A stretch of DNA of 64,000 nucleotides from an uncultured Chloroflexia bacterium (GCA_963801445.1 CAWDEW010000013.1:117866-181865), one strand, 5' to 3'. Numbered from the stretch's first letter, positions 1 through 64,000 are shown. Notes: a model not told the origin generated them from the letters alone. Numbers and translations: made by a program.

Positions 1-980
1 GCCTCACCGTCGCCGCGCCGGATGGGTCGCTCGTGGCGTCGGAGGGTTCGGCGCCGGCGTCGGGAACCGTCCGCAACATCCCGCTGCGCGCCGGTGGGGA
101 GCTGCTCGGGGAGCTGCGGGTCGGCGCGACCACGACCGGCGTGCCGCTCGGCGCCCACGACCTCGAGCTGCTCGACATGTCCGCGGAGTACGTCGCCAGC
201 GCGCTCCGGACCGGTCGCCAGGAGGACGAGCAGACGAGCGGGCTGGCCCTCCTCGCCGAGGCCCGCGCCGCGGTCGAGTCGCAGGCAGAAGCGCTGCATG
301 CCGCCCTGGCCGGGCACCGCGAGACGCCTCCGGGGATGCGCATCTTCGCGCTGGGCCCGTTGCGCGTCGAGCGGGAGGGGACGCAGATCGAGCGCTGGGG
401 CGGCAGCAAGGCCGGCAGCCGCCAGGCGCAGGGCCTGTTCGCGTTCCTCTACGACCGCGGAGAGCGCGGCGTGGCCAAGGACGAGGTCATCGAGCTCATC
501 TGGCCGGACACCGAGCTCGAGAACGCCGACGTCGCGTTCCACCGGACGATGAATGGCCTCCGGTCGACCCTCGACCCCGATCACCGCCGGGGCAGCACCC
601 CGGCAGTCCGCTTCGTGAACGACCGGTACCGGCTCGGATACTCCGTGGTCGCCTGGTCCGACGTGGACGCCTTCCAGGCCGCGCTCGATGCGGCCGCGGC
701 GGCCGACCGACCCGATCAGATGCGATTCCTCGAGGAGGCTCGGCACCTCTACCGGGGCGAGTACCTCGACGACTGCCCCTACTACGGGGACAGCTCGTTC
801 GTGGAAGAGCGCCGGGCGCTGCTGCGCGGTCGATTCGTCGATCTCATGGTCGCGATCGGGGAGCGCTACGAGACCGTCGGGGATCGAATGTCGTCTTCGG
901 CAGCGTTCCGGGAGGCCCTGCAGCGGGCGCCGGACGGGTGTCCCCCGGCCCAGGCGGGCCTCGCGCGGCTGGGACTCTGA
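1..980 (+). CDS. SARP/AfsR-family transcriptional regulator (GAF C-terminus, OmpR-type winged helix and BTAD domain); 5'-partial, the frame is open to the window start
   Basis: ORF 33..980 is open upstream to nt 3. The segment MRIFALGPLRVEREGTQIERWGG...LFAFLYDRGERGVAKDEVIELIWPD matches an OmpR/SARP DNA-binding domain. FLEEARHLYRGEYLDDCPYY...ERRALLRGRFVDLMV matches a bacterial transcriptional activation domain. Confidence 0.7.
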   Translation, partial: LTVAAPDGSLVASEGSAPASGTVRNIPLRAGGELLGELRVGATTTGVPLGAHDLELLDMSAEYVASALRTGRQEDEQTSGLALLAEARAAVESQAEALHAALAGHRETPPGMRIFALGPLRVEREGTQIERWGGSKAGSRQAQGLFAFLYDRGERGVAKDEVIELIWPDTELENADVAFHRTMNGLRSTLDPDHRRGSTPAVRFVNDRYRLGYSVVAWSDVDAFQAALDAAAAADRPDQMRFLEEARHLYRGEYLDDCPYYGDSSFVEERRALLRGRFVDLMVAIGERYETVGDRMSSSAAFREALQRAPDGCPPAQAGLARLGL

Positions 981-1235
981 GGACCGCAGAATCGCCGAAG
1001 TCTGACCGCAGTCGCTCCGGGGTGGTCGCCGCGCAAGGTGCGGGCATCAACCTCCCGCACGAGAGCGACCGCCATGTTGGCCACACCTCGAACCGGTCGG
1101 TCCAGCGACACCATCGGAGCTCCCCCCGCACCTCCGCCCGACGGGCAGGCGAGCGGCGGGCAGCCAGCTCCCGCGTTCGGGCCGCACGGCGGCGCCGACC
1201 CGGCCGATCGGCCGTCGTGCGACTGGGCGACCCGC

Positions 1236-1793
1236 ATGTACGAGCAGCATCACGCCGAGCTGTACCGGGCCGCGATGCGCGCATGCCGGGACTCCGAAGC
1301 GGCCGAGGACCTGGTCCAGGAGGCCTTCCTGCGGCTGGTGGTCGAGATCGGCCGGGACCGCACGCCCGACAATGTCCGGGCCTGGCTGCACCGGGTGATC
1401 GCCAACCTCGCCGTCTCGGCGGGCCGCCGCGCGGCCGTCAGCCAGAAGTTCGCCCCCGCCCTTGTCAACCGCGACGAGCCCGCGACGCCCGAAGCCATCG
1501 CGCTCGACGAGGAGCGACGCTCCGATCTCGCGTCCGCGCTCGACGCGCTGCCCGCCGGTGCGCGAACCGCGCTGCTGCTCGCCGCCCAGGGCTTCTCCGG
1601 GACCGAGATCGCAGCAGCCATCGGCCGGACGGACTGCGCGACGCGCACCCTCATGTGCAGGGCTCGCATCACGGTCCGCGAGCGGATGGTCGCGGCGGCC
1701 GCCGGCTCACGAGGGCCCGCCGACACGGTGCTCGTGTCCGGGCCGGCGCGATCCGCCGACGCCCGACGACCGGTGCCCGCAGCCGCCATGTGA
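1236..1793 (+). CDS. ECF (sigma-70 family) RNA polymerase sigma factor; alternative starts at 1038 or 1074
   Basis: Region 2 reads LYRAAMRACRDSEAAEDLVQEAFLRLVVEIGRDRTPDNVRAWLHRVIANLAV. Region 4 reads LDALPAGARTALLLAAQGFSGTEIAAAIGRTDCATRTLMCRAR. Its size fits ECF sigma factors. Confidence 0.65.
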   Translation: MYEQHHAELYRAAMRACRDSEAAEDLVQEAFLRLVVEIGRDRTPDNVRAWLHRVIANLAVSAGRRAAVSQKFAPALVNRDEPATPEAIALDEERRSDLASALDALPAGARTALLLAAQGFSGTEIAAAIGRTDCATRTLMCRARITVRERMVAAAAGSRGPADTVLVSGPARSADARRPVPAAAM

Positions 1794-2009
1794 TCCGGCC
1801 GCGACGGTGTCGCGTGCAGGGCCCGGGCGGTTCCGCCCCCGAGGACGGGAACTTCCGCCCGCCCCGTAGGGCGCTGCGGCCCCGGGCGCCGACGCGATCC
1901 GTCCCTACCATCGACGGGACGGGTCCTGCGGCCCATGACCTCGCATGCCTGCGAGCGCGCCGACCGTGTCTCGCGCGCTTCTCTTCTGAGCTGAACTGGA
2001 AGAGGGCTG

Positions 2010-2501
2010 ATGCCCATCCTGCACGCCAAGCCGGTCGCGCCAAGCGACGACAAGCGCTGGAAGATCGTCGAGACCCGGATGCGTCGGCTCGGCGATCGCC
2101 CGGAGGCCCTGATCGAGGCGCTCCACGCCGCCCAGGAGGCGTTCGGCTACCTCGACGCCGGGGCGCTCCACTTCGTCGGTGACACCCTCGGGGTCCCCCA
2201 CTCCCGGGTGTTCGGGGTCGCGACCTTCTACTCGTTCTTCACCCTGAAGCCCCAGGGCGAGCACACCTGCGTGGTCTGCACCGGGACGGCCTGCTACATC
2301 AACGGCGCGAAGGAGATCCTCACGACGCTCGAGAGGGATCTCCACGTCCGGCCCAGGGAGACCACCGGCGACGGCAAGGTCTCGCTGCTGACCGCGCGCT
2401 GCCTGGGCGCGTGCAGCCTGGCGCCGGCCGTGATCGTCGATGGCGACGTCAGGGGCAAGGTGAGCGCGGGCGAGCTCGTTGCCCAGCTGGAGGCGATGTG
2501 A
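2010..2501 (+). CDS. hoxE: Bidirectional NAD-reducing [NiFe] hydrogenase diaphorase subunit HoxE (NuoE-like 2Fe-2S)
   Basis: NuoE/24-kDa-like sequence with Cys pattern CVVCTGTACYING...CLGACSLAP. It is first in the hoxEFUYH order. Confidence 0.85.
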   Translation: MPILHAKPVAPSDDKRWKIVETRMRRLGDRPEALIEALHAAQEAFGYLDAGALHFVGDTLGVPHSRVFGVATFYSFFTLKPQGEHTCVVCTGTACYINGAKEILTTLERDLHVRPRETTGDGKVSLLTARCLGACSLAPAVIVDGDVRGKVSAGELVAQLEAM

Positions 2502-2506
2502 GCGAG

Positions 2507-4153
2507 ATGCCCGCCGCGGCCCGGCCCATCCGCCGCCGCGTGATCACGGAGGAAGCCCACGATGGCCCTTTCCGCGCTTCCGCGTACGTGTGCGAGGCCG
2601 CGAGCTGCATGTCGGCGCAGTCCCACGAGATCACCACGAGCCTGAGCGAGCGCGTCGCCGAAGCCGGCCTGGGCGACGTGGTCGTCAAGCGCGTCGGCTG
2701 CCTCGGCCTGTGCGCGGCCGGCCCGCTCGTCGAGATTCCCCAGACCGGCCAGCTCTTCGAGCGCGTCCGGCCCGACGATCTCGCAGGGGTCCTCAAGGCC
2801 CTCAGGAAGGTGAAGGCGACCGACGCGCGCAGGCCGCAGGGCCCGTTCTTCGAGAAGCAGGTCCGGGTGGCCACCGAGAACATGGGCCGGATCGATCCCG
2901 AGAGCCTCGACGACTACCTCGAGCGGGGCGGGTACGAGGCCCTCCGCAAGGTTCTCGCGGACATGACCTCCACCTCGGTCCGCGAGGAGATCACCCGCAG
3001 TGGCCTGCGCGGCCGCGGCGGCGCCGGATACCCGACGGGCCTGAAGTGGACGACGGTCGCCAAGGCCGCCGGCGCGAAGAAGTACGTGATCTGCAACGCT
3101 GACGAGGGCGACCCCGGCGCGTTCATGGACCGGAGCGTCCTGGAGAGCGACCCGTATCGCGTCCTCGAGGGGATGGCCATCGCGGCCTTCGCCGTGCATG
3201 CCACCGAGGGCTACATCTACTGCCGGGCGGAGTACCCGCTGGCGGTTGCCCGCCTCCGGACCGCGATCCGCAACGCCCAGCGCGCCGGGTACCTGGGGGC
3301 CGGCATCGCCGACACCTCGTTCACCTTCGACGTGCAGATCCGGCTCGGCGCCGGCGCCTTCGTGTGCGGCGAGGAGACCGCCCTGATCGCGTCGGTCGAG
3401 GGTCGGCGCGGGACCCCCCGGCCGCGTCCGCCGTACCCCGCGGTCGAGGGCCTGTGGGGCTGCCCCACCCTGATCAACAACGTCGAGACCTTCGCGAACG
3501 TGCCCGCGATCATCCGCAGGGGCGCCGAGTGGTACGCCGGGATCGGCGTCGGCAAGAGCAAGGGCACCAAGGTCTTCGCCCTGGCCGGTCGCATCGTCAA
3601 CACCGGCCTGGTCGAGGTTCCGATGGGGATGACCCTCCGGGAGATCATCTACGACATCGGCGGCGGGATCGTGGACGGCCGTCCGTTCAAGGCGGTTCAG
3701 ACCGGCGGCCCGTCGGGCGGGTGCATCCCCGCCGACCTCCTGGACATGTCGGTCAGCTACGAGTCGCTCATCGAGGCCGGCTCGTTCATGGGATCGGGCG
3801 GCATGATCGTGATGGATGACACGTCGTGCATGGTCGACGTCGCCAAGTACTTCCAGGACTTCTGCCGCGACGAGTCGTGCGGCAAGTGCGTCCCCTGCCG
3901 GGTCGGCACGACCCAGATGTACATGCTCCTCGACTCGATCACCCGGGGCGAGGCGACCCTCGAGTCCCTCGCCCAGCTGGAGCGGCTGGCCGGGATCGTC
4001 CAGCGCATGTCGCTGTGCGGGCTCGGCCAGGGGGCACCGAACCCGATCTTCAGCACGCTGCGCTACTTCCGGGACGAGTACCTCGCCCACATCGTGGACA
4101 GGGTCTGCCCCGCCGGCGTGTGCACGATCACGCCGGTGGAGGTGCTGGCATGA
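2507..4153 (+). CDS. hoxF: Hydrogenase diaphorase subunit HoxF (NuoF-like; FMN/NAD-binding, 4Fe-4S)
   Basis: NuoF motifs GRGGAGYPTG, GAGAFVCGEETALIASVEG and CGKCVPCRVG. The start follows hoxE closely. Confidence 0.9.
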   Translation: MPAAARPIRRRVITEEAHDGPFRASAYVCEAASCMSAQSHEITTSLSERVAEAGLGDVVVKRVGCLGLCAAGPLVEIPQTGQLFERVRPDDLAGVLKALRKVKATDARRPQGPFFEKQVRVATENMGRIDPESLDDYLERGGYEALRKVLADMTSTSVREEITRSGLRGRGGAGYPTGLKWTTVAKAAGAKKYVICNADEGDPGAFMDRSVLESDPYRVLEGMAIAAFAVHATEGYIYCRAEYPLAVARLRTAIRNAQRAGYLGAGIADTSFTFDVQIRLGAGAFVCGEETALIASVEGRRGTPRPRPPYPAVEGLWGCPTLINNVETFANVPAIIRRGAEWYAGIGVGKSKGTKVFALAGRIVNTGLVEVPMGMTLREIIYDIGGGIVDGRPFKAVQTGGPSGGCIPADLLDMSVSYESLIEAGSFMGSGGMIVMDDTSCMVDVAKYFQDFCRDESCGKCVPCRVGTTQMYMLLDSITRGEATLESLAQLERLAGIVQRMSLCGLGQGAPNPIFSTLRYFRDEYLAHIVDRVCPAGVCTITPVEVLA

Positions 4154-4866
4154 GCGCCGTCTTCACGTTCCGGATCGACGGCCGGGACGTCGCGGGTGCG
4201 GAAGGCCAGACCATCACGGAGGTGGCCGAGGAGAACGGGATCGACATCCCGGGCCTCTGCCACCTCGAGGGGATCCACGACCGGGGCGCCTGCCGCCTGT
4301 GCATGGTCGAGATCGCCGGTTCCCCGAAGCTGGCCGCGGCCTGCATGACGAAGGTCGCCGAGGGGATGGACGTCACGGCCCATTCCGAGGGCCTCCTCGA
4401 ATACCGCCGGGCGGTCACCGAGATGCTGTTCGTGGAGCGCAACCACGTCTGCGCGGTCTGCGTCGCGAACAACCATTGCGAGCTGCAGGACCTCGCCGAG
4501 GACCTGGAGCTCACCCACTTCGACCTTCCCCGGATCAGCCCGCTCGTCGGGATCGACGCGAGCCACCGGCTCTTCGCCATCGACCACAACCGCTGCATCC
4601 TGTGCCTCCGCTGCGTCCGCGTGTGCGACGAGATCGAGGGCGCCCACACCTGGGACGTCATGCACCGGGGCCTCGAGACCCGGGTCCAGACGGACATGGG
4701 CATCCCGTGGGGCGAATCCCCGACCTGCACGAGCTGCGGCAAGTGCGTCCAGGTCTGCCCGACCGGCGCCCTCTTCGAGAAGGGCCGCCCGGTTGCCGGC
4801 GGCAGCAAGAACAAGCGCCCCTTCCTGCCCTGGCTGAAGGTCGTGCAGGAGGAGCGCGGGCTGTGA
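4150..4866 (+). CDS. hoxU: Hydrogenase diaphorase subunit HoxU (NuoG-like 2Fe-2S/4Fe-4S ferredoxin)
   Basis: N-terminal 2Fe-2S motif (CHLEGIHDRGACRLCMVEI) plus several CxxC clusters (CAVCVANNHCE, CILCLRCVRVC, CTSCGKCVQVC). ATGA overlap with hoxF. Confidence 0.85.
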   Translation: MSAVFTFRIDGRDVAGAEGQTITEVAEENGIDIPGLCHLEGIHDRGACRLCMVEIAGSPKLAAACMTKVAEGMDVTAHSEGLLEYRRAVTEMLFVERNHVCAVCVANNHCELQDLAEDLELTHFDLPRISPLVGIDASHRLFAIDHNRCILCLRCVRVCDEIEGAHTWDVMHRGLETRVQTDMGIPWGESPTCTSCGKCVQVCPTGALFEKGRPVAGGSKNKRPFLPWLKVVQEERGL

Positions 4867-5393
4867 GCAGGCCGCGGATCGCGACGGTCTGGCTGGACGG
4901 CTGCTCGGGCTGCCACATGTCGCTCCTCGACCTCGACGAGCGCCTGCTCGACATCTTCGAGCGGGCCGACCTCGTCTTCAGCCCGCTCGTCGACTGCAAG
5001 GAGTACCCGGAGGACGTGGACGTCTGCCTCGTCGAAGGGGCAGTTTCGAGCACGGACGACCTCGAACGGATCCTGATGGTCCGGGAGCGGACGAAGACGA
5101 TCGTCGCCTTCGGCGACTGCGCGGTCACGTCCAACGTCCCGGGCATGCGCAACCCCATCGGGCCGCTGCCGCTCCTGGAACGGGCGTACCTGGAGAACGT
5201 GACGATCAACCCGATGATCCCGGACCAGGTCGTCCCGAGGCTGCTGCCCACGGTTCGACCGGTCCACCGGGTGGTGAAGGTGGACGTCTTCCTGCCCGGC
5301 TGCCCACCTTCCGCCGACCTCATCTACACGCTGCTCGACGACCTGCTGGCCGGTCGCGTCCCGGACGCGGCGGGCGCCCGGTTCGGCCGCTGA
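4863..5393 (+). CDS. hoxY: [NiFe] hydrogenase small subunit HoxY
   Basis: VWLDGCSGCHMSLLDL and FGDCA small-subunit motifs. GTG start overlaps the hoxU stop. Confidence 0.85.
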   Translation: MSRPRIATVWLDGCSGCHMSLLDLDERLLDIFERADLVFSPLVDCKEYPEDVDVCLVEGAVSSTDDLERILMVRERTKTIVAFGDCAVTSNVPGMRNPIGPLPLLERAYLENVTINPMIPDQVVPRLLPTVRPVHRVVKVDVFLPGCPPSADLIYTLLDDLLAGRVPDAAGARFGR

Positions 5394-5403
5394 CGGGAGC
5401 CCC

Positions 5404-6825
5404 ATGAGCCAGACCATCGTCATCGACCCGGTCACCCGGATCGAAGGCCACTCCAGGATCACGATCCAGCTCGACGAGCGCGGCGAGGTCGTCGACGCCC
5501 GCTTCCACGTCACCCAGTTCCGCGGCTTCGAGCGGATCACCCAGGGCCGCCCGGTCCACGAGATGCCGGCGATCATGGCCCGCATCTGCGGCATCTGCCC
5601 GGTGAGCCACCTGATCGCGTCGTCCAAGGCGGTCGACGACATCCTGGCCGTCGAGCCGTCGCCAACCGGCGCGGACCTGCGCCGGATCATCAACCTGGGC
5701 CAGATCGTCCAGTCGAATGCCCTGTCGTTCTTCCACCTGTCCTCGCCGGACCTGCTGTTCGGATTCGACGCGGACCCGGCCGAGCGGAACATCGTCGCCC
5801 TGGCCCGGGCGAACCCGCAGCTGGCCAGGGACGGCATCGGCCTCCGCAAGTGGGGCCAGCAGATCATCGAGTGGGTGGGCGGCAAGCGCATCCACCCCAC
5901 CTGGATCGTGCCCGGGGGCGTGGCGGAGCCGCTGACCGCCGAGGTCCGTGACCGGATCCTCGCCGGCGTGCCCGAGGCGCTCGCGGCCGTGGAGCGGGCG
6001 ATCGCCTGGTACAAGACGGACATGCTCCGCTGGGAGGAGGAGGCCGCGACGTTCGGCAACTTCCGCTCGGCGTTCATGGGCCTCGTCGACCGCCAGGGCA
6101 ACGTCGACCACTACGGCGGCTGGCTCCGGGTCGTCGACGCCGACGGCAACTACCTCGCCGACAGGATCGACCCGAAGCTCTTCAACGACTACATCGGCGA
6201 GGCCGTCGAGCCCTGGACGTTCCTCAAGACGACCTACTGGAAGCCGATGGGCTACCCGGACGGCATCTATCGCGTGGGGCCGCTGGCGCGGCTCAACGTG
6301 GCCGACCGGATGGGCACGCCGCGCGCCGACGAGGAGCTCCAGAAGTTCCGCTGGCGCGTGGGTCGCGTGGCGGGCTCGTCGTTCCACTACCACTACGCCC
6401 GCCTCATCGACACGCTCCACGGCATCGAGAAGATCGAGGAGCTCCTGCGGGGCCCGGAGATCCTCTCGAAGCACGTCCGCTCCCGGGCCGAGGTCAACCG
6501 GCGCGAGGGAATCGGCGTCGCCGAAGCGCCCCGGGGCACCCTGATGCACCACTACCGGGTGGACGACGACGGCATCGTCGAGTGGGCGAACCTGATCATC
6601 GCCACCGGCCACAACAACATGGCCATGAATCGAGCCGTCCTCCAGGTCGCCCGACACCACGTCAAGGGCGACGCGCTCACCGAGCCGATGCTCAATCGCG
6701 TGGAGGCGGTCATCCGCTGCTACGACCCCTGCCTCAGCTGCTCCACCCACGCCCTGGGCGAGATGCCGCTGCGGATCCAGCTGCTGGGCCCCGACGGCAC
6801 CGTCCTCGACGAGCTGGCCCGGTGA
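5404..6825 (+). CDS. hoxH: [NiFe] hydrogenase large subunit HoxH (group 3d)
   Basis: N-terminal RICGICPVSH and C-terminal DPCLSCSTH Ni-binding motifs. A C-terminal extension follows the His, as expected for endopeptidase processing. Confidence 0.9.
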   Translation: MSQTIVIDPVTRIEGHSRITIQLDERGEVVDARFHVTQFRGFERITQGRPVHEMPAIMARICGICPVSHLIASSKAVDDILAVEPSPTGADLRRIINLGQIVQSNALSFFHLSSPDLLFGFDADPAERNIVALARANPQLARDGIGLRKWGQQIIEWVGGKRIHPTWIVPGGVAEPLTAEVRDRILAGVPEALAAVERAIAWYKTDMLRWEEEAATFGNFRSAFMGLVDRQGNVDHYGGWLRVVDADGNYLADRIDPKLFNDYIGEAVEPWTFLKTTYWKPMGYPDGIYRVGPLARLNVADRMGTPRADEELQKFRWRVGRVAGSSFHYHYARLIDTLHGIEKIEELLRGPEILSKHVRSRAEVNRREGIGVAEAPRGTLMHHYRVDDDGIVEWANLIIATGHNNMAMNRAVLQVARHHVKGDALTEPMLNRVEAVIRCYDPCLSCSTHALGEMPLRIQLLGPDGTVLDELAR

Positions 6826-7397
6826 GAGCCGGCGAGGCCCGCACGTCACGGGCGGGCACGCCTGGTGAGCGCGGGTCGAGCGCGGGCCCGCGCGGTTGCG
6901 CCGGGGTCCTCGTCGTTGGCTACGGCAGTGTGCTGCGCGGTGACGACGCGCTGGGCTGGCACGCCGTGGCGCGCCTCGCCCGGGACCCGCGGCTGGACGG
7001 TGCCCGCGTCTCCTGGACGCACCAGCTGACCCCGGAGCTGGCCGACGAGATCGCCGGTTGCTCGCTCCTGGTCCTGGTCGACGCAGCGGCCGGCACGGTT
7101 CCCGGCGCGCTCCAGGTCCGGCGCCTGGGCTCGGCCGGTGCGGGCAGTGCGGCCGGCGCGAGGGGTGCCGCAGGCGCGGCGGGTAGGCCCGGCGCGGCCC
7201 TGACCCACCATGTGGCACCGGAGAGCCTGCTCGGCCTCGCCCGGGAGCTGTACGGTTCCGCACCCGAAGCGTGGGTCGTGAGCGTCGGCGCAGCTGGGTT
7301 GGACATCGGGGACGGCCTGTCACCCGCCGTCGAGGCAGCGCTGCCGGCCGTGATCGATGCCGTTGCCGGCATCATCGGAAGGCGCGTCCATGCATGA
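6822..7397 (+). CDS. hoxW: Hydrogenase maturation endopeptidase (HoxW/HycI family); start uncertain
   Basis: VLVVGYGSVLRGDDALGWH matches the HybD/HoxW N-terminal motif. GTGA overlap with the hoxH stop. Contains a Gly/Ala-rich insertion. Confidence 0.7.
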   Translation: MRAGEARTSRAGTPGERGSSAGPRGCAGVLVVGYGSVLRGDDALGWHAVARLARDPRLDGARVSWTHQLTPELADEIAGCSLLVLVDAAAGTVPGALQVRRLGSAGAGSAAGARGAAGAAGRPGAALTHHVAPESLLGLARELYGSAPEAWVVSVGAAGLDIGDGLSPAVEAALPAVIDAVAGIIGRRVHA

Positions 7398-7731
7398 GGT
7401 CTCGCTGGTCGCCGACCTGATCGGCGAGGTCCGCAGGCGGGCCGGCGGCGCGCCGGTGGAGCAGATCCGGGTCCGCCACGCAACGACGATCCCGGACGAT
7501 GTGGTGCGCCAGGCGTTCACGCTGCTGACCCAGGGCGACCCGCTGGCCCTTGCCGCGCTCGAGGTCGAGCCGTTCGAGATCCGCCTCGCCTGCCCGTGCG
7601 GATTCGACGGCCCGCTCGGCCACGACGACGTGGTCGGCGCGACGATGGTCGTCTGCCCCTCGTGCGGGGAGCTCCGGCGGACGCCCCCGACCTCGGAGCT
7701 GGAGCTCCTGGAGGTTCGAACCGGCTCCTGA
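7390..7731 (+). CDS. hypA: Hydrogenase nickel-incorporation protein HypA
   Basis: MHEVSL N-terminus and a CPCG...CPSCG zinc-ribbon, as in HypA/HybF. Overlaps the hoxW 3' end. Confidence 0.8.
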   Translation: MHEVSLVADLIGEVRRRAGGAPVEQIRVRHATTIPDDVVRQAFTLLTQGDPLALAALEVEPFEIRLACPCGFDGPLGHDDVVGATMVVCPSCGELRRTPPTSELELLEVRTGS

Positions 7732-7799
7732 GGTGGCCCCGGGTCGCCGGCCTCGGGCGGCCCGGGCGCGGGTGCCTTCGGAGCGAGCTCCGGAAATGC

Positions 7800-8046
7800 G
7801 ATGCCTTGCGCCGCATCACTGGCGCGGTCGGCGGGCGCCTGGGCGGATCTGAGCGCAGGCGCGGCATCGCCGGTTCGGCCGGCGGAGATGGTCCTTCTGA
7901 AACGCGATGCCTTGCGCGGCATCACTGGCGCTGTCGGCGGGCGCCTGGGCGGATCTGAGCGCAGGCGCGGCATCGCCGGTTCGGCCGGCGGGAGATGGTC
8001 CTTCTGAAACGCGATGCCTTGCGCGGCATCACCGACGTGGTCGGCC
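7800..8046. repeat. Tandem direct repeat, unit ~106 bp, ~2.3 copies; each unit begins with the hairpin gatgccttgcgc(g/c)gcatc
   Basis: Units at approximately 7800-7905 and 7906-8012, plus a partial unit from ~8013. They are near-identical, differing by a 1-nt indel and a few substitutions. The repeat sits between hypA and the next gene. Confidence 0.8.
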
Positions 8047-8069
8047 GGGCACAGGGGTTCGGAGCGCGC

Positions 8070-9027
8070 CTACGGGGCGGCGTGGAGCTCGGCGATAGGC
8101 CATTCGCTCTCGGGCGTCGTGACGACGTCGTTGAACGCAGACGGGGCGCCGGGCGTGGGCGCGGGGACCTTCAGCCCGAGGTAGTCGATCCCTGTCGCAG
8201 GGTCCGTGAAGAAGTACCCGTCCAGGGAGCCCCCCGCCATCGAAGTTGGGAACGACCACCAGCTGTCCTCGTGGAACGTGGGACAGCTGCCATCTGCCCG
8301 ATGGACGACCCCGTTCTCGCCGATGTGCCCGACCAGCGAGAAGGTCAGCAGGGCGAACGGCCCTCCCGAGGTGGTCGGCGCCGGGGCGCTCTCGTCGACG
8401 ATCAGCTGGATCGTCGCCGTTTCCTCGACGCTCGGGTTCCAGGTGGGCGCCGCCCCGAATCCGAAGCCGCCCTCGCCCGTGTAGGCCTCCGTCCACTTCG
8501 TGCAGTCGGTGCCCTGGGCGAACCCGGTCCCGTGGATCGACCACGAGCCCGCGTCATCCACCCAGACGGTCCGGGTGGCGTCCGATTGCGCCGGATCGAC
8601 CTTGAGTCGCACGTTCATGTCCCCGGCAACCTCGTGCGTCTTCGCCAGCCCATCCTGCTCCGTGGTCGCGTAGCGCTCGAGATAGATCACCGTCCCGGTC
8701 AACAGGGTGGGCAGGTGTCCCGACCAGCTCGTCGGGACCGGCCGCAGCGACGCGCCGGAGGACGCCCCGGGCGAGGACCCCGACGAGGAGCCAGGGGTGC
8801 CTGCAGGGGTCTCCCCGGGCGACGCCGCGAGCGAGCTGGTCGGTCCGGGTGCGCCGACCGCTCGCGCCGCCGACCCCACCAGCTCGGGTCGGGGCCGGCG
8901 TGCCGCTCGAGCCGCCCGGAGGTCCGGCCCCGCCCTGGCTCCCGGCCGGGGATCCGCCGGCGCACCCGGCGATCGAGAGGGCGGCCATCCAGGCTATCCA
9001 CGAACGGCCGGGGACACGTCGCGACAT
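8070..9027 (-). pseudogene. Putative lipoprotein whose signal peptide and mature domain lie in different frames (frameshift, or sequencing error in a G-run)
   Basis: The frame starting at 9027 encodes MSRRVPGRSWIAWMAALSIAGCAGG (signal plus lipobox) and then turns Arg-rich nonsense. The frame of ORF 8070..8879 encodes a plausible Gly/Ser/Pro linker and a globular domain but has no signal peptide. Confidence 0.4.
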
Positions 9028-9265
9028 GGCGACCTCGGGCTGATCGCGCCGGGAGGTTCGAGGCGACCAACGGTATCGCCTGCGCCCGCGGTGTCAACAG
9101 GCGGCCCGCCATCCGGCGGCTTGCGAACGGCAGCCTCGCAACCGCCGGTCCCACGCCCGGGCGGGGGGGCCACTTGCGCCCCCGTCGTACACTCCCATAC
9201 CGGTCGAGCGGGTGCGTGCCACGGGGACGCGCGCGGTGGCCGGAGCACGAGGCGTGCGAACGACG

Positions 9266-10204
9266 ATGGCACGATCCATGTGGCGCGGGGCGATCCAGTT
9301 CGGGCTCGTGACGATCCCGGTCCGGCTCTACCTCGCGACGGACTCCCACGGGATCTCGTTCAACATGCTCCACGAGAGCTGTCTGAACCGGATCCAGATG
9401 AAGACCTACTGCCCGTTCCACGACGAGGTCATCTCGCGCGGCGACACCATCAAGGGGTTCGAGTACGCGAAGGACCAGTACGTCGTCATCACCGACGAGG
9501 ACCTGGCGAACGTCCCGCTGAAGACGGTGCGCTCGATCGAGATCGAGAAGTTCGTGCCGGCCGCCGCCAGGCAGGACGAGCCCGTCCGCTTCGTGAAGCA
9601 GGCCTACTACGTCGAGCCGGAGGCGATCGGCCGCAAGGCGTACGCGCTCCTCCGCGAGGTCCTCGCCGAGCAGGGCCTGGCCGCGGTGTGCAAGGTCGTG
9701 ATCAAGGATCGCGAGGCACTGGCCTCGCTGAATCCGCAGGGCAACGCGCTGGTCCTCGAGACGCTCCATTGGCCGGACGAGATTCGGGCGACCCAGGAGC
9801 TGGACCTCCCGGCCGACGATATCGAGGTGAAGCCGGCGGAGCGGGCCATGGCGGCCCAGCTGATCGCGGCGATGACGGGCGAGTTCGACCCGGCCGAGTA
9901 CCGGGACGAGTACCGCCAGGCGCTCCAGCAGGTGATCGAGGCCAAGGTCGAGGGGCGCGAGGTCGCCGAGCCGGCCGAGCCCGCCGCGGGCGGCCAGCTG
10001 GTGGACCTGATGGCCGCCCTGGAGGCGTCCGTCAACGCGGCCCGGGCAGCCCGGGCCGCGGGCGCCGTCCCGGAGGCCGCGCCGGCACCGGTGAAGGTGG
10101 CTCGCGCCGGGCGTGCGTCCAGGGCGTCCGCCCCGTCCGACGCGGCGGACGCCGTCGACGAGGATGCCGCCCCGCGCAGGATGGCGCGCCGCAAGTCCGC
10201 CTGA
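9266..10204 (+). CDS. ku: NHEJ DNA end-binding protein Ku
   Basis: MARSMWRGAIQFGLVTIPVRLY is the canonical bacterial Ku N-terminus. Sits directly upstream of ligD. Confidence 0.9.
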   Translation: MARSMWRGAIQFGLVTIPVRLYLATDSHGISFNMLHESCLNRIQMKTYCPFHDEVISRGDTIKGFEYAKDQYVVITDEDLANVPLKTVRSIEIEKFVPAAARQDEPVRFVKQAYYVEPEAIGRKAYALLREVLAEQGLAAVCKVVIKDREALASLNPQGNALVLETLHWPDEIRATQELDLPADDIEVKPAERAMAAQLIAAMTGEFDPAEYRDEYRQALQQVIEAKVEGREVAEPAEPAAGGQLVDLMAALEASVNAARAARAAGAVPEAAPAPVKVARAGRASRASAPSDAADAVDEDAAPRRMARRKSA

Positions 10205-10256
10205 CCGGACCTCGGGCGCGCGAGACGCCGCGGCGCTGCGGCCGCATCATGGGGCC

Positions 10257-10976
10257 GTGACGCGCGAACGCCTCCCGCTCGACTTCGGCCTGACCGCCTC
10301 GCGCCTGCCGGAACGCATCGAGGCCATGCGTCCGACCGACGGCGATGGCCCGTTCGACGATCCCGGCTACTTCTTCGAGCCGTGGTGGCCGGGCATCCGG
10401 GCCCTGGTGCTCGTCGAGGCGGGTCGAGTCCGTCTCCGTGCACAGGCACTGACGGACCCGACGACCGCCTTCCCGGAGCTTGCGGCGCTGCCCGGGTTGC
10501 TGGCCGGGGACGGGGTCGTGCTCGATGCGACGCTCATGGTGCTCGACGCCCGGGGCCGTCCGAGCGCCCGGCTCCTCGAGGCGCGACTGCGCGGTGGCGC
10601 GGAGGCCGCGGAACGCGCCGACGCGGCGCCGGCGCCGGGGGTCGAGCATCCCGGGCAGGCCGCCCTGGTCGCGGGCGACCTCGTCTACCTCGGCGGACGG
10701 TCACTGGCGGCGCGCTCGTTCGGGGAGCGCCGGGGCGAGCTGGCGGCCCTGATGACCCCCAGCCCCTGGTGCCTGCCCGGGCGCGGGTTCGTCGGCGACG
10801 GCCTCGCGGTCGCCGAGGCGCTGGGATCGCTGGGCTTCCGGGCGCTCTCGGCCCGGCGCCTCGACGCGCGCCTCCGCCAGGGTCCAGCGGGTGACGCCTG
10901 GTTCCGCGTCCCGGTCCGTGCGTCCGCGCGCACGCTTCCGCCATTCCTGGCCGTCATCCAGCGCCTTCCACTCTGA
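10257..10976 (+). CDS. LigD ligase-domain paralog with all nucleotidyltransferase catalytic residues substituted (putative pseudoligase); alternative start 10326
   Basis: Aligns along its length to the ligase domain of the downstream LigD. Motif I FEPKWDGYRA becomes FEPWWPGIRA. Motif III DGEVV becomes DATLMV. Motif IV EGAMAK becomes LGSLGF. Motif V WLKLK becomes WFRVP. Confidence 0.7.
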   Translation: MTRERLPLDFGLTASRLPERIEAMRPTDGDGPFDDPGYFFEPWWPGIRALVLVEAGRVRLRAQALTDPTTAFPELAALPGLLAGDGVVLDATLMVLDARGRPSARLLEARLRGGAEAAERADAAPAPGVEHPGQAALVAGDLVYLGGRSLAARSFGERRGELAALMTPSPWCLPGRGFVGDGLAVAEALGSLGFRALSARRLDARLRQGPAGDAWFRVPVRASARTLPPFLAVIQRLPL

Positions 10977-10988
10977 GGCGAGACCCGC

Positions 10989-13877
10989 ATGCCGCTGGAC
11001 CGGTACCGCACACGGCGTGACTTCACGCGGACACCCGAGCCGGCGCCGGGGACCGTGGGGTCGTCCCCCGGACCGGGCGCCCCGGATCCGACCGCTCCAG
11101 GGGGCTGCGGTCGCTTCGTCGTGCACATGCACCGGGCCCGTCGCCTGCACTGGGACCTGCGCCTGGAGATCGACGGAGTCCTGGCCTCGTGGGCCATCCC
11201 GAAGGGCCCCACCCTGGACCCGGAGGAACGGCGCTTCGCGGCACGCACCGAGGACCACCCGATCGAGTACCTCGACTTCGAGGGCGTCATCCCGGCGGGC
11301 GAGTACGGGGCCGGCGACTCGATCTGCTGGGATTGGGGCACCTTCGAGCCGGAGCTCTCCTGGGATCCCGGGCAAGCGGTGCGCGACGGGGAGCTGAAGA
11401 TGCGCCTGCGCGGCGAGAAGCTGCGCGGGAGGTTCACCCTCGTGCGCACGGCCGGACGCGGCGGGGACGGAAGGGCGACGGGCGACGGGCGATCGCGCCG
11501 CTCACGGACGGACGCGGGCGGAGCGGAGGACGCGGGATCCGGCGAGGGCTGGCTGCTGATCGCCAAGCGCGACCCGGACTCGGTGGCCGGCTGGGACGCC
11601 GGCGACCACCCGGCGTCCGTGCGATCCGGCCTGACCAGCGCCGAGGTCGCCGCCGGCATGTCGCCGCGGTTCGTGCGCCCGGCCCCGGCGCCGCTGCCCT
11701 CGCTGGATGCCCCGGGCAGCCTGCGGGGCGTCCAGCCGACCACCCTGGCCCCGATGCTCGCGACGCCCGGCACGGCCCCGTTCGACGACGAGTCGTGGCT
11801 CTTCGAGCCCAAGTGGGACGGCTATCGCGCGCTCGCGATCGTGGCCGGGGGCAAGGTCCGCCTCGTGACCCGCAACGGCAACGATGCCGGTCGCTACTTC
11901 CCGGAGCTGCTCGGCCCGCCGGCCTGGCTGATGGCGCCCGACGCGATCGTGGATGGCGAGGTCGTGGCGTTCGACGAGGCGGGCCGCCCCGACTTCTCGC
12001 TCCTGCAGGCCCGGGTGGGCGGCGGATTCGGGCGCAGCGATCCGGGGCCCAGGCCGGAGGCCCGCGCGGCTGGCCAGGCGGCGCCGCTCCTGTTCATGGC
12101 CTTCGACCTGCCCTGGTGCGCCGGCCGATCGCTCGCGGGCGTGGCCCTCGAGGAGCGCAAGGCGATCCTGCGCCTGGTCCTGCGGGAGCATCCGCGCGTC
12201 CGCTACGGCGGGCACGTGGAGCGGGACGGCGTGGCGTTCTTCCGGGCGGCCGCCGAGCGCGGGCTGGAAGGCGCGATGGCGAAGCACCGGGCAAGCCGCT
12301 ACGAGCCGGGCCGCCGGTCTCCGGCCTGGCTCAAGCTGAAGGTCCGCCCCACCCAGGAGCTGGTCGTGGCGGGCCACGTCCCCGGGCAGGGCTCGCACCG
12401 CGACCTCGGGGCCCTCCTGGTGGGCCTGTTCGATGGTGGCACCCTGCGCTCCGTCGGCCGTGTCGGGAGCGGGATCGATGGGCCGATGCGAGCCCGGCTC
12501 CGGCGTGACCTGGATGCGCTCGCCCGCCCGACCATGTCGTTCGCGGCCCCAACCGCCGACCTGGCGGAGCTGGCCCGCACGCCGGAGGTCACCTGGGTCG
12601 ACCCGGTGCTGGTGATCCGCGCCGAGATCGGAGGCTGGACCCTGGACGGCAACATCCGCCAGGCCTCGTTCGTGGAGCTCGCCCGCGACGTGGACCCGGC
12701 CGCGGTCGAGCGCCAGGATGCCGTGGGTCCGGCAGCCGCCCAACGGGCCCTCGCGAAGTCCGGCCTCGGCTCGGGTCCCACCCGGGCCCCGGCAGTGCCC
12801 GGCCTGGCCTCGCGCCGAGGTGCGTCGCGCGAGTCGGTCGCGCCGGCCTCGGACCCGACTGCGCCGGCGGCGGTCGCGACGACGCTCCCACCTGCCCCGG
12901 TCGTGGCGGCGCCGGCCGTCGTCCTGACGGCCTCGGCCGCGGAGCTCGCGGCCCTCGAGGCGCTCCCGGCAGGCGGCGGGACCTGGAACCTTGCCGGGCG
13001 CGAGATTCGCCTCACGAACCTGGGCCGGGTCCTCGCGCCGGGCTCGGCGCCGGACGACCCACCGATCACGAAACGGGAGCTCATCCGATACCTGGTGGAG
13101 GCCGCGCCGCTCCTCCTCCCGCACCTTTCCGGCCGGGCCCTCAACCTGGCCCGCTACCCGGAGGGGATCGCCGGCGAATTGTTCTGGCAGAAGGACGTGC
13201 CGAAGGGGACGCCCGACTGGGTCGCCCGGTGGCGGGAGCCCGACCCGCCGGACCGCCGGGCGCACTCGTACGTGCTCGCGGACGAGGTCGCGGCGCTCGG
13301 CTGGCTCGGCAACCAGGCCGCCGTGGAGATCCACCCCTGGACGTCCCGGATCGAGGCGCCCGCCGAACCGCGCTGGGCCCTGATCGACATCGATCCGGGG
13401 ACGGCCACGACCTGGGACGAGGTGCTCGTGCTGGCCCGACTCTTCAGGCGCGCCCTGGAGCACCTGGGCGTCACCGGCGTCCCGAAGACGAGCGGCAAGC
13501 GGGGCCTCCAGGTCTTCATCCCGATCGGCCCCGGCTCGACGTTCGAGGCAACCCGGGGCTGGATCGAATTGCTCTCGCGGGCGGTCGGTGGAGCCGTCCC
13601 GGACCTCGTGAGCTGGGAGTGGGCGAAGGAGCGGCGGGGCGGCCGGGCGCGCCTCGACTTCACCCAGAACTGGCGGAACCGGACCCTGGTCGCCGCCTAC
13701 TCGCCGCGCCCGGCGCCCGGGCTGCCGGTCTCGGCGCCGATCACCTGGGCCGAGCTGGACGATCCGGAGCTGCGTCCCGACCGCTGGACGATCCGGACGA
13801 TCCTGGCCCGCGTCGGGGCCCGCGGCGACCTCTTTGCCGCCGCGCTCGGCCCGGACCAGGCCCTCCCGCCGCTCTGA
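10989..13877 (+). CDS. ligD: Multifunctional NHEJ DNA ligase LigD (phosphoesterase, ATP-dependent ligase, polymerase/primase domains)
   Basis: N-terminal phosphoesterase (RRDFTRTPEP, HMHRARRLHWDLRLE). Ligase motif I FEPKWDGYRA with motifs III, IV and V. C-terminal polymerase domain (LDFTQNW). Confidence 0.9.
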   Translation: MPLDRYRTRRDFTRTPEPAPGTVGSSPGPGAPDPTAPGGCGRFVVHMHRARRLHWDLRLEIDGVLASWAIPKGPTLDPEERRFAARTEDHPIEYLDFEGVIPAGEYGAGDSICWDWGTFEPELSWDPGQAVRDGELKMRLRGEKLRGRFTLVRTAGRGGDGRATGDGRSRRSRTDAGGAEDAGSGEGWLLIAKRDPDSVAGWDAGDHPASVRSGLTSAEVAAGMSPRFVRPAPAPLPSLDAPGSLRGVQPTTLAPMLATPGTAPFDDESWLFEPKWDGYRALAIVAGGKVRLVTRNGNDAGRYFPELLGPPAWLMAPDAIVDGEVVAFDEAGRPDFSLLQARVGGGFGRSDPGPRPEARAAGQAAPLLFMAFDLPWCAGRSLAGVALEERKAILRLVLREHPRVRYGGHVERDGVAFFRAAAERGLEGAMAKHRASRYEPGRRSPAWLKLKVRPTQELVVAGHVPGQGSHRDLGALLVGLFDGGTLRSVGRVGSGIDGPMRARLRRDLDALARPTMSFAAPTADLAELARTPEVTWVDPVLVIRAEIGGWTLDGNIRQASFVELARDVDPAAVERQDAVGPAAAQRALAKSGLGSGPTRAPAVPGLASRRGASRESVAPASDPTAPAAVATTLPPAPVVAAPAVVLTASAAELAALEALPAGGGTWNLAGREIRLTNLGRVLAPGSAPDDPPITKRELIRYLVEAAPLLLPHLSGRALNLARYPEGIAGELFWQKDVPKGTPDWVARWREPDPPDRRAHSYVLADEVAALGWLGNQAAVEIHPWTSRIEAPAEPRWALIDIDPGTATTWDEVLVLARLFRRALEHLGVTGVPKTSGKRGLQVFIPIGPGSTFEATRGWIELLSRAVGGAVPDLVSWEWAKERRGGRARLDFTQNWRNRTLVAAYSPRPAPGLPVSAPITWAELDDPELRPDRWTIRTILARVGARGDLFAAALGPDQALPPL

Positions 13878-13958
13878 ACGATCGCTCGTCTCGACGGCTG
13901 TAGGCGCCCGGTCCCCCGCTCGCCTACCATTGGGGCTCACCGATCGCACGGGGCCCCC

Positions 13959-16517
13959 ATGCCGCCAGCGCCGCTCACCCGCCGCTCCGCCTCTTCGGCG
14001 CTGGCGGCCGGCCCTCGCGCAGCGCGGCCGCTCGCGCGGCGCAGGCTCGCCAGCGGGCTCGTGGCGCTCGCCCTGCTCCTTCCGGGCACGCCCGGAGCGC
14101 TCGCGGCCGCGTCCCCTGCCCTGGCCGCGGCGGGATCGGCCCCCGGGATCGGCGCGACGGCCGGAGCGGCAGGCACGCTCACGTTGCCCCTCGGGCGCGG
14201 CACCGCCAGGCGAGTCACGACCCGGACGCCGGCGGTGCCGGGCGCGATCCGCCCGACGTCCCGGCCCTACCTCACGGTCGGCCCCGCCAGGGGCGCGGGC
14301 ACGGTGGCCGGGACTCCCCGAGCCGGCACCCCGGCCGGCCCGGTTCCGGCCGGCGGACCGGGCAGCCCGGTGGCGCCGCTGGCGGCGTTGCCCGGTCCCG
14401 GATCGCAGGCGGGCGCGACCTTCCTGGGCCTGACGGACCAGGCGAACGCCGCCTACCTGCCCGATTGCGGCACCACGCGGCCGTGCATCGAGCCGCCGGA
14501 CCCCTGGGTCGCCGTGAGCGCCACGTACGTGGTCCAGTCCGTGAACGGCGTGACCAGGGTCACCACGCGATCCGGCGGCCTCCCGAATCCGGGGGCTCCG
14601 ACGGCCGGCGTGAACAGCAACGCCGCCTGGTTCGGGCTCCCCGCGGACATGCTGGACGCCGATCCCCACGTGCTCTACGACGCGGCCCACGATCGCTGGA
14701 TCGCCACGTTGTTCGGCTACAGCTGCACGGCCGGGCGCCTCTACGTCGCGGTCTCCGCGGACGGAGCGCCGTACCCCCTCACGTCCGGGCCGGGTGGTCA
14801 CTGGAGCACGATCGAGCTGAACTTCGACGGGTCCGTGACCGGGCTTCCGGCCGGCATGCCGGACTTCCCGCTCGTCGGGTTGACGAGCTCCGTCGTCGGG
14901 ATCGGGATCAACGTCTTTGCGCGCGACCCGGCCGCCGTCGACCTCTGCGACGCGGTCTACCCACCCGTCTACGGTGGCGCGCAGCTTCTGGCGTTCGACC
15001 TGTCTGCGTTGGAGGGGACGGGGCCGATCCCCTACGCCTACACCGCACCATCGACGACCGTCTTCTCGTTCGCGCCCGCCCACGACGTCGGGGCCGGGAA
15101 CCGCCTCCACGTGGTGGCCGCCGGAGGCGGTGACTTCGCCAACCCGGCCACGATCCCGGCGGCGCCGACCGTCCTCTACGGGGCGCTCGACGGGCCGATC
15201 GGCGGGACCACCGGGGCGACGTCGATCACGATGACGACGCTGGACGGCGTCACCCTGGCCCAGCCACCCCCGCCGATCGACCCGGGCGGCAGCCTGGACT
15301 TCGCCGCGGACTTCCGGATCACGGACGCGACCTGGACAGCGGACCGCCTTGCGTTCCCGACGACCGGCATCTCGGGACCCGGCGGGCGACCGCGAGCCCG
15401 CGTGGTCGAGCTCGCAACCAACGCGGAGGGCGGTCCTGCCGGAGCCACGCTGGCCCAGGTCTTCACGCTCCAGCCGAGCGCCGGCTTCGGATACACGGAT
15501 ACGTTCGTGGCCGGTGTCGGATACGCCGCCGACGGCACCCTGTGGACCGCCTACAGCCAGTCGGGCCCGTCGGCCGCGATCTCGAGCTGGTCCCGCCGCC
15601 AGCGCCTCGTGGATCGCCCGGCGACCCTGCCCGCCGTGGACGCGCCCTTCTCGGCCGGTGCCGCCCTGCTCGCGACCGGTCGGGGCGGATACGGCGGGAT
15701 GAACAGTCGGTGGGGCGACTACGTCGGGGTCGCTCCCGATCCGGCCCCGGGGATGGAGGGGACCGTCTGGCAGGCCAACGAGTTCGCCGACCTGGCCGAG
15801 GGCTGGGCCACGCTTGCCTCGCAGCTCGGCGACGACACGGCGTCCCCGTCGATCCCGGGGCCGTTCTCGGTGGCCCTGGGAAATGGACGGGGGCTTCCGT
15901 CGCGGACCTCGATCCCGGTCACCGTCTCGTGGGGAGCGGCGACCGATGCCGGCAGCGGAATCGGCGCGTACCGCCTCCTCAGGCGCGTGAACGGCGGGGC
16001 GTGGGCAGCCGTCCCGCTGGGCTCCCCGACCGCGCGGTCGGTCACGGTCACGATGGCCTTCGGGGCCAGCTACCAGTTCCAGGTCAGCGCGACGGACAAC
16101 GCGGGCAACCCGGCAGGGCCGGCCCGGACGAGCCCGGCCTACCGGCCGACCTTCTACCGGCCCATCGCGAGCGCGTCCGTCGCCCTCGTCGGCTGGTGGG
16201 GGTGGGCAAGGTGCTCTCCCTGCGTCGGCGGCCGGCTCCGGTCCTCCTCGGTGCGGAACTCCCGGGTCACGCTCACCACCACGGCCTGGGCGATCGGCTG
16301 GGTGACGGTCCGCGGGCCAGCCCGTGGCTCCGCCCGGGTCTACCGCGACGGCGTGCTGCAAGGCGCCTACAGCCTGTACGCTCGCCTGAACCTGACCCGC
16401 TTCCTCGTCACCAGCCGGACGTTCCCGACGCTGGCCCGCCACAGCATGCGGGTCGTCGTCGTGGGCACGGCCGGTCACCCGCGGATCGACGTGGACGTGT
16501 TCATCGTCATCCGCTGA
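13959..16517 (+). CDS. Large secreted hypothetical protein with signal peptide and a C-terminal fibronectin-III-like module
   Basis: N-terminal hydrophobic signal (LVALALLLPGTPGALAAA). C-terminal VTVSWGAATDAGSGIGAYRLLRRVNGGAW...YQFQVSATDNAGN is FN3-like. Confidence 0.55.
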   Translation: MPPAPLTRRSASSALAAGPRAARPLARRRLASGLVALALLLPGTPGALAAASPALAAAGSAPGIGATAGAAGTLTLPLGRGTARRVTTRTPAVPGAIRPTSRPYLTVGPARGAGTVAGTPRAGTPAGPVPAGGPGSPVAPLAALPGPGSQAGATFLGLTDQANAAYLPDCGTTRPCIEPPDPWVAVSATYVVQSVNGVTRVTTRSGGLPNPGAPTAGVNSNAAWFGLPADMLDADPHVLYDAAHDRWIATLFGYSCTAGRLYVAVSADGAPYPLTSGPGGHWSTIELNFDGSVTGLPAGMPDFPLVGLTSSVVGIGINVFARDPAAVDLCDAVYPPVYGGAQLLAFDLSALEGTGPIPYAYTAPSTTVFSFAPAHDVGAGNRLHVVAAGGGDFANPATIPAAPTVLYGALDGPIGGTTGATSITMTTLDGVTLAQPPPPIDPGGSLDFAADFRITDATWTADRLAFPTTGISGPGGRPRARVVELATNAEGGPAGATLAQVFTLQPSAGFGYTDTFVAGVGYAADGTLWTAYSQSGPSAAISSWSRRQRLVDRPATLPAVDAPFSAGAALLATGRGGYGGMNSRWGDYVGVAPDPAPGMEGTVWQANEFADLAEGWATLASQLGDDTASPSIPGPFSVALGNGRGLPSRTSIPVTVSWGAATDAGSGIGAYRLLRRVNGGAWAAVPLGSPTARSVTVTMAFGASYQFQVSATDNAGNPAGPARTSPAYRPTFYRPIASASVALVGWWGWARCSPCVGGRLRSSSVRNSRVTLTTTAWAIGWVTVRGPARGSARVYRDGVLQGAYSLYARLNLTRFLVTSRTFPTLARHSMRVVVVGTAGHPRIDVDVFIVIR

Positions 16518-16718
16518 CCCGGTCCGGGCCGGCGCCGGCTGCCGCCGGTTCGCGAGGGGCACCGGGCGAGCGCTCCCGAAGTGCCGCGAATGGCGCCGCT
16601 CGGTGCCCGGTTCGACCCGCCCCTGCCGGCCGGCCCGCACGGGTGGCCCGGGGGGGCCCGCCCGGGGATGCCCGACGGCACTTGCTGCCTGGTGGGGTGC
16701 CCGGCGGAGACTGGGCAC

Positions 16719-17201
16719 ATGAACGAGACTGCCGCACTCATCGCAGCGTTGAACACGTCGTGGTTTGCGTCCGGTCTGAGCGAGAAGTCGCAGGCGCGCC
16801 TCGCGGAGCTCGGGCGGCGCTTCACCGCCGAGCCCGGGACGGAGCTCTTCAGGGAGGGTGAGCCCAGCGAGACCTTCGGCATCCTGGTCCACGGCCGCGT
16901 CGCGCTGCGGACCCTCGTCCCTGAGCGCGGCGACATCACGATCCTCACGGTCGAGCCGGGCGACGTCTACAGCTGGTCGGCGCTCGTCCCGCCGTACAAG
17001 GCCTCGTCCACCGGGACCGCGATCGAGCCAATCGAATCGATCGTCTTCGACGGCAACGCCCTGCGGGCGGCCCTCCGCGAGGATTGCGACCTGGCCAGGT
17101 CGCTCTACCCCCGCATCCTCGTCGCGGTCTCGCGGCGCCTCAACGCGACCCGGGTCCAGCTCCTTGACCTGTTCGCGGCCGAGCAGGTACGCGCGTGGTG
17201 A
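16719..17201 (+). CDS. Standalone cyclic-nucleotide-binding (CAP effector) domain protein
   Basis: A cNMP-binding beta-barrel (FREGEPSETFGILVHGRVAL...EPGDVYSWSAL) with no HTH or output domain. Its 3' end overlaps the start of the hydrogenase beta-gamma gene. Confidence 0.7.
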   Translation: MNETAALIAALNTSWFASGLSEKSQARLAELGRRFTAEPGTELFREGEPSETFGILVHGRVALRTLVPERGDITILTVEPGDVYSWSALVPPYKASSTGTAIEPIESIVFDGNALRAALREDCDLARSLYPRILVAVSRRLNATRVQLLDLFAAEQVRAW

Positions 17202-19186
17202 CGATGCGCTCCCAGGGGCGGGGCCAGCGTCCCGCCCTGGAAGGCCCCGGATACCTCGACCGTGCCGATCTCCAGGCTCTCTTCGACCTCCTTCGCGAGG
17301 ATGGCCGGCGACTCGTCGGCCCCACCATGGCCGATGGTTCGATCGTCTACGACGAGATCGCCTCGGTGGACGACCTTCCGCGCGGCTTCGGGGACGAGCA
17401 GGCGCCCGGCCGCTACCGGGTGCGCCGTCGCGGCGATGAGCGCCTCTTCGGCTTCGTGGTCGGCCCGACCGCGTGGAAGCGCTGGACATTTCCGCCGCTG
17501 GTGCAGCTGACCCATGCCACCCGCGACGGCCACCGCGTCTCCTTCGAGCCTGACGCGGCGGGGGTCCCGCTGCTCGCGTTCCTCGGCGTCCGCGCCTGCG
17601 ATCTCGCGGCGATCGGCGTCCAGGACCAGGTCTTCACCGGGGCGACCTTCGTCGACCCGGACTACCAGGCGCGCCGGGCGCGGGTCCTGGTGGTGGCCAC
17701 CCAGTGCATGACCGCCGCGTCGACCTGCTTCTGCACTTCGATGGGCACGGGCCCCGAGGTGACCTCCGGCTACGACATCCTGCTCACCGAGCTCGACAGC
17801 GGGTTCCTGGTCGAGGCGGATTCCGCCCCCGGCCGCGCGCTGCTCGAGCGGCTCCCGATCCGGCCGGCAACGGCCGTCGAACAGTACGGGGCGGCCGCCG
17901 CGGTCGCGGCGGTGCGCGCGAGGATCGGCGACCCGGTCCCGGCGGCAGGTCTCCACGACCGCCTCATGGCCCAGCTTGACCACCCGCGCTGGGCGCAGGT
18001 GGCCGAGCGCTGCATCACCTGCGGCAACTGCACGCTCGCCTGCCCGACCTGCTTCTGCACGACCCTCGGCCAGGCGACGGACCTCACCGGGGAGCGCGCG
18101 ACGACGACGCGAATCTGGGACAGCTGCTTCAGCCCCGGCTTCGCGAAGGTCGCCGGCGGCAGCTTCCGGGCCCGCCCGCGCGATCGCTACCGGCAATGGC
18201 TCACCCACAAGTTCGGCACCTGGTGGGACCAGTTCGGGCAATCCGGGTGCGTGGGCTGCGGCCGCTGCATCACCTGGTGCCCCGTCGGGATCGACGTTCG
18301 CGAGGAGCTCAACGCGATCGCCCCGTCCGTCCCGCTGTCCCCGGAGACGCCGCTGGTCCAACCGGTGGCCGCGACCCCGAACGACTTCGTGACCGCCCGC
18401 GTCGTGGCTACCAAGGCCGAGACGGTGGACACGACGACGCTGACCCTGACCGGCGTGGATCCCGCGTTCAGCAAGGGAAGCACCGGCCAGTTCGCGATGG
18501 TCTCCCTGCCCGGGTTCCCACCGCTCCCGATCTCGATCAGCCGGTTCCTCCCCGACGGCATCGAGCTGACCATCCGCGGTGCCGGACCCGCGACGCGCGC
18601 GATGTGCGCGCTCCAGGTCGGCGATCAGCTGGGCCTGCGCGGCCCGCTGGGCAACAACTGGCCGCTCGATCGGGCCGTCGGCCGCGACCTCGTGATCGTG
18701 ACCGGCGGGATCGGCCTCGCCCCGCTGCGCCCCGTCCTCCAGGCGATCGTGGCCGACCGTCGCCGGTTCGGCGACGTGATGCTGTTCTACGGCGCGCGGA
18801 CGCCCGGCGATCTGCTCTACCGGGACGAGCTGGAACGCTGGGCCAGCCGCCATGGAATTGAGGTGAGCCTGACGGTCGACCGCGCGGGGCCGGAATGGAC
18901 GGGCCGGGTCGGCATCGTGACCCACCTCTTCGACCAGGCCGCCTGGGACGGGACCAACATGATCGCGTTCGTGTGCGGCCCCGAGCGGATGATGCAGGCG
19001 ACGGCGACCACGCTGGCCGGCCGGGGCGTCCCGGCAACCCGGATCCACGTGACCCTGGAGCGCCACATGGAGTGCGGGATCGGGCTCTGCGGCCACTGCC
19101 AGATGGGCAAGTACTTCGTCTGTCGGGACGGGCCGGTCTTCTCGATCGCCCAGCTCGGCGACACCTTCGGCCGGGAGGGGATCTGA
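17195..19186 (+). CDS. Group 3b [NiFe] hydrogenase beta-gamma fusion: N-terminal 4Fe-4S subunit and C-terminal FAD/NAD(P)-binding subunit with a 2Fe-2S site
   Basis: The N-terminal half has CITCGNCTLACPTCFC and CVGCGRCITWCP (HydB/AsrA-like). The C-terminal half has a ferredoxin-NADP reductase fold (LVIVTGGIGLAPL) ending CGIGLCGHCQ (HydG/AsrB-like). Confidence 0.85.
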   Translation: MVTMRSQGRGQRPALEGPGYLDRADLQALFDLLREDGRRLVGPTMADGSIVYDEIASVDDLPRGFGDEQAPGRYRVRRRGDERLFGFVVGPTAWKRWTFPPLVQLTHATRDGHRVSFEPDAAGVPLLAFLGVRACDLAAIGVQDQVFTGATFVDPDYQARRARVLVVATQCMTAASTCFCTSMGTGPEVTSGYDILLTELDSGFLVEADSAPGRALLERLPIRPATAVEQYGAAAAVAAVRARIGDPVPAAGLHDRLMAQLDHPRWAQVAERCITCGNCTLACPTCFCTTLGQATDLTGERATTTRIWDSCFSPGFAKVAGGSFRARPRDRYRQWLTHKFGTWWDQFGQSGCVGCGRCITWCPVGIDVREELNAIAPSVPLSPETPLVQPVAATPNDFVTARVVATKAETVDTTTLTLTGVDPAFSKGSTGQFAMVSLPGFPPLPISISRFLPDGIELTIRGAGPATRAMCALQVGDQLGLRGPLGNNWPLDRAVGRDLVIVTGGIGLAPLRPVLQAIVADRRRFGDVMLFYGARTPGDLLYRDELERWASRHGIEVSLTVDRAGPEWTGRVGIVTHLFDQAAWDGTNMIAFVCGPERMMQATATTLAGRGVPATRIHVTLERHMECGIGLCGHCQMGKYFVCRDGPVFSIAQLGDTFGREGI

Positions 19187-20034
19187 TGCCGCACACTCCC
19201 GTCGCCGCCCGCCCGCGCGTCGGCGTCGTCAAGTTCGCCTCGTGTGACGGCTGCCAGCTCACCCTGCTCGACCTCGAGGACGAGCTGCTCTCGATCGTCG
19301 AGCACTTCGAGATCGTGGACTTCCCGGAGGCGACCTCGGCCCGCTCCGCGGGCCCGTACGACGTCCTCTTCGTCGAAGGGTCCATCAGCGAGCCGGCCCA
19401 TCTCGAACGGATCGCCGAGCTTCGCCGGCGCACCCGCTTCCTCGTGACGATCGGCGCCTGCGCGACCGCCGGCGGCATCCAGGCGCTCCGCAACTGGGGC
19501 GACCACGATGCGTTCCGGAGCAGCGTGTACGCCCAGCCCGAGCAGATCGAGTCGCTGGCCCGCTCGACGCCGATCGCGGAGCACGTCGCGGTTGACGCGG
19601 AGCTGCGCGGCTGCCCGATCGACCCGGGCCAGCTCGTCGAGCTGCTCACCGCCCTCACCACCGGCCGCCGCCCGCAGCTCCGCGACGAGGCCGTGTGCAT
19701 GGAGTGCAAGCGGCGCGGCGTCGTGTGCGTGATGGTCGGCAAGGGGATCCCCTGCCTCGGCCAGGTGACCCAGACGGGCTGTGGCGCGATCTGCCCGCGC
19801 TATGGTCGCGGCTGCTACGGGTGCTTCGGCCCCCGCGAGCAGGCCAACGCCGCGGGCCTGGCCCGGCACCTCCAGATGGCCGGCGACCGGCCACGTGACG
19901 AGGTCGGGCGGCTCTTCGCCGGGTTCACGGCCTACGCGGAGCCGTTCCGGAGCATGGTCACCGAGCTCGGCGGCGCCCGGTCCGGGCGGCCCGAGACCGC
20001 GGCCGAGCCGGGCCCGCAGGGAGGCAAGGCATGA
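19186..20034 (+). CDS. Group 3b [NiFe] hydrogenase small (delta) subunit
   Basis: VVKFASCDGCQL...FVEGS...GACATAGG small-subunit motifs and a distal cluster (CMECKRRGVVCV...CLGQVTQTGCGAICP). TGATG overlap with the upstream gene. Confidence 0.85.
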   Translation: MPHTPVAARPRVGVVKFASCDGCQLTLLDLEDELLSIVEHFEIVDFPEATSARSAGPYDVLFVEGSISEPAHLERIAELRRRTRFLVTIGACATAGGIQALRNWGDHDAFRSSVYAQPEQIESLARSTPIAEHVAVDAELRGCPIDPGQLVELLTALTTGRRPQLRDEAVCMECKRRGVVCVMVGKGIPCLGQVTQTGCGAICPRYGRGCYGCFGPREQANAAGLARHLQMAGDRPRDEVGRLFAGFTAYAEPFRSMVTELGGARSGRPETAAEPGPQGGKA

Positions 20035-21353
20035 GCCACGGGACCGCGCACCACGAGGCGGACGAGCGGCTCTACGAGGTCGGAGAGCTGACCCGGGTGG
20101 AGGGCGAAGGATCGCTCCGCCTGCGGGTCCGCGACGGCGAGGTCATCGAGGCCCGCCTCGGGATCTTCGAGACCCCGCGCTACTTCGAGGCCCTCGTCGT
20201 CGGACGCACACCCGACGAGGCGATCGACATCGTCGCCCGCATCTGCGGGATCTGTCCGGTCGCCTACCAGATGAGCGCGGTCCACGGGTTCGAGGACCTC
20301 TTCGGCGTCCGGATCGACCCGTCGGTGCGCGCGCTCCGGCGACTCTTCTATTGCGGCGAGTGGATCGAGAGCCACGCCCTGCACATCTACTTCCTGCACG
20401 CGCCGGACTTCCTGGGCTATGAGAGCGCGATCGCGATGGCGGCCGACCACCGGCCCGCCGTCGAGGCGGCCCTGCGGATGAAGAAGGTCGGCAACCAGGT
20501 CGTCCGCGTCCTGGGCGGACGCCCGATCCACCCGGTCTCCGTGCGGGTCGGCGGCTGGTCCCACGTCCCGCGCCGGGCGGAGCTCGAGGCGCTGGTCCCG
20601 GACCTCGAGGCCGGCCTGGCGATCGCCCGCGAGACGATGAGCTTCGTGACCGGCCTGACGATGCCCGTCTTCGAGCGCGAGCCGCGCCTGGTCAGCCTCC
20701 GCCACGCCGCCGAGTATCCCTTCAACGACGGGCGGATCGTGAGCAGCGACGGCCTGGACCTGGCGCCCGGCGCGTGGCGCGATGCCTTCGAGGAGTTCCA
20801 GGTGGAGGGAAGCCACGCGCTCCATGCCCGCTCCCGGGACGGGAAGGGCGTCTATCTCGTGGGCCCCGCGGCCCGCGTGACGATGGCCGCGGAGCAGCTC
20901 CACCCGCTGGCCCGGGAGGCCCTGGCGGCGTCCGGCTACGCGCAGGCGATCCGCACGAACATCTACGCCTCGATCGTGGCCCGGGCGGTCGAGCTGGTCC
21001 ATGCCTTCGCCGAGGCGCTGGACCTGGTCGCCGCCTACCGGCCGCCCTCCGAGCCGCTCGTCGCCTGGAAGAGCCGCCCGGGCGTGGCCGCGTGGGCGAC
21101 GGAGGCGCCCCGCGGGCTGCTGTTCCACCGCTACGAGGTGGACGAGGCCGGTCGGATCAAGGCCGCCCAGATCGTGCCCCCGACCAGCCAGAACCAGGCC
21201 GCCATCGAACGTGACCTCGCGGTCGCGGCGAAGGGCGTCCTGGACCTGCCCCACGCCCAGGCGACCCACCGCCTGGAGCAGATGATCCGGAGCTACGACC
21301 CGTGCATCAGCTGCGCGACCCACTTCCTCGATCTCCGGGTCGAGCAAGCCTGA
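20031..21353 (+). CDS. Group 3b [NiFe] hydrogenase large (alpha) subunit
   Basis: RICGICPVAY N-terminal and DPCISCATH C-terminal Ni-Fe motifs. ATGA overlap with the small subunit. Confidence 0.9.
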   Translation: MSHGTAHHEADERLYEVGELTRVEGEGSLRLRVRDGEVIEARLGIFETPRYFEALVVGRTPDEAIDIVARICGICPVAYQMSAVHGFEDLFGVRIDPSVRALRRLFYCGEWIESHALHIYFLHAPDFLGYESAIAMAADHRPAVEAALRMKKVGNQVVRVLGGRPIHPVSVRVGGWSHVPRRAELEALVPDLEAGLAIARETMSFVTGLTMPVFEREPRLVSLRHAAEYPFNDGRIVSSDGLDLAPGAWRDAFEEFQVEGSHALHARSRDGKGVYLVGPAARVTMAAEQLHPLAREALAASGYAQAIRTNIYASIVARAVELVHAFAEALDLVAAYRPPSEPLVAWKSRPGVAAWATEAPRGLLFHRYEVDEAGRIKAAQIVPPTSQNQAAIERDLAVAAKGVLDLPHAQATHRLEQMIRSYDPCISCATHFLDLRVEQA

Positions 21354-21382
21354 CCGCGGCCACCGGGCCCGGGCCGTCGATC

Positions 21383-21868
21383 GTGGCGCGCGTCCCGGTC
21401 TTCGTGTGCGGCGAGCCGGCCCGCGGCGACGACGCCGCCGCGCTCGCCGCGATCGCCCTGTTGCCCGCGTCCGTCCGCGAGCTCGCGGACATCGTGGAAG
21501 CCGGCCAGCTGGACCTGCTCCTCCTGATGGACCTGCCCGCCGGAGCGCCCTGCGTCGTGGTTGATGCCGTGGCCGGCATCAGGCCGGGCGAGATCTGGGT
21601 GCGCCCGCTGGCCCGGCTCGCGGACCTGCCCCGGATGCGGGCCCAGGGCGGCCCGGCGCCTGAGCCGCGATCCTCGCACGAGCTGCCCCTCGACCACGTC
21701 CTGGCCCTGGCGGCGACGCTGCGCGATGGACCACCCGAGGGAACGTTCATCGGGATCGGCGGTGCCTGCTTCGACGTCGGCACGTCCCTCACGCCGGCCG
21801 TTCAGGCGGCCCTGCCGACCCTCGGCGCGACCATCGCCGCCGAGGTGGAGCGGCTCGCCGGCCGCTGA
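21383..21868 (+). CDS. Hydrogenase maturation endopeptidase (second copy, for the group 3b enzyme)
   Basis: VFVCGEPARGDDAAA matches the HycI/HybD-like N-terminus. GTG start just after the large-subunit stop. Confidence 0.65.
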   Translation: MARVPVFVCGEPARGDDAAALAAIALLPASVRELADIVEAGQLDLLLLMDLPAGAPCVVVDAVAGIRPGEIWVRPLARLADLPRMRAQGGPAPEPRSSHELPLDHVLALAATLRDGPPEGTFIGIGGACFDVGTSLTPAVQAALPTLGATIAAEVERLAGR

Positions 21869-21954
21869 GATGGCCGCCGCCCGGCCGCTGCGGGCGGCGA
21901 GTCGGCCGGACCGCGACGAGACGGAGCTCCCACGGGTGGGCGTCCCGCCCGCGG

Positions 21955-23169
21955 TCAGGGGTAGATCTGGCCGATCGTGGCCTTGTCGACCCAGGCCGGC
22001 TCGACGAGGAGGAGCTTGGGGACGCTCTTCCCGGCGATCAGGTCGAGGAGGGCCGGCACCGCGCTGGCCCCGTACTTCTCGGGGAAGTAGGCGCTGTCGC
22101 CGAGGTAGTGGGCGTTCGTCCGGATCAGGTCGCGGACGCGGGAGTCGGCCCCCTGACCGCTGACGTAGACGTCGTTCGACCGGCCGGCCTGGCTGGCCCC
22201 GTCCAGGGCTCCGAGCGCGCCGTCGTCGTTCATGGCGACGACGAGGATCCTCGACTTCCCGGCCAGGTTCGGGAGGAGCTCGAGGAGCGCATCGCGCGCC
22301 GTGTCGGTCCGGTCCGCGCTCGTGCCGATCTGCTCGTTCGTGAGCCCCGCTGCGACCGTCGGAGCCGGGGATCCGCTCGCTCCGGGTGCCGACGCGGACG
22401 CTGACGCGGACGCTGAGGCAGGTGGTGCGCTGGACGGCGCGGCTGGCGACCCTGACGCTGCCGGCGACGAGGCCGACGAGGCCGACGGGGCCGGCGATGC
22501 GGCCACGCCCGGACAGACGGTCAGGAAGCCCTGCCGGTAGCCCTCCATGCGCATCTGGCTGCGCTCCGGGGCCGACGCCGATTCGAACGAGACGTAGGCG
22601 TCGTACTGGCAGCTCCAGCTCGCCTTCACCCAGGCGCCGACGGCAGCCCCGGCGATCTGGCCGGCTCGCAGGTCGTCGGCCCGGACGAGCGTCGCCGCGC
22701 ACGGATCCTGGGCGAACTCGATGGCGACGACCGGGACGTTTGCCGCGACCTGACCGCACACGATCGCCGGATCCTTGAGCAGGCCCTGGAACTGGATGAT
22801 CCCCTTGACGCCGGCGTCCGAGAGCTGCTTCATGCAGGCGTCGACCTTGCCCTGGTCCAGCGCCGCGTCGCAGACGACGAGGTCCGCGCCGGCCTTTTGG
22901 GCCTCGGAACGGATCCCGGCGGTGATCGACGCGACGTACGGGACCTGCTCGCCGTAGCTGACGTAGCCGATCTTGATGCCGTTGCCGCTCCCGGCGGCTG
23001 CGCCGGTGTACGGGTTCGCGGACGGCGAAGGCGTCGGGGCGAGGGTGGGCGTCGGAGACGCGGCCGCTCCCCCGGACCCGGGGACGCAGGCCGTCGCGGC
23101 GATCGCGACGATGCCAAGGACGGCGAGCAGGCGGCCGGCGCGGAATGGCGCCGAGCGGCGGACGGGCAC
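21955..23169 (-). CDS. Sugar ABC transporter substrate-binding lipoprotein (periplasmic-binding-protein type I family) with an internal Ala/Ser/Pro low-complexity insertion
   Basis: Signal plus lipobox (IVAIAATAC) and a ribose/galactose-binding-like core (KIGYVSYGEQVPYVASITAGI...ILVVAMNDDGALGA). No cognate permease or ATPase is adjacent. Confidence 0.65.
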   Translation of the reverse strand: MPVRRSAPFRAGRLLAVLGIVAIAATACVPGSGGAAASPTPTLAPTPSPSANPYTGAAAGSGNGIKIGYVSYGEQVPYVASITAGIRSEAQKAGADLVVCDAALDQGKVDACMKQLSDAGVKGIIQFQGLLKDPAIVCGQVAANVPVVAIEFAQDPCAATLVRADDLRAGQIAGAAVGAWVKASWSCQYDAYVSFESASAPERSQMRMEGYRQGFLTVCPGVAASPAPSASSASSPAASGSPAAPSSAPPASASASASASAPGASGSPAPTVAAGLTNEQIGTSADRTDTARDALLELLPNLAGKSRILVVAMNDDGALGALDGASQAGRSNDVYVSGQGADSRVRDLIRTNAHYLGDSAYFPEKYGASAVPALLDLIAGKSVPKLLLVEPAWVDKATIGQIYP

Positions 23170-23286
23170 GAGGATCCTCCGGTGCGTGGGGTCGGGCGCC
23201 CGCCCGACCGCCGGCCGGGTGGCGCCACCGCCCGCAAGGATACGGGAGCCGCGGGGTTCCCGGGCGCGGTGCGAGCGGTCCGCGCC

Positions 23287-24771
23287 TCAGCGCCCCGCTT
23301 CGAGGGCGCCCAGCGCTTCGTTCGCCGGCGCCAGCCGGGCGTTGAGCTCCTCGTAGATCGCGAAGACCTGGTCGTGGATCCCGACGGCAGCCGGGTCCGG
23401 GCTGATCCGCTCGGCCACGCGGGCGATCCCGTTCACCGCTGCGGGCAGGTCCGGGTAGGCGCCGAGCGCGGCGGCGGAGAGGACCGCGGCGCCGACGAGC
23501 GAGGCTTCGGTCACCTCGGGGACCGCGATCTCCACGGCGAGCACGTCCGCCTTCACCCTGTTCCAGAGCGGGCTGGCGGCCGTTCCCCCGGTGACCCGCA
23601 GCTCGTGGAACGGGAGCCCGGCCGCCCGGGCCGGCGCCGCGACGTGGCGGATCGCGTAGGCCGCGGCCTCGAGGACGGCCCGGGCGAGGTGGCCGCGGCG
23701 ATGGTGGAGCGTGAGGCCCACGAAGGCACCCCGCGCGGTCGGGTCGTGGAGCGGCCAGCGTTCGCCGGCCAGGTAGGGCAGGAAGATCAGGCCGTCCGCC
23801 CCGGGCGGCGTCGCGGCGGCCTCGTCCAGCAGCTGGTCGAGCGTCGCCGCCCCGCCGAGGGCGTCGTCCACGAACCAGTCGAGGGCCTTGCCGGTCCCGG
23901 CCATCGCCCCGCCCACGAAGTGGAGCCCGGGGTACGGCGCCGTGCCGGCCCAGAGCGGCGGCACGTGCTCGACCCGCGCCGTGTACAGGCCGAACCCCCC
24001 GGACGTGCCGCCGGTGTCGATCGCCTGGCCCGGTGCCCGCAGCCCGGCCCCGAGGAACGTGGCGATCGCATCGTTGACGCCGGCAACGACGGGCAGGCCG
24101 GCCGGCAGCCCCAGGGCGGCGGCGGGCGCCGCGAGGAGGGGACCCAGGATCGTCCCCGATCGGACCCCCGGCGGCGCCGCTCGACCGTCGAGCCCGGCGC
24201 GCTCCGCATCGCCGGCCGTGATCGCCTCGGCAGGGTCCGCCAGGGATGCCGCCGCGACCCCGGAGAGGCGGTAGGCGACGTGATCCCACGCGGCGAGGAA
24301 CCAGGCCGTGGCGCCGGCGGCCGCGGGATCGGTCCGGGCGAGGCGCCGCGCGGTGCCCAGGAGCGACGTCGTCCAGCCGTATCGACCGACGGCCGCGGCG
24401 GCCGCCTCCACGTCCGCCGCGCCGCGCCGGTCCAGCCAGGTCACGGCGGGCGCGGCCGCCGTGCCGTCGGCGCGCGTGGCGACCAGCGTGGGGCCCTGGC
24501 CCACGCAGCAGATCGCGACGGGGTCCACCGGGCCGAGCGCCTCGGCCGCGGCGAGCGCCGACCGCGATGCCGACACCAGGGCGGACCACCATGCCTCCGG
24601 GTCCTGCTCCGCGCGACCCGCCTCCCCGTCGAGGAGGAGCGCGTAGCCCGCTCGTCCGTAACCACGCAGGCGCCCGTCGAGGCCGACGACCCCGGCCTTG
24701 GCCGCGGAGGTCCCGAGGTCGAGGGCGAGCACGACGCGGCGGTCGGTCGAGGGTTCGGGTGGAGTGCTCAC
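23287..24771 (-). CDS. FGGY-family carbohydrate kinase (xylulokinase/glycerol kinase-like); start uncertain, between 24732 and 24873
   Basis: VVLALDLGTSAAKAGVV N-terminal ATPase motif. The FGGY C-terminal domain reads GGTAASPLWNRVKADVL. Confidence 0.65.
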   Translation of the reverse strand: MSTPPEPSTDRRVVLALDLGTSAAKAGVVGLDGRLRGYGRAGYALLLDGEAGRAEQDPEAWWSALVSASRSALAAAEALGPVDPVAICCVGQGPTLVATRADGTAAAPAVTWLDRRGAADVEAAAAAVGRYGWTTSLLGTARRLARTDPAAAGATAWFLAAWDHVAYRLSGVAAASLADPAEAITAGDAERAGLDGRAAPPGVRSGTILGPLLAAPAAALGLPAGLPVVAGVNDAIATFLGAGLRAPGQAIDTGGTSGGFGLYTARVEHVPPLWAGTAPYPGLHFVGGAMAGTGKALDWFVDDALGGAATLDQLLDEAAATPPGADGLIFLPYLAGERWPLHDPTARGAFVGLTLHHRRGHLARAVLEAAAYAIRHVAAPARAAGLPFHELRVTGGTAASPLWNRVKADVLAVEIAVPEVTEASLVGAAVLSAAALGAYPDLPAAVNGIARVAERISPDPAAVGIHDQVFAIYEELNARLAPANEALGALEAGR

Positions 24772-24886
24772 GAGGGCCAATCCTAGGGGCGCCGCGCCGA
24801 GCGTGCCGCCGGGCGCGGGGACCGCGACGCGTCGATCCGGCGTGCCCTGGCCCGCCCCGCTTCGCGCCCCCACTCCGCGAGCCCGG

Positions 24887-26296
24887 TCAGAGCACCTTGC
24901 CCGGGTTGAGGATCCCCAGCGGGTCCAGCGCGGCCTTCACCGCCCGCATCACCCGGACGGCGTCGGCCCCCCGGGTCATCTCGAGGTAGGCCTTCTTGGC
25001 CACGCCGATCCCGTGCTCACCGGTCACGGAGCCGCCCAGAGCCAGGGTGGCCCGGTACAGGTCGTCCTGGGCGGCGCGCAGCCGGGGCGCGCCGGTCGGG
25101 TCGTCGCGGTCGAACACGAAGCTCGGGTGGAGGTTGCCATCCCCGGCGTGGCCGAAGACGCCGATCCGGAGCCCGCGCCGGTCGCCGATCTCGTGGATGG
25201 CGTGCAGGAGCTCCGGCACCCGGCTGCGGGGGACGACGACATCCTCCATCCGGCTGACGCCCATGGCATCGAGCGCCCAGTGGGCCATCCGGCGGCCCTG
25301 GCGAAGAAGATCGGCCTCGGTGGGGTCGTGGGCCCGGACCAGCGTGCCGGCGTCCGCGGACGCACAGGCGCGTTCCGCGCGGTCCAGCTCATCGTTGGCG
25401 GCCGACCCGGGAAGGTCCGACTCGACGAGCAGCATCGCGGCCGCGTCCTCGTCGAGGCCCAGGTGGTAGGCGGCGTTCACCGCCCTGATCGTGAACTGGT
25501 CCATCAGCTCCAGGGTGCAGGGCTGCACCCCGTCCCGGACCATCCCCGCGACGGCGCGTCCGGAATCCTCGATCGTCCCGAAGAAGGCGAGCAGGGTCTG
25601 CTTCGGGGCCGGCATCGGGATCAGGCGGAGCGTCGCCTCGGTCACCACGCCCAGCGTTCCCATGCTCCCCACGAAGAGGCTGGTGAGGTCGTAGCCGGCG
25701 ACGTCCTTGACGTTCCGGCCGCCCGTCCGGATGACCGCACCATCGGCCAGCACGACCTCCAGGCCCAGGACCGCGTCCCGGGTGACCCCGTACTTGACGC
25801 AGCAGAGACCCCCGGAGTTCGTGGAGACGTTGCCCCCGATCGTGCACGTCTCGTAGCTCGCCGGGTCGGGGGCGTAGAAGAGGCCGTGCTCGGCGACCGC
25901 CTTCTTGAGCTCGGCGTTCACGACGCCGGGCTGGACGACGACCGCGCGGTTCTCCTCGTCGATCTCCAGGATCCGGTTCATCCGCATGAGGCTGACGGTG
26001 ACCCCCCCGGAGACCGCGATCGCCCCGCCGGAGAGGCTCGTTCCGGCGCCGCGCGGCACCAGCGGCACCCGATGGGCCGCGGCGAGCCGGACCAGGGCGG
26101 CCACCTCCGCGGTCGACGCGGGGAACGCGACGGCCAGCGGGGCGGGTGGCTCGAGATAGGCGGTCTCGTCGCGGCGGTGCGACTCGAGGTCGGCAGCGTC
26201 CCTGGTCAGCCGCAGGTCGGGCAGCGCGACGCGCAGGGCCGCGAGGAACGCCCGCTGGGCCGGATCGGGCTGGAGGGTCGAAGCATCGTCCGTCAT
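24887..26296 (-). CDS. FAD-linked oxidase (GlcD/D-lactate dehydrogenase family)
   Basis: FAD-binding PCMH domain (PLVPRGAGTSLSGGA) and a C-terminal FAD-oxidase domain (GGSVTGEHGIGVAKKAYL). Confidence 0.8.
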   Translation of the reverse strand: MTDDASTLQPDPAQRAFLAALRVALPDLRLTRDAADLESHRRDETAYLEPPAPLAVAFPASTAEVAALVRLAAAHRVPLVPRGAGTSLSGGAIAVSGGVTVSLMRMNRILEIDEENRAVVVQPGVVNAELKKAVAEHGLFYAPDPASYETCTIGGNVSTNSGGLCCVKYGVTRDAVLGLEVVLADGAVIRTGGRNVKDVAGYDLTSLFVGSMGTLGVVTEATLRLIPMPAPKQTLLAFFGTIEDSGRAVAGMVRDGVQPCTLELMDQFTIRAVNAAYHLGLDEDAAAMLLVESDLPGSAANDELDRAERACASADAGTLVRAHDPTEADLLRQGRRMAHWALDAMGVSRMEDVVVPRSRVPELLHAIHEIGDRRGLRIGVFGHAGDGNLHPSFVFDRDDPTGAPRLRAAQDDLYRATLALGGSVTGEHGIGVAKKAYLEMTRGADAVRVMRAVKAALDPLGILNPGKVL

Positions 26297-26328
26297 GACC
26301 GAAGGATACGGACGGCGCGAGCCTCCGG

Positions 26329-27198
26329 CTATCCAATTCGCCGATCTGCCTCCAGGGCCCAGGGCATCGTCCGCCAGGCGGGGGGCAGGACCGCCGACCA
26401 GGCCCGCCAGCTCGCGCCGAGCCAGGCGGCGACAACCCTTCGGCCCGGCGTCCAGTGGATCCCGTAGCCCTCACGGACGCGCGCCGGGAGGAGGCCCAGG
26501 GCGGGCCACAGCAGGAAGCCGAGCCACCCGCGGGGGACGGCCGCGAGCAGCGGGCCGAGGGCGCCCGGGAGGATCGCCCCGGGTCCGTCGCCGGCGAGGG
26601 GCCCGAGCGGCGGCGCCAGGATGGCCGCCGCAAGGTCCCGTGCCGTGGGAGTCACCTGGATCGGCCCTCCCGGGCCCAGCATCCCATCCCACCATCGGCG
26701 GAATGCGGAGAGGTCGGGCGGGAGGACCGACTCGCTGATCCCGAAGGCTTGGGCGATGGGCAGGGTCTCGGCGTAGAACCGGGCCGCCTCGACCGCGTCC
26801 AGCGGCCCCAGCCAGGCCTCGTTGAGGGCGAGCGTGCTCTCGACGAGCGTCGCATGCACCCACAGCGAGAGCGCGGAGTCGCGGGCGTCGTACGTCGTCG
26901 CACCGGTGACGGATCGCGCGAGCGGGTCGACCACCGGTCCCGTGACCGGTCGGTGAAGCCGGTTCAGGCGCGCGATCTCGGCGAGGGCGGCCGCCCGGGA
27001 TCCGTAGACGATCCGGAGATAGCTCCCCAGGGTGCCGACCAGCCGGGACCAGGGGTCGAACCGGAACGATGAGTGCGCCGCGACACCCTCCGCGATCAGC
27101 GGGTGGGCGAGCTGGAGGAGGAGCGCACGTGGGCCGGCGCCCAGGAGGAGGAACGCCTCGCGATTGAGCGACCAGGCGGCGGAGCCGGGTCCGTACAG
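26329..27198 (-). CDS. DUF2236/MpaB-family oxygenase-like protein; no canonical start codon precedes the conserved N-terminal region
   Basis: Upstream of the tabulated GTG start (26934) the same frame stays open and encodes GPGSAAWSLNREAFLLLGAGPRALLLQLAHPLIAEGV, the family hallmark. There is no ATG/GTG/TTG in that stretch. Confidence 0.55.
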   Translation of the reverse strand: MYGPGSAAWSLNREAFLLLGAGPRALLLQLAHPLIAEGVAAHSSFRFDPWSRLVGTLGSYLRIVYGSRAAALAEIARLNRLHRPVTGPVVDPLARSVTGATTYDARDSALSLWVHATLVESTLALNEAWLGPLDAVEAARFYAETLPIAQAFGISESVLPPDLSAFRRWWDGMLGPGGPIQVTPTARDLAAAILAPPLGPLAGDGPGAILPGALGPLLAAVPRGWLGFLLWPALGLLPARVREGYGIHWTPGRRVVAAWLGASWRAWSAVLPPAWRTMPWALEADRRIG

Positions 27199-27208
27199 GC
27201 CGGCGTCG

Positions 27209-27922
27209 TCAGCGTTCGCCGTGTCCGCGCCCCACGATCCACCAGGCCGTCGGGAAGATGATCCCGGCGGCGGCGAGCTTGATCAGGTCCCAGGCGAGGA
27301 ACGGGTAGGCGCCCTTCTCCAGCGCGGTGGCCGGGTCGAAGCCGGCGGCGACGGCCAGCCAGGGGACGCCGACGAGGTAGATCACGAGGTTGCCGACCAG
27401 CATGGCCGCCACGGCTCCACCGACGTGACGGTCCCAGCCCAGCTCGGCGAGGCGGCCGACGATGGCGCTCGCAAGGAGGAACCCGATGAGGTACCCGCCG
27501 GTCGCCCCGAGGACGAGGTGGCCCCCGTCACGGGCGACGAACGTGTGGATGCCCGAGGCCCCGCCGGCGTAGACGGGCAGGAAGAGCCCCATCAGCAGGT
27601 AGAGCCCCACCGAGAGCCCGCCCCGGCGGAAGCCCAGGGCCCCACCCACCAGCAGGACCGAGAAGGTCTGGAGCGTGATCGGGACGGGCGAGATCGGGAG
27701 CGTGACCCGGACGTCGCCCAGGAAGGAGATCGACCGCCCGTCGAGCGGGAGGGCGACGTTGGCGCTGAGGGCGATCAGCACGGCCCCGAGGACGACGAGG
27801 GCGAGGTGCCGGGCCCGCTCGCTGATGCGCTCCCCGATGGCGATCGGGACGAGGAAGTCGCCGATCGTGATCCCGCGCTCCGACGCGGGGAGCCGGTTCA
27901 GGCGCGGCGAGGCCAGCGACAT
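27209..27922 (-). CDS. bioY: Biotin transporter BioY (ECF S-component)
   Basis: SPVPITLQTFSVLLVGGALGFRRGGLSV matches the BioY signature, with multiple transmembrane segments. Confidence 0.75.
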   Translation of the reverse strand: MSLASPRLNRLPASERGITIGDFLVPIAIGERISERARHLALVVLGAVLIALSANVALPLDGRSISFLGDVRVTLPISPVPITLQTFSVLLVGGALGFRRGGLSVGLYLLMGLFLPVYAGGASGIHTFVARDGGHLVLGATGGYLIGFLLASAIVGRLAELGWDRHVGGAVAAMLVGNLVIYLVGVPWLAVAAGFDPATALEKGAYPFLAWDLIKLAAAGIIFPTAWWIVGRGHGER

Positions 27923-28058
27923 GCGTCCCTCCAGGGGCGGCCTGCAGGCCACCGAGAGCCCGAGTCTACCAGAGGTCCCGGGCCGCTCCGTCCGCACCTC
28001 GCCTCCGGAATCCGGGGCGGCTCCGCAGACCGGTTCGGGCGGCTCCCAGCCGCCGGCC

Positions 28059-30587
28059 TCAGTCGAACGTCACGGCCCGGACGATCGCGAACCGGGCGGC
28101 CCGGCGGGCCGGGTAGGCCGCGGCGAGCATGGCGAGCGCGATTCCCAGGACCAGCGCCGCCCCCACGCTCCCCCACCCCGGCGTGAAGGCGATCCCGCCG
28201 CCCAGGGCCACGAGCAGCGCGCCGGCCCCGAGGCCGGCCGCGATCCCCAGGACCGATCCGACGAGGCCGAGCACGGCCGCCTCCAGGACCACGAGCCGCC
28301 AGGCCTGGCTGCGGGTCAGCCCGACAGCGCGGAGTACGCCGAGCTCGCGCACTCGCTCCAGGACGTTCATCGCCAGGGTGTTGGTGATCCCCAGCGCGGC
28401 GACGACCAGGGCGATCAGGCCCAGCCCGTCGAAGAGCGCGAAGAGCCGGTCGACCGCCGCGCCGAGCGAGCCGGCGATGGCGTCCCGGCCGAGGGGCTGG
28501 AGCGCGTTGCCCCGGGCCACCTCCTCCAGCGCCGGCCGGGCCGTCGATGCGGCTCCCGGCGCGAAGCGGACCGCGAAGCCATCCGCGCCGACGACGCCGA
28601 GCCGGTCCGTCGCCTCCCGCCATCCAACGAGGACGGAGGCCCCCGCAACGCCGGGCATCGTGCGCGCCGCGATTCCCACGACCTTGAACGGCAGGACCGT
28701 GCGGCCGCTCAGGACCCGCAACGTCGCGCCCAGGGGCAGGCCCAGGCGGTCCGCGAGCGCCTGGGGCAGGATCACCGAACCGCCGGCGTCCAGCGCCTGG
28801 AGCGCCATGGCCCGGTCCCCGGCCGTGAGCGTGAGCCGGCCGTCCGCGAGCAGGTCGCTCCCGACGACGGCTGCCGCGTCGAGGCGCTGCCCGTCGGAGG
28901 CGATCGAGAACCGGGCATACGGGCTGACCCGGGCGACGCCGGAGACCGCGGCGAGGTCCGCCACGACCGGCTCGTCCAGCCCGACCGGGCGGACCGACGT
29001 CAGGAGCAGGTCGCCGGGCACGACATCGTCGATCCACGCGGTGGCCTCCTGGCGCGTCGTCGCGGCCACCCCACCCAGGGCGACCATGACCCCCAGGGCC
29101 ACGGCCAGCGCGCCGACCGTCAGCACGGTGCGGCTTCGATCGCGGACGAGGGAGCCCCTGGTCAGCCGCTCCTCGATGGGCAGGAAGGGGCGGGCGAGCA
29201 GCCCGGCGAGGGCGCCCAGCGGGCCGACCAGCCATGACGAGGCCAGGGCGACGACCAGGAACAGGCCGTAGATCGCGAGCGGCCCGACGAGCCCGAGCGG
29301 GGTGGTCGTGGCGCCCGGCCAGAGCAGGATGCCGGCGGCCCCGACGACGAGGAACACGAGGAGCAGCCAGCGCAGCCTGGCCCGCAGGTCGGCCGACTGG
29401 TCCAGCCGGGCGGTCAGCGCCGCGACGGGGCTGATCCGACCAGCCCGCAGGGCCGGCTCCAGCGCAGCGGCGAGGGTCACGCCGATCCCGAAGAAGGCCC
29501 CGATCGCCGGCGCGACCGGTGGGATCGCTGGTTGCCCGAGGGCCACCGGGAGCCCATCCGGCCCAAGGTAGGCCACGGCCAGGATCGCCAGCGCGACCCC
29601 GCCGACAAGGCCGACGATCACGCCACCGACCCCCAGGATCAGGGCTGAGCCCAGCACCTGGCGGGTCACCTGGCCGCGGGTCATGCCGGCCGCCCGCAGG
29701 AGGCCCAGGTCGCGGGCCCGCTCGGCCACGGTCATCGCCATCGTGTTGAAGATCAGGAAGGCCCCTCCGAAGAGCGCGATCGCGGCCACCAGGCCGACTG
29801 TCAGGCGGAACTGGACCGTGGAGGCGTCCAGCGAGCCGGTGAGGTCATCTGCGGTGGCCAGGATCCAGGGCTCGGCCGTGATCGCCCGGTCCAGCGCGGC
29901 CGCGACCCCGCTGACGGGCGCGTCGGGCGCGGTCGCCACGTCCACCGAGGTCACGCCCGCCGTCCCGAAGAGGCGCTGCGCGCTCGCGAGCGGGATCCAC
30001 GCGACGCGTCCGCCCGGGTCCGCGTCGCCGCGCGTGGCCGCGACGATCCCGACGACCGGGAAGGCCGTGGGTCCCGCGTCGGCGCTGCCGAGCAGGGTGA
30101 TCGTCGACCCGACCGAGAGGCCCTCGCCGGAGGCCAGCCCCTCCGAGAGGACCGCCCCGCCTCCCGTGTCCGGGAGCCATCTCCCCGACGTGATGGCCCG
30201 GTCGTGGAGCGCCGCGTCGGCCGCCGGATCCACGCCGAGAACGGTCAGCGGGTCCGGCGCGCCGCCTGACGCTGCCGCCCCGGATGGCGCCTCCAGCGGG
30301 AACGTGCGGCGCTCCAGCGTCGGGGCCGCCACCGTGACGCCCGGGGTTCCCGCGATCGCTGTGATCGTGGCAGCCGACAGGCCGCTCTCCTGGAGGGCGC
30401 TGACCCGCAGGGAGGCGCGACCAAGGAGATCGCGGACGCTGCGCTCGACGGACGCGTCGAGGGCCGCGTTGAGGATGAGGGCGGCCACCAGGACGGCCAC
30501 CCCGAGGCCGATCCCGAGCGTCGTCAGCGCCGTTCGGAGCGGGCGGGCGACCAGGCTCTTCCGGGCCAGCCAGCCCAGGGTGCGCAT
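28059..30587 (-). CDS. ABC transporter permease with two FtsX domains (MacB/YtrF-like)
   Basis: 842-aa membrane protein. Repeated FtsX-type 4-TM modules with large extracytoplasmic loops. Cognate ATPase lies 4 nt upstream. Confidence 0.8.
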   Translation of the reverse strand: MRTLGWLARKSLVARPLRTALTTLGIGLGVAVLVAALILNAALDASVERSVRDLLGRASLRVSALQESGLSAATITAIAGTPGVTVAAPTLERRTFPLEAPSGAAASGGAPDPLTVLGVDPAADAALHDRAITSGRWLPDTGGGAVLSEGLASGEGLSVGSTITLLGSADAGPTAFPVVGIVAATRGDADPGGRVAWIPLASAQRLFGTAGVTSVDVATAPDAPVSGVAAALDRAITAEPWILATADDLTGSLDASTVQFRLTVGLVAAIALFGGAFLIFNTMAMTVAERARDLGLLRAAGMTRGQVTRQVLGSALILGVGGVIVGLVGGVALAILAVAYLGPDGLPVALGQPAIPPVAPAIGAFFGIGVTLAAALEPALRAGRISPVAALTARLDQSADLRARLRWLLLVFLVVGAAGILLWPGATTTPLGLVGPLAIYGLFLVVALASSWLVGPLGALAGLLARPFLPIEERLTRGSLVRDRSRTVLTVGALAVALGVMVALGGVAATTRQEATAWIDDVVPGDLLLTSVRPVGLDEPVVADLAAVSGVARVSPYARFSIASDGQRLDAAAVVGSDLLADGRLTLTAGDRAMALQALDAGGSVILPQALADRLGLPLGATLRVLSGRTVLPFKVVGIAARTMPGVAGASVLVGWREATDRLGVVGADGFAVRFAPGAASTARPALEEVARGNALQPLGRDAIAGSLGAAVDRLFALFDGLGLIALVVAALGITNTLAMNVLERVRELGVLRAVGLTRSQAWRLVVLEAAVLGLVGSVLGIAAGLGAGALLVALGGGIAFTPGWGSVGAALVLGIALAMLAAAYPARRAARFAIVRAVTFD

Positions 30588-30590
30588 GGA

Positions 30591-31343
30591 TCAGAGCCCC
30601 AGCTGGGCGAGGCGCGAGATGAGCGGAGCTGCTCCGTGCTCATCCCGCCGCCCCAGGCGGATCTCCTCCCGGATCGTGCCGTCGCGGAGCACGCAGACGC
30701 GATCGGCATAGGCGGCCGCCTTCGCGTCATGGGTCACCAGGACGATCGTCTGGCCGCGCTCGACGCAGGAGCGCCAGAGCCGCTCGAGGATCTCGGTCCC
30801 GGTCGCGTAGTCGAGGTTGCCGGTCGGCTCATCGGCCAGGACCAGCGCCGGGCGCCGGACCAGGGCGCGCGCGACCGCCACCCGCTGCTGCTCCCCGGCC
30901 GAGAGCTGGTCGGGCCGGTTCCGTTCCTTGCCGACGAGCTCCACCTCGGCCAGCGCATCGCGGATCGCGACGCCGTTCTCTCCGCGGCGCGGGTCTTCCC
31001 CGGCGATGATGTAGGGCAGGGCCACGTTCTCCCAGACGCTCAGCATCGGCACCAGGTTGAAGAACTGGAAGACGAATCCGGTCTTCTCGCGGCGGAGGCG
31101 CGTGGCAGCGTTGTCGGAGAGCCGGCTGACCGTGGCCCCGTCGAGGATCACCTCGCCGCTCGTGGGTCGGTCGAGCCCGCCCAGGAGGTGGAGCAGCGTG
31201 CTCTTACCGCAGCCGGAAGGGCCCATGAAGGCGACGAACTCGCCCGGCTCGACGGCCAGCGAGATTCCTCGGACCGCCTCGGTCTCGCCGGTGCCGATCC
31301 GGTAGCGCTTGACCAGGTCCCGCGCCTCGAGGATGGCGGTCAT
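30591..31343 (-). CDS. ABC transporter ATP-binding protein (MacB/LolD-type)
   Basis: Walker [10 protein letters not shown], signature [15 protein letters not shown] and Walker [13 protein letters not shown]. Confidence 0.85.
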
Positions 31344-31449
31344 GCGCGGGACGACGACCAGTGCCGGATCGGACGCTCGGACGTGGTCGTCGACATGGCC
31401 GCAGTGTAGCGCGGCAGTTCGGCCGCCCAGCGCCCGGGGAGGGGCCCGG

Positions 31450-32349
31450 TCAGGGCCCGAAGATCAGCCCGAGCAGGCCACCGACGAGGCCGTCGAGGAG
31501 CCCGGGCGTCCGGACCGGCTCCGCCACCCGGAGCGAGGCGCCGTCGGGCAGGTCGACCCCGGGCGGGAGCGGCGAGGCCGTCGGTTGCGGGGTCGGCGTC
31601 GCGACGGGCGTCGGCTCGGGCGTCGGCGATGGCGTCGCGACCGGCGTGGGCTCCGGCGTCGGCGAGGGAGTCGACTTCGGCGTGGGCCTCGGCGTGGGCC
31701 TGGGCGTCGCCGCAACCGCCGGTCGGGGCGTCACGGTCACGCGGGCCGTGGGCTTCGGCGTGGGCCTCGGCGTGGGCCTGGGCGTGGGCCTGGGCGTCGA
31801 GACCGAACCGCATCGGTCGGCGAAGAGGACGGTGAAGTAGTTGAACCCGTCGGCCCCCTTGTAGGCACCGATCCCCATCACGTCCCAGGCCTTCCCCAGG
31901 ATGTTGGACCGGTGCGTCGGCGAACCCATGAACCCGCTCTGGATGGCCGCAGCCGCCTCCGAGTCGGGGTAGTCGTTCTTGCCGATGTTCTCGCCGGCAA
32001 GGTTGTAGCAGTACCCCTTCGCGTCGAGGACGTCGAAGACCATGCCTCCGCCGGGGGGAATGTTGTGGCTGAAGTAGCCGCGGGTCGCCATGTCCTTCGA
32101 GCGCCAGCGCGCCACCGAGGCGAGGACGGAGTCCCAGCGCAGGGACACGAGGCGGTTCGCGGCGCGAGCCTGGTTGGTCAGGGCAAAGAGCGTCTGCTCG
32201 GCCGACGACGAGAAGGTGTCCGCGCTCCAGCCCCGGGCGGTCGCCGGTGCCGCGACCGAGAGGACGGAACCGACGAACAGGGCGATCGCCACGAGCACGG
32301 CGAGCGGGGAGCGGGACCGGCGCGGCCGGGCGGCGGGGACCTGAGGCAT
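31450..32349 (-). CDS. Secreted CAP/SCP (PR-1-like, YkwD-type) domain protein with a C-terminal Pro/Thr-rich tandem-repeat tail
   Basis: Signal peptide ([23 protein letters not shown]). CAP core (YFSHN...GENIGKN...[13 protein letters not shown]). Tail of (PRPTP)n / [14 protein letters not shown] repeats encoded by periodic DNA at ~31540-31790. Confidence 0.7.
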
Positions 32350-32706
32350 CGAGAAGCTGGCTCCTGTCGGGTGGCGGGGTGCCTGCAAGAGCATGGATCC
32401 CGCCGCCGCCCGCATCCCCGGCGCGATGGTCCCGGGCCATCGCTCCGGAGGTCCTACTGGCGGTCCGGTGTGGATCGGTCGGGTTGGACCCGCGCCTCGC
32501 CGACGGGGCGGCAGGCGGTCGTGCGGCGATCCTGGGCCCCGGAGAGAGCTGACCGGCCGCTTCGGCGCCGCGGGGCGGCCTCCCCCGCGGGGGTCGCCGG
32601 CGCGGGTTCCGCACGGCCCCGCCGACATCGGCCCGTGAGCGCCTCGCGTATACTTCGCCGGTCCCCGCGCACCGGACCCCGTCCGCGATGCGCGGTCGCG
32701 ACTCGC

Positions 32707-32783
32707 GGTGGCCTTAGCTCAACTGGCAGAGCACTGGATTGTGGCTCCAGAGGTTACGGGTTCAAGCCCCGTAGGCCACCCCA
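32707..32783 (+). tRNA. tRNA-His (anticodon GTG) with genome-encoded G-1 and 3' CCA; coordinates ±2 nt
   Basis: Cloverleaf GTGGCCT/AGGCCAC acceptor stem, anticodon loop TTGTGGC, discriminator C, then CCA. A G precedes the acceptor stem. Confidence 0.85.
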
Positions 32784-32974
32784 CCGCCCCCACGTGTGAC
32801 CGGCATCGACGGGCAGCGATCGAGTGCAGATCGAGTGCAATCCGCTCAGAAGGCGGCTGCCCGAGATCGAGTGCGCCGATCTTCGCGGTTCCTGTAAGCC
32901 TCGACACAGAATCCAACGGCTCCGGGGCCTACGGTCGGCGTCATCAACGTCCGAGACACCACGAAGGAGCCACC

Positions 32975-33493
32975 ATGGCCAGCACAGCGCTCGCGGCGCG
33001 AACAACGGGGACCAGCGCGTGGGTTCGCACCGGGCTCATCGGCGGGGTCGTCGCCGGCATCGTGTTCGCGATGTTCGAGATGATCATGGCCGTCGTTCTC
33101 AATGGCGGCGACGCGTTCTTCATGCCCCTGCGCATGATCGGGGCGATCGGCCTCGGGATGTCCGCGCTCGATCCCGCCAGCTCGCTGGTCGCCGCCGGTG
33201 GCGCCGGCCTCGTGATCCACATGATGCTGTCGGCCATGTACGGCCTCGTGGTCGCCGGCGTCATCGCCAGGGTCGGCTCGCTCTCCCGGTCGACCGCCTC
33301 GGTCCTCGTCGTCTCGAGCATCGCCGGCTTCGCCCTCTGGATCATCAACTTCTTCGTGCTGGCCCGGATCTTCGGCTGGACCTGGTTCCCCGACACGCAG
33401 AACGTCGCCGTCCAGCTCGTCGCTCACACCATGATGTTCGGCACCGTGCTCGGCCTCCTGCTCGACCGGTTCGCCTTCCGCGCCTCCCGGTAG
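32975..33493 (+). CDS. Small integral membrane protein of unknown function (4-5 predicted TM helices)
   Basis: AAGGAG ribosome-binding site upstream of the ATG. Strongly hydrophobic throughout. Confidence 0.5.
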   Translation: MASTALAARTTGTSAWVRTGLIGGVVAGIVFAMFEMIMAVVLNGGDAFFMPLRMIGAIGLGMSALDPASSLVAAGGAGLVIHMMLSAMYGLVVAGVIARVGSLSRSTASVLVVSSIAGFALWIINFFVLARIFGWTWFPDTQNVAVQLVAHTMMFGTVLGLLLDRFAFRASR

Positions 33494-33690
33494 GCTCCCG
33501 GGCGGCCGGGCTGGCGGGCCGGCGCGGGCGCCCCGCCCCGGCACGAGGACCATCTCCAGCGTCGACCCCGGATGCCATCTCGGCCCGGGGTCGTCGCCTT
33601 GTCCGGCAGGCGCCGGGCATGCCACTCACGACCGGGTCGCGGTGTCAGGCAGCCATCAGCGCCCCGGCAGGCCGGCGCGGTCGTCGTCCC

Positions 33691-34521
33691 TCAGGCCGTT
33701 GCGACAGCATCCCCGGCGACAGCCACGGCCTGGACCAGGCGCAACGAGCCATCGGCCAGGCCCGCGACGAGGTTCGCGGCCTTGGCGGCGAACCCGGGGA
33801 CGACGACATGGAGCCCGAGGGGCTGTCGAGGCCCGGCGAGCGCAGACCGCAGGCGCGGGATCGCGGCCTCGGTGAGATCGTTCCAGGCGGCGATGTCGAA
33901 CCCCGCGGCGCGGAGCTCGCGCTGGAGCCCGACGGCAGTCGTCAGGTGGCTCATCTCGGGCGTGTCGGCCCACGGCTGGGGGTAGCGCACCGCCGCCGCC
34001 TGTCCGGCCACCAGCTCCCAGAGCGCGAGGCGTCCCCCGTTCCGGAGAGCCCGGCGGGCCTCCCGGTAGAGGGCGGCCTTGGCGGCCACGTTCATCTGGA
34101 CATGCTGGGTCCACACGACGTCGACGGATCCCGTGGCGACGGGGAGGGAGAGCGCGTCCCCGCAGATGACCGTGATCAGGCCGTCCAGCCTCGTCGAGGC
34201 ATCGAGCCAGCGCGCGACGGCGCAGAACTCGGGGGTGATGTCCAGCGTCGTGACGCGGCAGCCGAACCGGTCGGCGAGGTAGCGGGCCGCCCCTCCCAGG
34301 CCGGCCCCGATGTCGAGCATGTGGTCCGCGGCGCCGATGCCCGCGAGCTCCGCAAGCGCGACGGTCGCCTGGCGCCCGAGCGTGTGGAACTCGTCAAACG
34401 GCGCCGTGTCGACGACCGTCAACGAGCCCGGGTCCCGGCCCGCGGCGACCAGGGCAGCCGAGATCCGCTCCCGGAGGTCCGGTCGCCCGTACTGACCCTC
34501 GATGTCCGAGCGGCCGGTCAT
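33691..34521 (-). CDS. Class I SAM-dependent methyltransferase
   Basis: Motif I LDIGAGLGGAARYLA and motif post-I CRVTTLDI. ATGA overlap with the upstream NmrA-like gene. Confidence 0.75.
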   Translation of the reverse strand: MTGRSDIEGQYGRPDLRERISAALVAAGRDPGSLTVVDTAPFDEFHTLGRQATVALAELAGIGAADHMLDIGAGLGGAARYLADRFGCRVTTLDITPEFCAVARWLDASTRLDGLITVICGDALSLPVATGSVDVVWTQHVQMNVAAKAALYREARRALRNGGRLALWELVAGQAAAVRYPQPWADTPEMSHLTTAVGLQRELRAAGFDIAAWNDLTEAAIPRLRSALAGPRQPLGLHVVVPGFAAKAANLVAGLADGSLRLVQAVAVAGDAVATA

Positions 34522-35618
34522 GACGCCCTCGCGAGCTGCGTCACCGAGCGGGTCGCCGCGGGTCCGGCGGCGGGACCATGCGCGGCGACCCACGCCGGCG
34601 AGTCGGCGGCCAGCTCGGCGTGGTCGTTGTCGACCGAATAGGTGCGGGCGACCTTCGCGCGGTCGACGGCCGGCGTCGCCAGGACGCGCCCCATCGTCGC
34701 GATCGCGCGGAGCCGCCCGGCGAGCGTCCTGCTGGCGGACGGCGTGGCCGCCACGTAGCGCCGCACGATCGTCTCGAAGTCCTCGGGCGGGCGCCCGCCG
34801 ACGCGCTCGACGACATCGGTCGGAGCCCCGATCGCGAACGAGTCCCGCCGGTATTCCTCGAGGAAGGTCAGCACCGACGCCGACACGTAGTCGGGGAAGC
34901 CGAACGTCCGCATGACCTTCGCGAAGAGCGCGGGAGAGGCGTCCAGGTAACGGACGCGGTGGCCGAGCACCCGCCCGAAGGTCGAGGCGATCTCGGCAGG
35001 CGTGAGCAGCGCAGGCCCGGTAGGCCGAAGTGATCGACCGATGTACGGCGCGGGATCGGCGAGGGCGCCCACGATCACCCGGGCGATGTCCTCGTTGGAG
35101 GGCGGGGCATTGCGGCCTTCGCCGAGCGGCATCGCGAACAGCCCGAGCTGGGCCGCCATCGCGAGCCCCGCCATGTAGTTGTCGGCGAACCAGCCGGGGT
35201 TGATGGTCACGACGCCCGTGTCGGGCAGTGCCGCGAACCGCTGGACCGCGAGCCAATCCTCGCGGGCGTGGACCGACGGATGCGTCGGGTGGGCGAGCCA
35301 CAGGCTCAGCACGCCGATGACCTCAAGGCGCGCGGCGTCGGCGGCTTCCGCGAAGATCGAGCTCACGCGCAGGGCGCCGGGCGCGAAGGGGGGCGCGAAG
35401 TAGGCGCGCTGGACGCCGGCGAGCGCCCCGGCGACATCGATCGGATCGTCGAGCGAACCCACGACCACCTGCGCCCCGAGCTCGCGCAATCGCTGAGCCC
35501 GGCCGTCGTCGCGGTGCACGAGCGCTCGAACGGGGAAGCCTCGGTCCAGGAGGCCGACGACGGTGGGCAGGCCCGTGTGGCCCGTCGCGGATGTCACGAG
35601 GATGGTCGGTTGCGGCAT
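34518..35618 (-). CDS. NmrA-family NAD(P)-binding protein (atypical SDR)
   Basis: ILVTSATGHTG Rossmann motif and NmrA-like architecture. Divergent from an HxlR regulator. Confidence 0.75.
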   Translation of the reverse strand: MPQPTILVTSATGHTGLPTVVGLLDRGFPVRALVHRDDGRAQRLRELGAQVVVGSLDDPIDVAGALAGVQRAYFAPPFAPGALRVSSIFAEAADAARLEVIGVLSLWLAHPTHPSVHAREDWLAVQRFAALPDTGVVTINPGWFADNYMAGLAMAAQLGLFAMPLGEGRNAPPSNEDIARVIVGALADPAPYIGRSLRPTGPALLTPAEIASTFGRVLGHRVRYLDASPALFAKVMRTFGFPDYVSASVLTFLEEYRRDSFAIGAPTDVVERVGGRPPEDFETIVRRYVAATPSASRTLAGRLRAIATMGRVLATPAVDRAKVARTYSVDNDHAELAADSPAWVAAHGPAAGPAATRSVTQLARAS

Positions 35619-35743
35619 GCTGGGGACGCTCCCTTCGGGGATCTGGCGCGGCGGTCGACGGCATCGGGGCGCCGTCGCGTTCAATGATGCAACTCTAGCG
35701 TATTCGCGTACAGTGATGCAACTCGTCGGCTAGACTGGACACC

Positions 35744-36223
35744 ATGAAGGCGACCGACCTGGCGGACCTGCATTGCTCGATCGCTCGCGCCCTCGACGTG
35801 ATCGGCGACTGGTGGACGCCGCTCATCATTCGCGACGCGTGGTTCGGGGTCACTCGCTTCGAGGACTTCCACGACCGGCTCGGGATCCCGCGCAACACCC
35901 TGGCCAGCCGGCTGGCCAAGCTCGTGACCCGCGGCGTGCTCGAGCGCCGGGCCTACCAGGCCCAGCCGGCACGCTTCGACTACCTCCTCACGGCCAAGGG
36001 CCGCGACCTCTGGGAGGTCCTCTGGAGCCTGGCGCGGTGGGGAGACCGCTGGGAGGCGACGCCGCTCGGTCCCCCCATGCAGGTGCGTCACCGGACCTGC
36101 GGCGCCCTGATCGAGCCGATCATCTCATGCCCGGCCTGCGGGGAGCGGCTCGTGCCCGCCGACCTCCAGCCGACCCCGGGACCCGGAGGGATCGACCCCG
36201 CGATGCTGCCGCCCGTTCGGTAG
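35744..36223 (+). CDS. HxlR-family winged-helix transcriptional regulator with a C-terminal Cys-rich (zinc-ribbon-like) extension
   Basis: CSIARALDVIGDWWTPLIIRD matches the HxlR HTH. The C-terminus adds HRTCGALIEPIISCPACGERL. Confidence 0.8.
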   Translation: MKATDLADLHCSIARALDVIGDWWTPLIIRDAWFGVTRFEDFHDRLGIPRNTLASRLAKLVTRGVLERRAYQAQPARFDYLLTAKGRDLWEVLWSLARWGDRWEATPLGPPMQVRHRTCGALIEPIISCPACGERLVPADLQPTPGPGGIDPAMLPPVR

Positions 36224-36365
36224 GGCGAGATCGGTGGCAGCCCTCGATCGGCAGGAGCCGCGGGGACGAGCCGCCGGCCGTGCGTTGCGGCGTGAGCCAC
36301 CGCCCCATCGTGACCCGGCCGCGGGTCCGGGACCGTGATCCACATCACATCCCGCGGGGTTCGCG

Positions 36366-37346
36366 GTGGCCTACGATCGGAGGGTCCCGAACCAGGCGAC
36401 ACCCGAGGAGATCAGCGCGATGCACGCTCACCCGGACGCGGCCTCCGCGATGGGACCCGGACCCGGTGCGCCCACGGGTGGCCCGGACGACGACACCCGC
36501 GCACACCTCCGACAGGGTGCGGGCGCCCCTGGACCCGCTCCGGTCGCCGCACCCCAGCCGGAGGCGTCGCTCGCGACCGTCGTCGGGCGCCGCCCCCCTG
36601 GTTCGCTCTCGGTCCCGGCCGTGACCGCCGCGCAGATGGCCGACGTCGATCGACTGGCCGTCGAGGTCTACGGCATCACGCTCTTCCAGATGATGGAGCA
36701 GGCCGGGTCCCACCTTGCCGAGGTCGTTCGCCTCGAGCTCGGCGGCGATCTCCGTGATCGGGCGGTCGTGGTCGTCGCGGGCCCCGGCAACAACGGCGGC
36801 GGAGGGCTGGCTGCGGCACGCCACCTCGCCAACCGCGGGGCATGCGTCCGGGTCATCCTCGCCCGGCCCGCCCGGCGCATGACCGAGGCCGGCCAGCACC
36901 AGCTCGCGACCCTCATCGCGATGGGTATCGACTGCTGCGTCATGACCTACGACCTGCCCGACGACGAGCTCGCCGCGGCCTTCGCCGGCGCCGCCGTGGT
37001 GGTCGATGCCATCCTCGGGTACAGCCTGCGGGGTGCCCCGCGGGCCGAGGTCGCGCGGCTCATCGGCTTCGTGAACGGGAGCGGTCGGCCGATCGTGAGC
37101 CTCGACGTCCCCTCGGGCATGGATCCCGACACGGGGGCGGCGCCCGGGATCGCGGTCATGGCGCGTGCGACGCTCACCCTCGCCCTGCCGAAGTCCGGCC
37201 TCCTGACCGAAGCGGGCCGCCTGCGAAGCGGGCGTCTCTACCTGGGCGACCTGGGCCTGCCGGCCGAGCTCTATGCCTCGCTCGGGATCGACGTGGGCGC
37301 CCCGTTCGCCGCCGACCGCATCGTCAGAGTGGACCGCACGAGATGA
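36366..37346 (+). CDS. NAD(P)H-hydrate epimerase (YjeF N-terminal domain) with a long low-complexity N-terminal extension; the true start may be downstream
   Basis: VVVAGPGNNGGGGLAAARHL matches the YjeF_N signature. The first ~85 residues are Pro/Gly/Ala-rich. Confidence 0.6.
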   Translation: MAYDRRVPNQATPEEISAMHAHPDAASAMGPGPGAPTGGPDDDTRAHLRQGAGAPGPAPVAAPQPEASLATVVGRRPPGSLSVPAVTAAQMADVDRLAVEVYGITLFQMMEQAGSHLAEVVRLELGGDLRDRAVVVVAGPGNNGGGGLAAARHLANRGACVRVILARPARRMTEAGQHQLATLIAMGIDCCVMTYDLPDDELAAAFAGAAVVVDAILGYSLRGAPRAEVARLIGFVNGSGRPIVSLDVPSGMDPDTGAAPGIAVMARATLTLALPKSGLLTEAGRLRSGRLYLGDLGLPAELYASLGIDVGAPFAADRIVRVDRTR

Positions 37347-38071
37347 CGTCGCCCGCCGGGTCCCGATCATTCGCCGCGAAGCTCGGCCTGCTTTCGGAGC
37401 TGACCCTGTTCGCCGGACTGTCCGAGGCGGACATGATGGCCATCGGCCATGCCACCACCATGACCCACTGCGTCCGCGGCCAGCAGATCCTCTCGCCCGA
37501 TGACCCGCCCGACAGGATCCACATCATCAAGGCGGGTCGCGTCCGGGTGTTCCGGATGAGCCCCGATGGCAAGCAGCTCACGCTCGACATCTTCGAGAAG
37601 GGGACGATCCTCGGCGACATGAGCCTGCTCGGCCAGGACCGGCTCGCGGAAGCGTACGCCGAGGCGATCGACGATGGCGTCATCTGCACGATCACCCCGG
37701 ACGAGCTCCGGCGCCTCATCGAGCGCTACCCGATCATCGGGGTCAACATCATCCGCCACCTCTCCCGACGGCTCCAGGCCGCCGAGCGCGAGATCGAGGC
37801 GATGGCCTACCAGCGGGTCGACCAGCGCCTCGCGCGACGGCTGCTCGACCTCGCCAGTCGCTTCGGCGTCCGGCACGAGCAGGGCACGAGGATCGAGGCC
37901 CGGCTCACCCAGCAGGAGCTGGCCGAGATGGTGGGGACCACGCGCGAGACCCTCGCCCACACACTCGCCGATTTCCGGCAGCGGGGCCTGCTCGACACCG
38001 CCCATCACCATGTCGTCATCCGCGATGCCGAGCGCCTCGCCGAGATCGCCGAAGGAGACGAGCTGGCCTGA
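37343..38071 (+). CDS. Crp/Fnr-family transcriptional regulator
   Basis: N-terminal cNMP-binding domain and C-terminal HTH (QQELAEMVGTTRETLAHTLADF). ATGA overlap with the upstream gene. Confidence 0.8.
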   Translation: MTSPAGSRSFAAKLGLLSELTLFAGLSEADMMAIGHATTMTHCVRGQQILSPDDPPDRIHIIKAGRVRVFRMSPDGKQLTLDIFEKGTILGDMSLLGQDRLAEAYAEAIDDGVICTITPDELRRLIERYPIIGVNIIRHLSRRLQAAEREIEAMAYQRVDQRLARRLLDLASRFGVRHEQGTRIEARLTQQELAEMVGTTRETLAHTLADFRQRGLLDTAHHHVVIRDAERLAEIAEGDELA

Positions 38072-38537
38072 ACGTTCGCCTTGGTCGATCGCTCGAAGGG
38101 CTCGAGCGGCCCGGCGCCTGGGGCACGCCTGCCGCCGATCCGCGTTCTGCCTCCTGACCCATCGGGCCGCCGCATCGTGGCCGGACTCGCCGACTCGTCC
38201 GACTCGTCCGGGATGCCGACCCGAGCTGGCTCCAGGCGGGACGAGGCGAACGCCGGTCTCGGCTCGGCCGCTGGGCGCGAGGGCCGTCCCGGCGCGTTCG
38301 CGGCCCTGCTCGATGCGACCGCTGAGGAGGCCGAGATTGGACACGACGAACGGGGTGAGGTAGTTCGTCGCGACCTTGAGCGCGATGCCGGCGCTCATGT
38401 GCCCGGCGAGGATCACGTCGCCCTGGTTTGCGAGCGTCAGGAACGTGCCCACCACGCCGGCGATCGCGAGCGTTCGTCGGAGATGTGCCGGGTGGAGCAC
38501 GTGCGAGATCGCCGACCGGAGCCGGCTTGGAAGCGCA

Positions 38538-39755
38538 CTACGCGGTCGGCTCATCGACCCTGGCCGTGGCCTTCAGGTGGCGGCCTTCCATCCAGCGGCG
38601 GACCGACAGCAGCGCCGCGATCCCCTCGCCGGCCGCGCTACCGACCTGCTTGGTCGAGCCCGCGCGCACGTCCCCGGCCGCGAAGACGCCATCCATCGTC
38701 GTGCGATACCGGTCATCGGTGATGACGAACCCGGCCTGGTCGAGATCGAGCGTCCCGTGCAGGAACGCCGTATTGGGGTCGAGACCGACGAAGACGAACG
38801 CAGCCGCCGCTTCCAGGCGCAGCTCGCGACCGTTCGCCCGCTCGACCGCGACGACCGCTCCGAGCCTGTCGTCGCGACGCTCGAACTCCCGGATATCCAT
38901 GCCGGTGTGGACGGTGATCCGCGGATGAGAGCGGATGCGATCCTGGACGAGCTCGCTTGCGCGCAGCTCGCCGCGGGTGAGGACCGTGACATGCTCGGCG
39001 AGCGTCGCGAGGAACAGCAATTCCTCGAGCGCCGAGTTGCCGCCGCCGACGACGACGATCTCCTTCGCGCCCCGGTAGAAGGGACCGTCGCAGGTGGCGC
39101 AGTAGTGGACCCCGAGGCCGATCAGGCCATCCTCGCCGGGAATGCCGAGCCGCCGGTAGCGCGAGCCCGTGGCGACGATCAGGGCACTCGCGCCGTACGT
39201 GTCGCCCGCGGCGGTCGTGACCACGACGCAGTCGGGCTCGCGGACGACCCGGGCGATGTCCGCGGCGGTGACCATCTCGACGCCGTAACGCGTGGCATGA
39301 GCGACGAGCCGTTCGGCCAGCTCGGCGCCGCCGATCCCCTCGGGGAAGCCCGGGTAGTTGTCGATCCGGTCCGTCGCCCCGGCCTGTCCGCCGAGCGCGC
39401 CGCGCTCGAGGACGAGTGCGTCCAGGCCCTCCCTGGCCGCGTAGATCGCGGCCGACAGGCCGGCCGGCCCGCCGCCCAGGACGAGGATGTCGTAGATGGA
39501 CCGGCTCGCCCGGACCTGGAGACCGAGCCTGGCCGCGAGCTCCGCATTCGAGGGTTCGAGCAGGTACGAACCGTCCGGGAACACGATCGTCGGGATCGTG
39601 CGGCCACCGCGTTGGAGCTCCTCCACGAAGCGCCGACCGGCCTTGTCCGCGTCGATGTCGACCCAGGCGAAGGGGATCCGCTGCTCGGTCAGGAATGCCC
39701 TCGAGCGGTGGCAGTCGGGGCACCACGGCGCCCCGTAGACGGTGATCGCGCCCAT
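38538..39755 (-). CDS. Glutaredoxin-like domain fused to thioredoxin reductase
   Basis: The N-terminus ITVYGAPWCPDCHRSRAFL carries a CPxC glutaredoxin/NrdH-like motif. The body is TrxB-like with GGGPAG FAD motifs and a CATCDG redox centre. Confidence 0.8.
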   Translation of the reverse strand: MGAITVYGAPWCPDCHRSRAFLTEQRIPFAWVDIDADKAGRRFVEELQRGGRTIPTIVFPDGSYLLEPSNAELAARLGLQVRASRSIYDILVLGGGPAGLSAAIYAAREGLDALVLERGALGGQAGATDRIDNYPGFPEGIGGAELAERLVAHATRYGVEMVTAADIARVVREPDCVVVTTAAGDTYGASALIVATGSRYRRLGIPGEDGLIGLGVHYCATCDGPFYRGAKEIVVVGGGNSALEELLFLATLAEHVTVLTRGELRASELVQDRIRSHPRITVHTGMDIREFERRDDRLGAVVAVERANGRELRLEAAAAFVFVGLDPNTAFLHGTLDLDQAGFVITDDRYRTTMDGVFAAGDVRAGSTKQVGSAAGEGIAALLSVRRWMEGRHLKATARVDEPTA

Positions 39756-40049
39756 TGGATCTCTCTCTCTTCTCTTGAGCGGCGCACGCAAGTGAGTCGC
39801 GACGAGTGCCCACCGACATCCTGGTGCCTGGACCTGGGTCGCGTCTGTGCGCCGGATCACAGCCGCCCGGCTCGACGGGCCTTCCTGCCCACCGGATCGT
39901 GACTCCCGGACCTTCGACATCACATGTGCGCGTGAGATGTTCAGCGCATGGAGATCTTCCGCCCGCTGGCGCTGCCCGGCGGCCGCCCGTCGGCGCAGGC
40001 GCGGGACCCGTCGCGGCGGCACGATCCATTCCCGCAGGCGGTAGGAACG

Positions 40050-40499
40050 ATGCCCGACTACCTGGAAGCCACGGTCGACAAGTTCATCTTCAGGGTCGCG
40101 ACCGACCGCCTGTACGGCGCCGAGGGGGTCTGGGCCCTGGCGGACGGCAATCGGATCCGCATCGGCGTGACCGACTTCCTGCAGCAGCGCAGCGGGGATG
40201 TCGCCTTCGCGGAGGTGAAGCCGGCAGGCACGGCGGTCGTGGTCGGCGGCGAAGTCGCCGCGATCGAGACCATCAAGGCCAATGTGGAGGTGCCGTCGCC
40301 CGTCGCCGGTGGGATCGCCGACGTGAACCCGGCGCTGAAGCTCTCCCCCGAGGTCATCAACCAGGATCCGTATGGCCAGGGGTGGCTCGCCGTCATCGAA
40401 GCCTCCGACTGGCCGAAGGATCGGGACGTGCTGCTCGACCCGCAGGCCTACCTCGAGCTGATGAAGGGCCAGGCCGAAGAGGAAGCGAAGAAGCCATGA
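40050..40499 (+). CDS. Glycine-cleavage H-protein-like lipoyl-carrier protein
   Basis: GcvH fold, with VAAIETIKANVEVPSPVAGGIADVN aligning to the IESVKAASD lipoyl-lysine motif and QDPYGQGWLAVIE at the C-terminus. GTAGGAA ribosome-binding site. Confidence 0.75.
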   Translation: MPDYLEATVDKFIFRVATDRLYGAEGVWALADGNRIRIGVTDFLQQRSGDVAFAEVKPAGTAVVVGGEVAAIETIKANVEVPSPVAGGIADVNPALKLSPEVINQDPYGQGWLAVIEASDWPKDRDVLLDPQAYLELMKGQAEEEAKKP

Positions 40500-40924
40500 G
40501 CGTCGAGGAGCGCCAGGTCCTGGTCGTGCCCTGCAGCGGCATCGGCAAGACGTACGGGACGGTCAGCCGCGAGGCCGCCTACGAGGTCACCGAAGACCGG
40601 CGACCGGGGGTCACGGGGCTCGTGGCCCTGTCCCTCCTCGTCCTCGGTGACCGGGACGCCCGTGCCGCAGTCCGAGCACGTCCGGCCGTGACGATCGACG
40701 GGTGCAAGCTCGCCTGCGCGGCCAGGATGGTGACGGAGAGCGGAGGGCATGTCGCCCAGGGCATCGCGGTGCTCGACGTGTACCGGCGCAACCGGGAGCT
40801 CAAGCCGCAGGGCATCGCCGAGCTGAACGAGGGCGGCCAACGGCTCGCCCATGCGGTGGCCGAGGAGGTCGCCATCATCGTCGACGAGCTGGTGGTCGTC
40901 CGGGAGACGCCCGACCATGCCTGA
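40496..40924 (+). CDS. DGC-domain protein (putative zinc-binding; PF08859-like)
   Basis: VVPCSGIGKTYG...TIDGCKLACAA gives the conserved DGC motif and Cys pattern. ATGA overlap with the GcvH-like gene. Confidence 0.7.
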   Translation: MSVEERQVLVVPCSGIGKTYGTVSREAAYEVTEDRRPGVTGLVALSLLVLGDRDARAAVRARPAVTIDGCKLACAARMVTESGGHVAQGIAVLDVYRRNRELKPQGIAELNEGGQRLAHAVAEEVAIIVDELVVVRETPDHA

Positions 40925-41687
40925 GCTGCCCCAGCGGAAGGTCGGGATCGTCGCCTGCTCCGGCGAAGAGCTGGCCGAAGGGACCGTGACCCGCCTGGCC
41001 GCCCTGCGAGTCCTCGAGCAGCGACGCCCCGGCCAGACGGTGACCATCTGCCTGCCGCTCTTCCTGGCCGGTGGAGAAGGCGACCGCGCGTTTGCCCGCT
41101 TCTATCCGACGATCGCGGTCGATGGGTGCGCCACGCGGTGCGCCGCGCGGGCGACGGAGCAGCTCTCGGGCAAGCCCGCCGCGAGCGTCGTGGTGAGCGA
41201 GCTGGTCCGCGAGGCGGGGCTGGCCCTACCGGAGGGCGCGCGGCGCCTCGACGAGCACGGCCGGCAGGCCGTCGAGCTGACCGCCGACCGGGTGGTACGC
41301 CTCGTCGATGAGCTGCTCGGCGGGCAATGGAGTCGACGGAGCGGATCCTTCGTCGAGCCCGACCCGGCGCTGCCGGCCGCGCAAGCGGCGCCCGCCGGGC
41401 AAGCCCCGCCGGCGGGCGATGCGATCCAGGCAGCCTGTGCCTGCGCGTCGGCCATCCCGTGCCAGGACCTGGACGTCGCCGGCCGAACGGTGTCGCTGGT
41501 GGCGTTGCCGCTGATCCTCGAGCAGCTCCACGCCGCGGGCAGGGTGCCCGGGCCCGAGGTGACGCACGAGCTGCTCGCGATCGTCAGGATCTACAACGAC
41601 ATGCCGGCCGGGACCGACGAGGAGTACGGGGCAGCCCTGGCGCGCGAGTACGCCGCCTTCTGCGCCCAGGAGCGGGCCCGGACATGA
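40917..41687 (+). CDS. DGC-domain protein, second copy, with a C-terminal extension
   Basis: VACSGEELAEGTV...IAVDGCATRCAA. Overlaps the upstream DGC gene by 8 nt and the downstream OsmC-like gene by 4 nt. Confidence 0.65.
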   Translation: MPELPQRKVGIVACSGEELAEGTVTRLAALRVLEQRRPGQTVTICLPLFLAGGEGDRAFARFYPTIAVDGCATRCAARATEQLSGKPAASVVVSELVREAGLALPEGARRLDEHGRQAVELTADRVVRLVDELLGGQWSRRSGSFVEPDPALPAAQAAPAGQAPPAGDAIQAACACASAIPCQDLDVAGRTVSLVALPLILEQLHAAGRVPGPEVTHELLAIVRIYNDMPAGTDEEYGAALAREYAAFCAQERART

Positions 41688-42136
41688 GCCGCACCGCGAC
41701 GTATCACACGACGGTCACGTGGACGGGCGAGCACCGGGGGCAGATCGCGATGGGCAACGGCCCGCAGATGGCCTTCTCGGCCCCGCCGGACGCGCAGGGA
41801 CATCCCGGCGTGCTGACCCCCGAGGACGCCTTCGTCGCAGCGGCGAACACCTGCGTGATGATGATGTTCATCTGGGCGGCCGAGCGCTTCAAGCTCGACC
41901 TGGAGTCGTACGACTGTCGCGCCGAGGGAACCAAGCTCATCGAGCTCGACCGGACGGAGACCTTCACCCACCTGCGGCTGTGGCCGCGGATCCGCATCCG
42001 CGCGGGACTCGAGCGACCGGCCCTGGTCGAGGCTCGAGCACGCCGGGCCCTGCGATCGGCCCAGAAGTACAGCCTGGTGGCCAACTCGGTGAAGTCCGAG
42101 ATCGTCGTCGAGCCGACGCTCGAGATCGTTCCCTGA
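41684..42136 (+). CDS. OsmC/Ohr-family (peroxiredoxin-like) protein
   Basis: OsmC fold with the conserved first Cys in AAANTCVMMMF. The second canonical Cys was not found. Confidence 0.75.
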   Translation: MSRTATYHTTVTWTGEHRGQIAMGNGPQMAFSAPPDAQGHPGVLTPEDAFVAAANTCVMMMFIWAAERFKLDLESYDCRAEGTKLIELDRTETFTHLRLWPRIRIRAGLERPALVEARARRALRSAQKYSLVANSVKSEIVVEPTLEIVP

Positions 42137-42164
42137 TCAACGAACACGCTCCAGGGAGGCCCAG

Positions 42165-42491
42165 ATGCAGACGCAGCTGCCAGTGCTCGACCTTCGAATG
42201 AACCTCGCGGCCCCGGACGTCCACGATGCCGCCTCAGCGGCGGCGATCCTCGCCGATCCGATCCGGGCGAGCGTCATGCGCATGCTCCGCGACGGTCCCG
42301 TCTGCGTGTGCGAGATGGCGGCTGCGCTCGGCTCGCGCGAGAACAACGTCAGCAACCACCTCGCGAAGCTCCGCGACGCGGGCCTCGTGCGGGCCGCGCG
42401 ATACGAGGCCGACACCCGACGGGTCTACTACGAGCGCGACGAGGCCGCCTGCCGGGTTGCGCTCCAGGGGCTCGGGGAGATCCTCGGATGA
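42165..42491 (+). CDS. ArsR/SmtB-family transcriptional regulator
   Basis: LADPIRASVMRMLRDGPVCVCEMAAALGSRENNVSNHLAKLRDAGLV matches the ArsR HTH with a Cys pair. Confidence 0.8.
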   Translation: MQTQLPVLDLRMNLAAPDVHDAASAAAILADPIRASVMRMLRDGPVCVCEMAAALGSRENNVSNHLAKLRDAGLVRAARYEADTRRVYYERDEAACRVALQGLGEILG

Positions 42492-42557
42492 CAGGGCTCG
42501 CGCTGCGGCGGGCAGATCGCCACCACTCCACGTCCAGCTGAGCGAAAGGAGCTCACG

Positions 42558-42794
42558 GTGAAGACGATCGAGGTCCTCGGACCTGGCTGCGCCAACTGCA
42601 TCAACCTCGAGAAGAACGCTCGCGAGGCCGTCGCCATGGCCGGCGTCGAGGCCCAGGTGGTGCACGTCACCGATCCGATCGAGATCAGGGCCCACGGGAT
42701 CCTGAGCACGCCCGGGCTCGTCATCGACGGCCAGGTCGTCAGCGCAGGCCGGATCCCGTCGGCCGGCGACATCGCAGCCTGGCTCAGCGAGTAG
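42558..42794 (+). CDS. Small thioredoxin-fold redox-active protein (redox-active disulfide protein 2-like, CxxC)
   Basis: 78 aa with GPGCANC near the N-terminus. This family is often found beside ArsR regulators. Confidence 0.7.
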   Translation: MKTIEVLGPGCANCINLEKNAREAVAMAGVEAQVVHVTDPIEIRAHGILSTPGLVIDGQVVSAGRIPSAGDIAAWLSE

Positions 42795-42837
42795 GAGCGC
42801 CCGGCGGAGGAGGGCGGCTCGGAAGCGACTGCCGCCG

Positions 42838-43734
42838 TCACGCGTGGCTCCGCTCTTCGAGCCGCTGGCGATCGACCGTCTCGAGCTGGAAGGTCGAGTG
42901 CTCGATGTCGAAGTCGTCGGACAGGCAGGAGCACAGCGCGTCGAGCGTCGCCGCGGCGTCGGCCACCTCGGCAAGGGTGACGTGGGCGGACAGCACGTTC
43001 ATCCCGGACGTGATCGTCCAGGCGTGGAGGTCGTGGCAGTCGACGACGCCGGGGGCGTCAAGGATGTGGGCACGCACGTGATCCATGTCGATCCCCCTGG
43101 GGGTCGCTTCGAGGAGCACGTCGGTCGCATCGCGGAGCAGGGCGAAGGTGCGGGGCAGGATGAGCAGGCCGATCAGCGCCGAGGCCACGGCGTCCGCGGT
43201 CGTCCAGCCCGCCAGGGCGATCACGAGCGCAGCGACGATCACTGCGGCCGACCCGGCGAGGTCGCCCATGACCTCGAGATAGGCCCCCCGCATGTTCAGG
43301 CTCTCGCGCTGGGCGTCGCGCAGGAGGAACAGCGACGCGGCGTTGGCGGCGAGGCCGACGAGGGCCACCGCGAGCATCAACCCGGACGCGATCTCGGGCG
43401 GCTCCGACAGTCGTCGCCAGGCCCCGTACAGGATGAACGCCGCAAGCCCGAAGAGGAGGAAGGCGTTCGTCACCGCCGCGAGGATCTCCACGCGGAGGTA
43501 GCCAAAGGTGCGCCCGTTCGTCGGGCTCCGCCCGGCGAACCAGATCGCCACGAGGGCCATCCCGACACCGGCCACGTCGGTGAGCACGTGCCCGGCGTCG
43601 GCGAGCAGCGCGAGGCTGTTCGCCGCAATCCCGCCGACGACTTCGACGACAAGGATCACGAGGGAGAGGGCCAGGACGGCGATGAGCCGACCCCGGTGAG
43701 CCGCGGCGGCCGAGCCGTGCGCGTGGGCCATCAC
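42838..43734 (-). CDS. czcD: Cation-diffusion-facilitator metal efflux transporter (CzcD/ZitB-like)
   Basis: Six TM helices with His/Asp sites (HVLTD...DLAGS) and a C-terminal cytoplasmic domain. Overlaps the upstream ArsR/SmtB gene. Confidence 0.85.
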   Translation of the reverse strand: MMAHAHGSAAAAHRGRLIAVLALSLVILVVEVVGGIAANSLALLADAGHVLTDVAGVGMALVAIWFAGRSPTNGRTFGYLRVEILAAVTNAFLLFGLAAFILYGAWRRLSEPPEIASGLMLAVALVGLAANAASLFLLRDAQRESLNMRGAYLEVMGDLAGSAAVIVAALVIALAGWTTADAVASALIGLLILPRTFALLRDATDVLLEATPRGIDMDHVRAHILDAPGVVDCHDLHAWTITSGMNVLSAHVTLAEVADAAATLDALCSCLSDDFDIEHSTFQLETVDRQRLEERSHA

Positions 43735-44117
43735 CCGACCTCGGAGACATGCGTCGCTGCGCCCAGGACAAGATCGCGGAGGTGGTCGTCGACCAGCCGG
43801 TAGTAGGCGATTCGACCGGCCTTGCGCCGATCGACCGCGCCGCGCTCGCGCAAGAAGCGGAGCTGGTGCGACAGGGCGGACACGCTCATCCCCAGCACGA
43901 GTGCGATGTCACAGACGCACAGCTCCTGCTCGGTGATCGCCAGGAGGTGGACGATCCTCGCCCGCGAGGGATCGGCGAGGGTCGCGAACAGCTCGCCGAC
44001 GGCTCGGGCCCCCTCGCTCCCGAGAGATCGTCCGAGGAGCGGCCGGATCGCCTCGGGGTGGAGACAGTCGACGGAGCAGGTGTCGCCGTCGATCTCGGAG
44101 GCAAATACTTGAGCCAC
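43731..44117 (-). CDS. ArsR/SmtB-family metalloregulator (CzrA-like)
   Basis: ELCVCDIALVLGMSVSALSHQLRFLRERG. Co-oriented with and overlapping the CDF gene. Confidence 0.8.
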   Translation of the reverse strand: MAQVFASEIDGDTCSVDCLHPEAIRPLLGRSLGSEGARAVGELFATLADPSRARIVHLLAITEQELCVCDIALVLGMSVSALSHQLRFLRERGAVDRRKAGRIAYYRLVDDHLRDLVLGAATHVSEVG

Positions 44118-44484
44118 GGTTCAAGTGTACGTCCGCGACACCGCGGGCGGCGCGGCCACGCGCTCGGCTCGTCCTTGCCATGGCGTACCCAAGACGGAAA
44201 GGGCAATCCGGGCCTGTCACGCTCGCGCATGTAGGCTGAAGGGCCGCCGAGGTGGCTGCCGACGACCCCTCGGGTCGATGTCCTGAGCGCTCCAGCGATC
44301 AGCTTCGTCGGGGAAGACGAGGGGCCATGAGTCGCCAACCTCGCGATCGACCGGTTCAGCACAGGAACCGGCGCCGGCCGTTCTCCGTAGAGACGGTCAT
44401 GAGAGCGCTCGTCACCTGCCTGGCGACGGTCGTCAGCGGGCCCGTGATCGACACGCCCCTCCACCGGGCGCCGTCCAGGCCACG

Positions 44485-45843
44485 ATGACCGAGCCCGCGG
44501 GCTTTCGCGCGAGGCTGGACGCCGAGGGGCGTGGCCGCCGCCGCGCCAGGGCGCTCGCCGCCGTGCTGGTCGTCGCGTTCCTCGGCCTCGCCGTCGCCAA
44601 GCCATGGGGCGCCTCGGTCACACCCGCACCCGGGCCCGCAGTCGGGCCGACCCAGGGCGCCGTTCCGCCCACTGCGGCTCCGCCGGCCGTGACCCCAGCT
44701 GAGCTGCTCCCCTCCGCGTTCGTGACGCCCGAGCCTCCGCCCCCGATGGCCGCCTGGGCCAGCATCCGCTGGACCCAGCTTGCGCCGGACGACCCGCTGG
44801 CCCGCGTCAGGTCGGTGACGCGCTGGCGGGGCGGCTTCGTCGCGCTGGGCCTGGAGGCCTCGGGAGCGACGCCGATCTGGACGTCGGCGGACGGGGCGCA
44901 CTGGCAGGCGCTGCCCTTCAACACTGCCGGGACGTTCTGGCCGGGCCTGCGGGTCCTCCAGGTGGTCGAGGTGCCCAGGGGCCTCGTGGCCGTCACGGAA
45001 CGCCTGGCCGACAACTGTGGTGGCGAGCCCTGCTTCGGGCCGTTCACGCCGCTCGTCACCATGTGGACGTCGCCCGACGCACGGACATGGTCGCCCCAAC
45101 CGTTCCCTCCCCTCGGGCCGCCCGAGGCGCCAGGCGCTGCGCCGCTCATCGCGGCCGGCCGGGCGGGATTGCTCGTCGTGTCGAGCGGAGCGCCGGCCCA
45201 CGCGGCGACGTCACCCGACGGCGTCCACTGGACCGTCCTTCCCGACGGCATCATCCGGAAGGACTTCTGGGTGGTCGCGCTCGCGAGCACGGCGCTGGGT
45301 TACGTGCTGGGCGGCGCGGTCGAGCCGGACACCACCAATGGCGACGCGGCGACCCTCTGGTCGGCGGACGGGACGGCCTGGGCGGCATCCCCGGCCCTGC
45401 CGACGGCCGCTGGCTCAGGCGCCACGCTCGTGAGCACGGGCGAGCTGTCGGTCGTCACGTCGTTCGTCGCCGGCCGCGATGGGCTCATCGCGCTCGGCGA
45501 CTGGTCGTCGACGCCGAGCATCGCGGTCTGGTGGCAGTCATCGGATGGACGAACCTGGCAGGTCCTGACCGGATATCCACCCCTCGGGCCGACCACCTGC
45601 ACCGGGGAGGGCTGCGGCGGCCAGCCCAACGGCGCGCTCGTCGGGGATGGACGCCGGATGGTCGCCCTCCGGGGCGGCCGTGACGCCGGCGCCTGGACGT
45701 CCGTCGACGGGCGTGCCTGGAAGCGTCTCCCGGCCGCCGGGGACCTGCCCAGCGAGCAGGCCACGAATGCAGTCCTGCTGCCGGGCGGACTGCTCGTCTC
45801 CGATGGGACGACGACCTGGTTCGGCGAGGCCCTCGTGAGGTGA
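44485..45843 (+). CDS. Membrane-anchored BNR/Asp-box repeat (beta-propeller) protein, paralog 1
   Basis: N-terminal signal anchor. At least five SxDGxxW Asp-box motifs (WTSADGAHW, TSPDGVHW, WSADGTAW, WQSSDGRTW, WTSVDGRAW). Confidence 0.6.
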   Translation: MTEPAGFRARLDAEGRGRRRARALAAVLVVAFLGLAVAKPWGASVTPAPGPAVGPTQGAVPPTAAPPAVTPAELLPSAFVTPEPPPPMAAWASIRWTQLAPDDPLARVRSVTRWRGGFVALGLEASGATPIWTSADGAHWQALPFNTAGTFWPGLRVLQVVEVPRGLVAVTERLADNCGGEPCFGPFTPLVTMWTSPDARTWSPQPFPPLGPPEAPGAAPLIAAGRAGLLVVSSGAPAHAATSPDGVHWTVLPDGIIRKDFWVVALASTALGYVLGGAVEPDTTNGDAATLWSADGTAWAASPALPTAAGSGATLVSTGELSVVTSFVAGRDGLIALGDWSSTPSIAVWWQSSDGRTWQVLTGYPPLGPTTCTGEGCGGQPNGALVGDGRRMVALRGGRDAGAWTSVDGRAWKRLPAAGDLPSEQATNAVLLPGGLLVSDGTTTWFGEALVR

Positions 45844-45896
45844 CAGGTCGTGATCGTCGGCGCCCCAGCGCCCCGCGGGGCACCGCCTGAGCCGCG

Positions 45897-47303
45897 ATGC
45901 CCGAGCCAACGTCCTTCCGCGGCAGGCTGGACGCCGACGGGCGCGGACGTCGACGCGTCACGGCGCTCGTCGCCCTGCTGGTCGTCGCGTTCGTGGGCAT
46001 CGCCATCGCGAAGCCGTGGGCCGCGGCTGCCCCGGTCCCGCTGGCTCTCGGGCCGTCCCTCACTGCGACCCCGAACGGGACTGCAGGCCCAGGCCCATCG
46101 CCGGCGGCCACGCCGTCCGCCCCGATCCTGCCGACAGCGACTCCTGGCAAGCCGCTCCCGGACGCGTTCACCACGCCCGTGCCTCCACCCGCGACCGCGC
46201 CGTGGACGAGCATCCGATGGCGCCGGCTTGCCCAGGATGACCCGCTGACGCTCGTCCGGTCGATGCTGCGCTGGCGGGGCGGGTTCATCGCGATCGGCGG
46301 GGACTCATTGGGAGCCGTGGCAACGCCCCCGGTCTGGACCTCGATGTGGACCTCGACCGATGGAGCGCACTGGGAGCCGCTGCCCGTGGGAACCAGCACG
46401 ACCTTCTGGCCGGGCCTGGGCGTTCTCGGCGTCGCCGAGGTGCCCGCGGGCCTCGTGGCGCTCACGGGCTTCGGTGCCCGGGGCGGCTGCGGCACGACGC
46501 CCCCCTGCCCTGCAACCGTCATCTCGTGGACATCCAGCGAGGGTCGAGCCTGGACGCCCCATGGCTTCTCTCCCCTCGGGCCGTCATCACCGACGGGTGC
46601 CGAGCCCCTGCTCGCGATCGGCCCGGCAGGGCTGCTCGTCGTGTCGGCCGGCTCGCCCGCCCACGCGGCCACGTCCGCCGACGGAGACGCCTGGCAGATC
46701 CTGCCGGACAGCACGATCCCGACGGACTTCCTGGTGGCCGACGCTCGGGGCACGGCCACCGGGTATGTGCTGGGTGGCGCGCGGATGTCGAGTGCCACGC
46801 ACGGGGACGCGGCCGTGCTGTGGTCGCCGACCGGGCGGGCCTGGACGGCGGCCGGAATCCTGCCCTCCCTGCCCAACCTGAACAGGGCGTCTCCACCCAG
46901 CACCCAGACGTCGACGGTCGACTCGTTCCTGATCGGCAGTGACGGGCTGATCGCGCTCGGCCGGTGGATCGCGACGCCGGGCGCCGCCATCTGGTGGCAT
47001 TCGCCCGACGGGCGAGATTGGCGAACGCTCGACGGGTACGTGCCCCTGGGGCCTGGGCCCGCGAACGAGATCGCCGGCGGGGGACCGTATGGAACCCTCG
47101 TGGGGGATGGCCACCGCATGGTCGCCCTGCGGGGTGGCCGCGACGCCGGTGCCTGGACCTCTCCCGACGGCCTCGCCTGGACTCGCCTGCCGGTGACCGG
47201 CGACCTGCCGGCAGAGCAGGCCACGGACGCGGTGCTCCTGCCGGGCGGCGTGCTCCTGACCGACGGGACGACGACGTGGTTCGGCGAGGCAGGAGTGAGC
47301 TGA
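45897..47303 (+). CDS. Membrane-anchored BNR/Asp-box repeat (beta-propeller) protein, paralog 2 (tandem duplicate)
   Basis: Collinear with paralog 1 at roughly 55-60% identity by eye, with the same Asp-box spacing and the C-terminal LLPGG(L/V)L(V/L)(S/T)DGTTTWFGEA motif. Confidence 0.6.
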   Translation: MPEPTSFRGRLDADGRGRRRVTALVALLVVAFVGIAIAKPWAAAAPVPLALGPSLTATPNGTAGPGPSPAATPSAPILPTATPGKPLPDAFTTPVPPPATAPWTSIRWRRLAQDDPLTLVRSMLRWRGGFIAIGGDSLGAVATPPVWTSMWTSTDGAHWEPLPVGTSTTFWPGLGVLGVAEVPAGLVALTGFGARGGCGTTPPCPATVISWTSSEGRAWTPHGFSPLGPSSPTGAEPLLAIGPAGLLVVSAGSPAHAATSADGDAWQILPDSTIPTDFLVADARGTATGYVLGGARMSSATHGDAAVLWSPTGRAWTAAGILPSLPNLNRASPPSTQTSTVDSFLIGSDGLIALGRWIATPGAAIWWHSPDGRDWRTLDGYVPLGPGPANEIAGGGPYGTLVGDGHRMVALRGGRDAGAWTSPDGLAWTRLPVTGDLPAEQATDAVLLPGGVLLTDGTTTWFGEAGVS

Positions 47304-47394
47304 AGGCCAGGTCTTCGACCGTGCCGGATTCCTGGTCCCCCGCCTCGCTACAGTTCGTCCCGGGCCCGGGAATGGCTACGCGAGGCGAGGCGAG

Positions 47395-48543
47395 GTGGAG
47401 ATGCACGTCATCGTGGTCGGCGGGGGGATCGTCGGGACCGCGGCGGCCGCGTTCCTCGCGCAGGCGGGCGCGCGAGTCACGCTCGTCGAGCGCGAAGGCC
47501 TCGCCTCGGGTGCTTCCGGCGCCAACTCCGGCGTGGTCCAGCATCCGTTCGACCCGGTCCTGGCCGCGCTCTACCGAGCGACGGTGACCTGCTACCGCGA
47601 CCTGTCGGCAGCCGACGCGGGGTTCCGCCTGGCCGCGGAGCCGAACGGCATGCTGTACGTCTCGGCCGACGGCGCGGCGGTGACCCGCCTGGCGGACTCG
47701 CTCGGCCGGTCGTTCCCTGACCTGGCCGTGGAGGTGGTGGACGGCCCCGCCATCGAGCGGCTGGAGCCGTCGCTGGCTGGAGGTCTCGTTGCCTGCCGAG
47801 TGGGGATCGGCTTTCCGGTCCAGCCGGGCGCGTCGACGTACGCCTACGCCACGCTGGCCGAACGGCACGGGGCCACCGTCCGCCTGGGGCGCGAGGCTGC
47901 GCTGGCGCGCGCGGGCATGACGATCACCGGCGTGATCATCGACGGCACGCGCCTGCAAGCCGACGCGGTGCTCGTGGCCGCGGGACCATGGACCTCCGGG
48001 CTGCTCGATCCTGCCGGTCGTTGGGCAGCGATCAGGCCGCGCTGGGGCGTTGTCGTTGAGACGGACCTCCCGCGCGCGCCGCACCACGTCCTCGAGGAGG
48101 CGGAGATCGACGCGGCGATCGGCGTGCCCGCCCCACCGGCCGATGACGCGCCCGGCGAGGGCGCCGATCCCGCGCCCGACCTGGTGCAGTTCAGCCTCGT
48201 CCCCACCCCCGGCGTGGCGGCCGTCGGATCCACGTTCCTCGCGGAGCAGCCCGACGCGGCCGCGTGGGTCGAGCCGATCCTCCTGACCGCAGCCCGGTTC
48301 GTGCCCGGCCTGGCCGAAGCCCCGATCCGCGGAGTCCGGTCGTGCGCCCGCCCCCAGAGCAGCGACGGGCGACCGCTGGTCGGCCGGGTCCCGGGTCGCG
48401 ACGGCCTCTTCGTGTGCGCCGGCCACGGCCCGTGGGGGATCTCCACGGGGCCCGCCTCGGCGCGCCTGGTGGCGGATCTCATCCTGGGCCGGGAACCGGA
48501 GATCCCCGCGGGCCTCGACCCGGGGCGCTTCGGAAGGCCCTGA
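47395..48543 (+). CDS. FAD-dependent oxidoreductase (DAO family; glycine/D-amino-acid oxidase-like)
   Basis: VIVVGGGIVGTAAAAFLAQAG matches the GxGxxG FAD motif, with a DAO-type C-terminus. Confidence 0.8.
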   Translation: MEMHVIVVGGGIVGTAAAAFLAQAGARVTLVEREGLASGASGANSGVVQHPFDPVLAALYRATVTCYRDLSAADAGFRLAAEPNGMLYVSADGAAVTRLADSLGRSFPDLAVEVVDGPAIERLEPSLAGGLVACRVGIGFPVQPGASTYAYATLAERHGATVRLGREAALARAGMTITGVIIDGTRLQADAVLVAAGPWTSGLLDPAGRWAAIRPRWGVVVETDLPRAPHHVLEEAEIDAAIGVPAPPADDAPGEGADPAPDLVQFSLVPTPGVAAVGSTFLAEQPDAAAWVEPILLTAARFVPGLAEAPIRGVRSCARPQSSDGRPLVGRVPGRDGLFVCAGHGPWGISTGPASARLVADLILGREPEIPAGLDPGRFGRP

Positions 48544-48572
48544 GGTCGGCTGTGCCAGTTCAGCGGTCGGGC

Positions 48573-48612
48573 CGACCCTATTCGGCCTGGGCTGACCCTA
48601 TTCGGCCTGGGC
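48573..48612. repeat. 20-bp tandem duplication c(c/t)gaccctattcggcctggg, two copies, abutting the stop of the Fur-like fragment
   Basis: Perfect duplication apart from one C/T difference, in the 55-nt gap between the convergent DAO gene and the Fur-like fragment. Confidence 0.7.
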
Positions 48613-48849
48613 CGACCCCGGGGAGAGGCAGCCCGCGCAGCGTCCGGCGATCCTGAGGTAGACCGTCGAGGGAGTCGTCCCGGGATCCCGCTCGCGGCAG
48701 CGCTCCACGACCGCGTTCACGGTCACGTGCCCAGTCGTCGCGGTAAGGACGTCGAGGATGAGGCGACGCTGGGGCGTTGAGCGCAGGCCACGCGAGCGGA
48801 GCGCAGCACGGGCGCCATCCAGGGTTGGGAGATCGGAGGAAGGCGTCAT
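48598..48849 (-). CDS. Fur-family regulator fragment: N-terminal DNA-binding domain only (84 aa); possibly a truncated gene remnant
   Basis: LRSRGLRSTPQRRLILDVLTATTGHVTVNAVVERCRERDPGTTPSTVY matches the Fur winged helix up to the TVYR motif. The ORF then ends with no metal-binding or dimerisation domain. TGATG-coupled to the upstream ATPase. Confidence 0.55.
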   Translation of the reverse strand: MTPSSDLPTLDGARAALRSRGLRSTPQRRLILDVLTATTGHVTVNAVVERCRERDPGTTPSTVYLRIAGRCAGCLSPGSAQAE

Positions 48850-49676
48850 CAGTCCGGCCCGTGGTGCTCGGCGTCGTGGTCGTGCGCGTGGACCCCTCCG
48901 TCGTGCTCGTGGAGATGCTCGTGGATCAGGTTCGCCCGGATGAGCAGGTCGCGATCGCCCAGGATCTCCGCGCTGGGGCCATCGGCAAGCACGCGCCGGT
49001 TTTCCCCGAGGACGACGGCGCGTTCCGCGATGACCGGCACGATCTCGAGCTCGTGGGTCGCGGTGACGAGCGTCGTGCCGCCCTCGCCGAGGCGCCGGAT
49101 GAGGTTGACGAGGACCCATTTCGTGCGCGGATCAAGCGCTGCTGTCGGCTCATCGAGCAGCAGGACGTCGGGCCGCAGGGAGAGCACGGACGCGATCGCG
49201 GCGCGCTTCTTCTCGCCGCCCGAAAGCTCGAACGGGGCCCGATCCGCGAGATGCCGGATCTCCATCTGGTGGAGCGCCTCGTCGACGCAGCTCCGGATCT
49301 CCTCCTTCGCCATGCCCAGCTGGAGCGGGCCGAAGGCGACGTCGTCCGAAACGGTGGCGCTGAAGAGCTGGATGTCCGGGTCCTGGAAGACGAGGCCGAC
49401 CTCGCGGTGGAACCGGAATGCGTCGAGGCCGTCCGCCACGGCCGCGATGTCCCGTCCCAGGGCGCGCATCGTGCCGCCGCTGGGGGCCACGATCCCGTCG
49501 AGCAGCTTGAGCAGCGTGGACTTTCCGGAGCCGTTCGCCCCGAGGAGCGCGACCCGCTCGCCGCGCTCGATCCGCAGGTCGATCCCGTCGAGCGCCACCT
49601 GGCGCCCACCGTACACGTACCGGATGCCGTGCAGGTCGAAGACGGGCTCGGCAACCGGCGGCGCGGGCTCGATCAC
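48849..49676 (-). CDS. ECF-type Ni/Co transporter ATPase (CbiO/NikO) with a His-rich C-terminal tail
   Basis: Walker A GANGSGKST, signature LSGGEKKRAAIASVL and Walker B LLLDEPTAALD. The tail is EHLHEHDGGVHAHDHDAEHHGPD. GTGA overlap with the T-component gene. Confidence 0.8.
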   Translation of the reverse strand: MIEPAPPVAEPVFDLHGIRYVYGGRQVALDGIDLRIERGERVALLGANGSGKSTLLKLLDGIVAPSGGTMRALGRDIAAVADGLDAFRFHREVGLVFQDPDIQLFSATVSDDVAFGPLQLGMAKEEIRSCVDEALHQMEIRHLADRAPFELSGGEKKRAAIASVLSLRPDVLLLDEPTAALDPRTKWVLVNLIRRLGEGGTTLVTATHELEIVPVIAERAVVLGENRRVLADGPSAEILGDRDLLIRANLIHEHLHEHDGGVHAHDHDAEHHGPD

Positions 49677-50539
49677 GGGAGGGCCCTTGCGGCGACGATC
49701 ACCGCGGCCGCAACGGCCACCGACCCGGCCAGGCCGGCCCAATCCGAGGCGCGCATCCGGTACTCCTGGAACGTCCGGATCGATCCGCTGAAGCCGCGCG
49801 CGACCATGGCGGCGTAGACGTCGTTGCTCATCTTCACCGACCGGTTCAGGAGGTTGCCCATGGAGCCGCCGATCCAGCGCCGCTGCTCCCCACCGCTCGT
49901 GCGCGCGACCGTCCGGCTCTTGCGCGCCTCGAACATGCCGTTGGCGAGGTGCAGGAACAGGAAGATGTAGCGGTAGGTCATCGCCAGCACCAGGATGAAG
50001 AGTTGGGGCACGCGGATCGCCTGCAGGCTCTTGAGCAGGTCCGCCCACGGCGTGGTCATGACCAGCAGGACGGCCAGCGAGACGCTGACGCCCACGCGAG
50101 CCACGAACAGGACGGCGCCTTCGAGGCCGGGGATCGAGGGCGCGACGTGGAGCGGCCCGAGGGCCAGGTCGAAGAGGCGCGCGCCCGGCACGAGGAAGAT
50201 CGCCGGGATGACCACGATGCCCGCGAAGAACGGGATCCCGAGCCAGACGCGGCGGACGAAGAAGTCGAACGGGATCCGACTGGCCGCGGCGGCGCCGAGG
50301 ACGACCGCGTAGAGGGCCACCTCGACGAGGAACGAGCCCGAGAGGCTCGCCGCGAGGACCAGCGCCAGGAACATGCCCAGCTTCGCGCGGGGGTCCGCGG
50401 CCTGGAGCCAGCCCTTCGCCCGGGCATGCTCCTCGGTGAAGACCGCCCGCTCGATCGACGCGCTGATCCCCGCCACCGTGTGCTCGAGCCAGCCGGCCCG
50501 CTCCGTGCGGCCGCTCCCCGCGCCGTGTCCGCCGGCCAT
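49673..50539 (-). CDS. ECF transporter transmembrane (T) component CbiQ/NikQ
   Basis: CbiQ family with multiple TM helices and the conserved ARGF motif (AMVARGFSGS). TGATG overlap with the upstream gene. Confidence 0.8.
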   Translation of the reverse strand: MAGGHGAGSGRTERAGWLEHTVAGISASIERAVFTEEHARAKGWLQAADPRAKLGMFLALVLAASLSGSFLVEVALYAVVLGAAAASRIPFDFFVRRVWLGIPFFAGIVVIPAIFLVPGARLFDLALGPLHVAPSIPGLEGAVLFVARVGVSVSLAVLLVMTTPWADLLKSLQAIRVPQLFILVLAMTYRYIFLFLHLANGMFEARKSRTVARTSGGEQRRWIGGSMGNLLNRSVKMSNDVYAAMVARGFSGSIRTFQEYRMRASDWAGLAGSVAVAAAVIVAARALP

Positions 50540-51831
50540 CAGCTCGTCACCGGTCCGACCCGGGCCGCGTCGTCTTCGGCAGATCGGCCCCTCCCGAGCA
50601 TGCGGGCGATGAGGTACACCAGCAGCCCGAGCAGCAGCATCCCGATGGTGCCCGCGATCTCGTAGCCGATCGCCACCTGCCAGAGGGCCGCGTTCGCGTC
50701 GCCGAAGAACGGGAGCGGGATGGAGTACCCGGCGAACGGGGCGCTGAAGATCGTCGAGAGCCCGCGGAGCCCCTCGGGGATGTAGCCGAAGGCGGCCTGG
50801 ACGTCCGCGGTGGATCCCTCGCCGTAGGCGAACCCGGGCGCGATCAGACCGAGCGGCGCGATCACGGCCGCCGCAACGAACGCCGTCCCGACGCCTCGGA
50901 CGCGGCGGGGCAGGAGCAGCCGCGCCAGCGGGATCAGCACGGCCGCGATGACCACGACGACAAGGAGCATCGTGGCCACGCTGGGCCAGTCGACCGCCGT
51001 CCAGTCCGTGTCGAACGCGTGCGCCAGGTTGCCGCCGCCGGTGATCAGACCCGCCGCCACCAGGATCCCGACCGAGACGGCGACCAGTGCGCCGCCCGTC
51101 TGCCAGAGCGGCCTGCGCGAGCGCTCCCCTTCCTCGACGTCGCTGCCAGCGAAGAAGCGACGCAAGGACGTGAGGTACTCCGGGTGGCGCTTCTGGAGGT
51201 AGGCGACCCCGAAGGCGGTCACCAGACCTTCGACGATCGAGGCCCCGAACACGTGGGCGATCAGCATCGCCGGTACCGCGACGGAGAGGTCGTACGGGCT
51301 GTAGAGCGCGTGGCCGTTCTCCGTGAACAGGAGGGGCTGGATCCCCAGCTCGATCCCGACCGCGAGCGCGCAGACGGTGATCCCGAGGTAGGCCCCGATG
51401 CCCGCGGCCCAGACGCGACGAACCGACAGGATGGGCGCGCGTCCGGCAAGGAGCCGGTAGGTGGCGTACCCGACGAAGGGCAGGATGAACGCCATGTTCA
51501 GGCAGTTCGCGAAGATCGCCAGGACGCCGCCGTCGCCGAAGAAGAGGGCCTGGATGATCAGGGCGACGCTGACGGCGATCGCCGCCGCCCACGGTCCGAG
51601 GACGATCGCGGCGAGGGTCCCGCCGACGGCGTGGGCGGTCGTGGCGCCGGGCACGGGGATGTTGAACATCATGATCGTGAAGCTGAGGGCGGAGAAGATC
51701 GCAAGCAGCGGGATCGTCCGGTTCGACAGGACCTTCTGGACGCGGTCCGTGGCGATCGCCCACCCGGGAACCGTTGCGACGCCCAGGCCGACCGAGATGA
51801 TCGGACTCAGGTAGCCGTCGGGGATGTGCAC
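50539..51831 (-). CDS. ECF substrate-capture component CbiM/NikM with a fused C-terminal PDGLE-like (CbiN/NikN-type) membrane domain
   Basis: A GTG start preceded by AGGAGG gives an fMet-HIPDGYLSP N-terminus. A CbiM core of ~230 aa is followed by an extra 2-TM domain containing GYIPEGL. Confidence 0.8.
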   Translation of the reverse strand: MHIPDGYLSPIISVGLGVATVPGWAIATDRVQKVLSNRTIPLLAIFSALSFTIMMFNIPVPGATTAHAVGGTLAAIVLGPWAAAIAVSVALIIQALFFGDGGVLAIFANCLNMAFILPFVGYATYRLLAGRAPILSVRRVWAAGIGAYLGITVCALAVGIELGIQPLLFTENGHALYSPYDLSVAVPAMLIAHVFGASIVEGLVTAFGVAYLQKRHPEYLTSLRRFFAGSDVEEGERSRRPLWQTGGALVAVSVGILVAAGLITGGGNLAHAFDTDWTAVDWPSVATMLLVVVVIAAVLIPLARLLLPRRVRGVGTAFVAAAVIAPLGLIAPGFAYGEGSTADVQAAFGYIPEGLRGLSTIFSAPFAGYSIPLPFFGDANAALWQVAIGYEIAGTIGMLLLGLLVYLIARMLGRGRSAEDDAARVGPVTS

Positions 51832-51990
51832 GTCCGCCTCCTGCAGTGCCGCCCCCGATGCGCTTTCCCCGCCGCGACCCGGGCTGGGCCCCATCCGCCC
51901 AGTTCGCGGACGGCTGGCCAGCGGATGCACTGACCGCTTATTACAACGTCATGCAAGAGCCATTATAGTCGAATGGCGAATGGGCGCCTC
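51832..51990 (-). promoter_or_regulatory. AT-enriched leader/promoter of the Ni/Co ECF operon with a TATAAT -10-like hexamer and a TCTTGCA half-palindrome
   Basis: The minus strand reads ccattcgccattcgacTATAATggcTCTTGCAtgacgTTGTAATaagcgg about 115 nt upstream of the GTG start. This is the only AT-rich stretch in the area. Confidence 0.3.
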
Positions 51991-52120
51991 GCGAGCAGCC
52001 GGCGCCGGCAGCCTCATCCTCACCGCCCTGTTCGCGTCGCCCTGGCGGTCTGGCGACGGAACGGACCGGCCGCGTCGCGCGTCAGGGGAGCACCCAGCCC
52101 GCCGAGGAGGGATCGAATCC

Positions 52121-53122
52121 ATGCGGCTGCCATCGCGCCAGCCCCGTGCGGCCACTGCCGCTGCGCTGCTCGGCCTTGTCGCCGTCGTCGCGCTCGCCTG
52201 CGGGTCGTCGGGGCCCGGATCGCCCGGGCCGGGCTCGTCCGCGCGATCCGCCCCACCGGTCGGATCGACCGGTGGGGCCGGGGCAGCGGGGTTGGCCACC
52301 TTCGCCGAGGGTGGTCTCGCGTTCGAGTACCCGGCTGGCTGGCGGGTCTTCCACCACCAGGAGCTCTCCACGGCCTCCAGCCTGATCGCCGAGCTTTCGA
52401 CGGTCGACGTCCCGGAGCCATGCTCCACGACCCCCGTCCAGGGTGGCGGCACGCAGGTCAGCTGCTCCGCACGGTACCGGCTCCAGCCGGACACCCTGGT
52501 GGTCAGGGTGAGCGCGAATGGCTGGCCCTCGTTCAACATCCTGGACCCCTTGCCGGCGGCGGCCCGGCCGCTCGTCGTCGGCGGCCTGCCGGCCTACGTC
52601 GAGGTCGGGCTCCCCGTCGACCCCGCAACCGGCGCCGACACGGTCGTCACCTGGACGCTCGCGCGGCCCGGCTCGGTCGACAACTACTACACGATCAGCG
52701 CAGCGCTGCGCGGGCCCGACATCGCGACGATGCGCGCCCAGCTCGACGCGCTCGTCGCGAGCCTCCGCTTCGACCCGCCGGCCACCCTGCTGCCTGCCGG
52801 CCAGGAGGCCGCCGCGACGGCGGCCGGGCACGCCCTGGCGATCCTCGCCAGCGGCGATCCATCGTGGCGCTGCTTCCCGACCCGGCCCGGGACGGCGGCG
52901 CTGACCGTGACCGCCCTGCCCATGGGCCCGGCGCTCAGCGCTGCGCAGGTCGCGACCTGCACGATGGCGGTCGAGGCCACGCCGCTCCAGCTCTGGAAGA
53001 TGACCCTGACCATGGCCCTGCAACACGCGGACGCGAACGCCGGTCCAGGCCAGCGGTTCACGGTCTGGGTCGGGCCCGACGGGACCCCGGGCGAGACGAG
53101 CGGCGGGCCGCTGGCCCCGTAG
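52121..53122 (+). CDS. Lipoprotein of unknown function
   Basis: GAGGAGG ribosome-binding site. Signal plus lipobox LLGLVAVVALACGSSG. Confidence 0.6.
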   Translation: MRLPSRQPRAATAAALLGLVAVVALACGSSGPGSPGPGSSARSAPPVGSTGGAGAAGLATFAEGGLAFEYPAGWRVFHHQELSTASSLIAELSTVDVPEPCSTTPVQGGGTQVSCSARYRLQPDTLVVRVSANGWPSFNILDPLPAAARPLVVGGLPAYVEVGLPVDPATGADTVVTWTLARPGSVDNYYTISAALRGPDIATMRAQLDALVASLRFDPPATLLPAGQEAAATAAGHALAILASGDPSWRCFPTRPGTAALTVTALPMGPALSAAQVATCTMAVEATPLQLWKMTLTMALQHADANAGPGQRFTVWVGPDGTPGETSGGPLAP

Positions 53123-53134
53123 GGACGCCCGGGC

Positions 53135-54031
53135 TCAGCGCGCCTCGATCGAGCGCTTGGCGAGGCCCCACCAGTAGCCCTCGATCGCCGTCCGGGGCGC
53201 GTCGTCGGGACGCGCCGCGGCGCCCAGGGCCACGAAGAGCGGGGCGAAGTGCTCCACGGTCGGGTGGGCGTAGGGCATCCCCGGGCCCTTCTCGCGGAAC
53301 GCGAACAGGGAGTCGATGTCGCCCCGGGCGAGGGCCTCGGCCACCCAGCGGTCGAACTCGACCGACCAGGCCGGCGCGACGTCGGTGTGGCCCATGTAGC
53401 GGTGGATGAAGGGCAGGCCGTGGGTCATGAACCCGCTGCCCACGATCAGGACCCCCTCGTCGCGGAGCGGGGCCAGGCGCCGGCCGATCTCGAACAGGTG
53501 GGCTGGCTCGAGGTCCGGCATGGAGACCTGGAGGACCGGGATCGAGGCATCCGGGTACATGGCCATCAGGGGCACCCACGCCCCGTGGTCGAGGCCGCGG
53601 GTCGGGCGATCGATGACCGGCTCCGAGGCCGGCATCAGCCCCTTGACCTTGACGGCGAGGTCGGGCGCGCCGGGCGCGCCGTAGCGCAGCTCGTAGTAGT
53701 GCTCCGGGAATCCGTAGAAGTCGTACACGAGGGGCACCAGGGTCGTGGCCCCCACGGCCATCGGGGCGGTCTCCCAGTGGGCGCTGACGATCAGGATCGA
53801 GGCCGGGCGCGGCAGCGACGCGCTCCACGCCGCCAGCTCGCCCATCCAGGCCCCGTCCTCCAGGAGCGGCGGCGCGCCGTGCCCGAGGTAGATGGCCGGG
53901 AGTCGGGATGACCCCGGCGCTGCCGTGCCCGCACCTGCGACGGCCGGCGTGGCGCCGGCGGCGCCCGTGGTGGCGACGGCCGGCGTGGGGGCGGGGGCCC
54001 CCGGGGCGGCCGTGGGATAGAGGAGGTTCAT
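53135..54031 (-). CDS. Class III extradiol dioxygenase (LigB/YgiD, DOPA-dioxygenase-like) with an Ala/Pro-rich N-terminal extension
   Basis: LPAIYLGHGAPP...SAHWE...HGAWVPL match LigB-family catalytic-subunit motifs. Confidence 0.7.
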   Translation of the reverse strand: MNLLYPTAAPGAPAPTPAVATTGAAGATPAVAGAGTAAPGSSRLPAIYLGHGAPPLLEDGAWMGELAAWSASLPRPASILIVSAHWETAPMAVGATTLVPLVYDFYGFPEHYYELRYGAPGAPDLAVKVKGLMPASEPVIDRPTRGLDHGAWVPLMAMYPDASIPVLQVSMPDLEPAHLFEIGRRLAPLRDEGVLIVGSGFMTHGLPFIHRYMGHTDVAPAWSVEFDRWVAEALARGDIDSLFAFREKGPGMPYAHPTVEHFAPLFVALGAAARPDDAPRTAIEGYWWGLAKRSIEAR

Positions 54032-54453
54032 GGCGAGAGCTCCGGGACGCGCGTCCCCGACGTGGGCGTCGGCTGCCGCGAACGGGACGACGCCGACCCG
54101 TCGAAGGCGACTGGGAGGCTGTTGCGCCCGCAACTGTGCCGCGACGGCCTCCGGGGGTCAAGCGCCGGGCTGTCCGCGACCCTCCCGGCCGGCCCGGGCA
54201 GCCCACCTCCGCGCGACCTCCGGGTGTCATTGGCCGGCGCACGACAGCCGGCCGATCCGCTGCTATCGTTCGGGCGTGATCCCGTCCGGAACCCGCACGA
54301 CCTGTCGCTGCTCCTGTCCCCGGCGAGTGCCGGTGGCGGACGAGCGCACGGGTCGCGGCTAGCGCGACCGGGCCACTCCCCCACCGGGCCTCGCGCCTCT
54401 CGTCGTGCGACGCGCCATCGGCGCGTCTCCGTCCCGACGACCCGGAGGGTCCC

Positions 54454-54966
54454 GTGTCCCAGAGCGTCCTCGTCCCGCCCGCCCGCCAGATCGATCCGCG
54501 CGGCCAGCGCTTCGGCGCCGGCGTCTCCGCCGCGATCTTCGCCATTGCCTTCGCAATGAGCGTCCCATGGCTGGCGGTCCTCGTCGGCCTGGACCTCGCC
54601 GTCTCGGCAGCCTTCGGCACCCGGTGGTTCGTCCCCGGCCGCGCCTGGCCGGTCATCCGTCGGATGCTCCGCATCGGGCCGGCCGAGCCCGAGCACGAGT
54701 ACCCGCCGCGCTTCGCCCAGGCCCTCGGAGCCACGCTCCTCGGCCTCGCGGCGCTGGCCTTCGTCGCCGGTGCCGCCGTGCTCGGTTGGCTCCTGGTCGG
54801 CGCGGTGGCCGCGCTCCAGGCGCTCCTTGCCGCGACCGGCATCTGCATCGGGTGCCGTCTCTACTTCCTGCGCTGGTGGGTCCCGTCGCTGTTCGCTCGC
54901 CTCATCGGGCGGGCCGACTCCGCGATCGGGTTCGACGCCCCACGGCTCCAGCTCCCGGAGGCCTGA
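54454..54966 (+). CDS. DUF4395-family membrane protein
   Basis: Four hydrophobic segments. GTG start with a GGAGGG ribosome-binding site. [13 protein letters not shown] motif near the C-terminus. Confidence 0.55.
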
Positions 54967-54973
54967 CCGAACC

Positions 54974-55846
54974 ATGACGACGACGCGCGCGCCGGTCCGG
55001 CCGGCATCGACCGACAGGGGCAGCACGTTCGCGGAGCACCTGGCAGGCGCACGCCGGCCGGACGGGGTCGCGCTGCCCCCGCGGCGGGTCGTCGCCGCCT
55101 GGGCCGACGAGCTGCTCGCGATCCTGTTTCCCCAGCTCGACGGCATTCGCGCGGCCGACGCGTCTGCGATCGGCGCCCGGCTCGACGCGGCCGGCACGGA
55201 CCTGCGCGGGATCCTCGACGGCGTCGTGGGCAGCGTTCGCGCGGCCGACGTCGCGACCGCGCTCTCGGGGGCGCTGTCCGAGCTGCACGCCCGGGTCGTG
55301 CTCGATGCCGAGGCCATCGTGGCCGGCGATCCGGCGGCGACCGGGCTCGACGAGGTGATCGTCGCCTATCCCGGCTTCCTGGCGATCGCGTTCCATCGCC
55401 TCGCCCACGAGCTGCACCGGCTGGGCGTGCCCATCGTCCCGCGCCTGCTCTCCGAGGAGGCGCATTCCCGCACGGGGATCGACATCCACCCCGGGGCCAC
55501 GATCGGCCGCTCGTTCTGCATCGACCACGGGACCGGGATCGTCGTCGGGGAGACCGCGATCATCGGCGACGAGGTCAAGCTCTACCAGGGCGTGACCCTT
55601 GGTGCGCTGAGCGTGGCCAAGGATGCGGCCGGCACCAAGCGCCACCCCACGATCGAGGACCGGGTGGTCCTCTATGCGAGCGCCACCGTGCTCGGCGGCG
55701 ACACCGTGGTCGGCCACGACAGCGTGATCGGCGGCAACGTGTTCCTCACCCACAGCGTGCCCCACCACTCCGTCGTCTACCACACCAGCCAGGTCCGGGT
55801 CCGGAGCGCGACGGACGCGTTCGAGCTCCTGGATTACGTCATCTAG
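54974..55846 (+). CDS. cysE: Serine O-acetyltransferase
   Basis: Hexapeptide-repeat left-handed beta-helix ([43 protein letters not shown]) with a SAT N-terminal domain. Confidence 0.8.
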
Positions 55847-55861
55847 AGGGAGCGCCAACCC

Positions 55862-56776
55862 ATGCCCGTCGCATCGATCCTCGAGACAATCGGCGGCACC
55901 CCGCACGTCCGGGTCAACCGCCTCTTCGATCCACGCGTGCAGGTGTGGTCCAAGCAGGAGCGGGTCAACCCGGGCGGCAGCATCAAGGACCGGATCGCGC
56001 TGGCGATGGTCGAGGACGCGGAGCGGCGGGGGATCCTCGGACCCGACTCGGTCATCATCGAGCCCACCTCGGGCAACACCGGGATCGGCCTGGCGCTGGT
56101 CGCGGCGGTCAAGGGCTACCGGCTGATCCTGGTCATGCCCGACTCGTTCTCGATCGAACGGCGCAAGCTCATGATGGCCTACGGCGCCGAGCTGGACCTG
56201 ACCCCGCGGGAAGTGGGCATGAAGGGCGCGATCGCGCGGGCCCAGGAGCTCGCGGCCCAGACGCCCCATTCCTGGATCCCGCTCCAGTTCGACAACCCCG
56301 CGAACGTCGACGCGCACCGGCGGACGACCGCGGAGGAGATATTCCGCGACTTCCCGGACGGCCTCGACTACATCGTCACCGGCGTGGGCACCGGCGGCCA
56401 CATCACGGGCGTCGCCGAGGTCCTCAAGCCGCGCTGGCCGAACCTCAAGGTCTATGCCGTCGAGCCCACGCTCTCGCCCGTGCTCTCGGGCGGGACGCAC
56501 TCGCCCCACCCGATCCAGGGGATCGGGGCCGGGTTCATCCCGGGCGTGATGCGCCCGGAGCTGCTCGACGGAATCCTGCGGGTGGCCCCGGCGGACGCGC
56601 TGGACTATGCCCGGCGCTCCGCCCGCGAGGAGGGCGTGCTCGTCGGCGTCTCGTCCGGCGCGTCGCTCGCGGCGGTCGCCCAGCTCATCCCGCAGGTGCC
56701 CGACGGCTCGCGAATCCTGACCTTCACGTACGACACCGGCGAGCGCTACCTCTCCGTCGAGGCCCTCTTCGGCTGA
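55862..56776 (+). CDS. cysK: Cysteine synthase A (O-acetylserine sulfhydrylase)
   Basis: PLP-lysine motif NPGGSIKDR, plus GNTGIGLA and [11 protein letters not shown]. Confidence 0.9.
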
Positions 56777-56949
56777 CGCCCGTCGCCCTGTCGGGCGCCG
56801 GGGGGACCGCAGAGTCGTCCGGCAGGGGGCGTCACGGTCGGTCGCGCCGGGTCGGCCGCGGCCCGACCGCGCGGGCATCCGCCCCGAGCGGGCGCCGGCC
56901 TGCCCGTTCCATGCCCCCGCGGCCCCCGTGACCGCCTACGATCCGCGTC

Positions 56950-58203
56950 ATGGGTCAGGTTGGCGCGGTCCAGGCCGTCGAGATCCTCGTCACGCTGCTG
57001 GGCGTGGCGATGGTCGTCGCGATCGCGGTCCGCCGGCTCCACCTCCCGTACAGCGTGGCCCTGGTCCTGGTCGGGTTCGCGGTGGCCGCGATCGTCTCCG
57101 CGCTCCGGCCGGGCGAGCGGCTCACGATCGGGCCGGACCTCGTGCTCATCGTGCTCCTGCCTGGCCTCGTCTTCGAGGCCGGGTACCGGCTGGACCTCGC
57201 CCACCTGCGGCGGACCCTGGCCGGCCTGCTGCTGCTCGCCGCCCCGGGCGTCTTCATCTCGGCCGGGATCGTGGGCGTCACGCTGCACCTCGTCGTGGGG
57301 ATGCCGCTCGACCTTGCCTTCGTGGTCGGGGCGATGGTCTCGGCGACGGACCCGGTGGCCGTGATCGCGACGTTCCGCGAGCTGCGCACGCCGGCTGCCG
57401 TCGCGACGCTCGTCGAGGGCGAGAGCCTCGCGAACGACGGCACCGGGCTGGTCGTCTTCGCGCTGGCCCTCAAGGCGGTCGGCACCCCCGTCGCCCCGAC
57501 CGAAGTCGCCGTCTCATTCGTCGCGATCGTCGTCGCGTCGCTCGCGATCGGCGCGGCAGCCGGCTGGATCGCGAGCCGTTTCATGGGCCTCACCGACGAC
57601 CACCTCGTGGAGCTGACGGTCTCGGTGGTCCTGGCCTACGGGACGTATCTCGTCGCCGACCAGGTCCACGCCTCGGGCGTGATCGCGACGGTGACGGCCG
57701 CCATCGTGCTCGGCAACTACGGTCGGCCCCGGACGATGTCGGAGACCGGCAGCGGCGCCCTGGACACGGTCTGGGAGTTCCTGGCCTTCGTCATGACGGC
57801 GGTCGTATTCCTGCTGATCGGATTCGCCGTCCAGCCGGCCCAGCTCGCGGGGTCGATCGGGCCGATCGCCGTCGCGATCGTCGCCGTCATGGCGGCGCGG
57901 GCCGTCGTGGTCTACGGCCTGCTCGGCATCCCATCCCGGCTCATCGCCCCGCGCGCCTCCGGGATGCCGCCGGGGTGGCTCCATGTCCTCTTCTGGGCAG
58001 GGCTCCGGGGGGCCGTGTCGGTCGCGATGGCCCTGGCTCTCCCGGAGGACCTGCCCCAGCGGGCGACGCTCCAGGAGATCACCTTCGGGGTCGTCGTCTT
58101 CACCCTGTTCGTCCAGGGGACCACCGCGCGCGCGGTGGTGTCGCGGGCCCTGGGCACCTCCGGCGCGGGCTCTGCGGGCTCGGGCGGCAGCCCGGCCAGC
58201 TGA
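56950..58203 (+). CDS. Na+/H+ antiporter, CPA1 (NhaP-type)
   Basis: 12-TM protein with the CPA1 ESLANDG motif region (VEGESLANDGTGLVVF). Confidence 0.8.
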   Translation: MGQVGAVQAVEILVTLLGVAMVVAIAVRRLHLPYSVALVLVGFAVAAIVSALRPGERLTIGPDLVLIVLLPGLVFEAGYRLDLAHLRRTLAGLLLLAAPGVFISAGIVGVTLHLVVGMPLDLAFVVGAMVSATDPVAVIATFRELRTPAAVATLVEGESLANDGTGLVVFALALKAVGTPVAPTEVAVSFVAIVVASLAIGAAAGWIASRFMGLTDDHLVELTVSVVLAYGTYLVADQVHASGVIATVTAAIVLGNYGRPRTMSETGSGALDTVWEFLAFVMTAVVFLLIGFAVQPAQLAGSIGPIAVAIVAVMAARAVVVYGLLGIPSRLIAPRASGMPPGWLHVLFWAGLRGAVSVAMALALPEDLPQRATLQEITFGVVVFTLFVQGTTARAVVSRALGTSGAGSAGSGGSPAS

Positions 58204-58372
58204 CCCCCCCGCGGGTTGCGACCGGGGGCCGGCCGCCTTGCCGGCGGATGCTACGATCCGTCCCGAACCCGAGCCAGCCCCTCGTACGGGGTCCGTCCGC
58301 GCCGTCACGCCAGCACGTGGCGGCCGTGATGCAGGGACCCGCGATGATCCGGCCGGGAGCAGGAGCGAACGC

Positions 58373-59485
<1,113 letters not shown>

Positions 59486-59580
59486 CCAGCCCGGACCGGC
59501 GCGGAGGCCGGTCCCGCCGCCTCGACGAGCCGGGTCGCATGGCCCGGCTCGCCTGCGCCAGCCGTGCGATCATCTGGCCC

Positions 59581-60222
59581 ATGCCGACGCCCGAACCGGT
59601 CTCCAGCGCAGAAGCCTCCGACCCCCGGCCCGCGGGGAGCCCGGACCCGCTGGAGGAGCGCGTCGTCGGATCGCGGCCCATCTACCGGGGCCGCTACCTC
59701 GAGGTCACGGTCGACACGATCGAGCGCGCCGACGGCGCGCGCCACGAACGCGACGTGATCCGCCACCCCGGAGCCGTCGCCATCGTCGCGCTGGACGACC
59801 GGGAGCGCGTGCTCCTCGTGCGCCAGTGGCGCCTGCCGGCGGGCCGGGCGCTCCTGGAGATCCCCGCCGGCACGCTGGACCGGGCGGCCGACGGCACGAT
59901 CGAGGATCCCGCGCTCGCGGCGCCGCGCGAGCTCGAGGAGGAGACGGGCTACCGTGCCCGGCGCTGGGAGCTGCTCGGCACCTTCTGGACCGCGCCCGGC
60001 TTCGCCACCGAGCTGATGAGCCTCTACCTCGCCACGGATCTCGCTCCCGTCCACGAGAACCGGCTGGGGCCCGACGAGGACGAGGCCCTCGAGCTCGTCC
60101 GGATGCCCTGGCGGGAGGCGCTCGACGCCGTCGACGACGGGAGCTTCCACGACGCCAAGACGCTGGTCGGGCTCCTCACCCTGGGGCGGCGGATGGCTGC
60201 TGGGACGGGCGCCCGCGCCTGA
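59581..60222 (+). CDS. NUDIX hydrolase (ADP-ribose pyrophosphatase-like); alternative start 59539
   Basis: Nudix box GTLDRAADGTIEDPALAAPRELEEETGY (GX5EX7REUXEEXGU-like). Confidence 0.7.
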   Translation: MPTPEPVSSAEASDPRPAGSPDPLEERVVGSRPIYRGRYLEVTVDTIERADGARHERDVIRHPGAVAIVALDDRERVLLVRQWRLPAGRALLEIPAGTLDRAADGTIEDPALAAPRELEEETGYRARRWELLGTFWTAPGFATELMSLYLATDLAPVHENRLGPDEDEALELVRMPWREALDAVDDGSFHDAKTLVGLLTLGRRMAAGTGARA

Positions 60223-60234
60223 CGGCGCGCCCCG

Positions 60235-60645
60235 TCAGCGGCCGGGCGCGAGGCGCTCGAGCCCGCCGCGGTAGAGCCGGCTGTCCGGCTTCAGGGCAAC
60301 CGCGAGCCGGAGGTGGGTCCGCCCCTCGGCCACCCGCCCGAGTCGGACCAGGCCCCGTCCGAGCGCGTAGTGGGCGTAGTGATTCGACGGATCGACTTCG
60401 AGCAGGATCCGGAACGTCTCCACGGCGCGCTCCACCTGGCCGCTGATGAAGTACGCGCGACCCAGCGGCTCGAGGATCGAGCCGCGCCGGGGCTCGCAGC
60501 GATCGGCCCGGGCCAGCACGATGGCGGCCTGCGCGTGGTGCCGTCGGGCAAGCAGCGCCTGGCCGCGCTGGAGCAGCTCGTAGGCGCCCTCGGGGTCCTG
60601 CGGGTCCTCGGGTTCGCCCCGGTCCCGCCGTGCTGTGTCGTCCAC
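60235..60645 (-). CDS. Tetratricopeptide-repeat protein
   Basis: Three TPR-like helical pairs (AYFISGQVERAVETFRILLEVDPSNHYAHYALGRGL). Confidence 0.55.
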   Translation of the reverse strand: MDDTARRDRGEPEDPQDPEGAYELLQRGQALLARRHHAQAAIVLARADRCEPRRGSILEPLGRAYFISGQVERAVETFRILLEVDPSNHYAHYALGRGLVRLGRVAEGRTHLRLAVALKPDSRLYRGGLERLAPGR

Positions 60646-60727
60646 GGCGCGGATCGTGCCACGGAAGCCGCGCGCGCGCCCGCGACGCGCTCGGGCGACA
60701 TCCCTCAGGGGCCGCCGGGCGTCCTGG

Positions 60728-63307
60728 TCAGGCTTCGGCGGCCGCCCCGGCGGCGAACGCGCGCGCCGCTACTGCGCGGTCCACGTCGTCGGCGGCCTCG
60801 GTCAGCAGGCGCCCCAGGGTCGGCAGCGAGTCGCCCTCCAGCAGCACGAGGTCCCGCGCACGCCGGGCGGTCGCGCCCTCCACGCGGTAGGACGGGAAGA
60901 GGGCTCCGACGTACGCCCGGACGAACTCGTGCTCGCGGGTCCGGGCAACGGTGGGCAGCGCCTCGAAGAAGCGCTCGACGTACGGCTCCAGCAGGTCGCG
61001 CTGGTTGGCCTGGTTGAACCCCCGCATCGCCGCCCGCGTCCGGTGCAGGGAGCCATATCCGGACCCGTGGATGCGCTCCCAGGCGGCCTCCTTGGCCGGC
61101 GCGTCCGGGGCCGCCGTCGCCGCGAGGAGGGCAAACCGCTCGCCGCGATCGGTGGCGTCCCGGCGCAGCTCCCCGGCGATCCGGTCGGGGGCGCCGGTCA
61201 GCCCGAAGGCCGACGCCGCCGCCACGATCCCCCAGCGCATCTCCTGGTCGATGGCGACAGCCGGCAGGCTGGCCGGGTCGTCGAGAGCGGCCAGGAGCGC
61301 CCCCACGTCGGCCGGCCCCGCGGCCGAGTCGATCACCGCGCGCAGCCAGAGGCGCCGGAGATCGCCAGGCGGCAGGTCCCCGAGCGCGGCGAACCCGGCC
61401 CGGGCGAACGCGGCGGCCTCGGGGACCCGGCTCTCCTCCGGGACGTAGCGGGCGAGCGCCGCGCGGGCGGCGGCCAGCGCACCGACGACGATCTCGTCGT
61501 CGCGCTCCTCCGGCAGGCGGTCCCGCACGAGGGCCAGGTAGCGGGATGCCGGCAGCTGCGCGTCGCGGACCATCTCCCAGAGCGTCGCCCAGAGCAGCTG
61601 GCGCAGGAGCGGGTCGTCGATGCGGCCCAGGAACGAGGGCGCCGCGGCGAGCGACGCCGGGTCCAGGCGAACCTTCGCGTAGCCATGGTCGCCGTGGTTG
61701 GGGAAGACGAGGTCGGGCGCGGGGCGGCCGACGGCCGCCTCGACCCAGGATTCCGCCCCGTCGATCCGGGCCGGGATCGCGTCGACGATCGCGCCGCCGT
61801 CCGGCAGGCCGCGGACCAGGGCGAGCTCCAGCGCGTGCGGACGCTGCGTCGGGTGCGCGTCGGGCGCTTCCTGGGTCAGCTCCAGCCGCTCCACCCGGCC
61901 GTCACGGACGGTCCAGCGGGCCTCGATCGTGTTGAGCGACGCCGACTCCAGCCAGCGGCTGGCCCAGTCGGCGAGGGGCCGGCCGCTGCCCTCCTCCAGC
62001 GCGGCGAGGAAGTCGCCCAGGCTCGCGTTGCCCCACGCATGGCGGTCGAAGTAGACCCGCAGGCCGGCCCGGAAGGCGTCGCGCCCCAGCGCGGCCACCA
62101 GCTGCTTGAGGACGGCGGCGCCCTTGCCGTACGTGATCCCGTCGAAGTTGTAGAAGGTGGCGTCGGTGTCGGGCACCGGCCCGGAGATCGGGTGGGTCGT
62201 GGACCGTTCGTCGGCCTGGTAGCCCCAGCGCTTCATGTCGGCGTGGAACGCCCGCCAGGCTCCCTCGAAGCGGGTCGCCTCGGCCAGGGCCAGGTTCGAC
62301 ACGTAGGTCGCGAAGCTCTCGTTCAACCACAGGTCGTCCCACCAGCGCATCGTCACGAGGTCGCCGAACCACATGTGGGCCAGCTCGTGAAGGATCGTCT
62401 CGGCCCGCGTGAGGCGCTGGCTCTCGGTGGGCGGATCCCGGTGGACGTAGGCCTCGGCAAACGTGACCGCCCCGGCATTCTCCATCGCCCCGGCGTTGAA
62501 CTCCGGGACGAAGAGCTGGTCGTACTTCGCGAACGGGAAGGGCCGGTCGAACAGCTCCGCGAAGAAGGCCATCCCCTGGCGGGTGACGGCGATCACCTCC
62601 GCCGCGTCGACGTGCTCGGCCAGCGACCGCCGGCTCCAGACGCCCAGCGGGACCGGGCCCGAATCGTCGAGCACGCCGACGTAGGGCCCGGCCACGACCG
62701 CGGCGAGGTAGGTCGCGAGCGGGGGCGTGGGCGCGAAGCGGTGGACGCGCCGACCATCCGGGCCTTGGTCGATCGAGGCCGTGGGCGAGTTCGAGATCAC
62801 GGCCCACTCGGCGGGGACGGTCACGACGAACGTGAAGCGACCCTTCAGGTCGGGCTGGTCGAAGCACGGGAAGAGCCGGTGCGCCTCGAACGGCTCGAAG
62901 TTCGAGTAGCAGTACTCCGCGCCGTCGACCGGGTCGATGAACCGGTGGAACCCGTCGCCGTTGCGGTCGAACGCGTTCTCGTAGACGATCCGGACGTCGA
63001 CCTCGGGCCCGAGCATCGCCGCCGGCAGGACGATCCGGCAGCCCGGCCGCTCCGCCGCCTCGAGCGCTCTCCCGTTGATCTCCAGGAGCTCGATCGTGCC
63101 TCCCCGGAAGTCGAGGAAGAGGTCGCCCGATCCCGCCAGCGAGAACCGGAGGCGGGCCTCGCCGCGGTAGGTCTCGCGGCCGGCCTCGAGGTCCAGCTCG
63201 ACGTGGTAGTCGAGGGGGCCGACACGCGCGGCGCGCTCGCGCGCCTCTTCGCGCGCCAGGACGTCATGGAGCAGCGCGGTCCCCGGAGCGGCGGCCGACG
63301 AGGTCAT
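60728..63307 (-). CDS. pepN: Aminopeptidase N (M1 family)
   Basis: Exopeptidase motif GAMEN and the zinc site HELAHMWFG-x18-E (WLNESFATY). Confidence 0.9.
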   Translation of the reverse strand: MTSSAAAPGTALLHDVLAREEARERAARVGPLDYHVELDLEAGRETYRGEARLRFSLAGSGDLFLDFRGGTIELLEINGRALEAAERPGCRIVLPAAMLGPEVDVRIVYENAFDRNGDGFHRFIDPVDGAEYCYSNFEPFEAHRLFPCFDQPDLKGRFTFVVTVPAEWAVISNSPTASIDQGPDGRRVHRFAPTPPLATYLAAVVAGPYVGVLDDSGPVPLGVWSRRSLAEHVDAAEVIAVTRQGMAFFAELFDRPFPFAKYDQLFVPEFNAGAMENAGAVTFAEAYVHRDPPTESQRLTRAETILHELAHMWFGDLVTMRWWDDLWLNESFATYVSNLALAEATRFEGAWRAFHADMKRWGYQADERSTTHPISGPVPDTDATFYNFDGITYGKGAAVLKQLVAALGRDAFRAGLRVYFDRHAWGNASLGDFLAALEEGSGRPLADWASRWLESASLNTIEARWTVRDGRVERLELTQEAPDAHPTQRPHALELALVRGLPDGGAIVDAIPARIDGAESWVEAAVGRPAPDLVFPNHGDHGYAKVRLDPASLAAAPSFLGRIDDPLLRQLLWATLWEMVRDAQLPASRYLALVRDRLPEERDDEIVVGALAAARAALARYVPEESRVPEAAAFARAGFAALGDLPPGDLRRLWLRAVIDSAAGPADVGALLAALDDPASLPAVAIDQEMRWGIVAAASAFGLTGAPDRIAGELRRDATDRGERFALLAATAAPDAPAKEAAWERIHGSGYGSLHRTRAAMRGFNQANQRDLLEPYVERFFEALPTVARTREHEFVRAYVGALFPSYRVEGATARRARDLVLLEGDSLPTLGRLLTEAADDVDRAVAARAFAAGAAAEA

Positions 63308-63380
63308 GGACGGGTGGGCACCCCGAGCTGGAGGTCGCGGGGCGCCCGTAACGCCCGCGACGAACGGCGATGGACGGTGA

Positions 63381-64000
63381 TCAGGCGCCCGCGCGCCATG
63401 CCCGGAGGTCGACGTGCTTCAGGCGCGGGCTGGGCGTCGCGCCCGGGATGCGGCCGCGCTTGGCGATCGGCCGGCCGTCGATCTCCTTGATGTCGCCGGT
63501 GAAGTCGATCGGGCTGGCGCCGGAGATGTAGCTGCCCACGGCGAAGTTGTCCGCCGGTGCGCCCTGCTCCTTGAAGGAGCGGATCCGGTCCGGGGTGAGG
63601 CCGCCGGACACCACGATCCGCACGTGGGAATGGCCGGCCTGGTCGAGCCGGGCCCGGATCTCCTTGACCAGGTCCACGGTGACCCGGCCGCGCTCCGACG
63701 GCGTGTCGAGACGGATCCCGTACAGCCGCTCGCCGAGGGCGTCGGCGACGCGGAGCGCCTCCTCGGCCTCGTCCTTGAACGTGTCGACGAGGACGATCCG
63801 GGGGACGTCCGGCTCCAGGTCGCGGTCGAACGCCTGGGCGGCGCGGACGGTGTCGCCCACGATCAGGACCAGCGAGTGGGGCATGGTCCCGGTCGGGTTC
63901 AGGTTGGCCAGCCGCGCGCCGGCCGGCGTGCTGGCACCCACGCAGCCGCCCACGATCGCCGCGTAGTCCAGGACGTCCGTCACGTCCGGGTGCACGTGGC
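63381..64000 (-). CDS. Nicotinate phosphoribosyltransferase family protein, C-terminal part; the N-terminus lies beyond the window end
   Basis: NAPRTase C-terminal domain (IRLDTPSERGRVTVDLVKEIRARLDQAGHSHVRIVVSGGL). The frame is still open at nt 64000. Confidence 0.7.
   Translation of the reverse strand, partial: HVHPDVTDVLDYAAIVGGCVGASTPAGARLANLNPTGTMPHSLVLIVGDTVRAAQAFDRDLEPDVPRIVLVDTFKDEAEEALRVADALGERLYGIRLDTPSERGRVTVDLVKEIRARLDQAGHSHVRIVVSGGLTPDRIRSFKEQGAPADNFAVGSYISGASPIDFTGDIKEIDGRPIAKRGRIPGATPSPRLKHVDLRAWRAGA

Follow-up and report, generated by a model that had tools for sequence, protein, structure and literature searches.

A probable nickel-uptake operon of the Chloroflexota whose linked nur-like gene carries an in-frame deletion and is probably decaying

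We describe a locus that, in our judgement, probably encodes a Nik(MN)QO importer of Ni2+ whose attached nur gene has been internally deleted and is decaying, and that is probably no longer under its original nickel feedback. It lies in a window of 64 kb (the whole stretch of DNA that was analysed) from a soil-dwelling, Limnocylindria-type member of the Chloroflexota, and the transport part of the operon is ordinary ECF-type nickel uptake. The system itself is known, and the locus is a modest departure from the known kind.

Results

As shown in Table 1, the operon consists of four real cistrons on the minus strand: nik(MN), nikQ, nikO and an ORF of the Fur family. An earlier note on this DNA had read the order nikM-nikQ-nikO with overlapping stop and start codons and a fourth cistron coupled through TGATG, and both readings were borne out, the overlaps in operon order being TGATG (nikM/nikQ), GTGA (nikQ/nikO) and TGATG (nikO/Fur ORF). 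HoxEFU..H, HypA and a second NiFe hydrogenase are all encoded inside the window. The two [NiFe] hydrogenases mentioned in that note were confirmed by their large subunits, at 5278-6825 and 19899-21353.

Table 1. Features of the nik operon and its flanks, with positions counted from the first letter of the window.
Feature	Position	Strand	Description
Candidate -10 hexamer, TATAAT	51962..51967	-	5 nt upstream of the predicted operator; read from the sequence
Predicted operator, TTGCAT-GACG-TTGTAA	51941..51956	-	Nur-box-like, 6-4-6; motif TTGCAA-N4-TTGCAA
Leader	51832..51961	-	~125 nt; GGAGG at 51841-51837
nik(MN)	50539..51831	-	430 aa; S component NikM (residues 1-220) plus C-terminal membrane extension resembling NikN/PDGLE
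nikQ	49673..50539	-	288 aa; T (energy-coupling transmembrane) component
nikO	48849..49676	-	275 aa; ABC ATPase (A component)
NikO His-rich C-terminal tail, NLIHEHLHEHDGGVHAHDHDAEHHGPD	48852..48932	-	9 His in 27 aa, counted from NLIH
Fur-family ORF (Nur-like remnant)	48598..48849	-	83 aa; last cistron
Deletion junction, TAC/CTC (Tyr64/Leu65)	48655..48660	-	breakpoint between 48658 and 48657
Tandem repeat	48569..48618		period 20, 2.5 copies, TRF score 93; within the 54-bp convergent spacer

NikM starts at the GTG codon at 51831, with GGAGG 5 nt upstream, which confirms the fMet-HIPDG N-terminus that had been reported (gene end at 50539). Residues 2-218 matched the Pfam profile CbiM (PF01891) with 186.6 bits. 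The best match among solved structures was TtNikM2 (4M58), with 233 bits against 48.8 bits for the cobalt protein RcCbiM (5X3X). The alignment to TtNikM2 is gap-free across residues 1-127, and M1, H2, H67, Q94, G101, G102 and N109, whose roles in TtNikM2 have been described (PMC3945884), are identical. The S component thus has the MHIP[DE]G loop and His67 of a group I ECF Ni/Co transporter, and the T component and ABC ATPase of that group are encoded in the same operon by nikQ and nikO. A PDGLE-like domain had been proposed to be fused to NikM. The C-terminal extension (210 aa) does carry an IPEGL motif, but its match to the PDGLE profile was weak (17.1 bits, under the cutoff of 27; E = 0.005). 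In relatives PDGLE either matches the fused gene weakly or is encoded by a gene of its own.

NikQ matched Pfam CbiQ (PF02361, 106.9 bits) and TIGR02454 (147.4 bits, above the cutoff of 111.8). NikO matched ABC_tran (PF00005, 110.4 bits) and TIGR01166 cbiO (210.4 bits), and its Walker A (GANGSGKST), signature (LSGGEKKR) and Walker B (LLLDEP) motifs can be read in the sequence; its solved relatives are CbiO 5X3X and 3GFO. By homology, NikM would bind Ni2+ through the free amine of Met1, His2 and His67, NikQ would couple NikM to a NikO ATPase dimer, and the importer would provide Ni2+ for the two [NiFe] hydrogenases whose genes lie in the same window.

The physiological substrate of this ECF-type transporter is likely nickel, as the earlier note supposed, because NikM is near TtNikM2, a B12 riboswitch was not found, hydrogenases and HypA are encoded nearby, and the regulator and box of the clade are Nur-like. 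A cobalt (CbiMNQO-type) or dual Ni/Co system would fit the Pfam and NCBIfam calls, which name all components Cbi*, as well as the match to PRK11909 'cobalt transporter CbiM' above its cutoff (293.5 vs 225), and the NikM site also binds Co2+ (structure 4M5C, PMC3945884). We nevertheless regard such a system as quite unlikely in view of the margin of TtNikM2 over the solved CbiM (233 vs 49 bits), the hydrogenases and HypA in the window, and the linked regulator of the clade, with its Nur nickel-site histidines and TTGCAA-type box. In addition, a B12 riboswitch, which the note had named as a sign of cobalt, was sought, and an Rfam scan of 40000-64000 found no cobalamin or NiCo riboswitch at the nik leader at E <= 1. 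The sole Rfam match in this segment was malK-III at 58270-58375.

The C-terminus of NikO is rich in histidine, as had been noticed, although the 23 residues quoted at the time hold 8 His and 27 are needed to reach nine. It had been taken for an oddity of this ATPase; it is instead a clade-wide module. In the 32 aa after NLIH, at least 7 His were counted in 70 of 80 orthologs and exactly 9 in 59 of the 80, and Ktedonobacteria orthologs have 2-4 His in the tail. No native counterpart of the tail was found in the solved CbiO structures. Judged by its sequence, the nine-His tail is a conserved module of the clade and is predicted to be cytoplasmic.

The fourth cistron is a remnant of the Fur/Nur family that lacks the metal-sensing domain; here the alignment to full-length Fur-family proteins agrees with the note that had called for it. 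Pfam FUR matched the 83-aa ORF with 29.2 bits over profile positions 2-47 of 121. Compared with full-length homologs of 146 aa, the ORF lacks the middle: its N-terminal helices run up to TVY and are followed in frame by IAGRCAGC, from the native C-terminus, and by a variable tail. It had been read as ending just after TVY, that is, as truncated at its 3' end. In fact 19 residues follow TVY, 8 of them (IAGRCAGC, including a CxxC) being the native Fur C-terminus, and the lesion is an internal, in-frame deletion of about 70 codons. A codon-level comparison with the closest ortholog (L083) defined it as a single loss of 70 codons (210 bp), R66-H135. At the edges of the lost segment L083 reads GTC TAC/CGG... 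and ...GGC CAC/CTG ACG ATC GCC, with a 3-nt microhomology (AC/C) at the junction.

The deletion took most of the recognition helix (helix 4) together with the wing, the two metal-sensing sites, the first CxxC and the dimer interface; what remains is slightly more than three N-terminal helices joined to the last CxxC. The product therefore lacks the complete Fur fold of winged helix and dimerisation domain. Among the metal-site residues of Nur, the remnant has an equivalent of His33 only (in GHVT), the other nickel-site and M-site His falling in the deleted segment. An AF2 model built from a 3-sequence alignment (mean pLDDT 60, low confidence) has helix 4 as a 4-residue stub and a disordered tail.

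A perfect 20-bp duplication abutting the stop codon had been suspected as the truncating lesion. The tandem repeat is real, but the identity extends over 19 bp (two perfect copies, the 20th base differing), and it runs across the stop into the last codons. On the coding strand the stop codon sits in the first copy; the ORF would therefore end at the same point without the duplication, and the repeat is not the lesion. The 19-mers were found nowhere else in the window, and the predicted fold of the repeat was not significant (z = -1.4).

Comparison with related loci, also proposed in the note, revealed a full-length Nur-like gene beside nik in about 62 of 80 related Chloroflexota loci, where it is the final cistron of the operon or lies divergently upstream of it. 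The closest homologs of the remnant are full-length, with 146-156 aa. Of the solved structures, S. coelicolor Nur (3EYY) matched the full-length regulators best (88.6 bits, against 59.8 for Zur). Nur His33, 70, 72, 88, 90 and 126 are aligned in these regulators, and the HxH, H..G.C..C and H.H..C..C patterns were present together in 58 of 64 full-length copies.

Of the 80 related loci, 65 have the motif TTGCAA-N4-TTGCAA ahead of nikM. When sites with at most 2 mismatches were sought in 952 kb of related loci, 67 of the 75 found lay within 220 nt upstream of nikM. The half-sites are separated by N4 at 65 loci and by N5 at 6. In the window, no site other than the predicted operator comes within 2 mismatches of the motif (0.05 matches expected in 64 kb). 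The operator site, TTGCATGACGTTGTAA, lies 5 nt after TATAAT, and its half-sites match those of the Nur box tTGCaa-N5-ttGCAA with N4 spacing. A Nur-box-like element is thus present as had been suggested, not as a single half-site but as a full predicted operator with two. At one position it has T, a base that is C in 98% of sites. A good operator is also retained by many of the relatives in which no nur is linked to nik.

The relatives share the same layout, a -10-like hexamer (TATACT or TAGACT/TAGAAT) followed by the operator. No good -35 element was found at the nik promoter. The AT-rich leader with TATAAT and TCTTGCA was seen as described, its GC content of 0.59 being the lowest of the region. 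The leader matched no Rfam family at E <= 1, and its fold was not significant (z = -1.8).

We compared the rate of change of the remnant with that of intact orthologs over 61 retained sites. The remnant had 13 lineage-specific changes and L083 none (p = 2e-4); with other comparators the counts were 14 vs 2, 13 vs 2, 10 vs 2 and 13 vs 4. No such excess was seen in the transporter genes (NikO 13 vs 16, NikQ 20 vs 27, NikM 37 vs 41). All 62 relatives compared have Trp at position 24, where the remnant has Ser; the remnant is also the sole truncated match among about 62 nik-linked homologs. Searches of a protein collection and of DNA did not find the 83-aa product or the junction DNA outside this single assembly, and the NikO and NikM of the window are likewise singletons in the protein collection.

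Discussion

Since substitution is accelerated in the remnant but not in NikO, NikQ or NikM, and the core domains are deleted, the most likely reading of the remnant is a pseudogene without function whose translational coupling persists. Of the two options left by the earlier note, a decayed nur-like gene fits the deletion and the rate excess. In the ancestral state of the clade, a Nur-type Fur-family repressor would have governed the operon, its gene being co-transcribed last or placed divergently upstream. Loaded with nickel, it would have blocked transcription at a palindrome, TTGCAA-N4-TTGCAA, that lies on the -10 or closely follows it, and would also have regulated its own gene; repression by the regulator of the clade and the role of the operator are inferred here by analogy with S. 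coelicolor Nur. One 210-bp in-frame deletion would then have occurred in the lineage of the window, followed by substitutions at otherwise invariant positions of the remnant. The operon may now be constitutive or under an unlinked regulator, and an intact, unlinked nur may lie elsewhere in the genome, of which our view covers 64 kb. The importer has probably lost its original nickel feedback control.

If the deletion were an artefact of assembly or sequencing, or a minority allele, a full-length nur would really be the last cistron. The source is evidently a metagenome-assembled genome, going by its relatives, the allele was seen only once, and at least one related MAG (L019) has an apparent frameshift in nur. 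We consider an artefact very unlikely. Collapse during assembly needs a repeat, and only 3 nt are shared at the junction; nor would an artefact account for 13 extra amino-acid changes, the loss of an invariant Trp among them, or for the changed operator base, and the genes on either side are intact and show no unusual rate of change.

The fast evolution of the remnant could instead reflect neofunctionalisation, and the in-frame deletion, intact start-stop coupling and retained last CxxC may point to a residual or new function. The 83-aa product might be a working regulator, for example an intermolecular Cys4 dimer built from two CxxC, that modulates nik or has taken on a new role. This proposal draws on the exactly in-frame deletion, with the TGATG coupling and C-terminal CxxC retained, and on other lineages that bear short, internally deleted Nur derivatives beside nik operons, such as L088 in Ca. 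Aquidulcis (100 aa) and the pair L089/L090 (99 aa). That pair is under purifying selection (dN/dS 0.22 at dS 0.28, p = 1e-4), and a perfect operator lies upstream of the L090 gene. These forms of 83-100 aa share the helix-turn-helix and the last CxxC and are without wing, metal-sensing sites and dimer interface. L088 and L089/L090, however, retain both the GFxxDxxH strand and a complete recognition helix (TVYRTLxxLxE), whereas the window copy is cut right after Tyr64, so that the equivalent of Arg57 and the greater part of helix 4 are missing (PMC2691836). All of its closest relatives are full-length, it is a singleton for which no second allele was found, the model offers a stub helix and a disordered tail, and the change at W24 and the excess of 13 to 0 likewise argue against a working product. 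We therefore hold this proposal to be unlikely, and the naturally truncated mini-Fur that had been offered as an option is disfavoured by the accelerated substitution and the cut recognition helix. It is just as doubtful that nik-linked Nur regulators of Limnocylindria-like Chloroflexota repeatedly yield forms of 83-100 aa of which that in the window is a working member. The selected form L089/L090 may still represent an undescribed minimal class of the Fur family, dimerising for example through a metal held between two CxxC; if the window copy did belong to it, the gene would not be dead but would encode a functional, if extreme, representative of the class. A pseudogene remains our preferred reading of the remnant.

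In its transport part the locus resembles R. capsulatus Nik(MN)QO and Thermoanaerobacter tengcongensis NikM2 (4M58, 4M5B). M, Q and O components of group I ECF systems are common to them, as are the M-H-I-P-(D/E)-G N-terminus and the ligand His67, and R. capsulatus Nik(MN) is a natural fusion just as the NikM described here probably has an extra membrane module fused to it. It differs in that the C-terminal extension of NikM matches Pfam PDGLE weakly (17 bits) and in the conserved nine-His tail of NikO, which is absent from the solved CbiO proteins.

MetN and ModC have regulatory C-terminal domains on ABC importer ATPases, which act by trans-inhibition, and the nickel chaperones HypB, SlyD and UreE bear His-rich tails. 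By analogy with both groups, the NikO tail most plausibly binds incoming Ni2+, either for handover to chaperones or for feedback on the ATPase. With MetN and ModC it would share a substrate-binding appendage on a cytoplasmic ATPase, although theirs are folded domains, in contrast to the short and probably disordered peptide of NikO; with HypB, SlyD and UreE it would share a putatively nickel-binding, His-rich tail on a nickel-handling protein.

The remnant is like bacterial pseudogenes formed by microhomology-mediated in-frame deletion in its one clean junction, 3-nt microhomology, loss of the defining domains and faster substitution. It stands apart from them in that it is in frame and keeps its native stop region and translational coupling, and it may still be made.

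S. coelicolor Nur binds the nikM promoter (PMC2691836). Its regulon includes nikMNOQ, and in both cases a Fur-family regulator, presumably a repressor in the clade, goes together genetically with an ECF nickel importer. The regulators of the clade keep equivalents of the nickel-site residues His70, His72 and His126 and of the M-site residues His33, His88 and His90, but that of His86 is not conserved. The predicted operators of the clade have TTGCAA half-sites and overlap the promoter, as does the Nur box, yet their half-sites are 4 bp apart (6-4-6, extended CTATTGCAA-N4-TTGCAATAG) and those of the Nur box 5 bp (6-5-6). Unlike that of S. coelicolor, an actinomycete (Actinomycetota), the regulator gene of these Chloroflexota lies beside nik, where it forms the last cistron or a divergently oriented neighbour, and in the window it is a deletion remnant without any sensing or dimerisation element.

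Operon layout and genomic surroundings

The nickel uptake operon consists of four tightly coupled cistrons on the minus strand, as seen in the ORF listing, by direct reading and by in-frame translation. An earlier note on this DNA had proposed nikM, nikQ and nikO followed by a Fur-like cistron, with overlapping stop and start codons; this arrangement is real, and the junctions are TGATG, GTGA and TGATG. In Pfam, the nikM product matched CbiM (186.6 bits), the nikQ product CbiQ (106.9 bits, with 147.4 bits to TIGR02454 in NCBIfam) and the nikO product ABC_tran (110.4 bits, with cbiO-type NCBIfam models also matching). The last ORF matched FUR with 29.2 bits, confined to profile positions 2-47 of 121. 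For the PDGLE-like domain said to be fused to NikM, the match on the NikM extension is a weak one, at 17.1 bits where the cutoff is 27.

Coordinates of the operon, its leader, other features of the window and short Nur genes in related loci
Feature	Coordinates	Strand	Remarks
TATAAT	51967-51962	minus	
Candidate operator	51956-51941	minus	TTGCAT-GACG-TTGTAA; 5 nt downstream of TATAAT
nikM	51831-50539	minus	GTG start; fMet-HIPDGYLSP; 430 aa; GGAGG 5 nt upstream of start
nikQ	50539-49673	minus	288 aa
nikO	49676-48849	minus	275 aa
Fur-like ORF	48849-48598	minus	83 aa
Tandem repeat	48569-48618		period 20; 2.5 copies; two perfect 19-mers
DAO-family oxidoreductase	47395-48543		convergent to operon
Gene without Pfam match	52121-53122		divergent from operon
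LigB dioxygenase gene			near operon
HoxEFU..H-type NAD-linked [NiFe] hydrogenase	1995-6825		HoxE/F/U-like diaphorase genes and NiFe large subunit
HypA	7354-7731		part of first hydrogenase cluster (1995-7731)
Second [NiFe] hydrogenase	17168-21868		FeS/NAD-binding subunit, small subunit, NiFe large subunit, HycI-like protease
Short Nur, L088 (Ca. Aquidulcis frankliniae)	925-1227		100 aa; divergent from CbiM-PDGLE gene
Short Nur, L089	686-985		99 aa; near cbiM-PDGLE-cbiQ
Short Nur, L090	883-1182		99 aa; near cbiM-PDGLE-cbiQ

The immediate neighbours of the operon have no relation to nickel. To our eye, the N-terminus of the divergently encoded product looks like a lipoprotein signal. The second hydrogenase cluster (16518-21868) also includes a cNMP-binding regulator. 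Elsewhere in the window, Ku (PF02735) adjoins a multidomain LigD (phosphoesterase, ligase and primase-polymerase) at 9044-13877, a bacterial NHEJ module. A malK-III RNA motif (RF03009; 70.9 bits against an Rfam gathering score of 50, E = 1.9e-14) was found on the plus strand at 58270-58375, just past the Na+/H+ exchanger gene at 56932-58203.

Scanning one genome for each species yielded 80 related loci with NikM identities of 65-80%, nearly all from Chloroflexota MAGs (Limnocylindria/'Chloroflexia') and Ktedonobacteria. The window's NikM and NikO are both singletons in a collection of 15 billion proteins.

Nickel specificity

Nickel specificity, which the earlier note had judged likely, has indirect support. 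The S component scored 233 bits against NikM2 of Thermoanaerobacter tengcongensis (TtNikM2; 4M58, 4M5B) and only 48.8 bits against the solved cobalt CbiM of R. capsulatus. The nickel ligands of TtNikM2 are Met1, His2 and His67 (PMC3945884); in the alignment all three are conserved in the window NikM, together with the supporting Gln94, Gly101/102 and Asn109. An Rfam E-value scan of 40000-64000 showed no cobalamin or NiCo riboswitch. Clustering with cobalt CbiM plus an upstream B12 riboswitch had been named as evidence against nickel; since no such riboswitch was found and the S component is nearer to TtNikM2, the comparison falls on the nickel side. Some Co2+ transport by the operon is possible. 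For annotation, the locus is a probable nickel importer that would feed two hydrogenases.

In the related locus L004, a peptide deformylase gene (PF01327, 137 bits; 9102-9641) lies directly downstream of nikO on the same strand. Deformylase genes occupy the position directly 3' of nikO in 11 of about 80 related loci (L004, L076, L051, L022, L054, L067, L020, L018, L027, L030 and L064), in some of them between nikO and nur, the full-length Nur-like gene of the clade; the window's operon has none. A dedicated deformylase in a nik operon is suggestive because one of the nickel ligands of NikM is the free Met1 amine. Such genes fit this requirement and offer a testable clade-level lead.

An in-frame deletion in the Fur-family cistron

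The two nearest proteins in the large database are full-length Fur proteins of 146 aa, 72-76% identical to the 83-aa product across its N-terminal part. Aligned with them, the window protein runs from the N-terminus through TVY and continues directly with IAGRCAGC, which corresponds to their extreme C-terminus (I-V-G-R-C-A-x-C). One of these homologs (related locus L001) starts 12 bp past a nikO that encodes the same His-rich C-terminal tail. Tblastn detected a full-length copy (aligned residues about 1-145) in about 62 fetched loci, either as the last cistron after nikO or divergent about 155 bp upstream of nikM; among all fetched loci, only the window's match stops at residue 65.

In the nearest relatives by NikO (L083 and L085, 86% identity), a 156-aa gene overlaps the nikO stop, as the remnant does. 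The L083 codons read GTC TAC|CGG ACG on the upstream side and GGC CAC|CTG ACG ATC GCC GGC CGG TGC on the downstream side, and the window reads GTC TAC|CTC AGG ATC GCC GGA CGC TGC. By this codon comparison, the remnant has lost 70 codons (R66-H135 of L083), or 210 bp in frame, at a 3-nt AC/C microhomology, with one later Thr-to-Arg change by the junction. The gene is thus shortened as first noted, by an internal deletion and not by 3' truncation. The nur gene linked to nik in the related MAG L019 (about 5442-5845) is matched by two overlapping segments that lie in different frames, an apparent frameshift that may be either a real lesion or a sequencing error.

The 20-bp duplication that had been suspected as the truncating lesion is a real repeat, perfect over 19-mers and not over 20. 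It does not cause the shortening, because on the coding strand the stop codon already sits in its first copy. The repeat, which lies in the convergent spacer, has no other copy in the window, and it was rejected as a terminator hairpin since its fold is not significant. A frameshift hiding the rest of the Fur protein was also rejected; the other two frames past TVY encode nothing Fur-like, and the convergent DAO-family gene lies only 54 bp from the stop.

No intact Fur paralog exists within the window, where tblastn gave a single match. Exact look-up of the 83-aa product returned no record, an exact search of metagenome contigs with the 30-nt deletion junction gave 0 matches, and a protein-guided metagenome scan gave no confirmed relative of the remnant; by these look-ups and scans, no second copy of the deletion allele was found.

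Nur ancestry of the lost gene

Against solved structures, the full-length homolog scored best with S. coelicolor Nur (3EYY, 88.6 bits), followed by Zur (59.8). The nickel-site residues His70, His72 and His126 of Nur are all matched, as are His33, His88 and His90 of the M-site; His86 is not. All three His/Cys patterns occur in 58 of 64 nur copies. The lost gene was thus Nur-like. In S. coelicolor Nur, the DNA contacts on helix 4 are Tyr56, Arg57 and Asp37 (PMC2691836). The window deletion begins directly past the Tyr56 equivalent and takes out the Arg57 equivalent, the rest of helix 4, the wing with its HxH, the M-site, the first CxxC, the dimer interface and the His126 equivalent.

On a soil contig (L002, 2-865), the gene whose stop is overlapped by a Nur-like gene encodes another membrane protein, one with a His-rich N-terminal region (HGHDHGHGG...), which may be a further type of nickel/cobalt permease. 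This arrangement suggests that nickel transporters of more than one kind are accompanied by the Nur-like regulator.

Decay or a small regulator

Two readings had been offered for the fourth cistron, a decayed nur-like gene and a naturally truncated mini-Fur. At the 61 retained aligned sites, the relative-rate test assigned 13 changes to the window lineage and 0 to L083 (binomial p = 2e-4); with four other comparators the counts were 14 against 2, 13 against 2, 10 against 2 and 13 against 4. Were the window lineage simply an outgroup, its count of specific changes would be inflated, but the neighbouring genes show no excess (NikO 13 against 16, NikQ 20 against 27, NikM 37 against 41), so the acceleration is specific to the remnant. 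An assembly artefact is likewise disfavoured, because it would not create extra substitutions. Two of 24 strongly conserved positions are altered, one of them Trp24, the residue found in 62 of 62 relatives. AlphaFold modelled the remnant with low confidence (mean pLDDT 60, 3-sequence alignment) as three helices with a recognition helix reduced to a 4-residue stub; from residue 64 on, the tail is disordered in the model.

Small Nur-like proteins do exist. Queried with the 83-aa product, an exhaustive HMMER search returned for the most part Fur proteins of normal length, along with several complete proteins of 97-131 aa with internal deletions that keep TVYRTLxxLxE and GFxxDxxHxxIxGxCxxC. The two short forms that could be placed on contigs both lie beside nik genes, in other Chloroflexota-like lineages. 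In L088, a 1-mismatch operator lies within the 91-bp spacer, and in L090 a perfect TTGCAA-CCTC-TTGCAA precedes the short nur's own start. L089 and L090 differ at 25 of 99 codons, with replacements concentrated in the termini; their dN/dS of 0.22 at dS 0.28 (Fisher p = 1e-4) makes the short form look selected, and it seems to be under purifying selection. These short Nur derivatives are a testable clade-level lead. They retain the full recognition helix, whereas the window remnant lacks it; as a class they leave the mini-Fur idea standing, but they do not rescue the window's gene. The remnant is most likely a pseudogene under relaxed constraint, and should be flagged as such and not called a small Fur protein. 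With the regulator gene dead, the importer would be expressed independently of nickel, a prediction relevant to hydrogenase supply in soil Limnocylindria.

A candidate operator upstream of nikM

The leader motif TCTTGCA, previously taken for a Nur-box half-site, is indeed Nur-like, but it is the left half of a full putative operator with two half-sites. This is the sole site in 64 kb with at most two mismatches to TTGCAA-N4-TTGCAA, where 0.05 are expected. In 65 of 80 relatives, a copy of the motif occurs no more than 220 nt upstream of nikM. Across 952 kb of related loci there are 75 such sites; 67 of them are in these nikM-upstream segments, which account for 1.8% of the sequence. The motif extends to the consensus CTATTGCAA-N4-TTGCAATAG; 65 loci have an N4 spacer and only 6 have N5. 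Rfam scan and fold test led to the rejection of a riboswitch or structured leader.

The candidate operator lies between nur and nikM in divergent layouts, and nur is co-transcribed in operon layouts; either would imply autoregulation. The window's right half-site has T where 98% of sites have C, a change of one base only, though in keeping with decay of regulator and operator together. Where relatives have no nur beside nik, a good operator is often still present, and for this reason an unlinked regulator in the window's genome is possible.

The His-rich tail of NikO

The NikO tail NLIHEHLHEHGxxxHxHxHDxxxHH is conserved. At least 7 His occur within 32 residues past NLIH in 70 of 80 orthologs, and exactly 9 in 59 of 80; Ktedonobacteria orthologs have 2-4 only. 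The tail had been described as 23 residues with 9 His; it is His-rich, but the quoted residues hold 8, and 9 are reached only when counting from NLIH. No native counterpart occurs in the solved CbiO proteins; in 3GFO there is a run of His that looks to us like a purification tag. No description of His-rich NikO tails was found in the searchable literature. Searching with the tail alone returned only 15 short fragments, and the relatives listed for full-length NikO were all at least 80% identical. A cytoplasmic nickel-binding role, in hand-off to chaperones or ATPase feedback, may reasonably be proposed for it. As a testable clade-level lead, the conserved nine-His tail of the ECF ATPase could serve an importer as a nickel acceptor in the cytoplasm or as a feedback sensor.

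Comparison with known systems

The window itself is of modest interest, the clade-level leads (operator, tail, short Nur and deformylase) of rather more. Nickel-loaded S. coelicolor Nur binds the nikM promoter and recognises tTGCaa-N5-ttGCAA (PMC2691836), whereas the spacer of the present clade's candidate operator, with N4, is one base shorter. This Nur-like nickel regulon outside Actinomycetota, with its well-defined 6-4-6 operator, is a testable clade-level lead and bears on the published idea that the nickel site of Nur dictates wide half-site spacing. In R. capsulatus, NikM and NikN are known to be naturally fused. The present locus is a Nik(MN)QO operon of the ordinary sort, and its variant features, the 6-4-6 Nur-like operator and the nine-His ATPase tail, are common to the clade.
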